A stretch of 57,212 nt of DNA from an uncultured delta proteobacterium. Lineage in GTDB: Bacteria; Desulfobacterota; Desulfomonilia; UBA1062. Position numbers and translations under genes: made by a program. Positions 1 to 57,212 of this stretch are shown here, piece by piece; within the stretch, counting starts at the first letter, position 1; each line of letters opens with the position of its first letter. The notes below the pieces were generated by a model. The model was not told the origin of the DNA and did no database searches. It saw only the letters and a program-made list of their open reading frames with translations. The DNA is taken from NCBI GenBank assembly GCA_963752595.1, contig CAVVYZ010000031.1:1-57212 (forward strand), given 5' to 3'.

Positions 1-606
1 GGCACTACCCATCATTCCTGTGAAGATATCGCCATCATGCGTTCCTTACCGAACATGACCGTGATCTGTCCTGGAGATGCAGTAGAAGTGAGACAAGCTT
101 TAAAGGCATCCCTGAACCATAACGGCCCTGTGTACCTGAGACTGGGTAAGGTGAAAGAGCCCGTGATACACGAGACGGTCCCTGATTTTACCATTGGCAA
201 GGGCATCATTATCCGGGAAGGCACCTCTGTCTGTATCCTCAGTACGGGGAATACCCTTCCCATTGCCGGACAGTCCGCCAAGAACCTGGAAAAATCAAAA
301 ATAAGCACACGAATCGTCAGTATGCATACGGTCAAACCCCTGGATCTCGATCTTTTGGAAGATGTCTTCTCCAGGTTCCAGCTGGTGGCGACCATTGAAG
401 AACACAGCCTGATCGGTGGACTTGGGTCGAGTGTAGCCGAGTGGCTTGCCGATCATCAGATCCGGGATACCCGATTCATGCGATTCGGAACTCCTGACGA
501 ATTTCTGAGCAAATGCGGCACACAGGAGAATATCAGAACACGTATCGGCCTTGATCCCGATGCAATTGCGGCTCGTATTTGCTCAGAACTAGGAAAGGAT
601 CAATAA
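1..606 (+). CDS. Transketolase C-terminal/pyrimidine-binding subunit (5' partial)
   Basis: Frame open from base 1; motifs THHSCEDIAIMRSLPNMTV, GPVYLRLGK, TIEEHSLIGGLGS. Confidence 0.9.
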   Translation, partial: GTTHHSCEDIAIMRSLPNMTVICPGDAVEVRQALKASLNHNGPVYLRLGKVKEPVIHETVPDFTIGKGIIIREGTSVCILSTGNTLPIAGQSAKNLEKSKISTRIVSMHTVKPLDLDLLEDVFSRFQLVATIEEHSLIGGLGSSVAEWLADHQIRDTRFMRFGTPDEFLSKCGTQENIRTRIGLDPDAIAARICSELGKDQ

Positions 607-618
607 GAGAACATTGCC

Positions 619-1266
619 ATGCTCGTAGGTATTGATTTTGACAATACGATAGTTTCCTATGATAAAATATACTGCATCGTTGCCAGAGAGCAGGGAACAC
701 TCCCCTCCCACCTAACCTTAACTAAAACTCAGCTGAGAAACCGCTTGCGGGCTGAAGGCCGGGAAGATGTCTGGACTGAAATGCAAGGGTATGTGTATGG
801 AGAACGTATGCAGGAAGCCAGGCCTTTCCCGGGTGTCATCGAGTTCTTCTCTTATTCAGAGAAATCCGGGATTCCGGTTGCGATCATAAGCCATAGGACA
901 AAATATCCATACAGAGGTCCGAGGTATGACCTCCATATCGCTGCAAAGCAATGGCTGCAGGAAAACATGCTCACCGGCACCGGACAGACGCTCCTTCGTG
1001 AAGATCAGGTTTTCTTTGAAGTCAGCAAAGAAGATAAGATAAAACGTATCGTACAACAAGGATGCACCCATTTTATTGATGACCTTCCTGAATTTCTTCT
1101 CGATTCGAATTTCCCGGACAAGGTGACCAGAATCCTTTTCGATCCGGAAAGCTGCTATGAAGATTCACCCCATTTCCATCGTGCAAATTCATGGGAAGAG
1201 ATTCGTGCGATGGTGTCCCATCTCCGAGAATTCAGATCTCCCAGGTCCACAAGGCATTCAGCTTGA
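619..1266 (+). CDS. HAD-superfamily hydrolase
   Basis: N-terminal DFDNT (DxDxT) and FIDD motif IV. Confidence 0.8.
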   Translation: MLVGIDFDNTIVSYDKIYCIVAREQGTLPSHLTLTKTQLRNRLRAEGREDVWTEMQGYVYGERMQEARPFPGVIEFFSYSEKSGIPVAIISHRTKYPYRGPRYDLHIAAKQWLQENMLTGTGQTLLREDQVFFEVSKEDKIKRIVQQGCTHFIDDLPEFLLDSNFPDKVTRILFDPESCYEDSPHFHRANSWEEIRAMVSHLREFRSPRSTRHSA

Positions 1267-2325
1267 AATCATCCGGAAATATTTTGATAGAATCAGGTCT
1301 GGAAAAACCGGTAGCCGAATTAGCTGCTGAAGCAGGGCTTAAGGGCGATGTTCGTCTGGAAGAGCTTCCCTGCGGAGGTAATAACAGGGTCTTCCGCTTG
1401 TATGACAGCATGCATTCTTATCTTCTCAAATGGTATTTTACCCATAGCAATGATCCCCGTAACCGGCTGGATGCTGAGTTTTCATTTTTGGTTTTTGCCT
1501 GGGAAAATGGCGTTCATCGTCTTCCCCGGCCAATTGCATGCAGCAGGAAGAACTCCCTTGCTTTGTATGAATTCATTGGAGGAAAAAGAATATCATCACA
1601 TAAGGTTACACGGTCGCAAGTAGAGCAGGCAGCTGATTTTTTCTACGATCTTAATATCCATAAAAACAGCGAATCGGCCAGTCGGATACCCTCTGCATCA
1701 GAGGCATGCTTCAGTCTGGCCGAGCACATGAAACTGGTCGAACAAAGGGTAAGTAAACTCAAGAGTATCGAGAGCAACGATCGTACGGATAATGAGGCTC
1801 TGGATTTTGTGATCAATCACCTCGATCCTGCCATGAAGACTGTTCATGATCAGATAACAACCGCGGCAGAACAAATGCAGCTCGATGTAGACCTCACGCT
1901 TGAAGCTTCTGATAGATGTCTATCTCCTTCCGACTTTGGTTTCCATAATGCCATCGTAACAGGTGATAACAATATACATTTCATCGATTTTGAATATGCG
2001 GGCTGGGATGATCCAGCCAAAACGATTTGTGATTTCTTTTGCCAGCTTGCAATTTCTGTCCCGAAAAAGTATTTCCCCTATTTCCTGTCCAAAATCTCAC
2101 GATCATCAGCCGACCCCCGATTCTTGAACCAGAGGGTTACGTTGCTCTACCCTCTACATCATAAAATGGTGTTGCATTATCCTGAATGTTTTTCTCCCGG
2201 CAGGTAGAGAACGCGTTATATTTTCAAACCGAGCCGGGTTTCATAGCCGCAAGAAACAACAACTGGAAAAAGTAAGGAACTATTTTCTTCGCAATTTCAA
2301 TACAGAAGAGTCCCTTTTACCATAA
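1263..2325 (+). CDS. Aminoglycoside/choline-kinase-like phosphotransferase (one frameshift near 2160)
   Basis: GGNNRVF, SPSDFGFHN, FIDFEYAGWDDP; C-terminus continues in another frame (IKWCCIILNVFL...) to TAA 2325; TTG start at 1263 inferred. Confidence 0.8.
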
Positions 2326-2355
2326 TATGATATACCTCTCATAAGGAGAAAGCAG

Positions 2356-3429
2356 ATGGAAGACAAGTTCATGATGGATGGTCATAAACTGTTGTGGCAT
2401 CTCGATAGAGTAATCCAGTGGCAGAATGACGAGAGGATAGCTCCTCTCCATATTGATCTGGGGATAACCACCGGCTGCAACATTGCATGCACCTATTGCT
2501 ATGGGGTGTTGCAGGGGCGCACAGGAGAATCCAAAAGATTTGATATGCCCGAAGCAGGACTTCTGAGGCTTCTGAAAGATGCAAAAGATGAAGGCGTAAG
2601 ATCGATTGCCTTTGACGGCCAGGGGGAAAACACCCTGAATGAAGCCTTATATCCCGGACTGAATTACGCAAAGGAAATACGCCTGGACGTCGGCATGGCA
2701 ACGAACGGGACATCCATCCCTGAAGAAAAAGCCAAGGATATGCTCTCGGCTCTGACCTGGATCAGGTTTAACATCAGTGCGGCAACTCATGAATCGTATC
2801 TTCGGATTCACCGGGCAAATAAGTTTGATACCGTTCTGCAGAATATAAGGCTGTGTGTCGATTTGAAAAGAAAATACAACCTGAAAACGACAATCGGCAT
2901 GCAGATGGTATTGATGAGAGATAATATTGAAGACATTGTCCCGCTTGCTTCACTGGGCCAGGAACTTGGTGTTGACTATCTTGTTATTAAACCTTGTTCC
3001 GATGATCCCGAAAAGAGGCTCAATTCACCGACCACCGAATATCTGGATGAGGAATCTTTATTAAAACAGGCGCAGACCTACAGCAGGGACAACTATAATG
3101 TTGTGGTGAAATGGGCTAAATTTATAAACTTAGGTCTCAAAGACTTCACAAAATGTTTCGGCACCCGATTCCTGGTAAATATCAGCGGAGATGGAACCGT
3201 TTTCCCCTGCGGACATTTTTTCAATATACGCAAAGATGAGTTCCAGATGGGCAATGTGCTCGAAACGCCTTTCTCGGAAATCATCAAGAGCGACCGCTAT
3301 TGGGAAGTACAGAGACGAATTGAAAATATTAACGTCAATAACGAGTGTGAAACAAATTGCAGACATTATTACCTGAGTAAATTCCTCTGGAGTCTGAAGA
3401 ATCCTCCGGATCATGTCAATTTCATTTAA
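2356..3429 (+). CDS. Radical SAM protein with SPASM/twitch domain
   Basis: CNIACTYC; C-terminal C...GDGTVFPC...GNV...CxxxC; AGGAG RBS. Confidence 0.9.
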   Translation: MEDKFMMDGHKLLWHLDRVIQWQNDERIAPLHIDLGITTGCNIACTYCYGVLQGRTGESKRFDMPEAGLLRLLKDAKDEGVRSIAFDGQGENTLNEALYPGLNYAKEIRLDVGMATNGTSIPEEKAKDMLSALTWIRFNISAATHESYLRIHRANKFDTVLQNIRLCVDLKRKYNLKTTIGMQMVLMRDNIEDIVPLASLGQELGVDYLVIKPCSDDPEKRLNSPTTEYLDEESLLKQAQTYSRDNYNVVVKWAKFINLGLKDFTKCFGTRFLVNISGDGTVFPCGHFFNIRKDEFQMGNVLETPFSEIIKSDRYWEVQRRIENINVNNECETNCRHYYLSKFLWSLKNPPDHVNFI

Positions 3430-3443
3430 TCGGAACATACTCT

Positions 3444-4298
3444 ATGACAGAAAACCTCTCAATCCTCATTCTCGGTTCCACCGGTGCCCTGGGTACTGCA
3501 ACGGCAGGCATGTGTGAAAAGCGTAATATACCATGCATTCCTTTGGCTCATGAGGATTTCGATTTTACCTCAAAGGAACAGACAGAAGCATTGATCCAAA
3601 AATATCATCCGCAGGCTGTAATTAACTGTGTCGCGATTCCGAGTATCAATCCATGTGAGGAGGACCCTGGCTCCGCCATCATGCTGCACTGCAATTCGGT
3701 CCTCAATCTGGCCGGTCAATGCGCCAGGGATGACATCATGCTTGTTCAACCGAGCTCCCATGCGGTTTTCGATGGAATGAAACATGAGGCATACCTTGAG
3801 GATGATCCAGTCAAAGCAACCAATGTCTATGGTGCTACAAAATTTCTCTCGGAGAGGATTGCAGCTACGTATTGTCCGAAACATTATATTCCGAGATTCC
3901 CGACATTGTTCGGCCCCAGGCGGAATAAATCCATGGGCTTTGTGGACAAAGTCATTACCTGGATCAAAGAAGGGAGAGAATTGAGGATTGCGGATGATAA
4001 GATGGACTCTCCGACATATAACATGGATGCAGCTGATGCCATGATTTCACTGATTACTGGTAACGCTCCCTATGGCATATACCACATCGCCAATCAGGGA
4101 TGGATCAGCTATTATGATTTTGCCTGCAAGATCCGGGAAATCATGAATGCTGACAATATGATCCATAGAGCCAAAGATCAGGATTTCTCTTCAATCTGCT
4201 ACAAACCGCTCAGGACAGCGCTCTTATCCACAAAGATCGAACCACTGAGAGATTATGAAGCGGCATTGAGGGAATATATAAAGGACTATGTGGCTTAA
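3444..4298 (+). CDS. rfbD: dTDP-4-dehydrorhamnose reductase-like SDR
   Basis: GSTGALG, VFDG, YGATK (YxxxK), SPTY, GIYH. Confidence 0.75.
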   Translation: MTENLSILILGSTGALGTATAGMCEKRNIPCIPLAHEDFDFTSKEQTEALIQKYHPQAVINCVAIPSINPCEEDPGSAIMLHCNSVLNLAGQCARDDIMLVQPSSHAVFDGMKHEAYLEDDPVKATNVYGATKFLSERIAATYCPKHYIPRFPTLFGPRRNKSMGFVDKVITWIKEGRELRIADDKMDSPTYNMDAADAMISLITGNAPYGIYHIANQGWISYYDFACKIREIMNADNMIHRAKDQDFSSICYKPLRTALLSTKIEPLRDYEAALREYIKDYVA

Positions 4299-4396
4299 GA
4301 GGAATGACTTTATGAAACCCTGCTCACTTGTCTTTATATCTCATCTAAGCACGGTAAAAGACTTACCTCAGCAAATTTACGTAAGGGGGCTATAAG

Positions 4397-5608
4397 ATGC
4401 TTTTCAAAGACTGGACCAAAAAGATCCTTGCAGAAGAGTTGGAAAAGAAGTTGGATATGGAGTCGATTATTGAAAAGTTCGTGATCTGCAAAGGAAAAGC
4501 TGCCTTTTATCCATGCAGCAGGTATACCCGGCAGATTCTTAAGGAAATAAAGAAAAGAGATTCATCCCTTCTGCAGAAGGTCCTTGGTTGCTTCGACAGG
4601 TCGTCCCAAGCCATGTCAGAGCCGGGGATCCAGGTATATCCCCTCAGCCGGCTGGATGATTTCACCGGGGAGATTGACCTCCTTGTGATTGCATCAAGCA
4701 CTTATTACTCAAGACAGGTAGCGTGAAATACAAGAACTGACCACTATGCGGGTCCTGTTTTGAAGACATCTTTTTTCGACTATTCCATGCCCCAGGGCTC
4801 GCCTGAAACCCTCTTTCGGAGATCGAGAGGATCAGCGGTAAACTCTGTGATACCAAATCTAAAATGATTTATATGGTTTCCTGGTTGTCCGGATCTGAAC
4901 GACGAGGACCTTACCAGTCTGTTCGAAAGTGAGAATGAAATCCCCGAATTTTGCGGCGACTCCATCGATTACAAAGGATACACCATCCAGGGCATCAGTA
5001 ACAGCGAATTGAAGAAGGAACTCTTTGCGGATGTGTATAAAATGAAACATGTGTGCCTTTCACAGGGAGACGTGGTCCTGGACATAGGGGCATTCAGGGG
5101 TGAGACAGCTATTGTTTTTGCAGATTCCGTAGGTGATACGGGCAAGGTTTATGCTTTCGAACCCATCGGAGCATCCTATGAGATCATGAAGCAGAACATT
5201 CCTAGCAACGGACTGACAAAAATTATAGAGCCGGTGAACATGGGCTGCTCAAGCAGGTCTCAAACAACCGCCGCAGTATCCGTAGAGTCCGGTGATCCCT
5301 GGAATTTTATCAGTGAAGATGACGGATCGGTCCCGGTCCGGCTTACGACGATCGATGAGTTTGTTTTTTCAAACAACCTCAAAAAAGTAGATTTCATAAA
5401 AATGGACGTCGAAGGTTTTGAAAATGACGCTCTCCTCGGAGCCCAGAAAGTCCTAAAGACCTTCCGTCCCAAATTGGCCATTGCACTCTATCACAAGAGT
5501 AGTGATATACTTACCATCCCTGAATTCATATCCGGAATTGTGGATTACAATATGTATGTCAGGTGCAATATGGATGGACCTTACGGCCTGAACCTTTTTT
5601 GTATGTAA
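4397..5608 (+). CDS. FkbM-family methyltransferase with N-terminal extension (frameshifted)
   Basis: VLDIGAFRGE, VYAFEP, DFIKMDVEGFE in 5009-5608; upstream 4397-4726 probably the same gene. Confidence 0.75.
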
Positions 5609-5638
5609 TCCCTGTGATGATAGGTAAGGAGGAGCAGC

Positions 5639-7082
5639 ATGCAGAAAGTATTACTGATCAATATGAATACACGTTGGTTTGGAATAAGACACTGGAACGA
5701 CATACCATATGGCCTTTGCATTTTAAAAGCCTCATTAAAAGAAAAGTACCATGTAAAGATACTTGACGCAAATTTCTACAATTATAACGAACAGGCATTG
5801 AAAGAAGAATGCCAGAAATACTTGCCGGATGTGATTGGTATTTCCTGTATGTCCATGGAATACAAAAAAACTCTCATACGAACAGCTCAACTTGTAAAGG
5901 AAATATTACCTGATGTCCCGTTGTTGCCGGAGGTATATACCCCACGTTATTTCCGGAAGAAATAATATGCGAGAACGGAATAGATTACATTATTATGGGA
6001 GAAGGGGAGTTCAGATTTGATAAGTTGCTTCAATATTTACAGAATAAATCATTTTCTATAGAAGATATTGATGGCGTGGCCTACAAGCGAAATGGCTCTC
6101 CATCATACAAAATGTGAAGAACTATATTGATGACTTGGATGTTGTTCCTCTTCCGGATTATAGTGAACTGGATTATCTTGCATATTCATCTTCTGCTACA
6201 AAATATTCACACTATACTCATCCCATGAGGTTTCCTTACGGCAGAATAATAACTTCCCGGGGATGTCCTTACGATTGTATTTTTTGCAGCAGCAAAAAGA
6301 TTAACGGTGAGAAAATCAGATTCAGGTCGGCAAAGTCTGTGTTGGAGGAGATAGACTGGCTTGTACATGGATATGGCGTCAAAGAAATAATATTTTATGA
6401 TGACAATCTGATCATTAACCGCAAAAGAATTGTTGAAATATTGGAAGGCCTTATTGAAAGGAATTATGACCTCCAATGGAAACCAACAAGCATCGCAGTA
6501 TACGCTCTTGATGATGACTTGCTGGAGTTAATCCGTAAGGCTGGATGTTATCAATTGGTGTTAGCTCTCGAATCAGGAACCGAAGAAGGTTTGAAGATCA
6601 TCAAGAAACCTTTTAGAAAGCTTGAGAAGACGCAAAAAGTCATTGCCAAAGCAAAATCGTTGGGTTTCTATTTGAGCGCAGGATTTGTCATAGGACTACC
6701 CGGCGAGACCTGGGAACAAATACTCCAGACATTTCGCTTTGCAGAGAGTCTGGATATCGATTACTGCACATTCAGCGTAGCAACGCCCCTGCCAAAAACA
6801 GAGCTTTATGAAATCTGCAAAAAAAACAACTTACTTGTTCCTAATTTCAGTTTTAATGATGAATCTATTACAGGATTTGGAAAGCCCAGCATCCATACCT
6901 CAGAGTTTACCCCTGGAGAGCTTGCCGTCTTACGTGCTTTTGAATGGGATAGAATAAACTTTAAGACCCAAAAGCAAGTGGAAAGAATTGCTTTAATGAA
7001 TGGCATAGATGTCGAAGATGTCCATCAATGGAGAATAAATACTCGGAGAAACGCTTTAGATTTTATAAAGAACAATCATTGA
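5639..7082 (+). CDS. B12-binding radical SAM protein (frameshifted)
   Basis: PYGLCILKA..., GEGE, TSRGCPYDCIFC, ESG, GLPGET. Confidence 0.85.
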
Positions 7083-7089
7083 ATTTATC

Positions 7090-8642
7090 ATGAAAATACT
7101 TTTCATATTTTACGAAGATCCAGGTAATCCTACAAGCTTCCCGCTAGGCATAGGGCTTCTTTCTTCTCTACTGAAAAAAAATGGTCATACCGTCAGAGGA
7201 TTACATATCCATAAAAATCTTGAAGAAATAGGAGTTCTAGAGGAGATTATTTCAGATGTTAAACAGTTTGACCCAGATCTTCTCGCATTTTCTTGCACCT
7301 CACCTGCCTTTCAAGGCATTAAAAAAATCGCCGCATATCTCCGCACTGAAGTAGGAATACCTGCAATATGCGGAGGCTCCCATCCAACCCTCTACCCGGA
7401 AGAGACTCTTTCTGCAGTCGGAATCGATTATGTCTGTGTTGGAGAGGGGGAGATTGCTTTTATCGAGTTCATCAAGTCCCTTGAGAGGGGAGAGAAAGGT
7501 TCCCTGATTCCCGGAATCTATTCTTTGGACGAAAAGAAAAATCTCTCAAGAACAAAACTCTATCCCCTGGTTCAAGATCTTGATCGCCTTCCATGGATAG
7601 ACTACGATGTTTTTGGAAATCAGTATATAAAACAGGAAACAGCCGATGGCTGGCTCCGCCACATAACTTCCCGTGGTTGCCCATACAGCTGTACCTACTG
7701 TCATACCCCCATGTTCAGGAAAGTTTATTCCGATGGTATCGGGGTGAGTGAGGGAAAACTTGGCTATGTCCGTTTCAGAGGGGTCGACTCGCTGATAGAA
7801 GAACTTAAGGAAATGGCCGGGAAATATGAACTCAAGGTCATCAACTTCATGGATGACCTGTTCTGTTTGAAAAGAGATCGCACCCTGGATTTCTGCAGCA
7901 AATTCAAAGACCGCCTGCCTGAACACGTTGGGTACTCGATCCAGACACACCTGCAGCACTTCGACAGGGAATGGTGGATGCTACTCAGGGATTCACGATG
8001 CCTCAGGGTAGTTGTGGGGGTAGAGAGCGGATCGCAGAGGATACTCGACCTTTTCAACAGGAGGACAACGCCTGGGAAGATGGCAGAAAAGCTTTCCCTC
8101 CTGGTGAATGCCCGCTTCCCTTTGGGCACGTGGTCGCTGAACATACTGGGGAACCCGACTGAAACGAAAGAAGAGATGATCCAAACACTGGCGCTCAATG
8201 CACAACTTCTTGTGGAGAGAGTCAAGATCAACATTATGGCGCCCTATCCTAAAAGTAGAATCTATGATTATTGCATCGAGGAGAATCTTTTCTCCGGAGA
8301 TGTTGATAATCAGGAATTCAAGGACCGAAGTACCACCAAACTCAAATTCCCGGAAAAAGAGCAGGCTTTCCTGGAAAAATTCTTCGATATCGGACACTGG
8401 TACATGAATGTAATCTGCACCGCTGAATATTGGAGATATACTACAGGCCGCTGATTGAAGAGGTCGAAAAAATCGGTCCCGGTGAGTGGGAAAGGGTAAG
8501 GGATCAATACCTCGATGAGGATGCCAGGCTGTCAAGCCATCTAACGAATAATAACCTTCCCTATTATAACTTCGTGCTCAGGGGGAAAGTGTATTCCAAT
8601 GTGATCGGACTGATCGGAGGAAGACAATCACATGCTGAGTGA
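7090..8642 (+). CDS. B12-binding radical SAM protein (frameshift near 8430)
   Basis: PLGIGLLS, GGSHPT, GEGE, TSRGCPYSCTYC, GVESGS; 8430-8642 continues the C-terminus. Confidence 0.85.
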
Positions 8643-9705
8643 TAAGATATCTGTAATAATTCCCAACTATAACCACGGGCATTTCATCGGCCATGAGCTC
8701 AAAGCAATTGTCGAACAGTCTGTCCAGCCCTTCGAGGTTATCGTCATCGATGACGGCTCGACGACAACAGTGTCGAGGTGATCGAAGTCTTTTGTCAGGC
8801 AGTATCCCAACATCAAGCTGTTTAAAAATGCAAAGAACATGGGTACATACTACGCCCTTGAGAAGGCCCTGGGAATAGCGACCGGGAATACATCGCACCT
8901 GCTGCTTCGGATGACATTATGTTACCAGGTTACTTTGAAAAGCAGATGGACTTGCTGAACAAATATCCCCAGGCAGGGCTGTGTAGCGGTCTGTCTCTCA
9001 AGATGAATGAGAACGGCACAGTAACCGGCTCCATCCCCACAGCGGTCATATCGAGCAAGGGCACCTACCCGTCCCCGGCCAAAGTCCGGCAACACCTTGA
9101 CAGGTACGGCAGCTGGATCAACGGCAACACGACCATATACCGGAGAGCCTGCATGGACGAGTTCGGCGGCTTCAGAAAAGAGCTGCTTTCCTATACCGAC
9201 GGCTTTCTGGAGCTCATTATTGCCCTGAAGATACGGGGCATGCTTCGTGCCGGAACCCTTAAGTATCTGGCGGGAGATGCATACCGGAATCAGTCTGGAG
9301 ACCGCTGCCAGTATTGAAAAGACCAAACTCGTTATCGATAATACCGTCAGACTTATGCGATCCGATGATCTTTCAGAATATTTTTCTGAGACTTTCATTG
9401 AGAAGTGGGAAAAGAGAAGGCGTTTCTGGATCGGCGATGCACTGGCTAAAAGGTTGAAGCACCACCACAAGGAGGTTTTCGAAGAGATAGACAAGCTCTA
9501 CGAGAACAGGACACCCCTCGACAGGATTGTGAGAAAAGTCTGCTCTTCACTCATTCTTCTTGAAAGCAGTACCATATTCACGTACTTTACCTTGAAGAAT
9601 TTTCATGGGGCCTTTTTCAACGTCTTCATGAACAGGCTCCTGTTTATTGTGAAAACCCGGCTGAAGAGACTTTTTGATTCCGAGGTGGAGCGGCCCTATG
9701 TCTAA
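8632..9705 (+). CDS. Glycosyltransferase family 2 (multiple frameshifts)
   Basis: MLSDKISVIIPNYNHG..., EVIVIDDGST, ASDD read across frames. Confidence 0.8.
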
Positions 9706-9729
9706 TGAGACGTTATCCGGGATTTCTCT

Positions 9730-9991
9730 ATGAAGCTCATCCTCATCAATACGGCTTACATTACTTCCTATGGGTGCGGGTTGTCCTATTGAACTGCCGG
9801 GTCTTGCATACAGCGCTGCCATAATCGAGGGAAACGACAGATACGAAGCTGAAATCAAGGATTGTAGGGGCTTGACGAGAGTGCTGAAAAGGTGGACGGC
9901 GCATATCGGATGGGATTGGATGAAAATGAAGTGGAGCCCACTCAAAAATACAACCTCCGGCTTTATGCATGACCTGGTGAATAAAATTTGA
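9730..9991 (+). pseudogene. Remnant of a B12 radical SAM gene (N-terminus only)
   Basis: MKLILIN...LPGLAYSAAIIE..YEAEIKDC resembles the N-termini of neighbouring B12-rSAMs; no CxxxCxxC. Confidence 0.45.
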
Positions 9992-11448
9992 AGATCTTTT
10001 TCATATACGCAAGGAAAACACGGTCGGAATCGAACATCCCGCCTCTGGGAATAATGTCCCTGGCAGCTGTCCTGCGGAAGAACGGGTACTCTGACGTCAA
10101 GCTCTTCGACCTGGCCATCCACTCCGATGAATACATAATCAGGGAATGTCTCGAACATCGGCCCGACCTCATTGGACTGTCGACTGATTCCATAAGCTAT
10201 GAGAACGGCTCTGCAACTATCAGGTCCATCCAGGCCCAATACTCCGGAGCCCGATACATCGCAGGCGGGGTGCATCCGACCATAGCCCCGGAACAGACTC
10301 TTAAAGAGACGGGAAGCGAGGTCGCAGTAATAGGGGAGGGAGAAGAAACCATTGCAGAATTGGTGAACAGATTCGATTCTGGTCATGGATACGCCGATGT
10401 AAGAGGCATTGCCTACTTCGATGGCGGGAAGCTCGTCATGACCGAGCCAAGGCCTCTCATCGATGGCCTGGATGCCGTACCCTTTCCTGCCCGTGATCTC
10501 CTGCCCATGGACAGGTATCTCAATGTCTGTCCGGATATACCCATGCTCTATCCGACCATGACCATCATGGCCAGCCGCGGCTGCAAGGGCAACTGCATCT
10601 ACTGCCAGCCCGTTGTCAAAACCCTCTTCGGAAAGAAAATGCGCCACCGGAGCGTGCCCAATGTCATCGAAGAAATCATCCGGCTCCAGAATACTTACTC
10701 ATTCAGTTCACTCTATTTCGCAGACGACGAGCTGCTCTTCAACGGCCGCGAATGGATCGAGGAGTTGTGCAATACCCTCATCGAAAGGAAACTGAATCTG
10801 AAGTGGGTCTGTCAGGGCCGCGTCGACCAGATCGACGAGGATCTCATGGCGCTCATGAAGAAGTCCGGGCTCTACGCCATGGGCTTCGGCGTCGAGTCAG
10901 GGTCCCAGCAGATCCTCAACACCATGCGCAAGGGATACCGGGTCGAGAAGATCGCCGAGGCTTTCGAGATCTGCAGGCGGAAAGGCATCATAACCACCTG
11001 CAACCTCATGGTCGGGACTCCTGGAGAAACCCGCGAAACGATCCAGGAGAGCATCGACATGCTCAGGAAGGTGAAACCCGACCTTGTACGGGTAAGCATA
11101 ACCACACCCACGCCGGGCAGCGATCTCCACGCGAAGATGGAAGCCGAGGGCCGCATCAACCTGAAGAGGCTCTCCGAGTTCGACCGGTGGGCAGCCTACC
11201 CTATCAGGCTCGACGGCTTCACCAAGGAGGATATCCAGCAGTCCATAAGAGACCTTCTGGGTACTTTCTATAAGAATTTTTTCAGCTTACTGAAGAGGCC
11301 CGGAATATTAATGAAGCGCCGGTATTTCTTCAGGATACTGTTCAAACGTCAGCTCCAGATAGCCAGGAACCCGCTTCGCCTCTGGAAGGATATCACATTC
11401 TATCTCACCTATTTCTGGAGAAGGATGGGCCGTGATGAGTCTGTCTGA
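9988..11448 (+). CDS. B12-binding radical SAM protein
   Basis: PPLGIMSLAAVL, GGVHPT, GEGE, SRGCKGNCIYC, GVESGS, GTPGET; intact 486 aa. Confidence 0.9.
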   Translation: MKIFFIYARKTRSESNIPPLGIMSLAAVLRKNGYSDVKLFDLAIHSDEYIIRECLEHRPDLIGLSTDSISYENGSATIRSIQAQYSGARYIAGGVHPTIAPEQTLKETGSEVAVIGEGEETIAELVNRFDSGHGYADVRGIAYFDGGKLVMTEPRPLIDGLDAVPFPARDLLPMDRYLNVCPDIPMLYPTMTIMASRGCKGNCIYCQPVVKTLFGKKMRHRSVPNVIEEIIRLQNTYSFSSLYFADDELLFNGREWIEELCNTLIERKLNLKWVCQGRVDQIDEDLMALMKKSGLYAMGFGVESGSQQILNTMRKGYRVEKIAEAFEICRRKGIITTCNLMVGTPGETRETIQESIDMLRKVKPDLVRVSITTPTPGSDLHAKMEAEGRINLKRLSEFDRWAAYPIRLDGFTKEDIQQSIRDLLGTFYKNFFSLLKRPGILMKRRYFFRILFKRQLQIARNPLRLWKDITFYLTYFWRRMGRDESV

Positions 11449-11476
11449 TTCTTGCAGATGACATGAAGGCCGGACA

Positions 11477-13458
11477 ATGACCATGACAATCACCGTAGCG
11501 ATAATCATGATATTCACATTGGGTTTGGTCTTCAGGCTGCGCTATCTCAGGCTGCCCCTTGATTGGGACCACGGTCTGCTCCTTTATCAGAGCTTCTGGT
11601 ATAGAAAACTTGGAAAATTCATCGCAGGATGGCACGACTACTATCCGGAAGCTCCATCATGCCAGAACGATCTCGGGGTCACGCCCGAACTCGAAGAGAA
11701 GATCATGCTGAGGTACCAGTCCCTCGGGTTCTCATTCATGAACATAATCAATTATCTGATATGCCGGGACAAGGTCTGGGCATACCGTGTGCTCGATATT
11801 TTCTATAGCCTCCTCATCTCAGGGGCGATCTTTCTCTGGGGATCACAGATCTTTTGCCCGAGGAGTGCAGCCTTGGGCGCAGCTTTCTTTTTCTTATGCT
11901 ATTCGTTGCCCCTTTATTGGGGGGCCATGGATAATCCGGAGAAATTTCAGATATTATTTACCACTTGCGGCTTTCTATGCATAAGTCTTTCCATCAAAAC
12001 ACCCGGATATTTCTTCTGCGTTGCAGCCGCAACTTCTTCTTCATATCCATGCTCTTCAAACAGAATGTAGGTTTTGTAATCCTCTTTGCCCTGATATTCA
12101 TAGCCATATACGACAAGCTCGAGGCAGCATTTACTGTTACAGCGACCATGGCATGTTGTTACGCCGTGCTCTTCATATACTACTGCTCAAGAGGATACCC
12201 CTTTCTGGTAATATTCAGCAGGCTTTTCATACCGATAAAAATCTTCCGTTCCATGTTCTATCTTCTAAATATGAGGGTAGATGACAAAGGAAAGATGAAG
12301 ATGTCAGAGGGGCCGGGCTTAATGGAGAGGATAAAGCCCACCCTTGTGAAGATAATGAAGGAGTCCTCTCTTTTCTGGGTCGTGACTCTCTTATGGTTCC
12401 TGTCAACGGCAGTAACTGATATAACGTCACCGGGCTTACATACTCTTTGTTCTGCTTTTTGCCGGAACATTTCTCGGTTTCATGGCAGCGAACAAGTTCT
12501 TCCCCTATTATTACATCCCCTTCCTGCCGATTGTCGCCCTGACATCCGGTGATCTCTACTGCAAGGTTTTCAGTACGTACAGTCTGATATCCATCCAAGG
12601 TATGTTTCTGGCAACAATTACTGTGATATTGTCTCTCCTCGGCATATCCACCACATTCAGGTTCTTTTTCAAATCCACACCCTTCGAGCAGGGTGCTATA
12701 TGTATGCCAATACCCTGTACAATTTCGGTGTATCAGAAGAAATTGGCCTTCATATCCTTGAGAACACAGCTCCCGACGACTATATCTATGTGTACAACCT
12801 CAATCCTGAAATCTATTTCTTTTCGCAACGCAGGTGCCCTACCAACTCCCTGACCGTCGACATCTTCACTACCGCAAGCCTTACTCCGGAAGAACGGATA
12901 AAATGGGAACGTATCGTGAGAGAAAAGATCAAGTCCGCTTCACCTAGGTACATCGTAACCAGCAAGGTCATGCCCATAAGCTTTTTTGAGGGAATCACGG
13001 GAAACAGGTACTTCCTGGAAAGGGAATACCATGCAGGCTTCGATGTAATGAAGAATCCTGTCTGTCTTCAATTATTCAAGATCAGGAAAAGTCAAGAAGC
13101 GCAAAAGTATATTTCCGAAGGTGAAGAACTGTTTGGACAGAACAAGCTCCAAGAAGCCATTGCAGCCTTCCAGCAGGCCCTTGACTTCGATCCCGTCAAC
13201 GGGGACGCGCTGAATAATCTGGGGGTATGCCATTACCACAGGGGGGACGAGATGAAAGCCGTCGAGTACTTCCTCAAAGCTCTTTCGGCAAATCCACTAA
13301 ACAGGGATGTAGTGTTCAACGTTATGGATACTGACTTGGCTCCCTGGGATAAACTCACTGTGCTCCAGCTATACCTCTCCTTCAATCCGAACGATGAGGA
13401 GATGAAACTCATAAGCAATGAATTGAGGAAATCATGCTCAACAAAGGCGATACATTGA
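11477..13458 (+). CDS. Multi-pass membrane GT-C-like glycosyltransferase with C-terminal TPRs (frameshifted into 4 ORFs)
   Basis: LPLDWDHG after TM1, many TM segments, FKQN, FFPYYYIP, C-terminal TPR DALNNLGVCHY. Confidence 0.6.
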
Positions 13459-13560
13459 TTTACCATTACGTAATAAGCTCCCTGCGAGTTCGGATAAGAA
13501 CCTTGTACTATAAAAATAGGTTCTTTTCGACAAACATACTGCGAAAGGATTGAGATAGTT

Positions 13561-14245
13561 ATGGGAACTACTCCCCGCTTAGGCGTGATTATGATCGTGA
13601 AGAACGAGGAAAAGAACCTCGACAATATCCTGAGCGACATCAAGAATGTAGTGGACGAGGCATTCATTGAGGAGGAAGATGGGATTTTTCGATTCCCCCG
13701 AAACAGAATCCGTACAGGAATTCCGTCATTCACTATCCCTGGTGGATACAGGCCAGGTAAGACCTCGGGTTTACCATTGTCTCTCTGGATAAGACCGACC
13801 CGTCATCCATTTGGAGCATACCTATAACAATACTTCCGAGAAAGACGATATTCATTTGATCTTAAGCCTGGAGAGGCTGTACCGGTATAAAAACAGGATA
13901 TCGGATGCCCACAGGCTTTATCTCAATGCATTCAAACTGTTTCCCGATGATCAGCAGATTCTCGCAGGGCTCATTCTGACAAGCGCTACGGTCAAGGATA
14001 CAGAAGCTTTGCTTCTTGCTCTTGAAGAGTTCATGCGCTCGTTCGGTATGGATACAGATAAGGAGATCAACGGCATCGCAGGGATCGCAAGTCTTTGCGA
14101 GGGTTTAGGAAGGCGCATGCTAGAGCAGGACACTGCTACCATAGATGCATATACCATGGCTGAAGCTGCAATAATGATCAATCCTTCCTGTTGGAATGCA
14201 CACCTCCCGGACATCCGATTATACAGGATTAACAGCAACAAGTAG
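13561..14245 (+). pseudogene. Truncated GT2/TPR glycosyltransferase
   Basis: LGVIMIVKNEEKNL...VVDE (GT2 start) stops before the expected IIVVDTGS; followed by TPR-like helical sequence. Confidence 0.5.
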
Positions 14246-14402
14246 CTTACCCTTGGCTTTCTGCAGAACGCCCCGATAAATGATGCACCTCATAATGAGG
14301 TAGAAAAAGAGATATTGTTTGAGCAATAAATTCTGTAGCTTCATCCAATCTGAACATGCCGCCTTCAAAAAGATACTCCTATAAAACCTGAGTAAAACCG
14401 GC

Positions 14403-14871
14403 TCACTTCTTCTTCGGTTTCCATTCCTCGGACTTCCGCTTGGCATCGGCGATTTCGACAGCACTCATTTTGCTTGCGATCAGCCTCCTGATCTCCTTTG
14501 CATTTGGATTCCACCCGTGGCAGCCAGATCAAGCCACATGTATGCGAGGATATAGTTCTGGGAAACGCCTTTCCCGAGGTGGTACATGTTCCCGAGCTGG
14601 TACTGCGCGATGGCATTCCCCTGTTCTGCCGCCTTCCAATACCACTGGGCCGCCCTTGAGAAATTCTGTTGAACACCCTGACCGGTTTCGTAGAGATACC
14701 CAAGAAAGACCTGGGCCTGAGGATCTCCCTGTTGAGCCGGCAAGAGATTCTCTCTAATTGCCGCATAAATTGTTCCCCTTCACCAGCCCATGCCTGCAAA
14801 GGGAAGTGCAGGATAACCAAGGACGTGCTTGCGATGATCATCAGCGGTACGACCAGTCCATGCCTGCTCAT
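14403..14871 (-). CDS. Secreted Sel1-repeat protein (2 frameshifts)
   Basis: Signal peptide; AQVFLGYLYETGQGVQQN..A.QWYWKAAEQG; AQYQLGNMYHLGKGV. Confidence 0.85.
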
Positions 14872-15349
14872 AGAGACCCCTCTCCCCTCACATAAAAACA
14901 GTTGCCCTCAACAATAACGCGCTAAGGATAAAACCATATTCCATACAAGTCAATACCTTCAATGCAATATAAGCTCATAAACGCCATAAAAATATAATAC
15001 TACCCGCGCTTATTCTCCAGGCATTCCATCCTTTAATATATCAGTCACTTCCCTGAAGCTTTTCCCAGTTTAAGGCTCTTCTCGAAAATCGCACCCACTC
15101 CCGGGTTATCCCTGTTCCATAAGGGATTCGGCGATTACCAGCAAGGATGATTTAGAGTATCAATACTAGGACAAAACCTTTATGAGACGTGATTTCAGTA
15201 CCTGGCGACAGGAAAGGACGAGTCGTTGGAAATGTCAGATTGTTTGCGTGGAAATATAATCCCAGCTAAGGAGATCCCGGCATCGTCCACAATATCTGAA
15301 ATGCCCAGATCGGATAAAGGAACCGGAAAGCCAAAGGGATACACTGCTC

Positions 15350-16013
15350 ATGAAGAGGAAACTAAAATACTTCATCATACATGTCTCATCCTCTTAGCTC
15401 TCGGCTCCTTGCCTATCCTTTCTCATAATGCACCAACGTATCTTATTTATCGAGAAGAACCAAAGAAGGCTGATTGCATTATACCGCTTCTGGGTCCGGA
15501 ATACATTGAAAAAAAGAAAGAGGCATTCCAGCTTATTTCGGAAGGCTTTTCCAATGTCCTGCTCATACCTCCCCGATACCGCCTCGTAAAGGTTACAGAT
15601 GCCAAAGGAAAAGATCCCCGTGCATGTCAAAGAAGAGCTTTCCGGCTGTCTATGCTTCCTATAAGGTTCGCCCGAAGTATCGCTGGCACGAAAACACGCA
15701 TCTCGAGCTCATTCTGGCAAAAGAATACATGGGGGCTTATGGTTTCGATTCAGCGATTATCGTCAGCTCACCCTACCATATGCGAAGGGTTAAGCTCCTG
15801 GCAGAATATGTCTTCCCTGAGGATAATTTTGTAATCACATGCGTGCCGGACCGGTATGAAGTGATTCGCAAGGCCTGGTGGAAGGATCGGAAGAGCCTGT
15901 CCTGGATAGCCATGGAGTATTCGAAGATAGCATGGTTCCTGTTTTACCAGAGATTCTCGCCAATGCTTACCTATTTCGTGGACACGGTGTCCCAGATACT
16001 TCATGCGGGGTGA
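15350..16013 (+). CDS. YdcF/DUF218 family protein (frameshifted)
   Basis: KADCIIPLLG, ENTHLE, IIVSSPYHMRR, EYSKIAW. Confidence 0.75.
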
Positions 16014-16468
16014 GAGGATAGCTGCCTCCTCTCATGAAGATGATGCGTACGACTAGAAAGTAAAACAGCATGTTATAAATGTCCTGTTTATCCGGCACAA
16101 GTTCTCGGATAACGGGTGCCATGCTGCTCTTTGAATTTTTATGCCCATGATGCTTTCATGGATGAAATCCTTGTAAAGAGTCTCGGTTGCATATCAAATA
16201 ATTCATTGTAATTAGTACCTATGGGAATACAGCCTCTTAGTTTCAATGCATGATCGTGTCTGCATACATACCGTCTCAAGCTGGCATAAGATTTGATTAT
16301 GTTATCGAGAAGATCACCCAAGAGGTTAAAAAGAAGGTCTTGGCATTTACCGGAAGCACCGTATTCGAAAACCGGGATGCCTTCTTTTCAAGACAGCTCT
16401 TTGAGTTATGTATAGGGATATCTCCAATGAAGTTCACCGAGATCATTTCCAGCAAGAGGAGGAGTAAT

Positions 16469-16752
16469 CATGGAGAACACGGTTATAGATGCAAGAAGAA
16501 CAGGCTGTACAGAAGACCGATGAGCTGATGGACATTCTGAACCGGTTCAAGGGTACCCGTGACGAGATGGCTGTTCTCCAGGTATTTGTGAACAGGCTCT
16601 TTGAGCAGGGGCACTCCCGGACACTCAGGGATGCAATCAGCAGTCACTTTCTCGAGCAAGCTCATTTTCTTTACGACCAGAGACATTCGCACCAGAAAAA
16701 TAAGGCTATTTCTCTGTTCAAACTTTCCAGCCGGGTAAAGGCGGCTTGGTGA
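16469..16752 (+). CDS. Hypothetical protein
   Basis: GGAGGAG RBS before ATG 16469; ORF 16489-16752 in a shifted frame; no motif recognised. Confidence 0.35.
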
Positions 16753-17038
16753 TGTCGCTGCTTTTCACGGTCCCTTGGCAGCAGGGGGCCGTGGAAAGCC
16801 TTTCAAAAAAAACCCACCCGAGAACTGTTCTCCAGGACATCCATGATAAAATGCTCCAGTCATAGTCTTTCGGAAAAGGTATTCTTAAAAAACCTTGGCA
16901 CGGCCCTTGGGGAGACCTATGGATCAGATCCGGCAACTGGACTGAGGCACGAACAGGACTGTACGTGGATTAGCAAAAAATGTAACAGAACAGGCAGGAA
17001 TAAAAGGCCTATTACAAACTGTTTTATGCTGTGGGGAA

Positions 17039-17080
17039 AAAACAATAGGTTAAGAATATTATTTCTTAACCTATTGTTTT
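17039..17080. terminator. Perfect 18-bp inverted repeat just downstream of tRNA-Pro (terminator-like)
   Basis: AAAACAATAGGTTAAGAA-tattat-TTCTTAACCTATTGTTTT. Confidence 0.55.
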
Positions 17081-17093
17081 AATATTATAAAAG

Positions 17094-17170
17094 TGGTCGG
17101 GACGAGAGGATTCGAACCTCCGACCCCCTGAACCCCATTCAGGTGCGCTACCAGACTGCGCTACGTCCCG
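17094..17170 (-). tRNA. tRNA-Pro(GGG)
   Basis: CGGGACGTAGCGCAGTCTGGTAGCGCACCTGAATGGGGTTCAGGGGGTCGGAGGTTCGAATCCTCTCGTCCCGACCA; cloverleaf with encoded CCA. Confidence 0.97.
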
Positions 17171-17207
17171 AAACCGTTACCTTGCTACCACAGGCTTAAA
17201 GATGGTG

Positions 17208-18460
17208 TCAAGGATAAGGGACTCGAAATCTGAAACGAGAATGATCGATCTCTTTGATCCGATTTTCAGTAATCGGTATGGAGGCTTGCCGAAGGTTGCA
17301 GATATTGCTTGCAGCCACCATGGCCGGCTTGGCGAAATATGTCGCGGATGATGCTTCTTGCCAGATTGAATGCATCCGCCCTAGTATTGTTGTCCCGGAT
17401 GACAAGGCAGCCGATGGTGATCGCCTCTCCGGTGGAGGCATTCTCGGCAAATCCCATGAACCAGTTGCGCCTCCCCTCGGGCTCGACGCCGTTGATGCTC
17501 CCGCTCTTTGCCTCCTATGGTGAGCTCCTTCAGTACCCGGTCGTTCTGGCGTTGTTGAACGGCACGTGAGACAGTGCCGCTCTTGACGGTCTGGCACATC
17601 ATGGCGCGCAGGTCTCTGCAGGTTTCCTTGCACATGACCTGCTCCGGGGCAGAATCGCTGACTTTTTAAGATCCTTGGCCTGATCATGTGCCCATTATTG
17701 AGCACAGCGCTCACCATCTGGGCTGCATGAACCGGGGATACCCGGTATAGCGATTATATCCGCTCGCAAGCTCCGCAAGATTGAATTCGATTCTCCGGGA
17801 TAAAGACCGTGCTCGGCGTGCTCTGGCAATCCACAACCGGTGATTTCCAGAATCCGAGCCTCATGGCAGTAAGCAGCAACGGGGTCTCTCCAAGCTGCAT
17901 GGCGCCGATCTTGCCGAAGATTACATTGTTGGATGAGGCAAAGGCCTTCGCAAGGGTTACCTGGGTGGTCCAGCGATTTTTCTTCGTGCCGATCTGGGAC
18001 TTATAGAGGGTATGTGCATTGCCGGTATAGCTCAAGGTAGAACTCGTCGACATTCCTGCATAATCGATCGCCGCAGCAGCCGTAACCACTTTGAAGAGGC
18101 TTGCTGCGAGATACGCGTTCAGAGCAAGGCTGCATTTTCACCGGAAGCGTCTTTGCCGTATAGTGCAAGGATATCGCCGTTGCGGGGATTAACCACGGCT
18201 ACGGTGATAAGGCCTGATTTAGAATGCTTGACGGCAAGTGCAATATACTCCTGAAGATCCCAGTCCAGGGTCAGATTCATGCTCTTGATCACGGCAGGAG
18301 TAATGATGCGCAGAGAATTTCTTGAGATAACAGGCTGCCGTGAGTGAGATTTCACGACCTCTGCCTCCCCCTTGGTATAGGAGAAGACAAGCAGGAAGGC
18401 CGCAATTATTGATAAGGGAATGAATAGATAGTGGACAAAAGCCTACCAGAGTCTTTTCAT
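17208..18460 (-). CDS. Penicillin-binding protein, transpeptidase domain (frameshifted)
   Basis: ASLFK (SxxK), SNN (SxN), GGKSG-type motif across frames; N-terminal TM. Confidence 0.75.
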
Positions 18461-18814
18461 TATATGCCCCATTTCGTCTTTATCGTGATATTTAAGGTTT
18501 TGTTTGCCAATAATCTCGTGTATATCGCACAGCGAGCAACTGTATGTCAACGATACAGCGAGATCTTATCTCTTTATTCCATCGGAAAGAACTGCCAAAT
18601 AAATTAGCACTGTTTCAGGAAAATTTTCCTACGAATGCGATAGGCACATACAATCAATATATTTAGGGACATGAAGGTGGCTTGTTGAAAATCAAATTCT
18701 GTTCTGTTAGGTTTGTATATGGGAGTATTTCTTGAAATCTTTATGATATGCTCTTCTTGAAAAACCCTTTATAGGGATTGCTATCCGCTATCGGGGGATG
18801 AACGAGGGACAGGC

Positions 18815-19891
18815 ATGGGTAATGACATTGATCGCGTAAGAAGAATGATAGACAGCATAGACGATAAGCTCTTAGCGCTTATCCAGAGACGCTGTGAGCT
18901 CTCCGTGGAAATAGGCAGGCTCAAAAATAAAGACAACCTGCATACATTCGACCCTTCACGCGAGACGGCTATCATCGAACGCCTATCTTCCGCAATCCGT
19001 CCGCCGCTGACCAGGTCGATGGTGGAAGGCATCTTTTCCGAAATCTTCAGCATGTCAAGGTCGCTTCAGAAAAAAAAGAAGGTCGCTTTCCTGGGTCCTG
19101 AGGGCAGTTATTCTCATCAGGCCACCCTCATGATGTTCAGCCAGGACTCCGAAGTCATTCCCCAGAAGGACATAGAGACAGTCATTACCGAGGTAGCCGT
19201 CCACAGGGCAGAGCTGGGTGTTGTCCCTGTGGAAAACTCCACCGAGGGCATGATCAACCGGACGCTCGACATGATGGCTACATCAAAGCTTTTCGTGTGC
19301 CGAGAGATCATGCTACCCATACGCAACTGCCTCCTCTCCACCACTCCTTTGGCAAAGATACAGAAGGTCTTCTCCCACCCACAGGCCCTTGCCCAGTGCA
19401 GGCACTGGCTCATGGACAACCTTCCGGCTGCAGAAACCATCGAGATGCCGAGCACATCCCTTGCAGCCGTAGCGGCAAAAAAAGAAGAAGGCAGCGCTGC
19501 CATCGCATCCCCACTTGCAGCAGGACTCTACGGGCTCGATATCGTTGCTGAGAATATCAATGACTGCCATGAGAATATCACGCGGTTCTGGGTGATATCA
19601 CCCACCATGCTCCCCATCGAAGGGAAGACAAAGACCTCCATCATCGTCACCCTTGAGAATGTCCCCGGCGCTCTCTACCACGCCACCGGGGTATTCGCCG
19701 GCAGGGGGATCAACCTCACCAAGATAGAGTCCAGGCCTGCAAAGAAAAACCCATGGGAATACCTGTTCTTCATCGATTTCCAGGGGAACCTCATGGACGA
19801 GAACGTAAAAGCCGTCATGGAAGAGATCAAATCCTACACCAGGGAGATCATCATCCTCGGCTCATATGTGGAAGGGAGAATACCGGATTGA
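18815..19891 (+). CDS. pheA: Chorismate mutase/prephenate dehydratase
   Basis: RRMIDSID, FLGPEGSYS, PVENSTEG, SHPQALAQC, NITRF, KIESRP. Confidence 0.97.
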   Translation: MGNDIDRVRRMIDSIDDKLLALIQRRCELSVEIGRLKNKDNLHTFDPSRETAIIERLSSAIRPPLTRSMVEGIFSEIFSMSRSLQKKKKVAFLGPEGSYSHQATLMMFSQDSEVIPQKDIETVITEVAVHRAELGVVPVENSTEGMINRTLDMMATSKLFVCREIMLPIRNCLLSTTPLAKIQKVFSHPQALAQCRHWLMDNLPAAETIEMPSTSLAAVAAKKEEGSAAIASPLAAGLYGLDIVAENINDCHENITRFWVISPTMLPIEGKTKTSIIVTLENVPGALYHATGVFAGRGINLTKIESRPAKKNPWEYLFFIDFQGNLMDENVKAVMEEIKSYTREIIILGSYVEGRIPD

Positions 19892-20978
19892 AAGGACCGA
19901 AGCCCACCTCATGGATCCAGAAGATCCCGCCATACGTTGCCGGTACGTCAAAGGATTCGATCACCAAGCGATACGGGATTGCCAGATCCCATAAAGCTCG
20001 CATCCAACGAGAACCCGCTCGGCGCAAGCCCCAAGGCAATTCAGGCAATGGAGGCCGCCGGGTCGCGCATGCATCTTTACCCCGACCCGGATGCAACGGA
20101 CTTGAAAGTTTCGGCGGCGTCATATTTCCGGTGCAGACCGGAGCAGATCATCGCGGGGAACGGCTCTGACGAGATCATCGATCTTCTCTGCCGGGCTTAT
20201 CTCGAGCCGGGAAGACGAGGTAATCATACCGGAATGCACATTCAGCTACTACCGGATTGCATCCCTTGTATGCGGGGCGCAGATCCTCACCACCGCCATG
20301 AAAGATTTCACCATAGATGTGGATGATATCCTGAGAAAAGTCACTCCTGCTACCAAGATGATCTTTATTGCGAACCCGAACAATCCCACCGGCACCTGCC
20401 TCACCCGTGACGCCGTCACGGGGCTTGTCTCCGGGATTCCTCGCGAAACCCTGCTGGTCATGGATGAGGCGTATGCTGCATTCGTACGTCACAAAGATTT
20501 CGTGAGCGCAGTCGGCCTCATCGATAACCACACCAATATCGCCGCCATTTCCACCCTCTCGAAATCCCACGGCCTCGCAGGCGTGAGGGTAGGATTCTGC
20601 ATAGCCGGTGAATCCGTTATCGGCACCCTCTCCCGCATCAAGCCGCCGTTCAATATGAATATCTTCGCATTGAAAGGCGGTGAGGCTGCATTGAAGGATC
20701 CCGGGTTCCTGGAAAAAACCCTGGAGACCACCTGGCAGGGGCTCGACTCTCTCTACGATCGGATTGAAAAGCTCGGTCTCGCCTGCATCCCTTCCCAGAC
20801 CAACTTCGTGCTCATCAGGATAGGTGAGCATTCGGAGAGGGTGTATGAAAACCTTCTCAAGAGGGGAATCATCACCCGTTCCATGAAGAGCTTCGGCCTT
20901 GAGGGGTATCTCCGGGTTACGGTCGGGCTGCCCGGGGAAAACGATGCATTCATCAACGCCCTGGAAGAAGTACTATGA
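19888..20978 (+). CDS. hisC: Histidinol-phosphate/aromatic aminotransferase (frameshifted)
   Basis: IKLASNENP, GNGSDE, NPNNPTG, DEAY, TLSKSHGLAGVRVG. Confidence 0.93.
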
Positions 20979-21802
20979 AAGTCACAGTCATCGGCCTCGG
21001 CCTCATCGGTGCATCCGTTGCAAAGGCATTATCGGGCAAGGCCCGGATTATCGGCATCGATACCCATGCTGAAGCTGTTGAACAGGCTCTTGCCCACGGT
21101 GTCATCCTCCAGGGAGGAACAGATCTCTCTCTGGCCGGGGGAAGCGATCTCGTGGTCATAGCCGTACCCGTGGGAAGCATTACGGATGTGGCAAAAAAAC
21201 TCATCCCCCAACTCGAAGCCGGCACGGTCGTCACCGATACCGGCTCCACAAAGGAGCACATCGTTACCTGTTTGGATGGGGTATGGCCGGATTTTATCGG
21301 ATCGCATCCCATTGCCGGCAAGGAGAATCCGGGATATTCGGCAAGTGAGGCCGATCTTTTTTCCGGAAAGGTCGTCATTATCACTCCCAGTGAACTCACG
21401 AAGAGCGGGTGCAGGGAAAAGGTCACCCGGCTCTGGGAGGCCTGCGGCGCCAGAGTCATTGAGATGAACCCCCGGAAGCACGACCAATTGATGGCGATCA
21501 TCTCTCACATGCCCCACCTCCTCAGTTTCACTTCCATGGGAATAGCCAGGGACCTCCATATCCACCGGGACCTCCTCGGTGCCGGGTTCAGGGATTTCAC
21601 GAGGATTGCCGCATCGGATCCTGTGATGTGGAGAGATATCTTCCTCGCCAACAAGCAGCACATCCTGGGGCTCATCGATGATTATCTCCGCGAGCTCTCA
21701 TCGATGAAGGAGCTGATCGGCGCCGATGGATCAGAGAGGCTGGAAGAAAAGCTCCGTGAGTATTCAACTATCAGGAGAGACCTCTATGATAATAAACGGT
21801 GA
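20975..21802 (+). CDS. tyrA: Prephenate/arogenate dehydrogenase
   Basis: GLGLIG, DTGSTK, HPIAGKE, SHMPH, GFRDFTRIA. Confidence 0.95.
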   Translation: MKVTVIGLGLIGASVAKALSGKARIIGIDTHAEAVEQALAHGVILQGGTDLSLAGGSDLVVIAVPVGSITDVAKKLIPQLEAGTVVTDTGSTKEHIVTCLDGVWPDFIGSHPIAGKENPGYSASEADLFSGKVVIITPSELTKSGCREKVTRLWEACGARVIEMNPRKHDQLMAIISHMPHLLSFTSMGIARDLHIHRDLLGAGFRDFTRIAASDPVMWRDIFLANKQHILGLIDDYLRELSSMKELIGADGSERLEEKLREYSTIRRDLYDNKR

Positions 21803-23030
21803 ATTACGCGTACCCGGCGACAAATCCATCTCGCATCGGGCATTCATGCTCGGTGCGCTTGCTTCCGGCACCACGACCGTCCGATGGGCCCTTGAGTCGA
21901 AAGATGTCCAGAGCACCAGGGAGGCACTAAAGGCCCTTGGTACTAAAATAGAAAAGACCGGGGACACCTGGCATGTTACCGGAGGAACCTTAACGGAACC
22001 GGCCGGCGTGATCGATGCAGGCAATTCAGGAACCACGGCCCGTCTCTTAAGCGGCCTATGTGCAGGCATCGACGGTGTGACCACCATGACCGGGGACAGC
22101 TCCCTGGTCAAGAGGCCCATGGCGAGGGTCATACGGCCTCTGGAAAAAATGGGAGCGACATTCCTCGCAAGGAGCGGAAGGTATCTCCCCATGGCGATCC
22201 GGGGAGGAAACCTCACAGGTGTCTCGTATGAGATGGACGTGGCCTCTGCCCAGGTAAAATCAGCCATCCTCCTGGCAGGGTTAACTGCCGGCGGGGTTAC
22301 CATGGTGAAAGAGCCCTCGCTGAGCCGGGACCACTCGGAGCGGATGCTCGCCTACTTCGGCGCAGAGCTCAGCAGAGAAGACACGATGATTTCCATCAGG
22401 GGGCCCCAGGGCCTAAGCGCAAGGGAGATCGCTGTCCCATCCGACCCGTCCTCAGCTGCTTTTCCTGCAGTATGGGCTGCGGCAACGCAAGGATCTGAAA
22501 TAATCTTAAGAGATGTCTGCATGAATCCCACGAGGACAGGGTTCATATCCGTACTTCAGAGGATGGGTGCTTCGATCTCCATGGAAAACGTAAAAGAGAT
22601 ATCCGGCGAACCGGTAGGCGATATGGTTGTCAAAGGCGGCCGGCTGCAGGCGACCACCATTGAAGGGGATGAAATTCCGAAGCTCATTGACGAGATCCCC
22701 ATCCTCGTCGTTGCAGCCTGTTTTGCCGAAGGGACCACCATCATCAGGGATGCATCGGAGCTCAGGGTCAAGGAGACGGACCGGATCAATGCGCTCGTGA
22801 GGGGAATGGCATCCCTTGGTGCCGGTATCGAGGAAACCCCTGACGGGCTGATCATACAGGGGCCTTTACCTCTCCAGGGAGGCTCGATCAAGACATTCTC
22901 AGATCACCGGATAGCCATGTCATTTTATATACTCTCCAGAATAGCCGGCATCGATGTGGAAATCGATGACAGGGAATGCGTCGACATCTCTTTCCCCGGG
23001 TTTTTCCCGCTCATGGAGTCGGCTGCATGA
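21786..23030 (+). CDS. aroA: EPSP synthase
   Basis: PGDKSISHR, GNSGTT, SAQVKSA, RDHSE, ELRVKETDR, DHRIAM. Confidence 0.97.
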   Translation: MIINGELRVPGDKSISHRAFMLGALASGTTTVRWALESKDVQSTREALKALGTKIEKTGDTWHVTGGTLTEPAGVIDAGNSGTTARLLSGLCAGIDGVTTMTGDSSLVKRPMARVIRPLEKMGATFLARSGRYLPMAIRGGNLTGVSYEMDVASAQVKSAILLAGLTAGGVTMVKEPSLSRDHSERMLAYFGAELSREDTMISIRGPQGLSAREIAVPSDPSSAAFPAVWAAATQGSEIILRDVCMNPTRTGFISVLQRMGASISMENVKEISGEPVGDMVVKGGRLQATTIEGDEIPKLIDEIPILVVAACFAEGTTIIRDASELRVKETDRINALVRGMASLGAGIEETPDGLIIQGPLPLQGGSIKTFSDHRIAMSFYILSRIAGIDVEIDDRECVDISFPGFFPLMESAA

Positions 23031-23689
23031 AACACGTGGCAATAACCATCGACGGCCCTGCAGGTACCGGAAAATCCACTGTTGCGAGAGATGTTGCTAA
23101 AAGGCTCAAATTTACCTTCCTCGACACAGGGGCCCTGTATCGGGCAGCAGCAACAGCCATCGAGGACGCAGGCGGAGATATCGAAGACGATGAAAGCTGC
23201 GCTACAATCATTCGGGATACCCGCATTGAATTGACCAATGACGCGGTTACCGTCAACGGCATCGACGTAACCCGGAGGATCCGCTCCAACAACATCAGCA
23301 GTCTTTCATCAAAGATAGCCGTGCATCCTTCCGTGAGAAAAGCCCTCCTCGGTCTGCAGCGCTCGTTCAGGGAAAAAAGCTCGATCGTTGCAGAAGGCCG
23401 TGACACAGGATCAGTGGTATTCCCGGATGCAGATATCAAGTTCTACCTTGATGCATCACAGGAAGAGCGGGCCAGACGCAGGCATGAAGAACTGATATCT
23501 AAAGGGATTGCTGTTTCGTTTGAACAGATTTTGAACGAGCTGAAAGAAAGAGATCAGCGGGATGCGTCCAGAAATGCAGCGCCCCTCGTCATCCCGCAAC
23601 ACGCTGTTGTGGTCGATACGACACACCTTGATATTGAAGGTGTAACTACAAGAATATTGGATATAATATATAAATACCTAGCCAATTAA
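23027..23689 (+). CDS. cmk: Cytidylate kinase
   Basis: IDGPAGTGKST, LDTGALYR, EGRDTGSVVFP. Confidence 0.96.
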   Translation: MKHVAITIDGPAGTGKSTVARDVAKRLKFTFLDTGALYRAAATAIEDAGGDIEDDESCATIIRDTRIELTNDAVTVNGIDVTRRIRSNNISSLSSKIAVHPSVRKALLGLQRSFREKSSIVAEGRDTGSVVFPDADIKFYLDASQEERARRRHEELISKGIAVSFEQILNELKERDQRDASRNAAPLVIPQHAVVVDTTHLDIEGVTTRILDIIYKYLAN

Positions 23690-23902
23690 CAAGCGATCCT
23701 TTTTGCTGGAAGGGTCTGCTGCCGCCTGTTTCCTCATTTCCAAAGCCATATGGTCCAGCATTTCTTTGGAAAAGTTGATGATGTCCTTGTTAGTGAACCC
23801 ATTACCTACAAGCTCCTTGTACAAGGACTTTGCCAGTATCTTTGTAGCTTTTTCGGTATCCATATTCTTCAATATAATGTCAAGATTACCTTTTCTGCTC
23901 AT
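23678..23902 (-). CDS. Small (74-aa) hypothetical protein
   Basis: ORF with RBS and upstream sigma54-like promoter. Confidence 0.65.
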   Translation of the reverse strand: MSRKGNLDIILKNMDTEKATKILAKSLYKELVGNGFTNKDIINFSKEMLDHMALEMRKQAAADPSSKKDRLLIG

Positions 23903-23934
23903 ATTGCACCCTTTCTTCACACTCGGCTAATTAT

Positions 23935-23991
23935 TGCATCTACTATGCCAAGATTACTGGCTTTTTATGTCTCTTTAATATCAATAAGTTA
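23935..23991 (-). promoter_or_regulatory. Sigma54 (-24/-12) promoter with IHF site
   Basis: Minus strand TGGCATAGTAGATGCA (GG-N10-GC) at 23935-23950; TATCAATAAGTTA (WATCAANNNNTTR) at 23979-23991. Confidence 0.65.
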
Positions 23992-24264
23992 TGCGTGTGG
24001 ATGTCAGGTTTATGTATTATACATGTGTAGAATATGCAATAGGAGGATTCAATACCCCCATGCAATAAATTTTCATGACTGCTCAGAATTCCGCTTCATC
24101 ACAGGATCCTCAGTATTACTCACAACCTAAGGTAGAAACCGGCGACAATGAGAGACTGCACTTCGGTTACCTGAAAGATCCTCATGGGCAGCGCTGATCC
24201 GGCCGAGAGGCAACCTTCGGAAGAAACATATCCACACCATGGTGGCTTTTCTGTAACAGCTCTT

Positions 24265-25509
24265 TTAACTTTTATCCCGGCCCCGGTTAAACCTTCTCCT
24301 GGACGGCCGCCTTTTCCTTCGCGGCCCGGAAGCATCAGGATACTGTTCCCTGAAGATCCTGTCGAAGGGATCCCTCGCCTCGACAACCTCACCCTTGTAT
24401 AGCAGGGAGAAGACAATCGAAGCATCTGGGTATCGGGACCTCTTTTTGAGAGACCATCTCATCCTTCCGGTCCCCATGGCGGCAAGCATTCTTTCGGCAA
24501 TGCAGATAGTCTGGATGATGCTTGCCTTCAGGGCCTTGGGTATGGTTATGGACATGCCGGAAGCAATGAGTTCGTCACTGAGGAGTGTGAGCATGTCTTT
24601 GCCCTGATTTCCCTCTTCCTTTAATACCTGTTCCGCCCACGGCCAGAACAGGAGGGTCAAGACGATATCCGGCGAAAGCCCATTCCCCGATCTGATACGG
24701 GAATCCACCACACGAAGGTTTCTGATGAGGATTTCCCACGCTCCGGGCTCATCCTGCATGGCCTTGCCTATCTTGCCGAAAAGGCACGGCGGGACTCCGT
24801 ACTTGTGGAGCAACTCGAAGACAGGACCGGCGAACCCTGACAAGAGGTCCTTGTTGAGCTCTTCGAACATCCGAGCCCCGGAACATGTGCACAAAAGTTC
24901 TCTATCGCGCTCTATGGCCCGTCCCGTCTCTTCCTCGATCGTGAATTTCAGGCGTGCAGCATGCCTGAGCACCCTCCATATCCGAACCGGATCCTCCTCA
25001 TATCGCTCATGAGGGTCCCCGATCATGCAGACCCTCTGTTTCTTCATATCCTCAAGGCCGCCGACATAGTCGATGATGGAAAAATCGGCGATATCGTAAA
25101 AGAGGGCATTAATGGTGACATCTCTCCGGAAGGCATCTTCCCTGGGAGTACCGAATGAGTTATTCGGGTCAACGCTCTCTTCCGCCTCTTCTTCAGGCTC
25201 TTTCCTGAAGGTTGCTACCTCGATGATATTCCCGCCCTTGAATCTGATATGGGCAAGACGGAACCTTCTGCCGATGAGCATGCAATTGGCAAAGAGCTTT
25301 TTTACCTGCCCCGGACGTGCATCGGTAACGACATCGAAATCTTTCGGCTTCTTACCAACGAGGAGGTCTCTCACTGCACCCCCCACCAGATATGCCTTGA
25401 AGCCCTTCCGGTAGAGACGGTAGAGAACCTTTAATGCATCAGGGTCGATATCCTTTCGGGAGATAGGATGCTCTGCCCGAGTTAATACAACCGGCTCGTT
25501 ATTCTCCAT
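24265..25509 (-). CDS. pcnB: Poly(A) polymerase I
   Basis: LVGGAVRDLL, PKDFDV, LIGRRFRLAH, RRDVTINAL, EDPVR; basic tail; start may be 25542. Confidence 0.93.
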   Translation of the reverse strand: MENNEPVVLTRAEHPISRKDIDPDALKVLYRLYRKGFKAYLVGGAVRDLLVGKKPKDFDVVTDARPGQVKKLFANCMLIGRRFRLAHIRFKGGNIIEVATFRKEPEEEAEESVDPNNSFGTPREDAFRRDVTINALFYDIADFSIIDYVGGLEDMKKQRVCMIGDPHERYEEDPVRIWRVLRHAARLKFTIEEETGRAIERDRELLCTCSGARMFEELNKDLLSGFAGPVFELLHKYGVPPCLFGKIGKAMQDEPGAWEILIRNLRVVDSRIRSGNGLSPDIVLTLLFWPWAEQVLKEEGNQGKDMLTLLSDELIASGMSITIPKALKASIIQTICIAERMLAAMGTGRMRWSLKKRSRYPDASIVFSLLYKGEVVEARDPFDRIFREQYPDASGPRRKRRPSRRRFNRGRDKS

Positions 25510-25693
25510 TCCCTGTGGCTTTGCAGTCTTCATCTTGCTCATCTTTCGCTATCCTGTACGACTCATCAGTCCACCGGATAAAATCAACCCCTTTACAGCC
25601 TCTGGAGCAAAACGGCCTGAATGGATTATTCTCATAAGGGGCCATCTTCCCGCATGCAGGGCATGGAACTATTCGGGATTTCTTTCCTTCCAT
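25499..25693 (-). CDS. yacG: DNA gyrase inhibitor YacG
   Basis: CPACGK...PFRPFCSRGCK..D...W..E.YRI. Confidence 0.88.
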   Translation of the reverse strand: MEGKKSRIVPCPACGKMAPYENNPFRPFCSRGCKGVDFIRWTDESYRIAKDEQDEDCKATGNGE

Positions 25694-25967
25694 TGTTTCA
25701 TCCTTCAGAGAGAACGGTCTTCTTTTTTACATTTCCGCAGCAAGCACCATGCACGGTGCAACAGCAACCCTTCCTCAATAGACCCCGAGAAAGGTAATTT
25801 GTTTTCATGTACGAGATGGGTATATAGCACACTTCATAACTTGTCAATTTCCAGGCGATACGCACTTTGTGAATTGTTGGTTGTTTTATCCTCTGAAAAA
25901 TTTCTATTGACTAAATGAGAAAAACAATGGTTTGAAAATATGAAACACCACAGAGGATTGGCGCAAA

Positions 25968-26618
25968 ATGCAGAAGAAGGTAAGAAGAAAGAGGCAGATT
26001 CTCCGGAACAAGACCATTATCCTGCGGTCTGCCCGTGAACTGTTCCACAAGAAGGGCTTCTACGGGACCACCATGGAGGATATTGCCGAGCATTCCGGTT
26101 TCGATAGACGGACGATCTACAACCACTTCAAAAACAGAGAAGACATCTTTGCAGCACTCATATCCGGCATACTCACTGATATCACCGCCGTATTCGACGA
26201 GATCGGATCGGAAAAAGCCTCGCCGCTTGAAAGATTGCGCAAGCTTGTTCTGCAGCTCCTTGATCTCTACATCGAGCATTCCCAGCTCCTGAATATCTTC
26301 ATGTCGGAGTACGAAATCAACGAGATAAAAAAGAAGCGGCATATATCGCCATATACCCTCAAGAATATCCACGATTACAAGGAGATCGAATCGCGGCTCG
26401 TGGATTTGATCCGCCAGGCCCAGGAAGAGGACCTGGTAGTAAATGTTCATCCTTATATCCTTGCAGGCGTGATGAACGAATTGATTTTAAGGAGCGTGAT
26501 AGTGCTTCACAACCACAAGGGCACCATCCGGAAAAAAGACCTCATCCACGATATTTTCGAGCTCCTCGGGAAAAACGTGGTAAAGATGCCTACTCAGGAA
26601 CAGACGGCCACCAATTGA
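25968..26618 (+). CDS. TetR/AcrR family regulator
   Basis: ARELFHKKGFYGTTMEDIA...TIYNHFKNRE HTH. Confidence 0.92.
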   Translation: MQKKVRRKRQILRNKTIILRSARELFHKKGFYGTTMEDIAEHSGFDRRTIYNHFKNREDIFAALISGILTDITAVFDEIGSEKASPLERLRKLVLQLLDLYIEHSQLLNIFMSEYEINEIKKKRHISPYTLKNIHDYKEIESRLVDLIRQAQEEDLVVNVHPYILAGVMNELILRSVIVLHNHKGTIRKKDLIHDIFELLGKNVVKMPTQEQTATN

Positions 26619-26810
26619 TCCGGACGTTTCTTCCGTCTATTTGTTATCGATAAAAAAGGCTGGCCTAGCCGTACCTCGCTCATATCCTAATTCCTGCGAA
26701 AACATAGTATCCATTTTTTCAAAGAACTTGCGGGTCACCCTGCTTCCATCCAGCCTGCACAAGGATACCGATGTGGCTTTTGAACGTCTGGTTTTTTCCC
26801 GGAACATCAT

Positions 26811-26841
26811 AAAAAAGGGCCGGATATTCATCCGGCCCTTT
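26811..26841 (-). terminator. Rho-independent terminator of groESL
   Basis: AAAGGGCCGGAT-attc-ATCCGGCCCTTT with U-run on the minus strand. Confidence 0.85.
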
Positions 26842-26874
26842 GTATTTTACAATTCTTGTGAAGGGATTTGAAGC

Positions 26875-28515
26875 TTACATCATGCCGCCCATGTCGGGTG
26901 GCATGCCGCCGCCCGGCATTCCGCCTGCGGGCTTTTCTTCCGGGATACTCAGCTACCATGACCTCGGTGGTCAGCAGCAGGCCGGAGACCGATGCTGCAT
27001 TCTGCAGGGCAGATCTGGTCACCTTGGTGGGGTCGATGATGCCGGCCTTGAGCATATCTTCATACTCTTCTTTATCGGCATTGAACCCCATGGTTCCCTT
27101 TGAGACCCTTTACCTTTTCCACCACGATGCCGCCTTCGAGGCCGGCATTCACAGCGATCTGACGGAGCGGCTCTTCGAGGGCCTTCTGGACGATCTTCAC
27201 GCCGAATACCTGGTCGCCGTCAACCTTAAGGTCGTTCAGCTTGTCGATGCAGCGGAGCAGTGCAACACCGCCGCCCGCCAGGAAGCCTTCTTCCACCGCA
27301 GCCCTGGTGGCATGGAGCGCGTCCTCGACCCTGGCCTTCTTTTCCTTCATTTCGGGCTCGGTTGCTGCTCCGACCTTGATGACCGCCACGCCGCCTGCAA
27401 GCTTGGCAAGCCTTTCCTGGAGCTTCTCGCGGTCGTAGTCGGAGGTGGATTCTTCGATCTGGGCCTTGATCTGGGTGATCCTGCCCTGGATCGCGCTGCT
27501 GGAGCCTGCGCCCTCTACGATGGTCGTGTTGTCCTTGTCGATGATGACCTTCTTGGCAGTACCGAGATCCGCGACGGTAACCGAATCGAGTTTCCTGCCG
27601 AGGTCTTCGGATATCACCTGTCCGCCGGTGAGGATCGCGATGTCTTCAAGCATTGCCTTACGCCTGTCCCCAAAGCCCGGTGCCTTGACGGCCGAGCACT
27701 TGAGAGTGCCCCTGAGCTTGTTCACCACCAGGGTCGCAAGGGCTTCGCCCTCGACATCTTCGGAGATGATCACAAGCGCCCTTCCCTCTTTTGCGATCTG
27801 TTCGAGTACGGGGATGATGTCCCTCATGTTGCTGATCTTCTTGTCATAGATGAGGATATACGGATCATTCCATGACTGCTTCCATCCGCTCTGCATCGGT
27901 GACGAAGTACGGAGAGAGATAGCCGCGGTCAAACTGCATGCCTTCCACCAGTTCCAGGGTGGTCTCCATGCCCTTTGCCTCTTCCACGGTGATGACGCCT
28001 TCTTTGCCGACCTTGTCCATGGCGTCTGCAATCATCTCGCCGACTTCCGTATCGCCGTTTGCAGAGATGGTGCCGACCTGCTGGATCTCTTTCTTGTCCT
28101 CAACGCTCTTGCTCATCTTCTTGAGCTCTTCCACGACCTTCACGGTAGCCTTGTCGATGCCGCGCTTGAGGTCCATGGCATTCATGCCGCCGGCGAGATA
28201 CTTCAGACCTTCGCTGTAGATGGCCTGGGCAAGCACCGTTGCGGTGGTGGTTCCGTCACCGGCGATATCGGATGTCTTGGACGCGACTTCTTTGACCATC
28301 TGTGCGCCCATATTCTCAAACTTGTCCTTGAGCTCGATCTCTTTTGCAACGGTCACGCCGTCCTTGGTAACGGTCGGTGCCCCGAACATCTTGTCCAGGA
28401 TGGCATTCCTTCCCTTTGGGCCCGAGCGTTGCCTTTACGGCATTTGCCAGCTTATCTACACCACAGAGCACCCGGGTTCGGCATCCTGACTATAAATGAT
28501 TTCTTTTCCAGCCAT
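26875..28515 (-). CDS. groEL: Chaperonin GroEL (several frameshifts, probably sequencing errors)
   Basis: [41 protein letters not shown] tail across frames. Confidence 0.97.
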
Positions 28516-28530
28516 CTTCTTCCTCCTTTA

Positions 28531-28824
28531 TTACTCGATAATACCCAGTATGTCGTCTTCTCTCATAATCAGCAGCTCTTCGCCTTCGACCTTGACCTCG
28601 GTACCGGCATATTTGGAAAAGAGCACCTTGTTCCCTGCCTTGACATCCAAAGGAATCACCTTGCCGTCTTCGGTCTTCTTGCCGCCCCCGGCTGCAATAA
28701 CTTTACCCATCTGGGGTTTTTCCTTTGCCGTATCAGGGATAATGATGCCGCCTTTGGTTTTCTCTTCCTCTTCAATCCTCTTGACCAGCACACGGTCCTG
28801 CAATGGTCGTATCTTCATTTCCAT
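28531..28824 (-). CDS. groES: Co-chaperonin GroES
   Basis: [36 protein letters not shown]. Confidence 0.98.
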
Positions 28825-28845
28825 CCTCCTTATATTGAAGATTTG

Positions 28846-28872
28846 TTAGCACTCATCACTATTGAGTGCTAA
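28846..28872. promoter_or_regulatory. CIRCE element (HrcA operator)
   Basis: TTAGCACTC-atcactatt-GAGTGCTAA, perfect consensus, upstream of groES. Confidence 0.97.
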
Positions 28873-29166
28873 CACGGATACCGGGAATCAAGGTTTTTAT
28901 CAAGCCCAAAATGTATTTTTCATCTTGTATCCACCAATAATATTATCAGTTAGCAAAACATTTCACCCTTTTATCTAATCTTTCCTTGTTTTTTCTATTA
29001 TGATCTCCGGTTTTCTTTTCCCCTGCCTGCCGTTTCCCGAGTGATTCAAGACGGATTGCGGCACATCCGCATAATCGCGTTACCCCCATTAACATCGGGC
29101 TACACAATTCCGATACTACGAGCAATGGCGAAACGAGAACTCCTTTTTCATTTACTCTATAAAGAG

Positions 29167-30577
29167 GAGCCAATTGCAAAACTCTCTGCCGTATAATTAT
29201 TGAAGCATAATACAGTTGTCTACATCTAAGATAAAGATCATAACGCGCCATTTACACGGTGATTCTATGCTCAACATCACCCTTATGTCGATTTCCGAGC
29301 GCAGCTATCCAGCTCCTACTCCAATAGGCGGTGCGAATATATCTGATTTTATCGCATGTATCCTTCAACAAAGCATCTGGAAGAGTTGGTTCGCAGTAAT
29401 GACAATGAGCCCGAACATAAGATGCGCCATGACCTTGGACGCTCCTTTAACCCTTATATGACTCCCTCCATGGTTATCTTTCAGATACGAATTCACCCGC
29501 TCAACGCTGCTCCTCTGCGCAAACCGTGCCTTCCTGGCAGGATCAAGAGGTATCTTCTCTCCACGCCTTGGATTGGGATCAATGATCGGAACATGAGAGA
29601 GTCCCTCACTGAACCCTTGATCTGCGGCGCATCATAGGCGGCGTCCATGAGATCATACAGGCTCGTCACCCGCTTCGACGTCATCTGGGCAAGCGGTATG
29701 GCCGCCTGGGAATCATGCAATGATGCAGAGGTCAACAATGCACTCACCGGTATGTCCCCATCGATACAGTCAATATGCAGCTTGTAGCCCCGCCACGTCA
29801 TCTTGTATCCCTTGCTGTCCTTCTTGGTCCCCACGTCACAATGATACGGCAGATCCGACAGATTCTCCTCAAGGCTACGGCCAACCTGAAGATCCAGCCT
29901 TTTCGGAGGCTTGGGAACAGCTTCTTCTCCTCGCTTCGGGCGGCCACGCTTCCTTTTCGGCAACAGAGTGGTTTCCTCAGCCTCTTTCTTCACCGCCTTC
30001 TCCCTCGCCTCAATGGCCGTCGCATCCCTGCTCACATGCCCGGCAATTTTCTCACCACAGTGCGCCTTCACCATGGCCTCGTGAACCTTCTGGGGCAGGC
30101 ACCCCCGAGCATATTCAGCAAACGCCCGTGAAAAGGTCGATCCCGATGGTATATCCCCTCTCGTCTCCCATCCGCATAATCGCCTCAGGTTCTTGCTGCC
30201 CATCAGGTATTCTATGAGCACTTTCGTCGTCTCGAAATTGTATACCGCCTTGGCTACAAACGCTTTCGCGATCGCTGTCCTGTCTTCGCGTCTCCTGCCT
30301 AACCCTATCCACCGGTATTCACCCATATGCCTGGGCAAGTCCATCAGGGAAACAACCTTCACAAACTGCTGCTCCTTCTCACTCAATGGATCAAGTCGCT
30401 CTTCCAACCATGGAAAAAGTCTCGCTTGTGTGGTATGCCAAATATCGAAGAGATTGCTCATCGTTACTCCTTTCTTTTTGCTCGACACAAAAAGAATAGA
30501 GCTTTCTCTTCATTATTTCAATCAGTTATCTTGCTTATTGAAATATTATCGCAATCTGTGTGTTTTGCAATTGGCTC
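29167..30577 (-). mobile_element. Complete 1411-bp insertion sequence (IS5/IS1182-like DDE)
   Basis: 16-bp perfect TIRs GAGCCAATTGCAAAAC (29167-29182, 30562-30577); 4-bp TSD AGAG (29163-29166, 30578-30581). Confidence 0.92.
29365..30461 (-). CDS. DDE transposase (one frameshift near 29610)
   Basis: RDATAIEA, GYKLH, SLHDS, MDAAYD, then RSSVERVNSYLK in the shifted frame. Confidence 0.9.
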
Positions 30578-30583
30578 AGAGGT

Positions 30584-31910
30584 ATGGAGAAAAACTTATG
30601 GCCGCGCCCTATACAGGCTTTTGCTCTGCTCTTTCTGTATGTTGGCGATATGGCCGTATTTCCTTTCTCCATCAGTTTCCGCAGCTGGCTTCGACGATAA
30701 GAACCCGAAGCCCGAGCCGGGTAAGGCGCGGAATATCCTCACACTCATCCAGGAAAAAACGGATACCGGAATACTTGTCAGGATTATCGGAGACGGGAAG
30801 CTGGATATGGTAGAATCCCGTTCCCTCTATGATCCCCCGAGACTCGTGATGGATTTTCCCGGGGTCCTTTTCCCGGAAGGTCCGGATGTATACACCTGTT
30901 CTTCCGATGCCATCAAAAAGATACGCATCAATAAATCAAACCCCGACAAAACCAGACTGGTCTTCGATCTCACAGGGATAACCGGCACAGCCCACCATAT
31001 CAACCCGCAGGGAGCTGTCCTGAATGTGGAATTCATCACGGGGAAAGAAGACGACACCCGGCCCGTGGCAAAGATAACCGAACCCCAAGAGAATATAACG
31101 GTGCGGTCAGGCAGGAAATTACCCTTCTCCGGCTCGGTAACAGGGGGAAATGAGCCCCTTCTGTGCGAATGGACCTTTGCCGGAAACGGCATGCGCTTTA
31201 CTACCCATAAGCCCGAGGCATTCATATTCGATCAGCCGGGCACATACGAAATCACCTATCATGTAACGGATAAGGATGGAGACACGGCAACCGACTCAAT
31301 AACGGTCACGGTAAACGATGCATCGGGAACAAATGTACCCTATGAGGCTTCGCCCCGGAATCCCGTCATCGAGCAAAACGACGGTAATTTCGGCATGCGC
31401 CTTGGAACAGGAATATACCATGCAGGCTCTGTCGATGAATTTATTATCGAGCGTCGGGAAGAAACCGGGAACGAGAACTGGTCGTTGTCTTCAAAGGACA
31501 GGTACATGCTTATCCTAGGCACCTCCTATCGATTTACCCCATGGCTCGATCTGAATGCAGACCTCTCATGCGTCTCGGGCGATTCTGATGCGAATTTCGT
31601 CTTCGTATCGGCGGGGCCGAGGATAATGCTCCCCGTAACCGCCGGCCTCAAACCCTATCTCAGAACAGCGCTCACCTACGGTCATCTGGACTGGGGCGAT
31701 GCGCCGGGAGATTTCGACTATGCTCTCGGCTGGGTATTCGGATACGGCATCGCCTGGTCTGCAGCGAATTGGGATCTCGGCATTGACCTTTCCTTCCATA
31801 ATATGAGCTTTGATTACACCGGCCCTGCTACCGGTGATGTGAGCGAAAGCCGTGACCAGATTGATTTCTCCGGGTATGCCCTTTCTCTCACCTATTCGCA
31901 CCTGTTTTAA
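30584..31910 (+). CDS. Secreted AMIN + PKD + outer-membrane beta-barrel protein
   Basis: Signal peptide (ATG 30584, one extra A in a homopolymer); DPPRLVMDFPG/TRLVFDL (AMIN); WTF..PGTYEITYHVTD.DG (PKD); barrel-like C-terminus ending in F. Confidence 0.75.
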
Positions 31911-31980
31911 AAAATCTCTTCCTTCCCAATTTGACAAAGGCTCTCCCCGTATGCAAAAGTCCTAGAGGCTTAAGGAAAAG

Positions 31981-32538
31981 ATGGAAATCACGACCATAAT
32001 ACTCATCGCAGTAAGCCTTGCCATGGATGCCTTTGCCGTATCCATTACGAGCGGGCTTACCATGGAAACATTCCGCCTCAGGAGCGCACTGCGCATTTCT
32101 CTGTTCTTCGGCGGATTCCAGGCATTCATGCCGCTCATAGGTTTTTTTGCTGGGTTGAACATCCGCACACACATTATGGGTTTCGACCACTGGATAGCGT
32201 TCGGCCTGCTCGACCTGGTGGGGACAAAGATGATTTACGAAGCCCTCTTTAATCATGAAGACACGGAAAAAATGGATCCGGAAAACATATTGACACTCCT
32301 GATGCTCGCCGTTGCAACGAGCATCGATGCCCTAGCCGTGGGGCTGAGCCTCTCCCTTCTCCAGGAAGGTATCATAGTGGCTGCCTCCATCATCGGTATC
32401 GTAACATTTATCATCTCATTCATCGGGGTAGCGATCGGTAAGCGCACCGGGCGTTTTCTCGGCAATAAAATCGAGATCCTGGGAGGAATCATCCTCATCG
32501 GGATTGGAACAAAGATCCTCATCGAACATCTCAGTTAA
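31981..32538 (+). CDS. mntP: Manganese efflux pump MntP
   Basis: LAMDAFAVS, FGGFQAFMP, ATSIDALAVG, EILGGIILIGIG. Confidence 0.92.
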   Translation: MEITTIILIAVSLAMDAFAVSITSGLTMETFRLRSALRISLFFGGFQAFMPLIGFFAGLNIRTHIMGFDHWIAFGLLDLVGTKMIYEALFNHEDTEKMDPENILTLLMLAVATSIDALAVGLSLSLLQEGIIVAASIIGIVTFIISFIGVAIGKRTGRFLGNKIEILGGIILIGIGTKILIEHLS

Positions 32539-32657
32539 GGTCAAAATAAACATCCCCCCTCTAGAGAAATTGAACGGGCAGTAAAGTTGTGCTAAGAGAG
32601 GGAGCTATCTATTATTATTTTGAATCAATGCTTTCATATGAGTGCAGGAGGGGAACT

Positions 32658-35600
32658 GTGAGTTATCTCGGTGTTGACATAGGGAGCTCCTATGTAAAAA
32701 TATGGCATAAGGACGAATCAGGCTCTTTCCTTTCATCGAAATGCATCCACCATAGAGGATCGCCCAGGGAAACCCTGAGGAATGAGCTCTTCCATATGTC
32801 CATCCGGCCCGAGCGGTTATGCTATTCAGGCCATGTCCATGGACAGGGTCTCGAGCGATGGCGGTCGGACGGCCTGCTCGCTGAGATCAAGTTTCTCAAA
32901 GACATCTATCCCCAGAGAACCGTACTGGTCCTTGGAGCGGAAAAGATAGAGCTCGTCCATTTCAATGCCCAGGGCCGCATCCTTTCGTACCGGACAAATC
33001 CGGCCTGCGCTGCAGGGACCGGCTCGTTCCTCGATGAACAGATGGATAGACTTGGGATAAAACTTGCCGATCTCAAATACATCAAGATCGATGAGAACGC
33101 CCCCATGGTGGCAACCCGGTGTGCGGTATTTGCAAAAACAGATCTCATCCACCTCCAGCAGGACGGCCATTCTCCTCATGCCCTCTATAACGGCCTGTGC
33201 AAAGGTCTCGTGATGTCAGGGTTAAAGAGCATCTTCGGAGGAAGCATCCCTGACGGCAGTGGCATCCTCCTCACAGGGGGTCTCCTGGAGAACCCTCACA
33301 TCCGCCACTACCTCGCGGCCGTTCTTCCCGGGGCAACAATCGCCCAAGCACCGGTTTTCTCACGGGCCATGGGACTGTGCGAGTCAGCACGGCTGGGAGA
33401 TTATGCCATGGACGGATTCCTGGATTGTCTGAAGGGATCTCTTAGAGATTCCCTTGCCGATACCGGTCAGGGAGCCCTCGTGCTCGTCAAGAGCCGGTTT
33501 CCTTCCCACGAGATGAAGAGATCCCTTGATGGAGAGGGCAACGAGATCTGGCATGATATAAAGCAGGGAGAAACATTCGATGCCTACCTGGGGGTAGATG
33601 TCGGCTCCACATCGACAAAGGCAGTCCTCGTAGACAATCTTACAAGCTCCATCAGGCTCGATATTTACACCAAGACCTCCGGCAATCCCATTGATGCAAC
33701 CAGGAGGATTTTCAAGAGCATAACCCTGCTGCAGGAATCGACCGGTTTCGGGCTGAAAATAAAGGGATGCTGCACAACGGGCTCCGGCAGGAAATTGGTC
33801 GGCACCATCATCGGCGCAGACCTTATCATCAACGAGATATCGGCACATGCAAAAGGTGCGAAATCCGTGGATGAACACGTGGAGACCATTTTCGAAATCG
33901 GCGGCCAGGATTCCAAGTTTATCAGGCTGGATAAAGGTAGAATCGTGGACGTGAACATGAATTATGTCTGCGCTGCAGGTACGGGCTCTTTCATCGAAGA
34001 GCAGGCAAATACCCTGGGAATGACCCTTGACGAGATCAGCGAGGCAGTATACGGCCTCTCACCGCTGCATAATTCCGACCGGTGTACGGTATTCATGAAT
34101 CAGGAGGTTACCCGGCAGCTCGCTTCAGGCTATGCCAAAGGATCCATTATGGCCGGGGTCCTTTATGCAGTATTCAAGAACTACCTCAACCGCGTTGTCG
34201 GCAACCATCCCTACCGGTCCGACAAGATCGTTTTCCAGGGGGCCACTGCCAGGAACAAGGGGCTCGTTGCTGCGCTCGAACAGATCACCGGCGCCGAAGT
34301 AATGGTTTCTCCCTTCTGCCATGTAATGGGGGCCTACGGGGCAGCTCTTCTCGTGAAGGAAAGGGGCATGAGCGCCTCTTCGTTCAAGGGCTTTGCCCTG
34401 CCTGAAGTGGCAGTAGGAGAGTCCTCCTGCAGAAAATGTGAAAACATGTGCAGAATAACAACGGTCAAAACTGGAGAACGGAAAGTGAGCTGGGGATATC
34501 TCTGCGGACGAGAGCAGAACTCTCTGAAAAAGAGAGAAGACAACCCCGCAATGAGGCTCAGGTACGATCTCCTCCAGCGTCATAGCACTGATTACAAAGG
34601 GCGCGACCGGATCGTGAGGATTCCTGCGCTCGGGCTCTACGACGAATTCATTCCTTTGTTCACCGAAATCGGCCATGAGCTGGATATCCCCATCCAGGTA
34701 TGCTACCCCGGCAAGGAAGAGATTCTGGATGAGCTTTCTCTGCTTGGGTCAGGCGATTTCTGCTATCCCATTAAAGTGGCTATTGCCTGCACCAATGTAC
34801 TTTTGCGCACCTTCCCGAACGACCCGGTCCTTCTCCCCTTCCTCGTACAGGAGGATAAGGACCCGGCCATACTCCCAAGGAGCCTTTACTGTCCCTTCAT
34901 TACGGCTTTGCCGAGCTTTTACCTCAAAGGTCCGGATGCACACCGGGTATCCACACCCGTTATTGATCTGAGCATGAAGATATCCGGGCAGGCCCGCCAG
35001 ATGAGGGATTTCATCGAAAAGGAAAGCCTCGCAAAAGTTCCGTTTTCCCGGATCAAGAAGGCCGTGAAGAAAGGCATAAAAAGGCTGTCCGACTGCCGGA
35101 AGTCACTTGAGGATCAGGGGAAGGCCATGATTGAGGACCTTCCCCAGGGCAAACCGGTTATCGTGCTTTTTGGAAGGCCCTATAACCTTTATCATAAGAT
35201 CCTCAACCTGGGCCTTCCGGAACTCATCGAATCACTCGGCTACCAGGTGATCCCCATGGATATCGTCCCTGATGAGGTGAGCAATGAGCAGGTCATGGAA
35301 CAATACCCTGATTTATACTGGACCCTGGGCCAGAAGATTTTGCGGAAGGCGCTGACCATTAAGAACAAGCACACCATGTTTCCACTCATGCTGTCCAACT
35401 TTTCCTGCGGTCCCGACTCCTTCGTCCTGAGCTATTTTGAGGAGGTATCACAGAATAAGCCCTACCTTATCCTCGAGCTGGATGAGCATGGATCGGCCGC
35501 CGGCTATCAAACCAGGATCGAGGCTTTCTGCGATATGATCGAGCAGTACCGGGCAGGTGAAGCGAAACCTACAAAGTCAGCCCCGAATCGCATCGGGCAT

Positions 35601-36896
35601 CATCTCAAGGACCTCGCGGGCAAGACCAGGATCTGGCTCCCCCAGATACACCCGTATATTCCTCAGTTATGGGCTGCCGTACTCAGGAGATACGGCTATG
35701 ACGCCATTCCCACAGGGGAAGAGACTTCAGCCGAGTGCACGTTGGGCCGCTCCTATTGTCGAGGAAGCGAATGCCTGCCTGCAGCAGTAACCATCGGGAA
35801 ATTCCTCTCCTGTGTCTCAAACAATGCGCCCGGTTCCGGAGAGGTGAACGATGTGCTCTTCATGCCCCGTGCGGAGGGTCCATGCAGGTTCGGCCAGTAT
35901 GCAACGCTGCAATCCCGCATTCTTGAACAGAGGGACCTTACCAAAACCAGGATTTTTGCTCCCACGTCCGAAGACGGGTATTCCTTCCTCACCCCGGCCA
36001 TGGAGCGCAATGTCTGGCGCGCCATGTGCCTGGGCGACCTGCTCTTCAAGTTGAGATGCAAAACCATGCCCTATCACCCTGACCCCGGGTACGCCTCGAA
36101 ACTCTTCGAGCAGGCTTTGCAGGAGATCGGCTATCAGCTGCTCATGGGTTATGAGTGGAAAGAAACCGTCCGCTCGCTGATTGGAGAGCTTCAATCTTCC
36201 CTTGACCCTGCACAAACCAGGAAGCCACTGGTGGGGATCGTGGGAGAGATCTTTGTACGGATGAATACCTTCTCGAATCAGCACATCATTGAGGCAATCG
36301 AGGCGGAAGGCGGCGAAGCCTGGCTCTCGCCCATGTCGGAATGGTTATACTACGTCTGGGAGGCTGTCGCCAGAAAGAGCAAGCTGGCAAAGTCCGTGAC
36401 GACCTCGGTGAAAATGCGCTTCATGCATATGATCGAGCAGAAGATGCACTCCCTCTTTTCACCGCTCCTCGACGACAGGAAAGAACCTCCCCTTCGTCAT
36501 GTGATCGACCGGGGCCTGCAGTTTATCCCCTTCGAACTCGAGGGCGAGGCCATCCTTACCATTGGCAGGGCCAAGCTGTTCGCCGAGCAGGGAGCGTCCC
36601 TTGTGGTCAACTGCTCTCCCTTCGGCTGCATGCCCGGCCGGATTACCTCTTACCTTTTCCAGAAGCACCCTGACTATTTCGAAGTCCCGATCGTCAACCT
36701 TTTCTTCGACGGGATCGGGGACGTGGCTTCCCAGGTAGGCATTTACCTCAGGTCCATCACACAGAACGCGCCGCCTCAACAGAAAGAGTATGTACAGCTT
36801 TTCACTGACAGGAGAGACGGAAGGAGCCCGCAGGCTTTTACCGGCATCCCTTCAACAGAGGATCTTCCCCATCCCAATGACATGGATCTGATGTAG
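32658..36896 (+). CDS. Fused BCR/HAD-family protein (2 ASKHA activator + 2 reductase-type domains); PlsA/Ger-like
   Basis: Two GxDxGS/CAAGTGSF/RCxVF activator domains, then GRPYN, FSCGPD, LELDEH, ECLP, GPCRFGQY, GIVGEIFVR, PFGCMP; ~1410 aa, intact. Confidence 0.85.
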   Translation: MSYLGVDIGSSYVKIWHKDESGSFLSSKCIHHRGSPRETLRNELFHMSIRPERLCYSGHVHGQGLERWRSDGLLAEIKFLKDIYPQRTVLVLGAEKIELVHFNAQGRILSYRTNPACAAGTGSFLDEQMDRLGIKLADLKYIKIDENAPMVATRCAVFAKTDLIHLQQDGHSPHALYNGLCKGLVMSGLKSIFGGSIPDGSGILLTGGLLENPHIRHYLAAVLPGATIAQAPVFSRAMGLCESARLGDYAMDGFLDCLKGSLRDSLADTGQGALVLVKSRFPSHEMKRSLDGEGNEIWHDIKQGETFDAYLGVDVGSTSTKAVLVDNLTSSIRLDIYTKTSGNPIDATRRIFKSITLLQESTGFGLKIKGCCTTGSGRKLVGTIIGADLIINEISAHAKGAKSVDEHVETIFEIGGQDSKFIRLDKGRIVDVNMNYVCAAGTGSFIEEQANTLGMTLDEISEAVYGLSPLHNSDRCTVFMNQEVTRQLASGYAKGSIMAGVLYAVFKNYLNRVVGNHPYRSDKIVFQGATARNKGLVAALEQITGAEVMVSPFCHVMGAYGAALLVKERGMSASSFKGFALPEVAVGESSCRKCENMCRITTVKTGERKVSWGYLCGREQNSLKKREDNPAMRLRYDLLQRHSTDYKGRDRIVRIPALGLYDEFIPLFTEIGHELDIPIQVCYPGKEEILDELSLLGSGDFCYPIKVAIACTNVLLRTFPNDPVLLPFLVQEDKDPAILPRSLYCPFITALPSFYLKGPDAHRVSTPVIDLSMKISGQARQMRDFIEKESLAKVPFSRIKKAVKKGIKRLSDCRKSLEDQGKAMIEDLPQGKPVIVLFGRPYNLYHKILNLGLPELIESLGYQVIPMDIVPDEVSNEQVMEQYPDLYWTLGQKILRKALTIKNKHTMFPLMLSNFSCGPDSFVLSYFEEVSQNKPYLILELDEHGSAAGYQTRIEAFCDMIEQYRAGEAKPTKSAPNRIGHHLKDLAGKTRIWLPQIHPYIPQLWAAVLRRYGYDAIPTGEETSAECTLGRSYCRGSECLPAAVTIGKFLSCVSNNAPGSGEVNDVLFMPRAEGPCRFGQYATLQSRILEQRDLTKTRIFAPTSEDGYSFLTPAMERNVWRAMCLGDLLFKLRCKTMPYHPDPGYASKLFEQALQEIGYQLLMGYEWKETVRSLIGELQSSLDPAQTRKPLVGIVGEIFVRMNTFSNQHIIEAIEAEGGEAWLSPMSEWLYYVWEAVARKSKLAKSVTTSVKMRFMHMIEQKMHSLFSPLLDDRKEPPLRHVIDRGLQFIPFELEGEAILTIGRAKLFAEQGASLVVNCSPFGCMPGRITSYLFQKHPDYFEVPIVNLFFDGIGDVASQVGIYLRSITQNAPPQQKEYVQLFTDRRDGRSPQAFTGIPSTEDLPHPNDMDLM

Positions 36897-36918
36897 CCAA
36901 GACACTGCATCTTAAAAA

Positions 36919-36961
36919 AGAGCCCATCCTTTGCAAGCATTTGCCCGCGAAGGGTGGGTTT
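36919..36961 (+). terminator. Probable terminator hairpin
   Basis: AGCCCATCCTTTGC...GCGAAGGGTGGGTTT with G-U pairs, after the stop codon. Confidence 0.5.
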
Positions 36962-37031
36962 GAATACCGTCTTCTTTTTCTCCCCTGCTAGAGCCTTTAC
37001 AATGTTCCTGATAATTTTTACAGAATTGCCC

Positions 37032-37088
37032 TTGACAAAAAGGGAGTAATCATTATTATCATTTAGTAATGAGTTCTCATTACTAAAT
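37032..37088 (+). promoter_or_regulatory. Sigma70 promoter with overlapping palindromic operator
   Basis: TTGACA 37032, TATTAT 37054; ATTTAGTAATGAG-tt-CTCATTACTAAAT at 37061-37088. Confidence 0.75.
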
Positions 37089-37315
37089 TATTTAAACATG
37101 TTCTCATTCGCCTTTGTCTTCTGTGCGAGTGGCATGTTGATGACAGGTTTTACTTGTTCGCAGAGTATTTACGGATCCTTCCTTCAGCAGCAGGATAGCT
37201 ATGCTCAAACTGCAGGAGAGTTATGCCCCGATATTCTGCGGGCATGATGGGGAAAGGGAAGCCCTCGTCGTGAGATCTTTCCCTATGCATATCTTACGAA
37301 TGGCTGGGAGGCTTT

Positions 37316-38554
37316 ATGGTTTTGGATCTTGATGGTCTTTTTCTCGTACCGCGAAGGCAGGCAGGGGGTGAATCAACCGGTGTCATATCTCTTGTACGGC
37401 AATGGGCGGACAAGGAAATCATAGGAAAACGTCTCGCCTACCTCCAGAATTACCCGGTCCTGTTCATGGAGAAGTTCCGGGTTCTCGCTTTATCAATGGG
37501 ACTTCAGAAGCTCGCTGTCTCAGAAGATCAGGGGGGGTTCGGCTGGAACACACCTGACCATGCCTCTGATATCTTGGAGGTGGTCACCGGGATCGCACGG
37601 GCTGATGCGTCCGCCTCCGTTCTCATGGCCATGAATTATGCGATCTTCTCCTCTGTCATCGAAACGGTATCATCGGAAAACTCGGATTCCTGCCATGATC
37701 TCACCCGGCGATATCTCTCCGATGAACTCATGCTCTCCTCCTGTATTCTTCCAGGGCCAGGATTTGCAGGCGAAATCACCCCACTCTTCAAAGGCCGTTC
37801 TCTCCGGGCAAAACTGGAGAAGGCAGGAACCGGATTCGTGATCAGCGGGACAAGCCTTCGCCCACTTGCCGGAGGAAAACTTGCTAACCTGTTCTGCACC
37901 GTCTGCACAGGTGTGGACGGCCTTCCCGTCATCGCACTGATGCCGGCAGAAGCCAAAGGAATCACCAGAGGCAACTCGATCATGACCACTGGCCTCAATG
38001 CCTGCACCAATGCAGATATCACCTTTGAGAAGGTGAAGCTCCCACGGGAGCAGCTCATCGATTATCCGGGGGCATCGGGAAATCTCCACACCTGGATCAA
38101 CCTCCTCTTCGGTGGGGCAAGTCTCGGTGCCGGTCTGAATTTTTTTGAAATCCTGAGCGACTGGTGCGAGACACGGGTCATCAAGGGGTCTGGGCTTCTC
38201 AAGGAAAATCCGCTCTGTGCTTCCGTCCTGGCCGATGTGGCAGAGGAGTTGGCATGCACGAAGCTCCTTCTGCAGGACCTTGCAAGCCTCATATCCTCAG
38301 AGTCAGGTCAAGGAAAGGAGGCCGGTCTTTTCACCTATGCCGGCATGATCGGTGCCCGCGCCCAGCAGTCGGTGATGAGGGCCATCAACAGGGGCCTCGA
38401 ACTTATGGGGTCGGCCGGTTATGCAAAGGAATGGCACGCAGAAAAGCACTGGCGGGATGTGAAGACGATCCAGTCTGTCCTCTGCGGTGTCGGTGCCGAG
38501 GCGCCTGTAAAGATCGATACCGCCCGATATTTCTATACCTGCAATGACATATGA
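37316..38554 (+). CDS. Acyl-CoA dehydrogenase family protein (divergent)
   Basis: GGFG, IARADAS, ADITFEKV, ELMGSAGYAKEWHAEKHWRDVK. Confidence 0.85.
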   Translation: MVLDLDGLFLVPRRQAGGESTGVISLVRQWADKEIIGKRLAYLQNYPVLFMEKFRVLALSMGLQKLAVSEDQGGFGWNTPDHASDILEVVTGIARADASASVLMAMNYAIFSSVIETVSSENSDSCHDLTRRYLSDELMLSSCILPGPGFAGEITPLFKGRSLRAKLEKAGTGFVISGTSLRPLAGGKLANLFCTVCTGVDGLPVIALMPAEAKGITRGNSIMTTGLNACTNADITFEKVKLPREQLIDYPGASGNLHTWINLLFGGASLGAGLNFFEILSDWCETRVIKGSGLLKENPLCASVLADVAEELACTKLLLQDLASLISSESGQGKEAGLFTYAGMIGARAQQSVMRAINRGLELMGSAGYAKEWHAEKHWRDVKTIQSVLCGVGAEAPVKIDTARYFYTCNDI

Positions 38555-38568
38555 CAAGGAGTAGCTGT

Positions 38569-39843
38569 ATGAAGACATTTGACGACTTCTCAAGGCCTCT
38601 TGAATATATATCGCCCCTGGACAAGCATTTCAGGGCGGTCCTACGGAAATATATCGAGCAGGAGGTCATGCCTTACCGGCGGAAATATGATGAGGACTGG
38701 AAGAGCCACACCCTCATCGAGCCCGCCTTCGACAAACTCATGGGCGAGCTCGGCCTCCAGAAAGCCCTCTTCCCGCAGGAATACGGCGGCTGGGGCATGG
38801 CAAATTCCGATTATGTCTTCCGCATCGCATACATGCTCTGCGAAGAATTCGGCAGGGCGGACACGGGCATGGCGGTAGCCTTGACCGTCACCTACTGGCC
38901 GCTCCTGGTGATCCTCGTGGAACCATATGTGAACGAAAGGCTCACCAAGGAGTTCGCACCCATGTTCTGCAATACAAAAAAAGCAGTCTTTGCCGCAAAT
39001 GCCATGACCGAGCCCCAGGGAGGATCCGATATCGAGAACATGGGGCTCCTGGGAGGCAGGACCATTCATACCACGGCCCGGCTCGACGGCGACGAATGGG
39101 TCATCAACGGCCACAAGCTCTGGCCTACCAACTCGGGCGGTGTATCCAAGCTCTTCGGCGTGCCGTGCACCACCAGGTCCGGCTCATCAGACTTAAACGA
39201 CTTTGCTTTCATCTTCGTGCCGGCCGACGCCAAGGGTGTTACCCAGGGCGGTGCGTACGAGAAGGCAGGCATGGCTGCCGACAAGAACGGTGACATCTGG
39301 TTCGATAATGTCCGCGTCCCGAGCTGGTACCGGGCACACGGCCCGGGCAGGGATGCAGAAGCCTTCTACCAGCTCATATCCTTCGGCCAGGTGGCGAGCG
39401 CAGCCTTCCTCACCGGTGCCATGCTCAATCTCTACGAGCGGCTCAATGAGTTTGTCTCCACCCGGACCTACAACAACAGGCCGCTCAAAGAGAATGACGC
39501 CGTTGCCGGGATCATCGGCAGGATCGCGGGCGACATCGATATCTGCAGGATCTTGGGCCACGAGGCTGCCATGATGGGCGACCGCCGCAACAAGCCCTAC
39601 GGCCTGCCTATCATGTCCGAAGAAGTGGTGGGCAAGATCCGCAACATCAAGGACTTCATTTCGGACAAGGCGGTCGACAACTTCGGCAAGGCAATGGACG
39701 TCCTGGGATGCTATGGGGCAGACCGCGATTGGGATATCGAGAAGCACTGGCGTGATATCAAGATCATCCAGCTCTGGATGGGTGGAAAGCAGCTCTGCCA
39801 GATGGAGGCTGCCCGATACTTCTTCAATTGCGAGACACTCTAG
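38569..39843 (+). CDS. Acyl-CoA dehydrogenase family protein
   Basis: PQEYGGWG, MTEPQGGSD, WVINGHKLWPTN, FDNVRVP, EKHWRDIK. Confidence 0.92.
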   Translation: MKTFDDFSRPLEYISPLDKHFRAVLRKYIEQEVMPYRRKYDEDWKSHTLIEPAFDKLMGELGLQKALFPQEYGGWGMANSDYVFRIAYMLCEEFGRADTGMAVALTVTYWPLLVILVEPYVNERLTKEFAPMFCNTKKAVFAANAMTEPQGGSDIENMGLLGGRTIHTTARLDGDEWVINGHKLWPTNSGGVSKLFGVPCTTRSGSSDLNDFAFIFVPADAKGVTQGGAYEKAGMAADKNGDIWFDNVRVPSWYRAHGPGRDAEAFYQLISFGQVASAAFLTGAMLNLYERLNEFVSTRTYNNRPLKENDAVAGIIGRIAGDIDICRILGHEAAMMGDRRNKPYGLPIMSEEVVGKIRNIKDFISDKAVDNFGKAMDVLGCYGADRDWDIEKHWRDIKIIQLWMGGKQLCQMEAARYFFNCETL

Positions 39844-39854
39844 GAGGCAGGTCT

Positions 39855-40292
39855 ATGATGAGCCGACCGAACAGAGGCATTATCGATGCAGGGAGCCGGG
39901 TCCTGGAACAGGTTATGGCCAAGCCCGCGTTCAAGGACGACCTGAGGGCTCTGCTCAACAATATCGACCCGGAGAACAGCCCCCGGCTTATCCGGACAAT
40001 GCTGGGCAGAGACATCGAGGTGCCACTTGCCGTCATGTCTGCACTGCCCGGCATAGCGAATATCCTCATCAGAATGGCTGACGAGCTCATCCGGCAGGTT
40101 TACGACAAATTCCCTGACCCTCTCCTCCAGGGCTTTGCCGAGTCGCTGCTGGCCGAGATCGACCACGAAGCCCTTGCCCGTACCGTCGAAGGCATGCAGC
40201 AGCTCGGCCGGGACTTGACACCGGTGTTTCAGGAAATGCTGAAAAAGATGGAAACTAGGCAGGTGCGCACTGCCAAAGGAGCCCTCCCATGA
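39855..40292 (+). CDS. Hypothetical alpha-helical protein (paralog A)
   Basis: GGAGG RBS; similar to the next ORF. Confidence 0.8.
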   Translation: MMSRPNRGIIDAGSRVLEQVMAKPAFKDDLRALLNNIDPENSPRLIRTMLGRDIEVPLAVMSALPGIANILIRMADELIRQVYDKFPDPLLQGFAESLLAEIDHEALARTVEGMQQLGRDLTPVFQEMLKKMETRQVRTAKGALP

Positions 40293-40948
40293 ATAACGCG
40301 ATGCATCCGGCGAACCGAGGCGGCATCATCAGAGAGCTTCTGAGGACGCCGGTCTTCAAGGATATCATCAGGAACAATACGCATGCATTGCAGTATGGGA
40401 GCGGCAGTACCATGGTCAAGACCGTCATGGGCCAGGACCCCGAGGTCTTCCTCAATCTCGCCGTCTCGACGCCCGCTCTCGTAAATATTTTTACCCGCGC
40501 CCTGGCAGAGCTGGGGCAGCAGCTCAAAAGCCAGTACCCCCCCGACACCCTTGCCGTCTTCATGGAAAGCATCCTCGGCGAGATCGATACCGGCTCGCTG
40601 AAACAATGCGATCTGGTGTGGAAAGACCTCATCAGCTCCCTGCTGAGGTCTTCGCCCGAGGTGATGAAAAAGCTTGCGGGCAAGGCTCTTTCAACAGGAC
40701 CGGCCACGGCGGCACAGGCAATCGATGCCCTCTCCCGGGCGCTTAACAGCCTGGAAAGGGACAGGCCCGGGGCTCTAAGCGGCTTCATAACCGATATGCT
40801 TCTCCACGTTGACCGGCCGGGAGCATCCAATGCCGCTCGCCTCATAGCCGGGGCGGTCCTCGACCAGAAGTGGCATGTATGCTCCCGGCTCTTCGGTCTT
40901 ATGCTGAGCAGGATCAGAAAGCGTTTCACTCTCCGGAGGTCGTGCTGA
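40289..40948 (+). CDS. Hypothetical alpha-helical protein (paralog B)
   Basis: ATGA overlap with the previous gene; shared P.FKD/G.D.EV/ES.L.EID pattern. Confidence 0.8.
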   Translation: MNNAMHPANRGGIIRELLRTPVFKDIIRNNTHALQYGSGSTMVKTVMGQDPEVFLNLAVSTPALVNIFTRALAELGQQLKSQYPPDTLAVFMESILGEIDTGSLKQCDLVWKDLISSLLRSSPEVMKKLAGKALSTGPATAAQAIDALSRALNSLERDRPGALSGFITDMLLHVDRPGASNAARLIAGAVLDQKWHVCSRLFGLMLSRIRKRFTLRRSC

Positions 40949-41097
40949 GATGCCGGTCGTACAGCGTATCGTTTCTTTGACTTTTCCGAGGTCTGACAAT
41001 CCCTCCAGGGAAGAAGGTGCAGCCGGAACCGGAAGGTATACTTACGGCAAGGCAAATAATAAAACATCATTACAGATAATAAGGTGATCCTGTGCCC

Positions 41098-41733
41098 ATG
41101 TTGAAGCTCACAGAAAAAAAGCGGCAGTATACAAGAGAAGCGATCATAGAAGCTGCTGAAGATCTGTTCAGCCGGCACGGCTACCACAATACGCAGGTCA
41201 TGGATATCGTCAAGGCCGTGGGCATGTCTGCAGGGACATTCTACAACTACTTCAAGGACAAGCGCGACCTCTTCGCACAGATTACCCGCCAGAACTTCGA
41301 CGATCTCAGGACCCAGGTCAGGGAGGTCAGAATACCGGTGAACATCTGGGACCGGAAAGACCGGATAGCGAAACTGGACGAGACCTATGCGGCATACTTC
41401 GATTACATAGATGGCCACAGACACCAGTACCTCATCCTCCTGCGTGGCAGCTACGGCGTGGACGAGGAATTTGACGACAACGTATGGAGCTACTACAGCG
41501 ACATAACTCAGGATCTCACCGAAGACATCCAGGGCTGGCTGGATATCGGCGTTATCGCCAAGGTAAACCCCCATACCCTTGCCTGCGCCGTGGTGGGCAT
41601 GACCATGCACCTCGGCCACACCTACCTCATGGAAAACAAGTTCAGCCGGGATGAGGCGATCCAGATGCTCACCTTCATGAGTAACCTGATGTTCGAGTCG
41701 TACCTGACAGAAGCGGGCAGAAAAGCCCTTTAA
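41098..41733 (+). CDS. TetR/AcrR family regulator
   Basis: AAEDLFSRHGYHNTQVMDIV..VGMSAGTFYNYFKDK. Confidence 0.93.
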   Translation: MLKLTEKKRQYTREAIIEAAEDLFSRHGYHNTQVMDIVKAVGMSAGTFYNYFKDKRDLFAQITRQNFDDLRTQVREVRIPVNIWDRKDRIAKLDETYAAYFDYIDGHRHQYLILLRGSYGVDEEFDDNVWSYYSDITQDLTEDIQGWLDIGVIAKVNPHTLACAVVGMTMHLGHTYLMENKFSRDEAIQMLTFMSNLMFESYLTEAGRKAL

Positions 41734-41766
41734 GGAACTGAACTAGATGAAGCGGAGGTTTGTACG

Positions 41767-43051
41767 ATGAATACCACTGACCATCAGACAGAGATTGCCC
41801 GTCTCTCGGCAAAGATTATCGGAGAAACGATCCGGGCAAGAGGCACTATGGTTTTGTTCAGCGAGGTCGCCCGGGAGATGATCGATGAATGGGCAAAGAA
41901 GGGTGGAATCAGAAACAGGCTCGCATCCCCTGCCAGGTGGATCGTTTCAAAGTTCCTCAGACCGGGCGGCAGGGGAACCGTCAGGGGCATATCGGCCGAC
42001 GTGGGAAGGCTCCTGACCGTAGTCGCGAGAAAGGTCAATGCCGACCAGCAGAAAAGACCCTGTCTGCCATACGACGACACGAGGGGACGCCATCCATGAT
42101 TTTCTCAAACATACCGACTTCGGCGAGATCAGGGAGATGGTCGAGGGTTCGGACCCGTGCATCCTCAAGACCATCGAGGCCTTCAACGAGCAGCTCTGGA
42201 AGTACCCGGCAAAGGTGGGCACACTCGTCGCGACCGTCATCCCGCTCATGAACACACTGATGAGGGTTCTGCGTGAAATCCTGGTCCCCATCGAGAAGGC
42301 CGTCGGCCCCGATCTGCTCGCAGATATTATCCTCTCCGTCATCAGGGGCATCAACGGGACTGACGCGGCAAAACTCACCAACTCCCTGCAGGAGGCTGTC
42401 CGGAGGGTCCACACGGGGAGTCTCCTTCTCGGTAAGGGCGGCAAGCCGCTGTTCCAGATCTACCTCACAGACCTGCTACAGGACTGCATGACTGAAATGG
42501 ACCCGGTGCTCCTGAAAAAAGTCCGTATCGTCTTTGCCGAAGACAGGGAGGCAATCGCGAACGCCATGGCGGATGGCTTAAGCGACAACCCTGAGATAAC
42601 ACGTATCCTTCCTGGCATCCATGGGCCAGGTGAAGACCTCGGACATCAAGGCAAGATCCCGCAGACTGGGCGTCATCGAGGAGATGGACCATCGAGAGCC
42701 TTGAATCTGCCGTATCCGAGAGCATGTCGGACCTCGATACCTATGAGATCGCCGGGCTCGTGAACACTCTCTGCAGGGTCGCCAACCGGATACACGATGC
42801 CAGGCCGGACATCATGAGCAACCCTTAAGCGGCATCATGGATTCCGTAAGCGTCGGAAGAAGTCGGAAAAACCGCGCAGTGGCTGATCCCCGATTTGGTT
42901 GATGCGTAAAGCCGCTGGCTGCGAGGTGATGCCCATACTGATGAAATCACTCCGTGACCTTATGAATCCTGATGATAACTATAAAAGCCCTGAGCGCTCA
43001 GACGGCATGGATGCCTTCAGGGCAGCTCCGGCATCAGGGGGTGAGCGATGA
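41767..43051 (+). CDS. Hypothetical alpha-helical protein (paralog C, frameshifted)
   Basis: GGAGG RBS; ORFs 41767-42099 and 42038-42763 plus continuation to an ATGA overlap at 43048-43051. Confidence 0.65.
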
Positions 43052-44185
43052 AGGAAAACTGAAACAGTGCTGCAGCCGCCTTGAACAATGAATTCATCCA
43101 GAAATGGAAAGAATGAAGGTGGCAAGGTCGTGGGCTACTCGTGCACCTTCATCCCCGAAGAGATCCTCCATGCCGCAGGGCTGCTGCCGTTCAGATTGCG
43201 GGGCATAGGTACCACATCGGTCTCCATCGGTGATTCATACTTCGGCCCGGTAAACTGCAGCCTGCCCAAGTGCATGCTGCAGCTTGCCGGACAGGGGTCG
43301 TACACCTTCCTCGACGGCGCGATAATCAGCAACGGCTGCGACTCCATGCGCAGGCTCGAGGAGTGCTGGAGAAAGGCGAGCGACGACTACCCGGGCACCC
43401 TGCCTGGATACTACGAGTACTTCTCCGTGCCCCACAAGGCAGTGGATTACAGCATCGATTTTATACCCAGGAGCTTGAAGGATATGATCGCAACCCTTGA
43501 GAGGCATTTCAAGGTCAAGATCACCGGATAAGGCCCTGAAGAAATCGATCAAGCTCTACAACCAGGGAAGAGCCCTCCTGCGGAAACTCGACGGGCTCAG
43601 GGAGCCGCAGGCGAAGTGCCCATCACGGGCGAGGATGCCATGGCCATCCTCATTGCAGGCCATGCCATGCCGCGTGAAGAGTTGCAGCGCCAGCTCGAGG
43701 ATCATCATTGCAGACCTCGAAAAGGCGCCATCAGTATCGGACCAGAAGAAGCGCCTCATGCTCGTCGGGAGCGCCAACGACGATGTGGATTTCATCAGGT
43801 CTGATCGAGGACGGAGGTGCCATTGTCGTTGCAGACACGGTCTGCTTCGGGTCGCGTACGCTATGCAAACCTCGTGGATGAACGGCGGACCCGATCCTTA
43901 CCCTCGCATCCCACTACCTGAACAACAGCATCTGCCCCCGCATGCTCGGCTCATACAAGGACCGGCGTTCCTACATCATGGACACCGTGAAAAGGCTGCG
44001 GTCGACGGCGTCATCCTGCAGAACGTGCGCTTCTGCGACCTTCATGGCTCGGAGAACGGCGTGCTCGAACGCGACCTGGAGGCAGCGGGAATTCCCTGCA
44101 TGCGCCTCGAGAGGGAGTACGGCCCCCTGGTGGAGACGGCAGGATCAGGATGCGACTCGATGCCTTCATGGAGAGGATATCATAA
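43048..44185 (+). CDS. BCR/HAD family Fe-S subunit (HgdB/BcrC-type), frameshifted
   Basis: GYSCTFIPEE.LHAAG, NCS, GCD, VCFG, ICPR, RFCDLH, LEREY, RLDAF. Confidence 0.85.
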
Positions 44186-44196
44186 AGGAGGTTACC

Positions 44197-44439
44197 ATGT
44201 GCGAGATTGACAGAGAGAAGTTGCCCTGGAGGTTTTGCGGGACATCGCCCTGGATGACGGCAGGATGCTGGCCGAAAGGCAGCGGGCCATCGATGCGCTC
44301 ACCCTCTTCCTTCTTCCTCGGCGGTCAGACCCTGGAATACATCGCCCGCAAGACCGACCTGGAGGTCCTCAAGGATCGCGCCAGGCTCTACATCCAGCGC
44401 ATCAAGTCCGGGGCGCATCTGAGTATGTCCGCGGTCTAG
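44197..44439 (+). CDS. Small hypothetical protein (~80 aa, frameshifted)
   Basis: AAGGAGG RBS before ATG 44197; TAG 44439 followed by the RBS of the next gene. Confidence 0.6.
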   Translation: MCEIDREKLPWRFCGTSPWMTAGCWPKGSGPSMRSPSSFFLGGQTLEYIARKTDLEVLKDRARLYIQRIKSGAHLSMSAV

Positions 44440-44452
44440 GAGGAAGAGGCAT

Positions 44453-45865
44453 ATGAAGAAGGAAACACGCGAGTATAACTATGACTGGATGCTCTGGACC
44501 ACCATCACCGCCGCGGCAAGAGCCCTGGACGGGACAGAGAAGGAATATGAGAGCCTGAAAGGGGTCATCCCGAACTTCAGGAACGTCCTGTACGCTTTGT
44601 TAAGGCACGGAGAGCCCGGGCAGGCTCTTCATGAAGATGGCTGCGGAATATCTCACCGACATCATGACAGCACATAGCCAGGGCAAGAAGCTCTGCCTCG
44701 GCACCTTTGTCTCGGCAAAGCACCTGTTCTTCGCCTTTGACAACGTGGTGCCTGCCTGGGCCGAGATCATGACCGTATTCGGTACGCTAGTCTTGACGGA
44801 AGGGCACGGCAGAGTACATGGACTACTGCTGCGAGGTGGGGTTCACCGAGACATCCTGCTCGGCACAGCGCGGTTCGTTCGGGGCATACCTGGCAGGCCT
44901 TGCCGAGAAGCCCGATTTCTCTCGTCTGCGGCGCGCCCGGCATCTGCGACACGAATGCCAATGCGGTCCAGTTTCTCTCCTCCTACCTCGACCTGCCCAT
45001 GTTCCAGCTCAACTTCCCCTCGAAGCTCACGGGGAAAAGGATCGACGACTACCACCGCAAGGACTACAAGGCCCTGATCACATTCATCGAAGAGCAGTCG
45101 GGCTCAAGGCTGAACGAGGACAAGCTCAAGGATCTGCTCGAAGAGCAGAAGCGCCAGGACGAGCTCACCATCGAGCTCTATCGATCTCATGCGGCTTAAG
45201 CCCTGCCCGGTGCCGCCTATCTTCACCCTGTTCATCTATGCCGGAAGGCTCTCCATGCCGGGCAGAAAATCGTACACCGCCGTGCTCGAATCCATGCTTA
45301 AGGTGGTGCGTGACAATGCTGCCAAAGGGCTATGCCGGCACGAGCTCGAAAAAGGAGCGTGCGCGGCTCCTGATGTGCTACATCGACCACTACACCACGG
45401 ACGCACGGTTCTGGGAATGGATCGACTGCCCAGGAGATCAGCCTCCTGCCTACGCTCATATTCAACTTCTGGAACGAGGGCGTCAACTACGCGGAAGGCA
45501 GGGAGGACGAGACCTACCACATAGACACCTCCAGCCTGGATACCATGATCGACTCGCTTGCTGACATCAACTCCCGCATGCCCATGGTCAAACAGCTCCG
45601 GGGCCCGTACGACGCGCCCGGGATGTGGCGGGACGATCTCCTCTTCATGTCGAGGATCATGAAGCCGGACTTCCTGGTCTATGTCGGGAGCATGGGGTGC
45701 CGCAACAGCTGGGGAGCGAACAAGCTGCTCCAGCGCGACTGCGAGCGGGAAGGCCTCCCCACCATGCTGCTCTTTGCCGATGCCTTCGACGACCGGGTCG
45801 CCTCCTGGGAGCACTGCGTAGACAAGATCAGGCGAGTTCATGCACGTAAGGGGGATCTGTCATGA
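44453..45865 (+). CDS. BCR/HAD family Fe-S subunit (HgdA/BcrB-type), frameshifted
   Basis: ETSCSAQ, GICDTN, FIEEQSG, MGCR, DAFDDR. Confidence 0.8.
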
Positions 45866-46649
45866 TCGTCAGCAGGCTGTGACGTTGGATCACTGACCAC
45901 CAAGGCAGTCATCCTCAACAACACCCGGATCATCAGCCATGCGCTTGATCCCTTCGACGTTCAACCCGGAAAAATCCGCAGCCGAGGTCATGGACATGGC
46001 CTTGAGCGCCGCCGGGCTCACCCTGAAGGACATCGGGTTCTGCGTGGGCACCGGCTACGGCAGGGAGCGGATCCCTTTCGTGGGCAAGGCCGTATCCGAG
46101 ATCGCCTGCCATGCCAAGGGCGCCCACTGGCTGCTGCCTTCGGTCAGGACCATCATCGACATCGGCGGCCAGGACTGCAAGGCCATCCGCCTCGATGACA
46201 AGGGCAACATCGCCAGGTTCGTCACCAACGACAAGTGCGCCTCCGGCACGGGCAGGTTCCTCGAGGTCATGGCAAAGCTCCTGGGCGTAGAGCTCGAAGA
46301 GCTGGGGAAGCTCTCCGCCCAGGCCAGAAACCCCATCAACCTGGCTGCCACCTGCACGGCCTGGGCCCAGGCCGAGGTCATCATGCACCTGAACACGAAC
46401 ACCTCGAAGGCAGACCTGGCCGCGGGCATCAACAAGGCCATGGCAGCCAGGGTCGCGATCCTGGCCAAATCGGTCGGGGTGCGAGAAGGATGTGTGCATG
46501 ACCGGCGGCGTGGCAAAGAACGCCGGCGTCGTGTCAGGCCATGGAGAAGCAGCTGAACGTACCCATCCGCAGGCTCAGGGTGGACCCGCAGGTCATGGGT
46601 GCCCTGGGCGCGGCGGTGTTCGCCAGAGAAAAGACTGGGAGGGAAGTGA
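45862..46649 (+). CDS. ATP-dependent activator (HgdC/BcrAD ASKHA ATPase) 1
   Basis: GCDVGS, GTGYGR, SEIACHA, DIGGQD, NDKCASGTGRF, TGGVAKN. Confidence 0.9.
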
Positions 46650-47443
46650 TGTATTACCGCAGGATGTGATGTGGGTTCCTTGAGCGCCAAGGCGGTCATC
46701 ATGAAGGACGGCGAAATCGTGGCCTCGCACGTGATATTCGCAAAGCCCGAGCCCGGAGAGTCGGCCCGGAGAGGTGATGGACATGCGCCCTTGAAAAGGC
46801 CGGGCTGTCTCTGCAAGGATATCGCCTACTGCGTCGGCACCGGTTACGGCAGGGACTCCATCCCCTTTGCCGACGCGTGGAGTCCGAGATCGTATGCCAC
46901 GGCAAGGGTGCCCAGTGGCTCATGCCCGGAGGTGCACATGGTCATCGACATCGGCGGCCAGGATGCCAAGGCCATCCGGCTGGACGGATGCGGAAATGTC
47001 ATCCGCTTCGCCTACAACGACCGGTGCGCTTCGGGCACGGGCAGGTTCCTGGAGGTCATGGCAGGGGCCATGGGCATCAGGCTCGAAGACATGGGTGAGA
47101 TATCTGCTCCAGTCGACAAACCCTCTCTCCATCTCCAACCAGTGCGTGGTCTTTGCAGAGACCGAGATCATCTCGCTCATCAATGCAGGGAACAACCTCC
47201 CGGACATCGTGGGCGGGCTGCACAAGTCCCTGGCCCACCGGGTGGCAGCGCTCGCCAGGGGCATCGAGCTCGATCAGCGAGATCACCATGACCGGCGGGG
47301 TGGCGAAGAACTGCCGGCATGTTCGCTGCCATCGAAGAGGCGCTCGGCGTGAAGCTCACGAAGATCGGAGACCGACCCGCAGATCATCGGCGCCATCGGT
47401 GCAGCCCTCATCGCTGCAAGGCTGCAAACGGAGGCAGCTGTGA
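46649..47443 (+). CDS. ATP-dependent activator (HgdC/BcrAD ASKHA ATPase) 2
   Basis: DVGSLSAK, GTGYGR, DIGGQD, NDRCASGTGRF, QCVVFAETE, TGGVAKN across frames. Confidence 0.88.
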
Positions 47444-48193
47444 AGAATCGCATGGAACTCTTTGCCGACACCATCAAGGCAGTCCGATCCTTTGTGGAGA
47501 ACGCGCCTGCCCAGGAGGTCATGGCTTGCTGACACTGCCATAGCCCATGGCCGGCAGGAGGGAGCAGGAACATCGTCCTGAAAGAGGACATGGGGCTCGA
47601 ACTGGGCAGCCCGGGGAAGGAATCCGTCTCCTGCCTGCTGTGGACCGAGAACCTCGCGACAGTTGCAGACGGCCGGATAACCCTCGTCGGGCCGGATTTC
47701 CCGGAGAGCGCGGGCAAGAGCCTGCCTTTCGGCAAGGTGGTCCTGGTGGGGGTTGAAGGGTTCACCGAGGACAATGCCTATGACCGGCACAAGGAGCTGG
47801 ATTTCCTGCGCTACGACCTCGACCTCAAGGGCTTCATGATGAGGGCGGTGTCCCAGTACATGAGGGAGTGGTGCAGGATCAGCAGCGAGGCCCTGCTGAA
47901 GGGCTTTTCCGCACGGATCCTGGGCTCGGCTCTCATGGCCCTCTTCCGGAAGAAGCCCTATGTGAAGGCCGTCGAGGTGATCTTCCTCACCTCCAGCACC
48001 GGATGATGTGAGCAGGCTCAGGGAGATCACGGCGCCTGCGGAGAAGATCATCGCTGCCATGAACAAGATGGCGGCCGAGATGGATTTCGAGTGCGGGAGC
48101 TGCGACTACCAGGACGTCTGCGATGAGGCCGACGGGCTGAAAGCATGAGGGAAACGCTCATGGAAAAGTCAAGGGAGGCAGTCGCATGGCTGA
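47440..48193 (+). CDS. Stand-alone acetyl-CoA synthase (CdhC/AcsB) middle-domain-like protein with C-terminal CxxCx5C
   Basis: DGRITLVGPD..LPFG, REWCRIS.EAL.KGF, ECGSCDYQDVC; end approximate. Confidence 0.65.
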
Positions 48194-48959
48194 AACGAAA
48201 ATACTGGCAATGTGCGGCAAGGGCGGGGTCGGCAAGACCTCGCGTCTCTGCCCTCATGGTGAAGCTGCTGGCGAAAGACCAACGGCAGGAAGATCCTGGC
48301 CATCGACGCGGACCCGGCCGTGGGCCTGGCAACAGCACTGGGCGTACCGGTGAGGAAGACCGTGGACGACATCAGGAAGGGTCTCATTGCCAGGATCCAG
48401 AAGGGTGAACCCCAGGGAAGCCGGGAGACGAGTGAAGCTCCTGGACTATGAGGTCTTCGAGGCCCTCGAGGAGCGGGACGGCTTTGCGCTGCTGGCCATC
48501 GGCAGGCCCGAGGACGAGGGGTGCTTCTGCAGGGTGAACACCCTCCTCAAGGACATCATCGGCGACCTGGCCGACAAGTTCGACATCGTGCTCATCGACG
48601 GCGAGGCGGGTATCGAGCAGATCAACAGGCGGGTGATGAAGACCGTGGACCACCTGGTCCTGGTGTCGGACACCTCGGCAAAAGGCATCGGCGTGGCAAA
48701 CACCATTGCGCGGGTTGCCGGCGAAAGAAGGCGGTCGACTTCACAAAGCATGGGCCTCGTGCTCAACAGGGTGAGGAGCGAGGCTGAGGTGGAAGACATC
48801 AGCCGCAGGACAGGCCTCGAATCTACGGATGGATCTCGGATGACGACATTATCAGGGATTTCGACTTCACGGAAGGTCCCTGATCGGAGTTCCCGGACAC
48901 CTCGCCGCACACTCGGCGTGATTGCGAATGTCCTGGAGAAGATGAAGGTGATGATATGA
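48186..48959 (+). CDS. cooC: CooC/AcsF-family nickel-insertion ATPase (frameshifted)
   Basis: CGKGGVGKT, IDADP, GRPEDEGCFC (CxC), IDGEAGIEQINR. Confidence 0.8.
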
Positions 48960-49806
48960 ATGGTTCCCCCATGACTGTGATGCCTGGTCTATTTCTCCCA
49001 GACCGGTAATACGCGTAAAGTCGCCGAGGAAATGGCAGATGCTTTCCGAGGCAAAGGTCACAAGGTCTGCACATTATCCATGAAGGATGTAAAACAGACC
49101 GATATGAGAGGGATGTGACATACTGGGCATAGGAGCACCCTGCTTCGAGAGCCAGGCCCCGACTCTGTCAAAGGGTTTCTTCAAACATGGCCGCTGCTGC
49201 ATGGCAAGGCCGCCTTTGTCTTTGCAACCGCAGGCGGGGCTCCCGGCCGCGTACTCCATGACCTCGCGGCCGGGCTGCAGAAAAAAGGGCAGCGATTCTG
49301 GGTGGTTTCATGTGCCGCGGCATGGTGCATCATCCCGCCTCCTGCCTAACGGGCCGCATGCCGGGCCGACCCGACCGGGAGGATCTTGAGCGTGCCCGCT
49401 CGTTCGCCCTGGCAGTGGACAGGCATCTTGAGGACGGCGCTTCAATGCCAATGGCTGAAGGCATAAAGGACGCCATCACCCCCAAATGGGGGTTTTTATG
49501 ACATGGTTTCATTCATTGCCAAACCCTTCCTGCTGCGCATCCTCCTTCCCAGGCCGCACCCGGATCATTCCCGGTGCACCCAGTGCGGGTCATGCATGGA
49601 GGGATGCCCGATGCAGAGCATTGACCTGAAACCCTATCCGGTTGCGGACACGAAGTGCATCCGCTGCTACCACTGCCTGAATGCCTGCCCGCAGAAAGCC
49701 TTAAACGTATCCTGGCAATATGGCAACCTCGGTGATTCTGTCGCTGTACAACACGCTTTTCTTTCGCCTCTTCGGGGATCTAGAGCCAGGGGAAAGGATA
49801 TATTGA
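48956..49806 (+). CDS. EFR1-type flavodoxin-ferredoxin fusion (frameshifted)
   Basis: YFSQTGNT; CTQCGSCMEGCP and CIRCYHCLNACP. Confidence 0.85.
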
Positions 49807-49807
49807 T

Positions 49808-50936
49808 ATGCTGGTGATCATCGAAGATATTTGAAGACCTTCTGGAAAGCCCGCAGAACAGCCTCGTCGAGCAGGCCGTAGAAGAGGGACGCATACCCAT
49901 CGGGTACTCCTGCTCGTTCGTGCCCGAAGCCCTGCTCATGGCGGACGTCTTTTCCCGTTGCGTCTTCATGCAACAGGAGTCGCAGGCACCGAGATCGCCG
50001 ACAATTACCTGTCGAGCTTCATCTGCTCGTATGCGCGAAGTCTCCTCGAATTCGCCTTCGACGACCGGTACGACCTGGTGAAGGGCTGGGTCTTCGTCCC
50101 ATCCTGCGCGCACATGCAGCGACTCTACGACAATCTGGAATACCTCAAGAAACCTGCGTTCAACCATGTGATCGACGTACCGCGGAAGATCAACGATGCC
50201 ACGATTACCTGGCTGACAGAGGAACTCACAGTGCTCAGCGGACAGGCTCGCCGACCATTTCGGGGTGGACATGAGCGACGGCTCTCTCATGAAGGCCATT
50301 GCCGAGTGGAACAACTTCGCGCAAGCCATCAAGGCAATGGGAGACTTGAGGAAGAGATCTTACCCGCCCGTCACCGGCACCGAGTTTCACGCCCTGCTCA
50401 TGGCATCCCTGGCCTCGCCCAAGGACCTGATCCTGCCGAAAATCAATGATTTTTGCACAGAGATCGAAAAGCGCCCCGGCATTGGAAGCTATCGCGCCCG
50501 CCTGATGGTGGTAGGCGGGCACCTGCACGACCCGGAGTTCATCAGCATCATCGAGTCCCAGGGGGGGCTCGTGGTGGCCGACCGGTTCTGCACCGGGTCG
50601 ATCCCCGGGATCACACCTATCGAAGCGGCCGGGAGCGACCCCATCCGGGCACTGGCCGAGCATTCCTTCAAAAAGACCCTGTGTCCGCGCATGATGGAGA
50701 ACTTCGACATGCGGCTGCAGACGATCATCGACACGGTAAAAGAATACCATGTGGACGGCGTGGTCATCGAGATCATCAAATTCTGCGACCTCTGGGGCGT
50801 GGATTCCATGCCGCTGGTGAAGGCTTTGAGGAAAGAGGGAATCCCCGTGCTTAAATTGGAGCGCGAATACCGGCTGGGCGGAGAAGGACAGCTGCGGACC
50901 CGTGTTCAGGCCTTTATCGAGAGCATGGGAAAATGA
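49808..50936 (+). CDS. BCR/HAD family Fe-S subunit (HgdB/BcrC-type) 2, frameshifted
   Basis: GYSCSFVPE, FICSY, PSCAH, RFCTG, LCPR, KFCDLW, LEREY, QLRTRVQAFIE. Confidence 0.88.
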
Positions 50937-50958
50937 TGCCTTGCAAAGGAAGAAAGAG

Positions 50959-52587
50959 ATGACGAAGCATGAAGCAATGAGAACGGCCAGTGACATGATC
51001 CGGGGCCTGCCTTCACAGGCCCGCTTCTTCAGGGAGCATTCCTTGGAGATTATCCGGGATATGCGCTCCCTTTCGGCAAAAGATTTTCGGGTATACGCAA
51101 AGTACTGGCTGCTGATCTGGATGTGCATTGCAAAGGTGGTCGCGAAGAGGGGCCCAATAGGCTTCATCCGGGAGCTGATCCGCTACCCCTGGATGCTGCA
51201 CCTGCTCAGGGTGACCGGCCTGATGCGGAGGCTCTGCCGGGGGCGGAGCGGGCTCTACCTCGAATCCATATGCATCACGATCCACTCGGTGGCGGTCATG
51301 CTCGCCGAAATGCTGGAAGACCTGTTCTACCGCAAGGACCGCCTCATCATCACCGAAGAGATGGTGCCGCCGGACATCGCCCGCGCCATGGGGCTCAAGG
51401 TCTGGATGCTGGAGGCCATGGGGATACTCCTGCCCATGATGACACCCGAGTTCAACCTGAAATATATCGACGAGGCTGAGAACGCAGGCATAAACCCGGA
51501 TGCCTGCAGCCTTCCCAAGGCGACCGTGGGCATGGTCATCAATGGGCATATGCCGGGCGGTCTCGCCATGGTAAGCTCCAACATGCCCTGCGATGCAGGG
51601 ATGGCCTCATATTCATTTATCCAGCAGGAGTATGGTCTCCCCATGTACCGCCTCGATGTGCCGTACAATTTTTACAACGAGAGGGCGGAGAAGCTCTTTT
51701 CCGAAGACCTCAAAGGCATGATCGCCTTCCTCGAAGAGAACACGCCCGGCCGCATGGACTGGGACCGCCTCAAGCAGATCTGTGAAGGCAGGAACCGCAT
51801 GCTGGAGCTGGAGCTCGAGCTGTGGGACATGACCCGGGTGAGACCTGCCCCGCTGGCAGCCGAGGCCGTGTTCCTGAGCCACTTGTGGCATTTCAATCTT
51901 TTTGCCGGCGACGAGCGCTCAATACGGCATTACGAGCGCCTGGTGGACATGGCCAGGAAAAATCTCTCTTCAGGCACCCCTGCCACGGACAAGGAGAAAT
52001 ACCGGGCAGTGCTCTGGAACCCGCCCTTCCCCCATTTCGTCCACATCTTCAACAATGCGGAGCGCCTCTTCGGCGTCACCCTCATCAACGACAGCATGAC
52101 CTACAACCATCACACACCCATCGACACATCGACCCCGGACACCATGCTCAAAGGCCTGAGCATGGTCATCATGCAGGGCCCCATGGTCCGCCACACCAGG
52201 GGACCTGCGGAAAACTACCTCGATGACATCTTCCGCATGTGCAAGCAGTTTGATCTCGACATGGTGTGGGTTGCAAACCACGTAGGCTGCAAGAGCGGCC
52301 AGGCCATGAACGGCATGCTGAGGGAAAAGTGCCGCGAGAAGAAGATACCCGTGCTCATTCTCGATTACGACCTGCTCGACCCGCGCATCGTTTCCCAGGA
52401 GACCATGATGAGCCAGGTGGAATTCTTCATGGAAAACGTGATGAAGGCACCGCGCATGGATAGTGAGATGAGTCTGAGCAAGCAGAGGAATCAGCACTGG
52501 CAAAACCCTGCAGGAGCGAAAGCAAGTGCCGGAATACCAAGAAAGAACCGGACGGCTGATGTCCGGTCGATGCACCACGACACCTGA
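50959..52587 (+). CDS. BCR/HAD family Fe-S subunit (HgdA/BcrB-type) 2
   Basis: DACSLPK, MPCD, LDVP, FLEENT, HVGCK, DLLDPR. Confidence 0.88.
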   Translation: MTKHEAMRTASDMIRGLPSQARFFREHSLEIIRDMRSLSAKDFRVYAKYWLLIWMCIAKVVAKRGPIGFIRELIRYPWMLHLLRVTGLMRRLCRGRSGLYLESICITIHSVAVMLAEMLEDLFYRKDRLIITEEMVPPDIARAMGLKVWMLEAMGILLPMMTPEFNLKYIDEAENAGINPDACSLPKATVGMVINGHMPGGLAMVSSNMPCDAGMASYSFIQQEYGLPMYRLDVPYNFYNERAEKLFSEDLKGMIAFLEENTPGRMDWDRLKQICEGRNRMLELELELWDMTRVRPAPLAAEAVFLSHLWHFNLFAGDERSIRHYERLVDMARKNLSSGTPATDKEKYRAVLWNPPFPHFVHIFNNAERLFGVTLINDSMTYNHHTPIDTSTPDTMLKGLSMVIMQGPMVRHTRGPAENYLDDIFRMCKQFDLDMVWVANHVGCKSGQAMNGMLREKCREKKIPVLILDYDLLDPRIVSQETMMSQVEFFMENVMKAPRMDSEMSLSKQRNQHWQNPAGAKASAGIPRKNRTADVRSMHHDT

Positions 52588-52604
52588 ACGAGAGGGAGAC
52601 TGAC

Positions 52605-53399
52605 ATGGCAATAAGATTTTACGGCGGATGCGACGTGGGCTCAACAACAGGCAAGGCCGTCATCATCGACGAAGACGGCTCCATCATCGCCACATCAATT
52701 ATCCCGAGCGAGATCGATCCAGGGCTGACTTCAACGATCGCTTTGGAGAAGGCCTGCAGCCAGGTCCCGGGCTTAAGCAGCTTCCGAGACCTTGCCTGCC
52801 TTGTGGGCACAGGGTACGGGAGGAACGAGGTCGCCTTTGCCGACAGGAATATCTCGGAGATCAGCTGCCATGCCATGGGAACATTCACCTGCAATCCGGA
52901 CATAAAGACCATCGTCGACATCGGAGGGCAGGATGTGAAGGCCATCTCGCTGAACAGTGACGGATCGGTTCTGGAGTTTGCCATGAACGACAAATGCGCC
53001 GCAGGCACCGGGCGGTTCTTCGAGGCCATGAGCCGCATATTCCGTATGGACATATCGGAGTTCTCCGGGCTATCGCTCACGGCGAACAAGATCATACCGG
53101 TCACCGCTCAGTGCAGTGTATTTGCCGAGAGCGAGGTAATCAGCCTCCTGGCCAAACGCAACCCGCCCGAAGAGATCGCGGCAGGCATCCAGGCAGCCGT
53201 GTCCAAGCGGTGCTTCACCCTGCTCAAACGGATCGGCATGCAGCCCCTGGTAACCGTCACCGGTGGCTGCGCCAAGAATAAGGGCCTCATCAGGGCACTG
53301 GCAAAGATCATCGGCATGGAAGTGACGCAGCTGACGATCGACCCCCAGATCGTCGGGGCCCTTGGGGCAGCGATATTCGCCCGCAAGGCTTCTGCATAG
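52605..53399 (+). CDS. ATP-dependent activator (HgdC-type ASKHA ATPase) 3
   Basis: GCDVGSTTGK, GTGYGR, DIGGQD, NDKCAAGTGRF, QCSVFAESE, GALGAA. Confidence 0.93.
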   Translation: MAIRFYGGCDVGSTTGKAVIIDEDGSIIATSIIPSEIDPGLTSTIALEKACSQVPGLSSFRDLACLVGTGYGRNEVAFADRNISEISCHAMGTFTCNPDIKTIVDIGGQDVKAISLNSDGSVLEFAMNDKCAAGTGRFFEAMSRIFRMDISEFSGLSLTANKIIPVTAQCSVFAESEVISLLAKRNPPEEIAAGIQAAVSKRCFTLLKRIGMQPLVTVTGGCAKNKGLIRALAKIIGMEVTQLTIDPQIVGALGAAIFARKASA

Positions 53400-53534
53400 A
53401 TGAAGATCGGGGAGAACCCGGAACGCATTGAACGACATGCCGATGCTGATTTCGCAAAGAGCGGAGTATTGACATGCAGGAAGGTCATCAAAGGGACGGA
53501 GCGGCATTTCCGGGAATAACACTTGTCCGGATTT

Positions 53535-53568
53535 AATAAAAAGATGGTCGGGAAGCGGGGAATTTGAA
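53535..53568 (-). repeat. att-type duplicate of the tRNA-Pro(CGG) 3' end
   Basis: Matches 55950-55982 with one extra A. Confidence 0.88.
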
Positions 53569-53727
53569 ATATGAAATCATATAGCATTTAAGCTATTTTG
53601 CAGGACACTACGTGAAAATTACGTGAAAGTTAATAAATCAAGGAATAGAGATTGAGGGAATCGAACACCACCACACCCACTATGTCCAGCCATGTTTTGT
53701 GATCTGCATGCACATGTTTTTACACAA

Positions 53728-53773
53728 ACCCCTGAAGGACTCGAATACCCCGGCCTGCGGATTCGAAGTCCGA
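53728..53773 (-). pseudogene. Degenerate 3' half of tRNA-Arg(TCG)
   Basis: Minus strand TCGGA-CTTCGAA-TCCGC-AGGCC-GGGGTA-TTCGAGT-CCTTC-AGGG. Confidence 0.6.
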
Positions 53774-53908
53774 TAAGAGCAATAAAACACAAAAAAATAA
53801 CCCCTCGATCTTTAGTCTTATTTCCCATAACTACTCAATTTATGTTAATACATGATTTCCATCACCCATTAGGCCAAACCTTTATCAGACCTCACCATTG
53901 AACCTATT

Positions 53909-55612
53909 TTACTGTTTCCTCAGGTATTTGTTTCCTGGATACTCTACCCTGTAAACGGGAGGTTGGCGGACGATTCCTTCATGCCCGCTTGCTCTGTTTT
54001 TCAGAATTCGAATGAATTCGACAGAAGCGCTAGCTGTAAGGATAAGGGATTTGATTATTTCAGAACCTTTTGGTCGGCCGATGGCTTTGAAAAAAAGCTT
54101 CATCACCAAAAGGGTCTTCATGCGCGACCTGATGTTCGGACCAAACACAAAAGCAGGCAGCAGTGATGGGAAATAGCGCCCGGCCTCCTCTTTCATCACT
54201 TTTATTCTCTCCAGCATGAAGAGATCGACATCGGATTTGCCATTTCTTTCATACATCATCAAATCCGGGTTCCATGCCATACCTTCAGCCTGGCGTCCTG
54301 TATAATCCTTCACTGCCTGCATGTAGCCGGTAACTGCTGTTTCTGCCATCCTGACAATGGCTGGTCCGTTTGTTAAGTAATTTTTTCTGAATGCCTGCCT
54401 GAGAAGGCTTTCATGATCTTTCGGGCTTGTATAATGCGGATGGATGAAGCTCAGCTCTGCCGCGCCATGCTGGTGGCGGTATGGCACGTTTTTCAGGCGG
54501 TTTTCCTTCTTCAAGTCTTCGTAAAGCGGTGTCCCGGGCCATGGATGATAGTTCATGAACTGCACAAGATCTGTCTCAAGATCAATCACCCAATCTATTT
54601 CTTCTTTCATGGTGTCCTTGTCATGATGGTCATGAAAAAGGATTGTTGAGGCCAGAACTACTATTCCTTTTGACCTGAGTTCCCTGAAAAGATTCTTTAG
54701 ATCTATTCCTTTTGTCTTGTCATGCAGGTTTCTTTTGGATTCTACCCCTACCCAGATGCGGCTGATGCCTGCCCTGACCAGAAAATCGGTGCCGATTCGC
54801 CTTATGTTTTCAGCTGAGGAAAACGTAACGAAAACATATGGCTTTTTCACCTTTGTCATTTCATCAAGCAGCTCTCTTGCACGTTTGTCGTGCTTGAGAA
54901 AATTCTCGTCAAGCACCATGAAATTTTTTGCTCCCATCTCTCTGTCAGCACGGAGGCAGACATTGAAAATATCACTACCGCCAGGCAGAAGTGAGACATG
55001 CTCCTTTTTGAACATATGTGAAGTGATGCAGAATCTACATCCGTTTTCACATCCTACTCCCGGAAAAATTGCTGACCCTCTCGGTTTTGTGGGCATTCCA
55101 TAAACATAATTGTACAAGGGATTCTTGAGAACAGGATGAACAATCGGCGCATAAGGATTGTCTCCAAAATATTTCCTAAACCATTTTACTCCTTCGCCCC
55201 TGCAACACTCATCATGCGGCACAATCTCTTCAAGATCAGGGATAATGGTTCCGTAACCGCCAAGTATTATCTTTACCTCAGGATAATGCCGTCTGATGTA
55301 TTCAGCCATTCTTTTGACTTTGAGCACGTTGGGCACAATGAAAGAAATGGCGACGTACGAGTAGCCTTTCTCAAGCTCGTGGACGAAATCGTCCCATTTC
55401 GGAAAATCCAGCACAGTGCTTGGCACAGAGATATTTTCGGCAAGAAGATAGAGTGCGAATGTCAGATATGACTGGCGCGGCGAGTGAACTCCCTGTTGGC
55501 GTGTAACCTGGTTATTCAGAAGTTCCATCTGCATGCCGAGTTCCTCTCCCCATTCGTCTTTAATTCCGTATGGACCGAATACAGACGAGAAAAGTATCTT
55601 ATGCGTATTCAT
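53909..55612 (-). CDS. B12-binding-domain radical SAM protein
   Basis: KIILGGYG, GEG, GCENGCRFC, DENF, GVES, PWPGTPLY; intact 567 aa. Confidence 0.9.
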   Translation of the reverse strand: MNTHKILFSSVFGPYGIKDEWGEELGMQMELLNNQVTRQQGVHSPRQSYLTFALYLLAENISVPSTVLDFPKWDDFVHELEKGYSYVAISFIVPNVLKVKRMAEYIRRHYPEVKIILGGYGTIIPDLEEIVPHDECCRGEGVKWFRKYFGDNPYAPIVHPVLKNPLYNYVYGMPTKPRGSAIFPGVGCENGCRFCITSHMFKKEHVSLLPGGSDIFNVCLRADREMGAKNFMVLDENFLKHDKRARELLDEMTKVKKPYVFVTFSSAENIRRIGTDFLVRAGISRIWVGVESKRNLHDKTKGIDLKNLFRELRSKGIVVLASTILFHDHHDKDTMKEEIDWVIDLETDLVQFMNYHPWPGTPLYEDLKKENRLKNVPYRHQHGAAELSFIHPHYTSPKDHESLLRQAFRKNYLTNGPAIVRMAETAVTGYMQAVKDYTGRQAEGMAWNPDLMMYERNGKSDVDLFMLERIKVMKEEAGRYFPSLLPAFVFGPNIRSRMKTLLVMKLFFKAIGRPKGSEIIKSLILTASASVEFIRILKNRASGHEGIVRQPPVYRVEYPGNKYLRKQ

Positions 55613-55794
55613 GGCAGATCTCCTTTTGCCGGCTTTTTTGAAATCTCATATGGGCGAGATCGTTATTTTTTAAATCACTTGAGGTATTAACAGATTGCGA
55701 TGCGCAAGGGTGTAAAACTACTCTAAATTTAATGTAATAGTTTAATCACCAACAAGGCCTTTACCCGGTACTGTCAGGTAATAAATGTAGATAA

Positions 55795-55837
55795 TGGTGG
55801 AGGCAGGGGGAATCGAACCCCCGACCCATTCGTTGCG
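55795..55837 (-). pseudogene. 3' half of tRNA-Ala(CGC), from anticodon to CCA
   Basis: Minus strand CGCAA-CGAAT-GGGTC-GGGGG-TTCGATT-CCCCC-TGCCTCC-ACCA; no 5' half. Confidence 0.75.
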
Positions 55838-55959
55838 GGCGGTTGCCAGGAAGAAAGAAATTCTCGAAAAGAAAGTGATCAATATCAAATGGACAAAGAA
55901 GCGTGAAAACACGTGAAAGCTCTTTAGGGCCGGAGACCAAGTAAATATCAATAAAAAGA

Positions 55960-56036
55960 TGGTCGGGAAGCGGGGATTTGAACCCCGGGCCCCAGCGTCC
56001 CGAACGCTGTGCTCTACCAGACTGAGCCACTTCCCG
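55960..56036 (-). tRNA. tRNA-Pro(CGG)
   Basis: CGGGAAGTGGCTCAGTCTGGTAGAGCACAGCGTTCGGGACGCTGGGGCCCGGGGTTCAAATCCCCGCTTCCCGACCA. Confidence 0.97.
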
Positions 56037-56050
56037 TTACCGTCGTACTG

Positions 56051-57212
56051 TATAAAAGAGAATCACCAGCGAAGTCAAGAACGATGATGCTATCGTATCG
56101 AATGTTCGTACGTGATAAATGGCTCCCGTACTACCTTGTGATCCAGCCGGGAATTGACATTTACCGGATATCCGCCTTTCTCAAACCTGAAGAGATCTTC
56201 TCCCAGACGCTCCATCGGCACAGTGACCTCCAGCTTGCCGAAGATCTCGCCCCTGTTGTTTCTTCCGGATTCGATGGCATCGTTTCTGCCGCCTAAGGTT
56301 ACGGACATGATCTTCATGGGCTTTACTTCCACGGCAAAGCTCATCCCTTTCATATCCGACCTGTCTCTACCGTTATAGTAGTAGAGGCCCGGCCACAAGG
56401 TGATGAAGCTTGCATTGGGCATGGGGATGCCGATGGTCATATCGATGCCGGGAAGGGCCTCTTCCCCTTTGTGTTCGTCAGAAATGGGGAGGTAAAGATT
56501 TGCATGGGCGGAAAAATAAGGATGATAGATTTCCGCACCTGTTCCAAGACGTTTGTGGTGATTATCCGTTGTATAATCGAAAAACAGATTGTATCCGGCA
56601 ATAGCCTGCCTCGCGAGGATGGGCGTCCTTATGCCTATGCCCATCCTCGCGAGGCAGGCTATTGCCGAATCTCAATCTGTTTTTTCGACTTCAACGGATA
56701 ATCACCGCAAACGTCTTGGAACAGGTCGGGAAAATGTACTCATCCTTATTTTTCCGCCCATGCAAATCTTTACCTCCCCATTTCTGACGAACACAAAGGG
56801 GAAAAATTACTCCCCAGCATCGATATGACCATCGGCTTCGTCCGATGCAAGCTTCATCACCTTGTGGCCGGGCCTCTACTACTATAACGGTAGAAGACTA
56901 GTCGGATATGAAAGGGATGAGCTTTGCCGTGGAAGTAAAGCCCATGAAGTCCGTGTCCGTAACCTTAGGCGGCAGAACGATCCCATCGAATCCGGAAGAA
57001 CGACGGGGGCAAGATGTTTCGGCAAGCTGGAGGTCATTGTACGATGGAGCACGGTCTGGGAGAAGATCTCTTCAGGTTTGAGAAAGGCGGATATCCGGTA
57101 AATGTCAATTCCCGGCTGGATCACAAGGATGATACGGGAGCCATTTATCACGTACGAACATTCGATACGATAGCATCATCGTTCTTGACTTCGCTGGTGA
57201 TTCTCTTTTATA
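56051..57212. repeat. ~574-bp inverted duplication (fold-back) running to the window end
   Basis: 56051-56624 is the reverse complement of 56639-57212 around a 14-nt loop; right arm carries indels. Confidence 0.93.
56090..56644 (-). CDS. Inverse autotransporter/invasin beta-domain protein (5' truncated by the fold-back)
   Basis: GYNLFFDY....HKRLGTGAE, ANLYLPIS, GID...G, V.R at the C-terminus. Confidence 0.7.
   Translation of the reverse strand: MGIGIRTPILARQAIAGYNLFFDYTTDNHHKRLGTGAEIYHPYFSAHANLYLPISDEHKGEEALPGIDMTIGIPMPNASFITLWPGLYYYNGRDRSDMKGMSFAVEVKPMKIMSVTLGGRNDAIESGRNNRGEIFGKLEVTVPMERLGEDLFRFEKGGYPVNVNSRLDHKVVREPFITYEHSIR

Follow-up and report, generated by a model that had tools for sequence, protein, structure and literature searches.

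To our knowledge, the benzoyl-CoA reductase/2-hydroxyacyl-CoA dehydratase (BCR/HAD) family is known only for the reduction of aromatic rings and the dehydration of 2-hydroxyacyl-CoAs. The beta subunits of described systems differ in their clusters: BzdN binds a double cubane, for which we took the ligands from the published structure (PMC11971306), and HadC carries one cubane (PMC7317905). The physiological role of the double-cubane protein DCCP is unknown (PMC7317905), so a double cubane is by itself no proof of reduction. THN-CoA reductase is described as a class I relative (PMC12016498).

We analyzed contig CAVVYZ010000031.1 (the window, 57,212 nucleotides) from an uncultured delta proteobacterium of the Desulfomonilia, in which a sequence-only reading had proposed a new anaerobic CoA-ester reduction system with two ATP-driven iron-sulfur modules.

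Gene content, order, and integrity

The locus comprises 17 genes, all on the plus strand (37316..53399). Their shared orientation and order, as well as the frequent translational coupling claimed by the sequence-only reading, were borne out by the open frames and by the orthologues in a relative (G020, loci L013/L014, identical to L033), where all 17 genes are intact and in identical order. Across the homologous loci, gene order is strongly conserved. Stop and start codons overlap or abut at U1/U2, alpha1/act1, act1/act2, and ACSd/CooC. Beyond these 17, G020 has another alpha2 gene, a gene for a ferredoxin-type protein of 434 aa, and, upstream, a paralogue of tetR. As had also been noted, no member of the ring-cleavage (dch/had/oah), CoA-transferase, or 2-hydroxyacid dehydrogenase families was detected among the 17 genes. 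An upstream 1,435-aa activase fusion was considered as a part of the system and discarded, with no match in 20 loci.

Seven of the 17 genes are open in the window (ACAD1, ACAD2, U1, U2, TetR, alpha2, and act3), and the other 10 are frame-shifted or stop-broken by comparison with the intact G020 orthologues. These breaks are most likely long-read errors, since housekeeping genes of the same assembly (GroEL, present as a fragment, HCP, CODH, and ACS) are fragmented too. Near-identical short-read contigs, at a depth below 3 that makes them weak witnesses, place single-base indels at 42853, 42905, 42921, 46633, 46653, and 46925. The cluster-binding cysteines are kept in the window copies. A decay of module 1 in this strain is a less likely reading.

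Two modules with double-cubane-type beta subunits

Each module contains a beta and an alpha subunit. Beta1 (43048..44185, frame-broken here), of the HGD-D family, and beta2 (49808..50936), 31% identical to each other in G020, both carry the six double-cubane cysteines of BzdN, which were found in 70 to 71 of 71 beta1 and in all 31 beta2 sequences. The beta subunit of the Fusobacterium dehydratase lacks them. Both alphas are predicted catalytic subunits: in alpha1 (44453..45865, also frame-broken), Glu104 and three cluster cysteines are invariant, as are the Glu and three cluster cysteines of alpha2 (50959..52587), which has a long N-terminal extension. The Glu65/His131 aqua-cluster pair of BzdO is found only in part, the Glu (placed via the HadB alignment) being invariant and the His giving way to Asn in alpha1 and to Gly in alpha2; MbdO also lacks this His. 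An Asn-Pro-Pro of alpha2 stands at the position of Gln274-Pro-Pro in BzdO.

The presence of HGD-D (PF06050) subunits with cluster cysteines, together with a BcrAD_BadFG ATPase (TIGR00241, over the cut-off), places the locus in the BCR/HAD superfamily. Within it, we found no characterized group to which the subunits belong. The Bzd models scored below their curated cut-offs (153 against 453.8 for beta1, 29 against 448.6 for alpha2, and 202 against 380.2 for act1, with no match for alpha1), none of the BcrA/B/C/D models exceeded its own, and the HadB and HadC models reached 36 of 750 and 159 of 700 bits. The DCCP model (NF040772) gave 160 to 173 of 350 bits, and the beta subunits here are accompanied by an alpha and do not stand alone. 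In quick trees with SH-aLRT support only, both alphas form one uncharacterized clade apart from BzdO and HgdA; HadB, FldB, BcrB, and MbdO were set against the alphas by profile score and PDB alignment only. Within the reach of these trees and models, no subunit nests in a characterized clade; such nesting would have counted against the sequence-only reading. A metagenome scan with a sister-clade alpha retrieved five short loci.

The modules differ in their activating ATPases, module 1 having two unlike ones and module 2 a single one. In module 1, act1 (45862..46649) is an electron-activating ATPase of the ASKHA type in which the motif that follows the second cluster cysteine is deviant, and act2 (46649..47443), 50% identical to it in G020, is its predicted partner; the two occur in 73 and 70 of 78 homologous loci, respectively, and would form a heterodimer as in class I reductases. 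Act3 of module 2 (52605..53399) has the canonical CxVFAESE motif and is a predicted homodimer. The two modules are related iron-sulfur enzymes of the BCR/HAD family in which ATP is likely spent on reduction.

Our favored explanation, to which we assign a probability of about 0.5, is that the operon encodes an ATP-driven two-electron reductase for bulky lipid-like acyl-CoAs that would otherwise block beta-oxidation. We counted in its favor the six double-cubane cysteines, the two unlike ATPases, the Asn-Pro-Pro of alpha2, the transporter-linked operator, the lipid-gene neighbors of sister loci, the absence of the ring-opening hydrolase Oah, and the near exclusion of module 2 by a double alpha1 (see below). 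The single ATPase of module 2, as in dehydratases, the replacement of BzdO His131, and the uneven occurrence of the operator point the other way.

A possible though doubtful alternative is that both enzymes dehydrate 2-hydroxyacyl-CoAs with long or branched chains, derived from hydroxylated lipids, diols, or mid-chain hydroxy acids after shortening by beta-oxidation, with ATP merely priming a recycled electron. HadB is indeed the best solved match of alpha1, the one ATPase of module 2 is canonical, and the genes met repeatedly next to these and the sister loci include GMC alcohol oxidoreductases, aldehyde-oxidizing enzymes, CoA ligases, and an oleate-hydratase-family gene; the lipid-transport operator is also compatible with dehydration. 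However, characterized dehydratases lack the six double-cubane cysteines that both betas carry, module 1 has its two unlike ATPases, the HadB and HadC models fall far short, and the alphas do not group with HgdA. The neighbors of the sister-clade loci (acyl-CoA ligases, GMC oxidoreductases, a START protein, thiolases, AFOR, and the oleate-hydratase-family gene) were hand-picked from five genomes without a background count.

Distribution and co-occurrence of the modules

The core of the system (helical protein, beta, alpha, two ATPases, ACS fragment, and CooC) is present in 58 to 73 of the 78 homologous loci, which come from Desulfomonilia, Smithella, Desulfatibacillum, and Leptospirales. Smithella, Desulfatibacillum, and Desulfomonilia live in digesters, sediments, and oil fields, where they break down fatty acids and hydrocarbons.

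Among 48 countable loci, 29 combine a single alpha1 with module 2, 11 have a double alpha1 without it, one has both, and seven have neither. Module 2 and a duplicated alpha1 are thus nearly exclusive, although the Fisher p value of 1.4e-5 overstates this, as the loci are related by descent. Alpha2 itself is often duplicated. Nine module-1 genomes lack module 2 and alpha2, and six of them are 95 to 100% complete with at most 6% contamination.

These patterns bear on the sequential radical steps suggested by the sequence-only reading, in which modules 1 and 2 act in obligate order on one substrate and the flavodoxin-ferredoxin is their dedicated donor. Such a chain appears unlikely. Both modules are transcribed in one direction in 30 of the 48 countable loci, module 1 accompanies alpha2 in 9 of 9 family genomes, Desulfatibacillum alkenivorans, with its double alpha1, retains module 2 as well although unlinked (module 1 at L093, module 2 together with ACSd and CooC at L165), and 41 of 48 loci contain two or more alpha genes, so that there may be a need for two reactions, an extra alpha1 substituting for module 2. 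Yet several of the nine genomes without alpha2 are 97 to 100% complete, in seven loci a lone alpha occurs without module 2, and alpha2 is frequently duplicated. The carrier, a flavodoxin-ferredoxin fusion of the EFR1 family (48956..49806), is an optional part found in 15 of 78 loci, which leaves the idea of a dedicated donor weak. The absence of module 2 from these genomes and its near exclusion of a double alpha1 are better fitted by interchangeable isoforms than by an obligate two-step chain.

Promoter, operator, and the nature of the substrate

A sigma-70-type promoter (37032..37059, plus strand), predicted from its consensus match only (11 of 12 positions), lies upstream of the operon, and directly behind it is the palindrome RTAATGA-N4-TCATTAY (37066..37083), a predicted TetR site. 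The operon itself encodes a TetR-family regulator (41098..41733). A 150-base gap before tetR carries a weaker operator-like site (41055..41074, matrix score 20.5), which suggests autoregulation and, with the gap, points to a possible second promoter.

The same operator was found upstream of MMPL/RND genes in five of six genomes examined (G000, G001, G007, G020, and G024), most often where these share a cassette with genes of the LolA-like and DUF1302 kinds, and in G000 also upstream of an mlaE operon. The operators of the two MMPL genes in G000 score 27.0 and 17.7, and values of at least 17 occurred in the background at 5 of 1,113 sampled ORF starts. In G019, the operator gave no transporter link, and the control pattern had four matches there. 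The operator is present in two genomes without alpha1 (G004 and G008), and an exact match is absent from two that carry alpha1 (G010 and G015). Smithella loci are mostly devoid of it; a loose core precedes ACAD1 in 13 of 42 loci. Such cassettes are reported to be required for growth of Pseudomonas putida on fatty esters (bioRxiv 10.1101/2020.07.04.188060) and tied to monoterpenes in Castellaniella (PMC6394551). Another co-regulated gene encodes an 817-aa protein that matched no Pfam or NCBIfam family; it has 44 unnamed homologues, with weak atlas leads only.

Because the operator is common to the operon and to MMPL/Mla transport genes, the lipid-like substrate proposed earlier gains independent support, and further support comes from the absence of Oah, found in none of 16 family genomes and in eight of nine sister-family genomes. 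A polycyclic CoA ester, also suggested by the sequence-only reading, may still be the substrate. These data also bear on an aryl-CoA reductase acting on benzoyl-CoA or on an analogue that contains a ring (of the alkylbenzoyl, resin-acid, or naphthoyl type). Such a function would agree with the four subunits and double-cubane beta, arranged as in BzdNOPQ, and with BzdN as the best solved match of beta1. It is quite improbable, given the lack of Oah, Bcr and Bzd models that all stay under cut-off, alphas that fall outside the BzdO clade, and the absence here of counterparts to the ring-opening genes of the thn operon (PMC12016498). The substrate may still be an aromatic ring that is bound to a lipid and degraded further by another route.

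The two acyl-CoA dehydrogenase-like proteins are also informative on the substrate. ACAD1 (37316..38554), a predicted partner subunit with the acyl-CoA dehydrogenase fold, has lost the TEPxxGSD flavin-binding motif and has neither catalytic Glu. ACAD2 (38569..39843, with a corrected start that is most likely 38569) keeps the motif and has Met at the Glu376-type site (39 of 42 sequences) and Gly at the Glu254-type site (40 of 42). No Asp or Glu was seen in alignment columns 99 to 113, the range in which the Asp91 position was approximately placed. A pair with no known catalytic acid would support a lipid-like, non-benzoyl substrate.

U1 (39855..40292), U2 (40289..40948), and U3 (41767..43044, frame-broken here) had been read as three unknown paralogs, and profile-profile comparison agreed, with probabilities of 97.7 to 99.9 against 2.7 to 3.3 for reversed controls. 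U3, of ca. 427 aa and predicted as all-helical with no known family, occurs in 70 of 78 loci; Foldseek returned no match at an E value of 0.001 or better for its fold, and the best structural match (VIA, Z score of 7.1) covers one helical hairpin only. Its homology to YjiN/DUF445, an idea drawn from position, length, and a weak atlas match, was rejected (profile probability of 1.2, reversed control of 1.9). A small 80-aa protein of no family (44197..44439) is found in 39 of 78 loci.

The acetyl-CoA synthase fragment and the CooC-type ATPase

ACSd (47452..48193) corresponds to the middle domain of acetyl-CoA synthase (ACS) plus the first three A-cluster cysteines (CxxCx5C). Its alignment to full ACS is unbroken through the first two of these, the third pairing with an HVC cysteine, and all three are invariant in 59 of 59 sequences. 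A fourth cysteine, present throughout a first set of 10 sequences, was dropped as an invariant residue when only 32 of 59 had it in the larger set. With the middle domain and three cysteines only, ACSd falls short of the three domains and full A-cluster set of an ACS; it has neither the fourth cubane cysteine nor the C-terminal nickel ligands of ACS. The adjacent gene (48186..48959) encodes a CooC/AcsF-type ATPase, identified by a KGG Walker A and a CxC motif that is invariant in 55 of 55 sequences.

It is very unlikely that this pair forms a nickel-iron-sulfur site that cleaves or forms an acyl-CoA C-C or C-S bond in a decarbonylation-type reaction, using low-potential electrons from the ATP-driven modules. 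The conserved cysteines of both proteins are in line with such a site, as is the occurrence of the pair in five genomes with no CODH over cut-off, three of them with no other ACS domain; G000, for its part, carries ACS/CODH on C2. The ACS middle domain contacts CoA (PMC12289521). Nevertheless, ACSd is short of a cubane cysteine and of nickel ligands, and several module-1 loci with long flanks (L082, L092, L095, and L099) have no ACSd/CooC pair.

Proposed mechanism

In the reductase that we favor, a hydrophobic ligand, or the CoA ester of that ligand, would cause a TetR regulator to release both the operon and the transport genes. A ferredoxin or the flavodoxin-ferredoxin would reduce the ATPase dimer, and ATP hydrolysis would pass electrons one at a time to beta, to be stored in its [8Fe-9S] cluster. 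Alpha, holding the CoA ester at a [4Fe-4S] cluster with an open site, would reduce this ester via a ketyl-type radical, the target being a conjugated double bond or an activated hydroxyl group that is reductively lost. Module 2, or a second alpha1, may act as an interchangeable isoform that widens the substrate range, not as an obligate next step. More speculatively, the ACS fragment could sense CoA as an iron-sulfur protein with three cysteines that depends on the CooC ATPase, U1 to U3 could be helical scaffolds or lipid carriers, and the base-less ACAD pair, or a GMC flavoprotein instead, could handle flavin redox beside the reductase.

A bolder and rather unlikely version would make the system a third BCR/HAD branch, a lipid-regulated, ATP-driven radical enzyme system of anaerobes that live on fatty acids and hydrocarbons. 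Its iron-sulfur site, gated by nickel or CoA, would come from a truncated ACS with a CooC of its own, and it would carry out chemistry new to the family, the reductive cleavage of a C-O or C-C bond in a lipid acyl-CoA. Least probable of all is ATP-driven reverse electron transfer from a flavin dehydrogenase to the level of ferredoxin in syntrophic fatty-acid oxidizers: Smithella-type syntrophs commonly have the system, and its core is flanked by flavoproteins and ferredoxin-type proteins, but the alphas keep substrate-site residues and diversify like catalytic subunits, the ACADs have no catalytic acid, sulfate reducers have the system too, and ATP per electron would, we reason, be costly for a syntroph.

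Comparison with known systems

We found no published description of the cluster in the literature within reach; together with the absence of a characterized clade, this sustains the claim of an undescribed system. The operator-transporter link, the absence of Oah, and the acid-less ACADs are new observations; the last of these, like the double-cubane type of both betas and the three A-cluster cysteines of ACSd, had gone unmentioned in the sequence-only reading. The clade is large, conserved, and unstudied, and its predicted regulon points to lipids; with a cultured host (D. alkenivorans DSM 16219), the question of the substrate is directly testable. To label these genes in databases as, for example, benzoyl-CoA reductase or hydroxyglutaryl-CoA dehydratase would mislead.

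DCCP/YjiM (PDB 6ENO; PMC7317905) shares the six double-cubane ligands and the ATP-driven reduction by an ASKHA ATPase, but it is a homodimer with no alpha partner. The ACS middle domain and the CooC/AcsF nickel-insertion ATPases resemble our pair in fold, in the three A-cluster cysteines, and in the KGG and CxC motifs, whereas ACSd has no N-terminal domain, is kept in genomes without CODH or ACS, and sits inside a reductase operon. Like the ACAD pair, cyclohex-1-ene-carboxyl-CoA dehydrogenase (PMC9293079) has lost the usual catalytic glutamate; the ACADs differ in being two unlike subunits, with no replacement aspartate seen in the matching helix. HadBC/HadI and HgdAB/HgdC (PDB 3O3M) share the fold family, the closeness of HadB to alpha1, and the one ATPase of module 2. 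In contrast to them, the betas here have six cluster cysteines and not three, module 1 has a predicted heterodimeric ATPase, and the operon is free of CoA-transferase and 2-hydroxyacid dehydrogenase genes. BzdNOPQ (PDB 8S02; PMC11971306), a BZD-type class I benzoyl-CoA reductase, shares the double-cubane beta, an alpha with the Glu and three cluster cysteines, and two unlike ASKHA ATPases. Compared with it, the system described here lacks His131 and ring-opening genes, scores far below the curated models, has N-terminally extended alphas that form a separate clade, and carries in addition U1 to U3, the ACS fragment, CooC, and the base-less ACAD pair.

Gene content and integrity of the operon

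All 17 genes that the sequence-only reading had described as co-oriented lie on the + strand between 37316 and 53399, in the order it gave: ACAD1, ACAD2, U1, U2, TetR, U3, module 1 (beta1, a small ORF, alpha1, and the ATPases act1 and act2), an acetyl-CoA synthase (ACS) middle-domain fragment (ACSd), CooC, a flavodoxin-ferredoxin, and module 2 (beta2, alpha2, and act3). Measured against the orthologues of a relative, G020, which has all 17 genes intact and in identical order, 10 of the 17 are frame-broken in the window, contig C31 of an assembly that is 84% complete. We read these breaks as long-read errors, because HCP, CODH, ACS, and GroEL are likewise fragmented in the same assembly, low-depth short-read contigs reveal single-base indels inside the broken genes, and key residues survive in the window copies. 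The codons of beta1 Cys264 and Cys294 are read straight from the window at 43843 and 43933. Protein analyses were run throughout on intact orthologues, not on the broken copies.

An intact 1,435-aa fusion of two activase domains and DUF2229 (32589 to 36896, +) ends 420 bases upstream on the same strand and was not seen adjoining the operon in 20 related loci. Convergent with the operon is a B12-binding radical SAM gene (53909 to 55612, −); several further radical SAM genes occupy 2356 to 11448, along with one phosphotransferase gene and one RmlD-like gene. The stretch from 55960 to 57212 (−) carries tRNA-Pro and then a near-duplicate pair of inverse-autotransporter beta-domain stretches, of which the second is broken.

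Conservation across genomes

Species-representative genomes were scanned with an alpha1 alignment; 213 relatives were confirmed and 78 loci were kept. The prospect of a gene order conserved nowhere else, raised earlier as a possible refutation, did not materialize. The loci come from Desulfomonilia, Smithella/Smithellaceae, Desulfatibacillum, Leptospirales, one Bacillota, and one Binatia record. In counts that include many loci ending at contig edges, act1 was present in 73, beta1 in 71, U3 and act2 in 70 each, ACSd in 62, CooC in 58, ACAD2 in 47, ACAD1 in 45, the small ORF in 39, alpha2 and beta2 in 31 each, act3 in 25, and the flavodoxin-ferredoxin in 15. A search for alpha1 at E 1e-60 found it in 13 of 301 phylum genomes, and the distribution is therefore patchy. 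In the portions of the open literature available to us, we found no description of the operon.

A GMC flavoprotein lies upstream in 15 of the 78 loci, none of which has the ACAD pair. At L100 (3928 to 6939) and L102 (386 to 3199) it is followed directly by an orphan alpha1 that has neither beta nor ATPases, an adjacency that suggests a shared substrate. A 434-aa ferredoxin-type protein (L013, 4965 to 6269), absent from the window, stands beside module 2 in many loci and is a possible alternative electron donor; the label applies to 19 of the 78 loci, some resting on weak ferredoxin matches.

Catalytic subunits and proposed reaction

The six cysteines that ligate the [8Fe-9S] cluster of BzdN, according to the accessible part of the source (PMC11971306), are kept in 70 to 71 of 71 beta1 and all 31 beta2 proteins. 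Glu104, Cys135, Cys164, and Cys414 of alpha1 are invariant (97/97 sequences), as are their equivalents in alpha2 (31/31). The ATPases act1 and act2 share 50% identity, the act1 motif being deviant after the second cysteine, while act3 has the canonical motif. At roughly even odds (ca. 0.5), we propose that ATP-driven electrons would be buffered on the double-cubane cluster and spent on reducing a lipid-like acyl-CoA by two electrons at the open [4Fe-4S] site of alpha, every catalytic step being carried over from BzdNO, DCCP, and HadBC (PMC7317905). The alternative to which we give most weight, while judging it rather unlikely, would make the system a dehydratase of long-chain 2-hydroxyacyl-CoA; the control, a Fusobacterium HgdB-type protein, is without the six double-cubane cysteines.

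The window's own genome holds a second, paralogous cluster (L031; G000, C17, 152000 to 171999) with an ACAD2-like gene, AFOR, a CoA ligase, a double-cubane beta, a long alpha, two ATPases, and CooC without the ACS fragment.

Roles of the two modules

Among the 48 loci with beta1, CooC, and sufficient downstream DNA (30 were dropped), 29 combine a single alpha1 with module 2, 11 have two alpha1 without module 2, one has both, and seven neither; the exclusivity of alpha1 duplication and module 2 has a p value of 1.4e-5, overstated by kinship of the loci. Module 1 is found in all nine family genomes that carry alpha2. Eight genomes have two alpha1 and no alpha2 (G001, G002, G003, G005, G006, G007, G013, and G018), and in G010 a single alpha1 occurs without alpha2. 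From the locus counts and the alpha2-less genomes, module 2 is therefore an add-on, seemingly replaceable by a second alpha1, and we read the two as isoforms that would each serve some of a set of related substrates, though two reactions may be needed. The sequential steps first claimed for the modules are not borne out, module 2 being missing from nine module-1 genomes, and an obligate sequence is distinctly improbable.

Operator and substrate class

A strong promoter is predicted at 37032 to 37059, followed by the palindrome RTAATGA-N4-TCATTAY, the putative TetR operator. In 13 of 42 loci the 400 bases upstream of ACAD1 contain its loose core, Smithella loci being mostly without it; the same search gave 0/73 for act1, 0/58 for CooC, and 0/31 for beta2. 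The exact pattern is present in 12 of 16 family and none of nine sister-family genomes (control pattern, 0); two of the 12 are without alpha1, and two alpha1 genomes are without the pattern. The best other sites in the window's genome precede both MMPL/RND genes, as well as the mlaE-mlaD operon, against a background of 5 in 1,113 sampled ORF starts scoring at least 17. In G001, G007, G020, and G024, too, MMPL genes have such a site before them, in three cases in an MMPL, LolA-like, DUF1302 cassette; no operator-transporter link was found in G019. In the accessible parts of two sources, DUF1302/DUF1329/RND genes are linked with growth on fatty esters (bioRxiv 10.1101/2020.07.04.188060) and with monoterpenes (PMC6394551).

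Oah, the ring-opening hydrolase of the benzoyl-CoA route, was found in none of the 16 family genomes and in eight of the nine sister-family genomes, which are themselves without alpha1. Sister-clade loci, hand-picked from five genomes, adjoin CoA ligases, GMC enzymes, START, thiolase, AFOR, and an oleate-hydratase-family gene. Operator-transporter sites, Oah absence, and these neighbors combined favor a hydrophobic, non-benzoyl acyl-CoA as the substrate, and an aryl-CoA reductase appears very doubtful.

Beside the MMPL cassette, L210 (8607 to 11060), L211, L212, and L213 encode a conserved predicted lipoprotein of 810 to 840 aa without known family, near an outer-membrane barrel gene; the operator is directly upstream of the lipoprotein gene in L210, L211, and L213. 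One Smithella sister-clade module (L171; G336, C51, 55000 to 70000) comes right after an oleate-hydratase-family (MCRA) gene and TRAP-T/DctP genes. A further sister-clade module (L176; G335, C4), with an ACS fragment and CooC, is flanked by CoA ligases, a START-domain protein, a GMC enzyme, and thiolase.

Accessory proteins

ACSd has the ACS middle-domain fold, and its profile aligns with full ACS unbroken through the first two A-cluster cysteines, the third pairing with the HVC cysteine; the remaining A-cluster ligands are presumably absent. The CxC of CooC is invariant (55/55). No CODH exceeded the cut-off in five genomes that carry ACSd and CooC, and no other ACS domain was found in G007, G019, and G020; the role of the pair therefore goes beyond serving CODH/ACS. 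The D. alkenivorans pair is linked to module 2, apart from module 1. Nickel is reportedly inserted into ACS by AcsF, as Gregg et al. are said to have found in 2016, and nickel chemistry as the function of the operon is highly improbable. The ACS middle domain meets CoA, according to the part of one source available (PMC12289521).

ACAD2 keeps the flavin motif and has Met at the Glu376-type site (39/42) and Gly at the Glu254-type site (40/42); no acid was seen in the helix matching Asp91 of the one known exception (PMC9293079, accessible part). In ACAD1 the flavin motif is lost as well. Judged by these residues, both are unlikely to be ordinary dehydrogenases. For the system as a whole, a function in reverse electron transfer is hardly credible.

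U1, U2, and U3 are paralogues of one another. U3 is all-helical, its fold comparison gave no informative match, and profile comparison ruled it out as a DUF445 homologue. In E. coli (L138, yjiN-yjiM-yjiL), a 426-aa helical DUF445 unknown precedes the double-cubane gene, with U3-like place and size and no detectable homology to U3.

Comparison with known systems

Models of Bcr, Bzd, Had, and DCCP gave no match at or above cut-off on operon proteins. Two quick trees, one of 72 rows and one of 56 from which two long branches had been removed along with 14 rows of alpha1, recovered a single clade made up of alpha1, alpha2, and four paralogues, with SH-aLRT values of 99 and 98. Nesting within a characterized clade, the other outcome the sequence-only reading had named against itself, was not seen: the alphas stood apart from seven BzdO rows that exceeded the cut-off, from HgdA, and from DCCP/YjiM, in trees with no BcrB, MbdO, HadB, or FldB sequence. 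BzdO His131 is replaced by Asn or Gly in these alphas, and MbdO is also without it. By membership tests, the operon proteins fall outside Bcr, Had, and DCCP; they fall outside Bzd too, yet in architecture the operon is like a BZD-type reductase.
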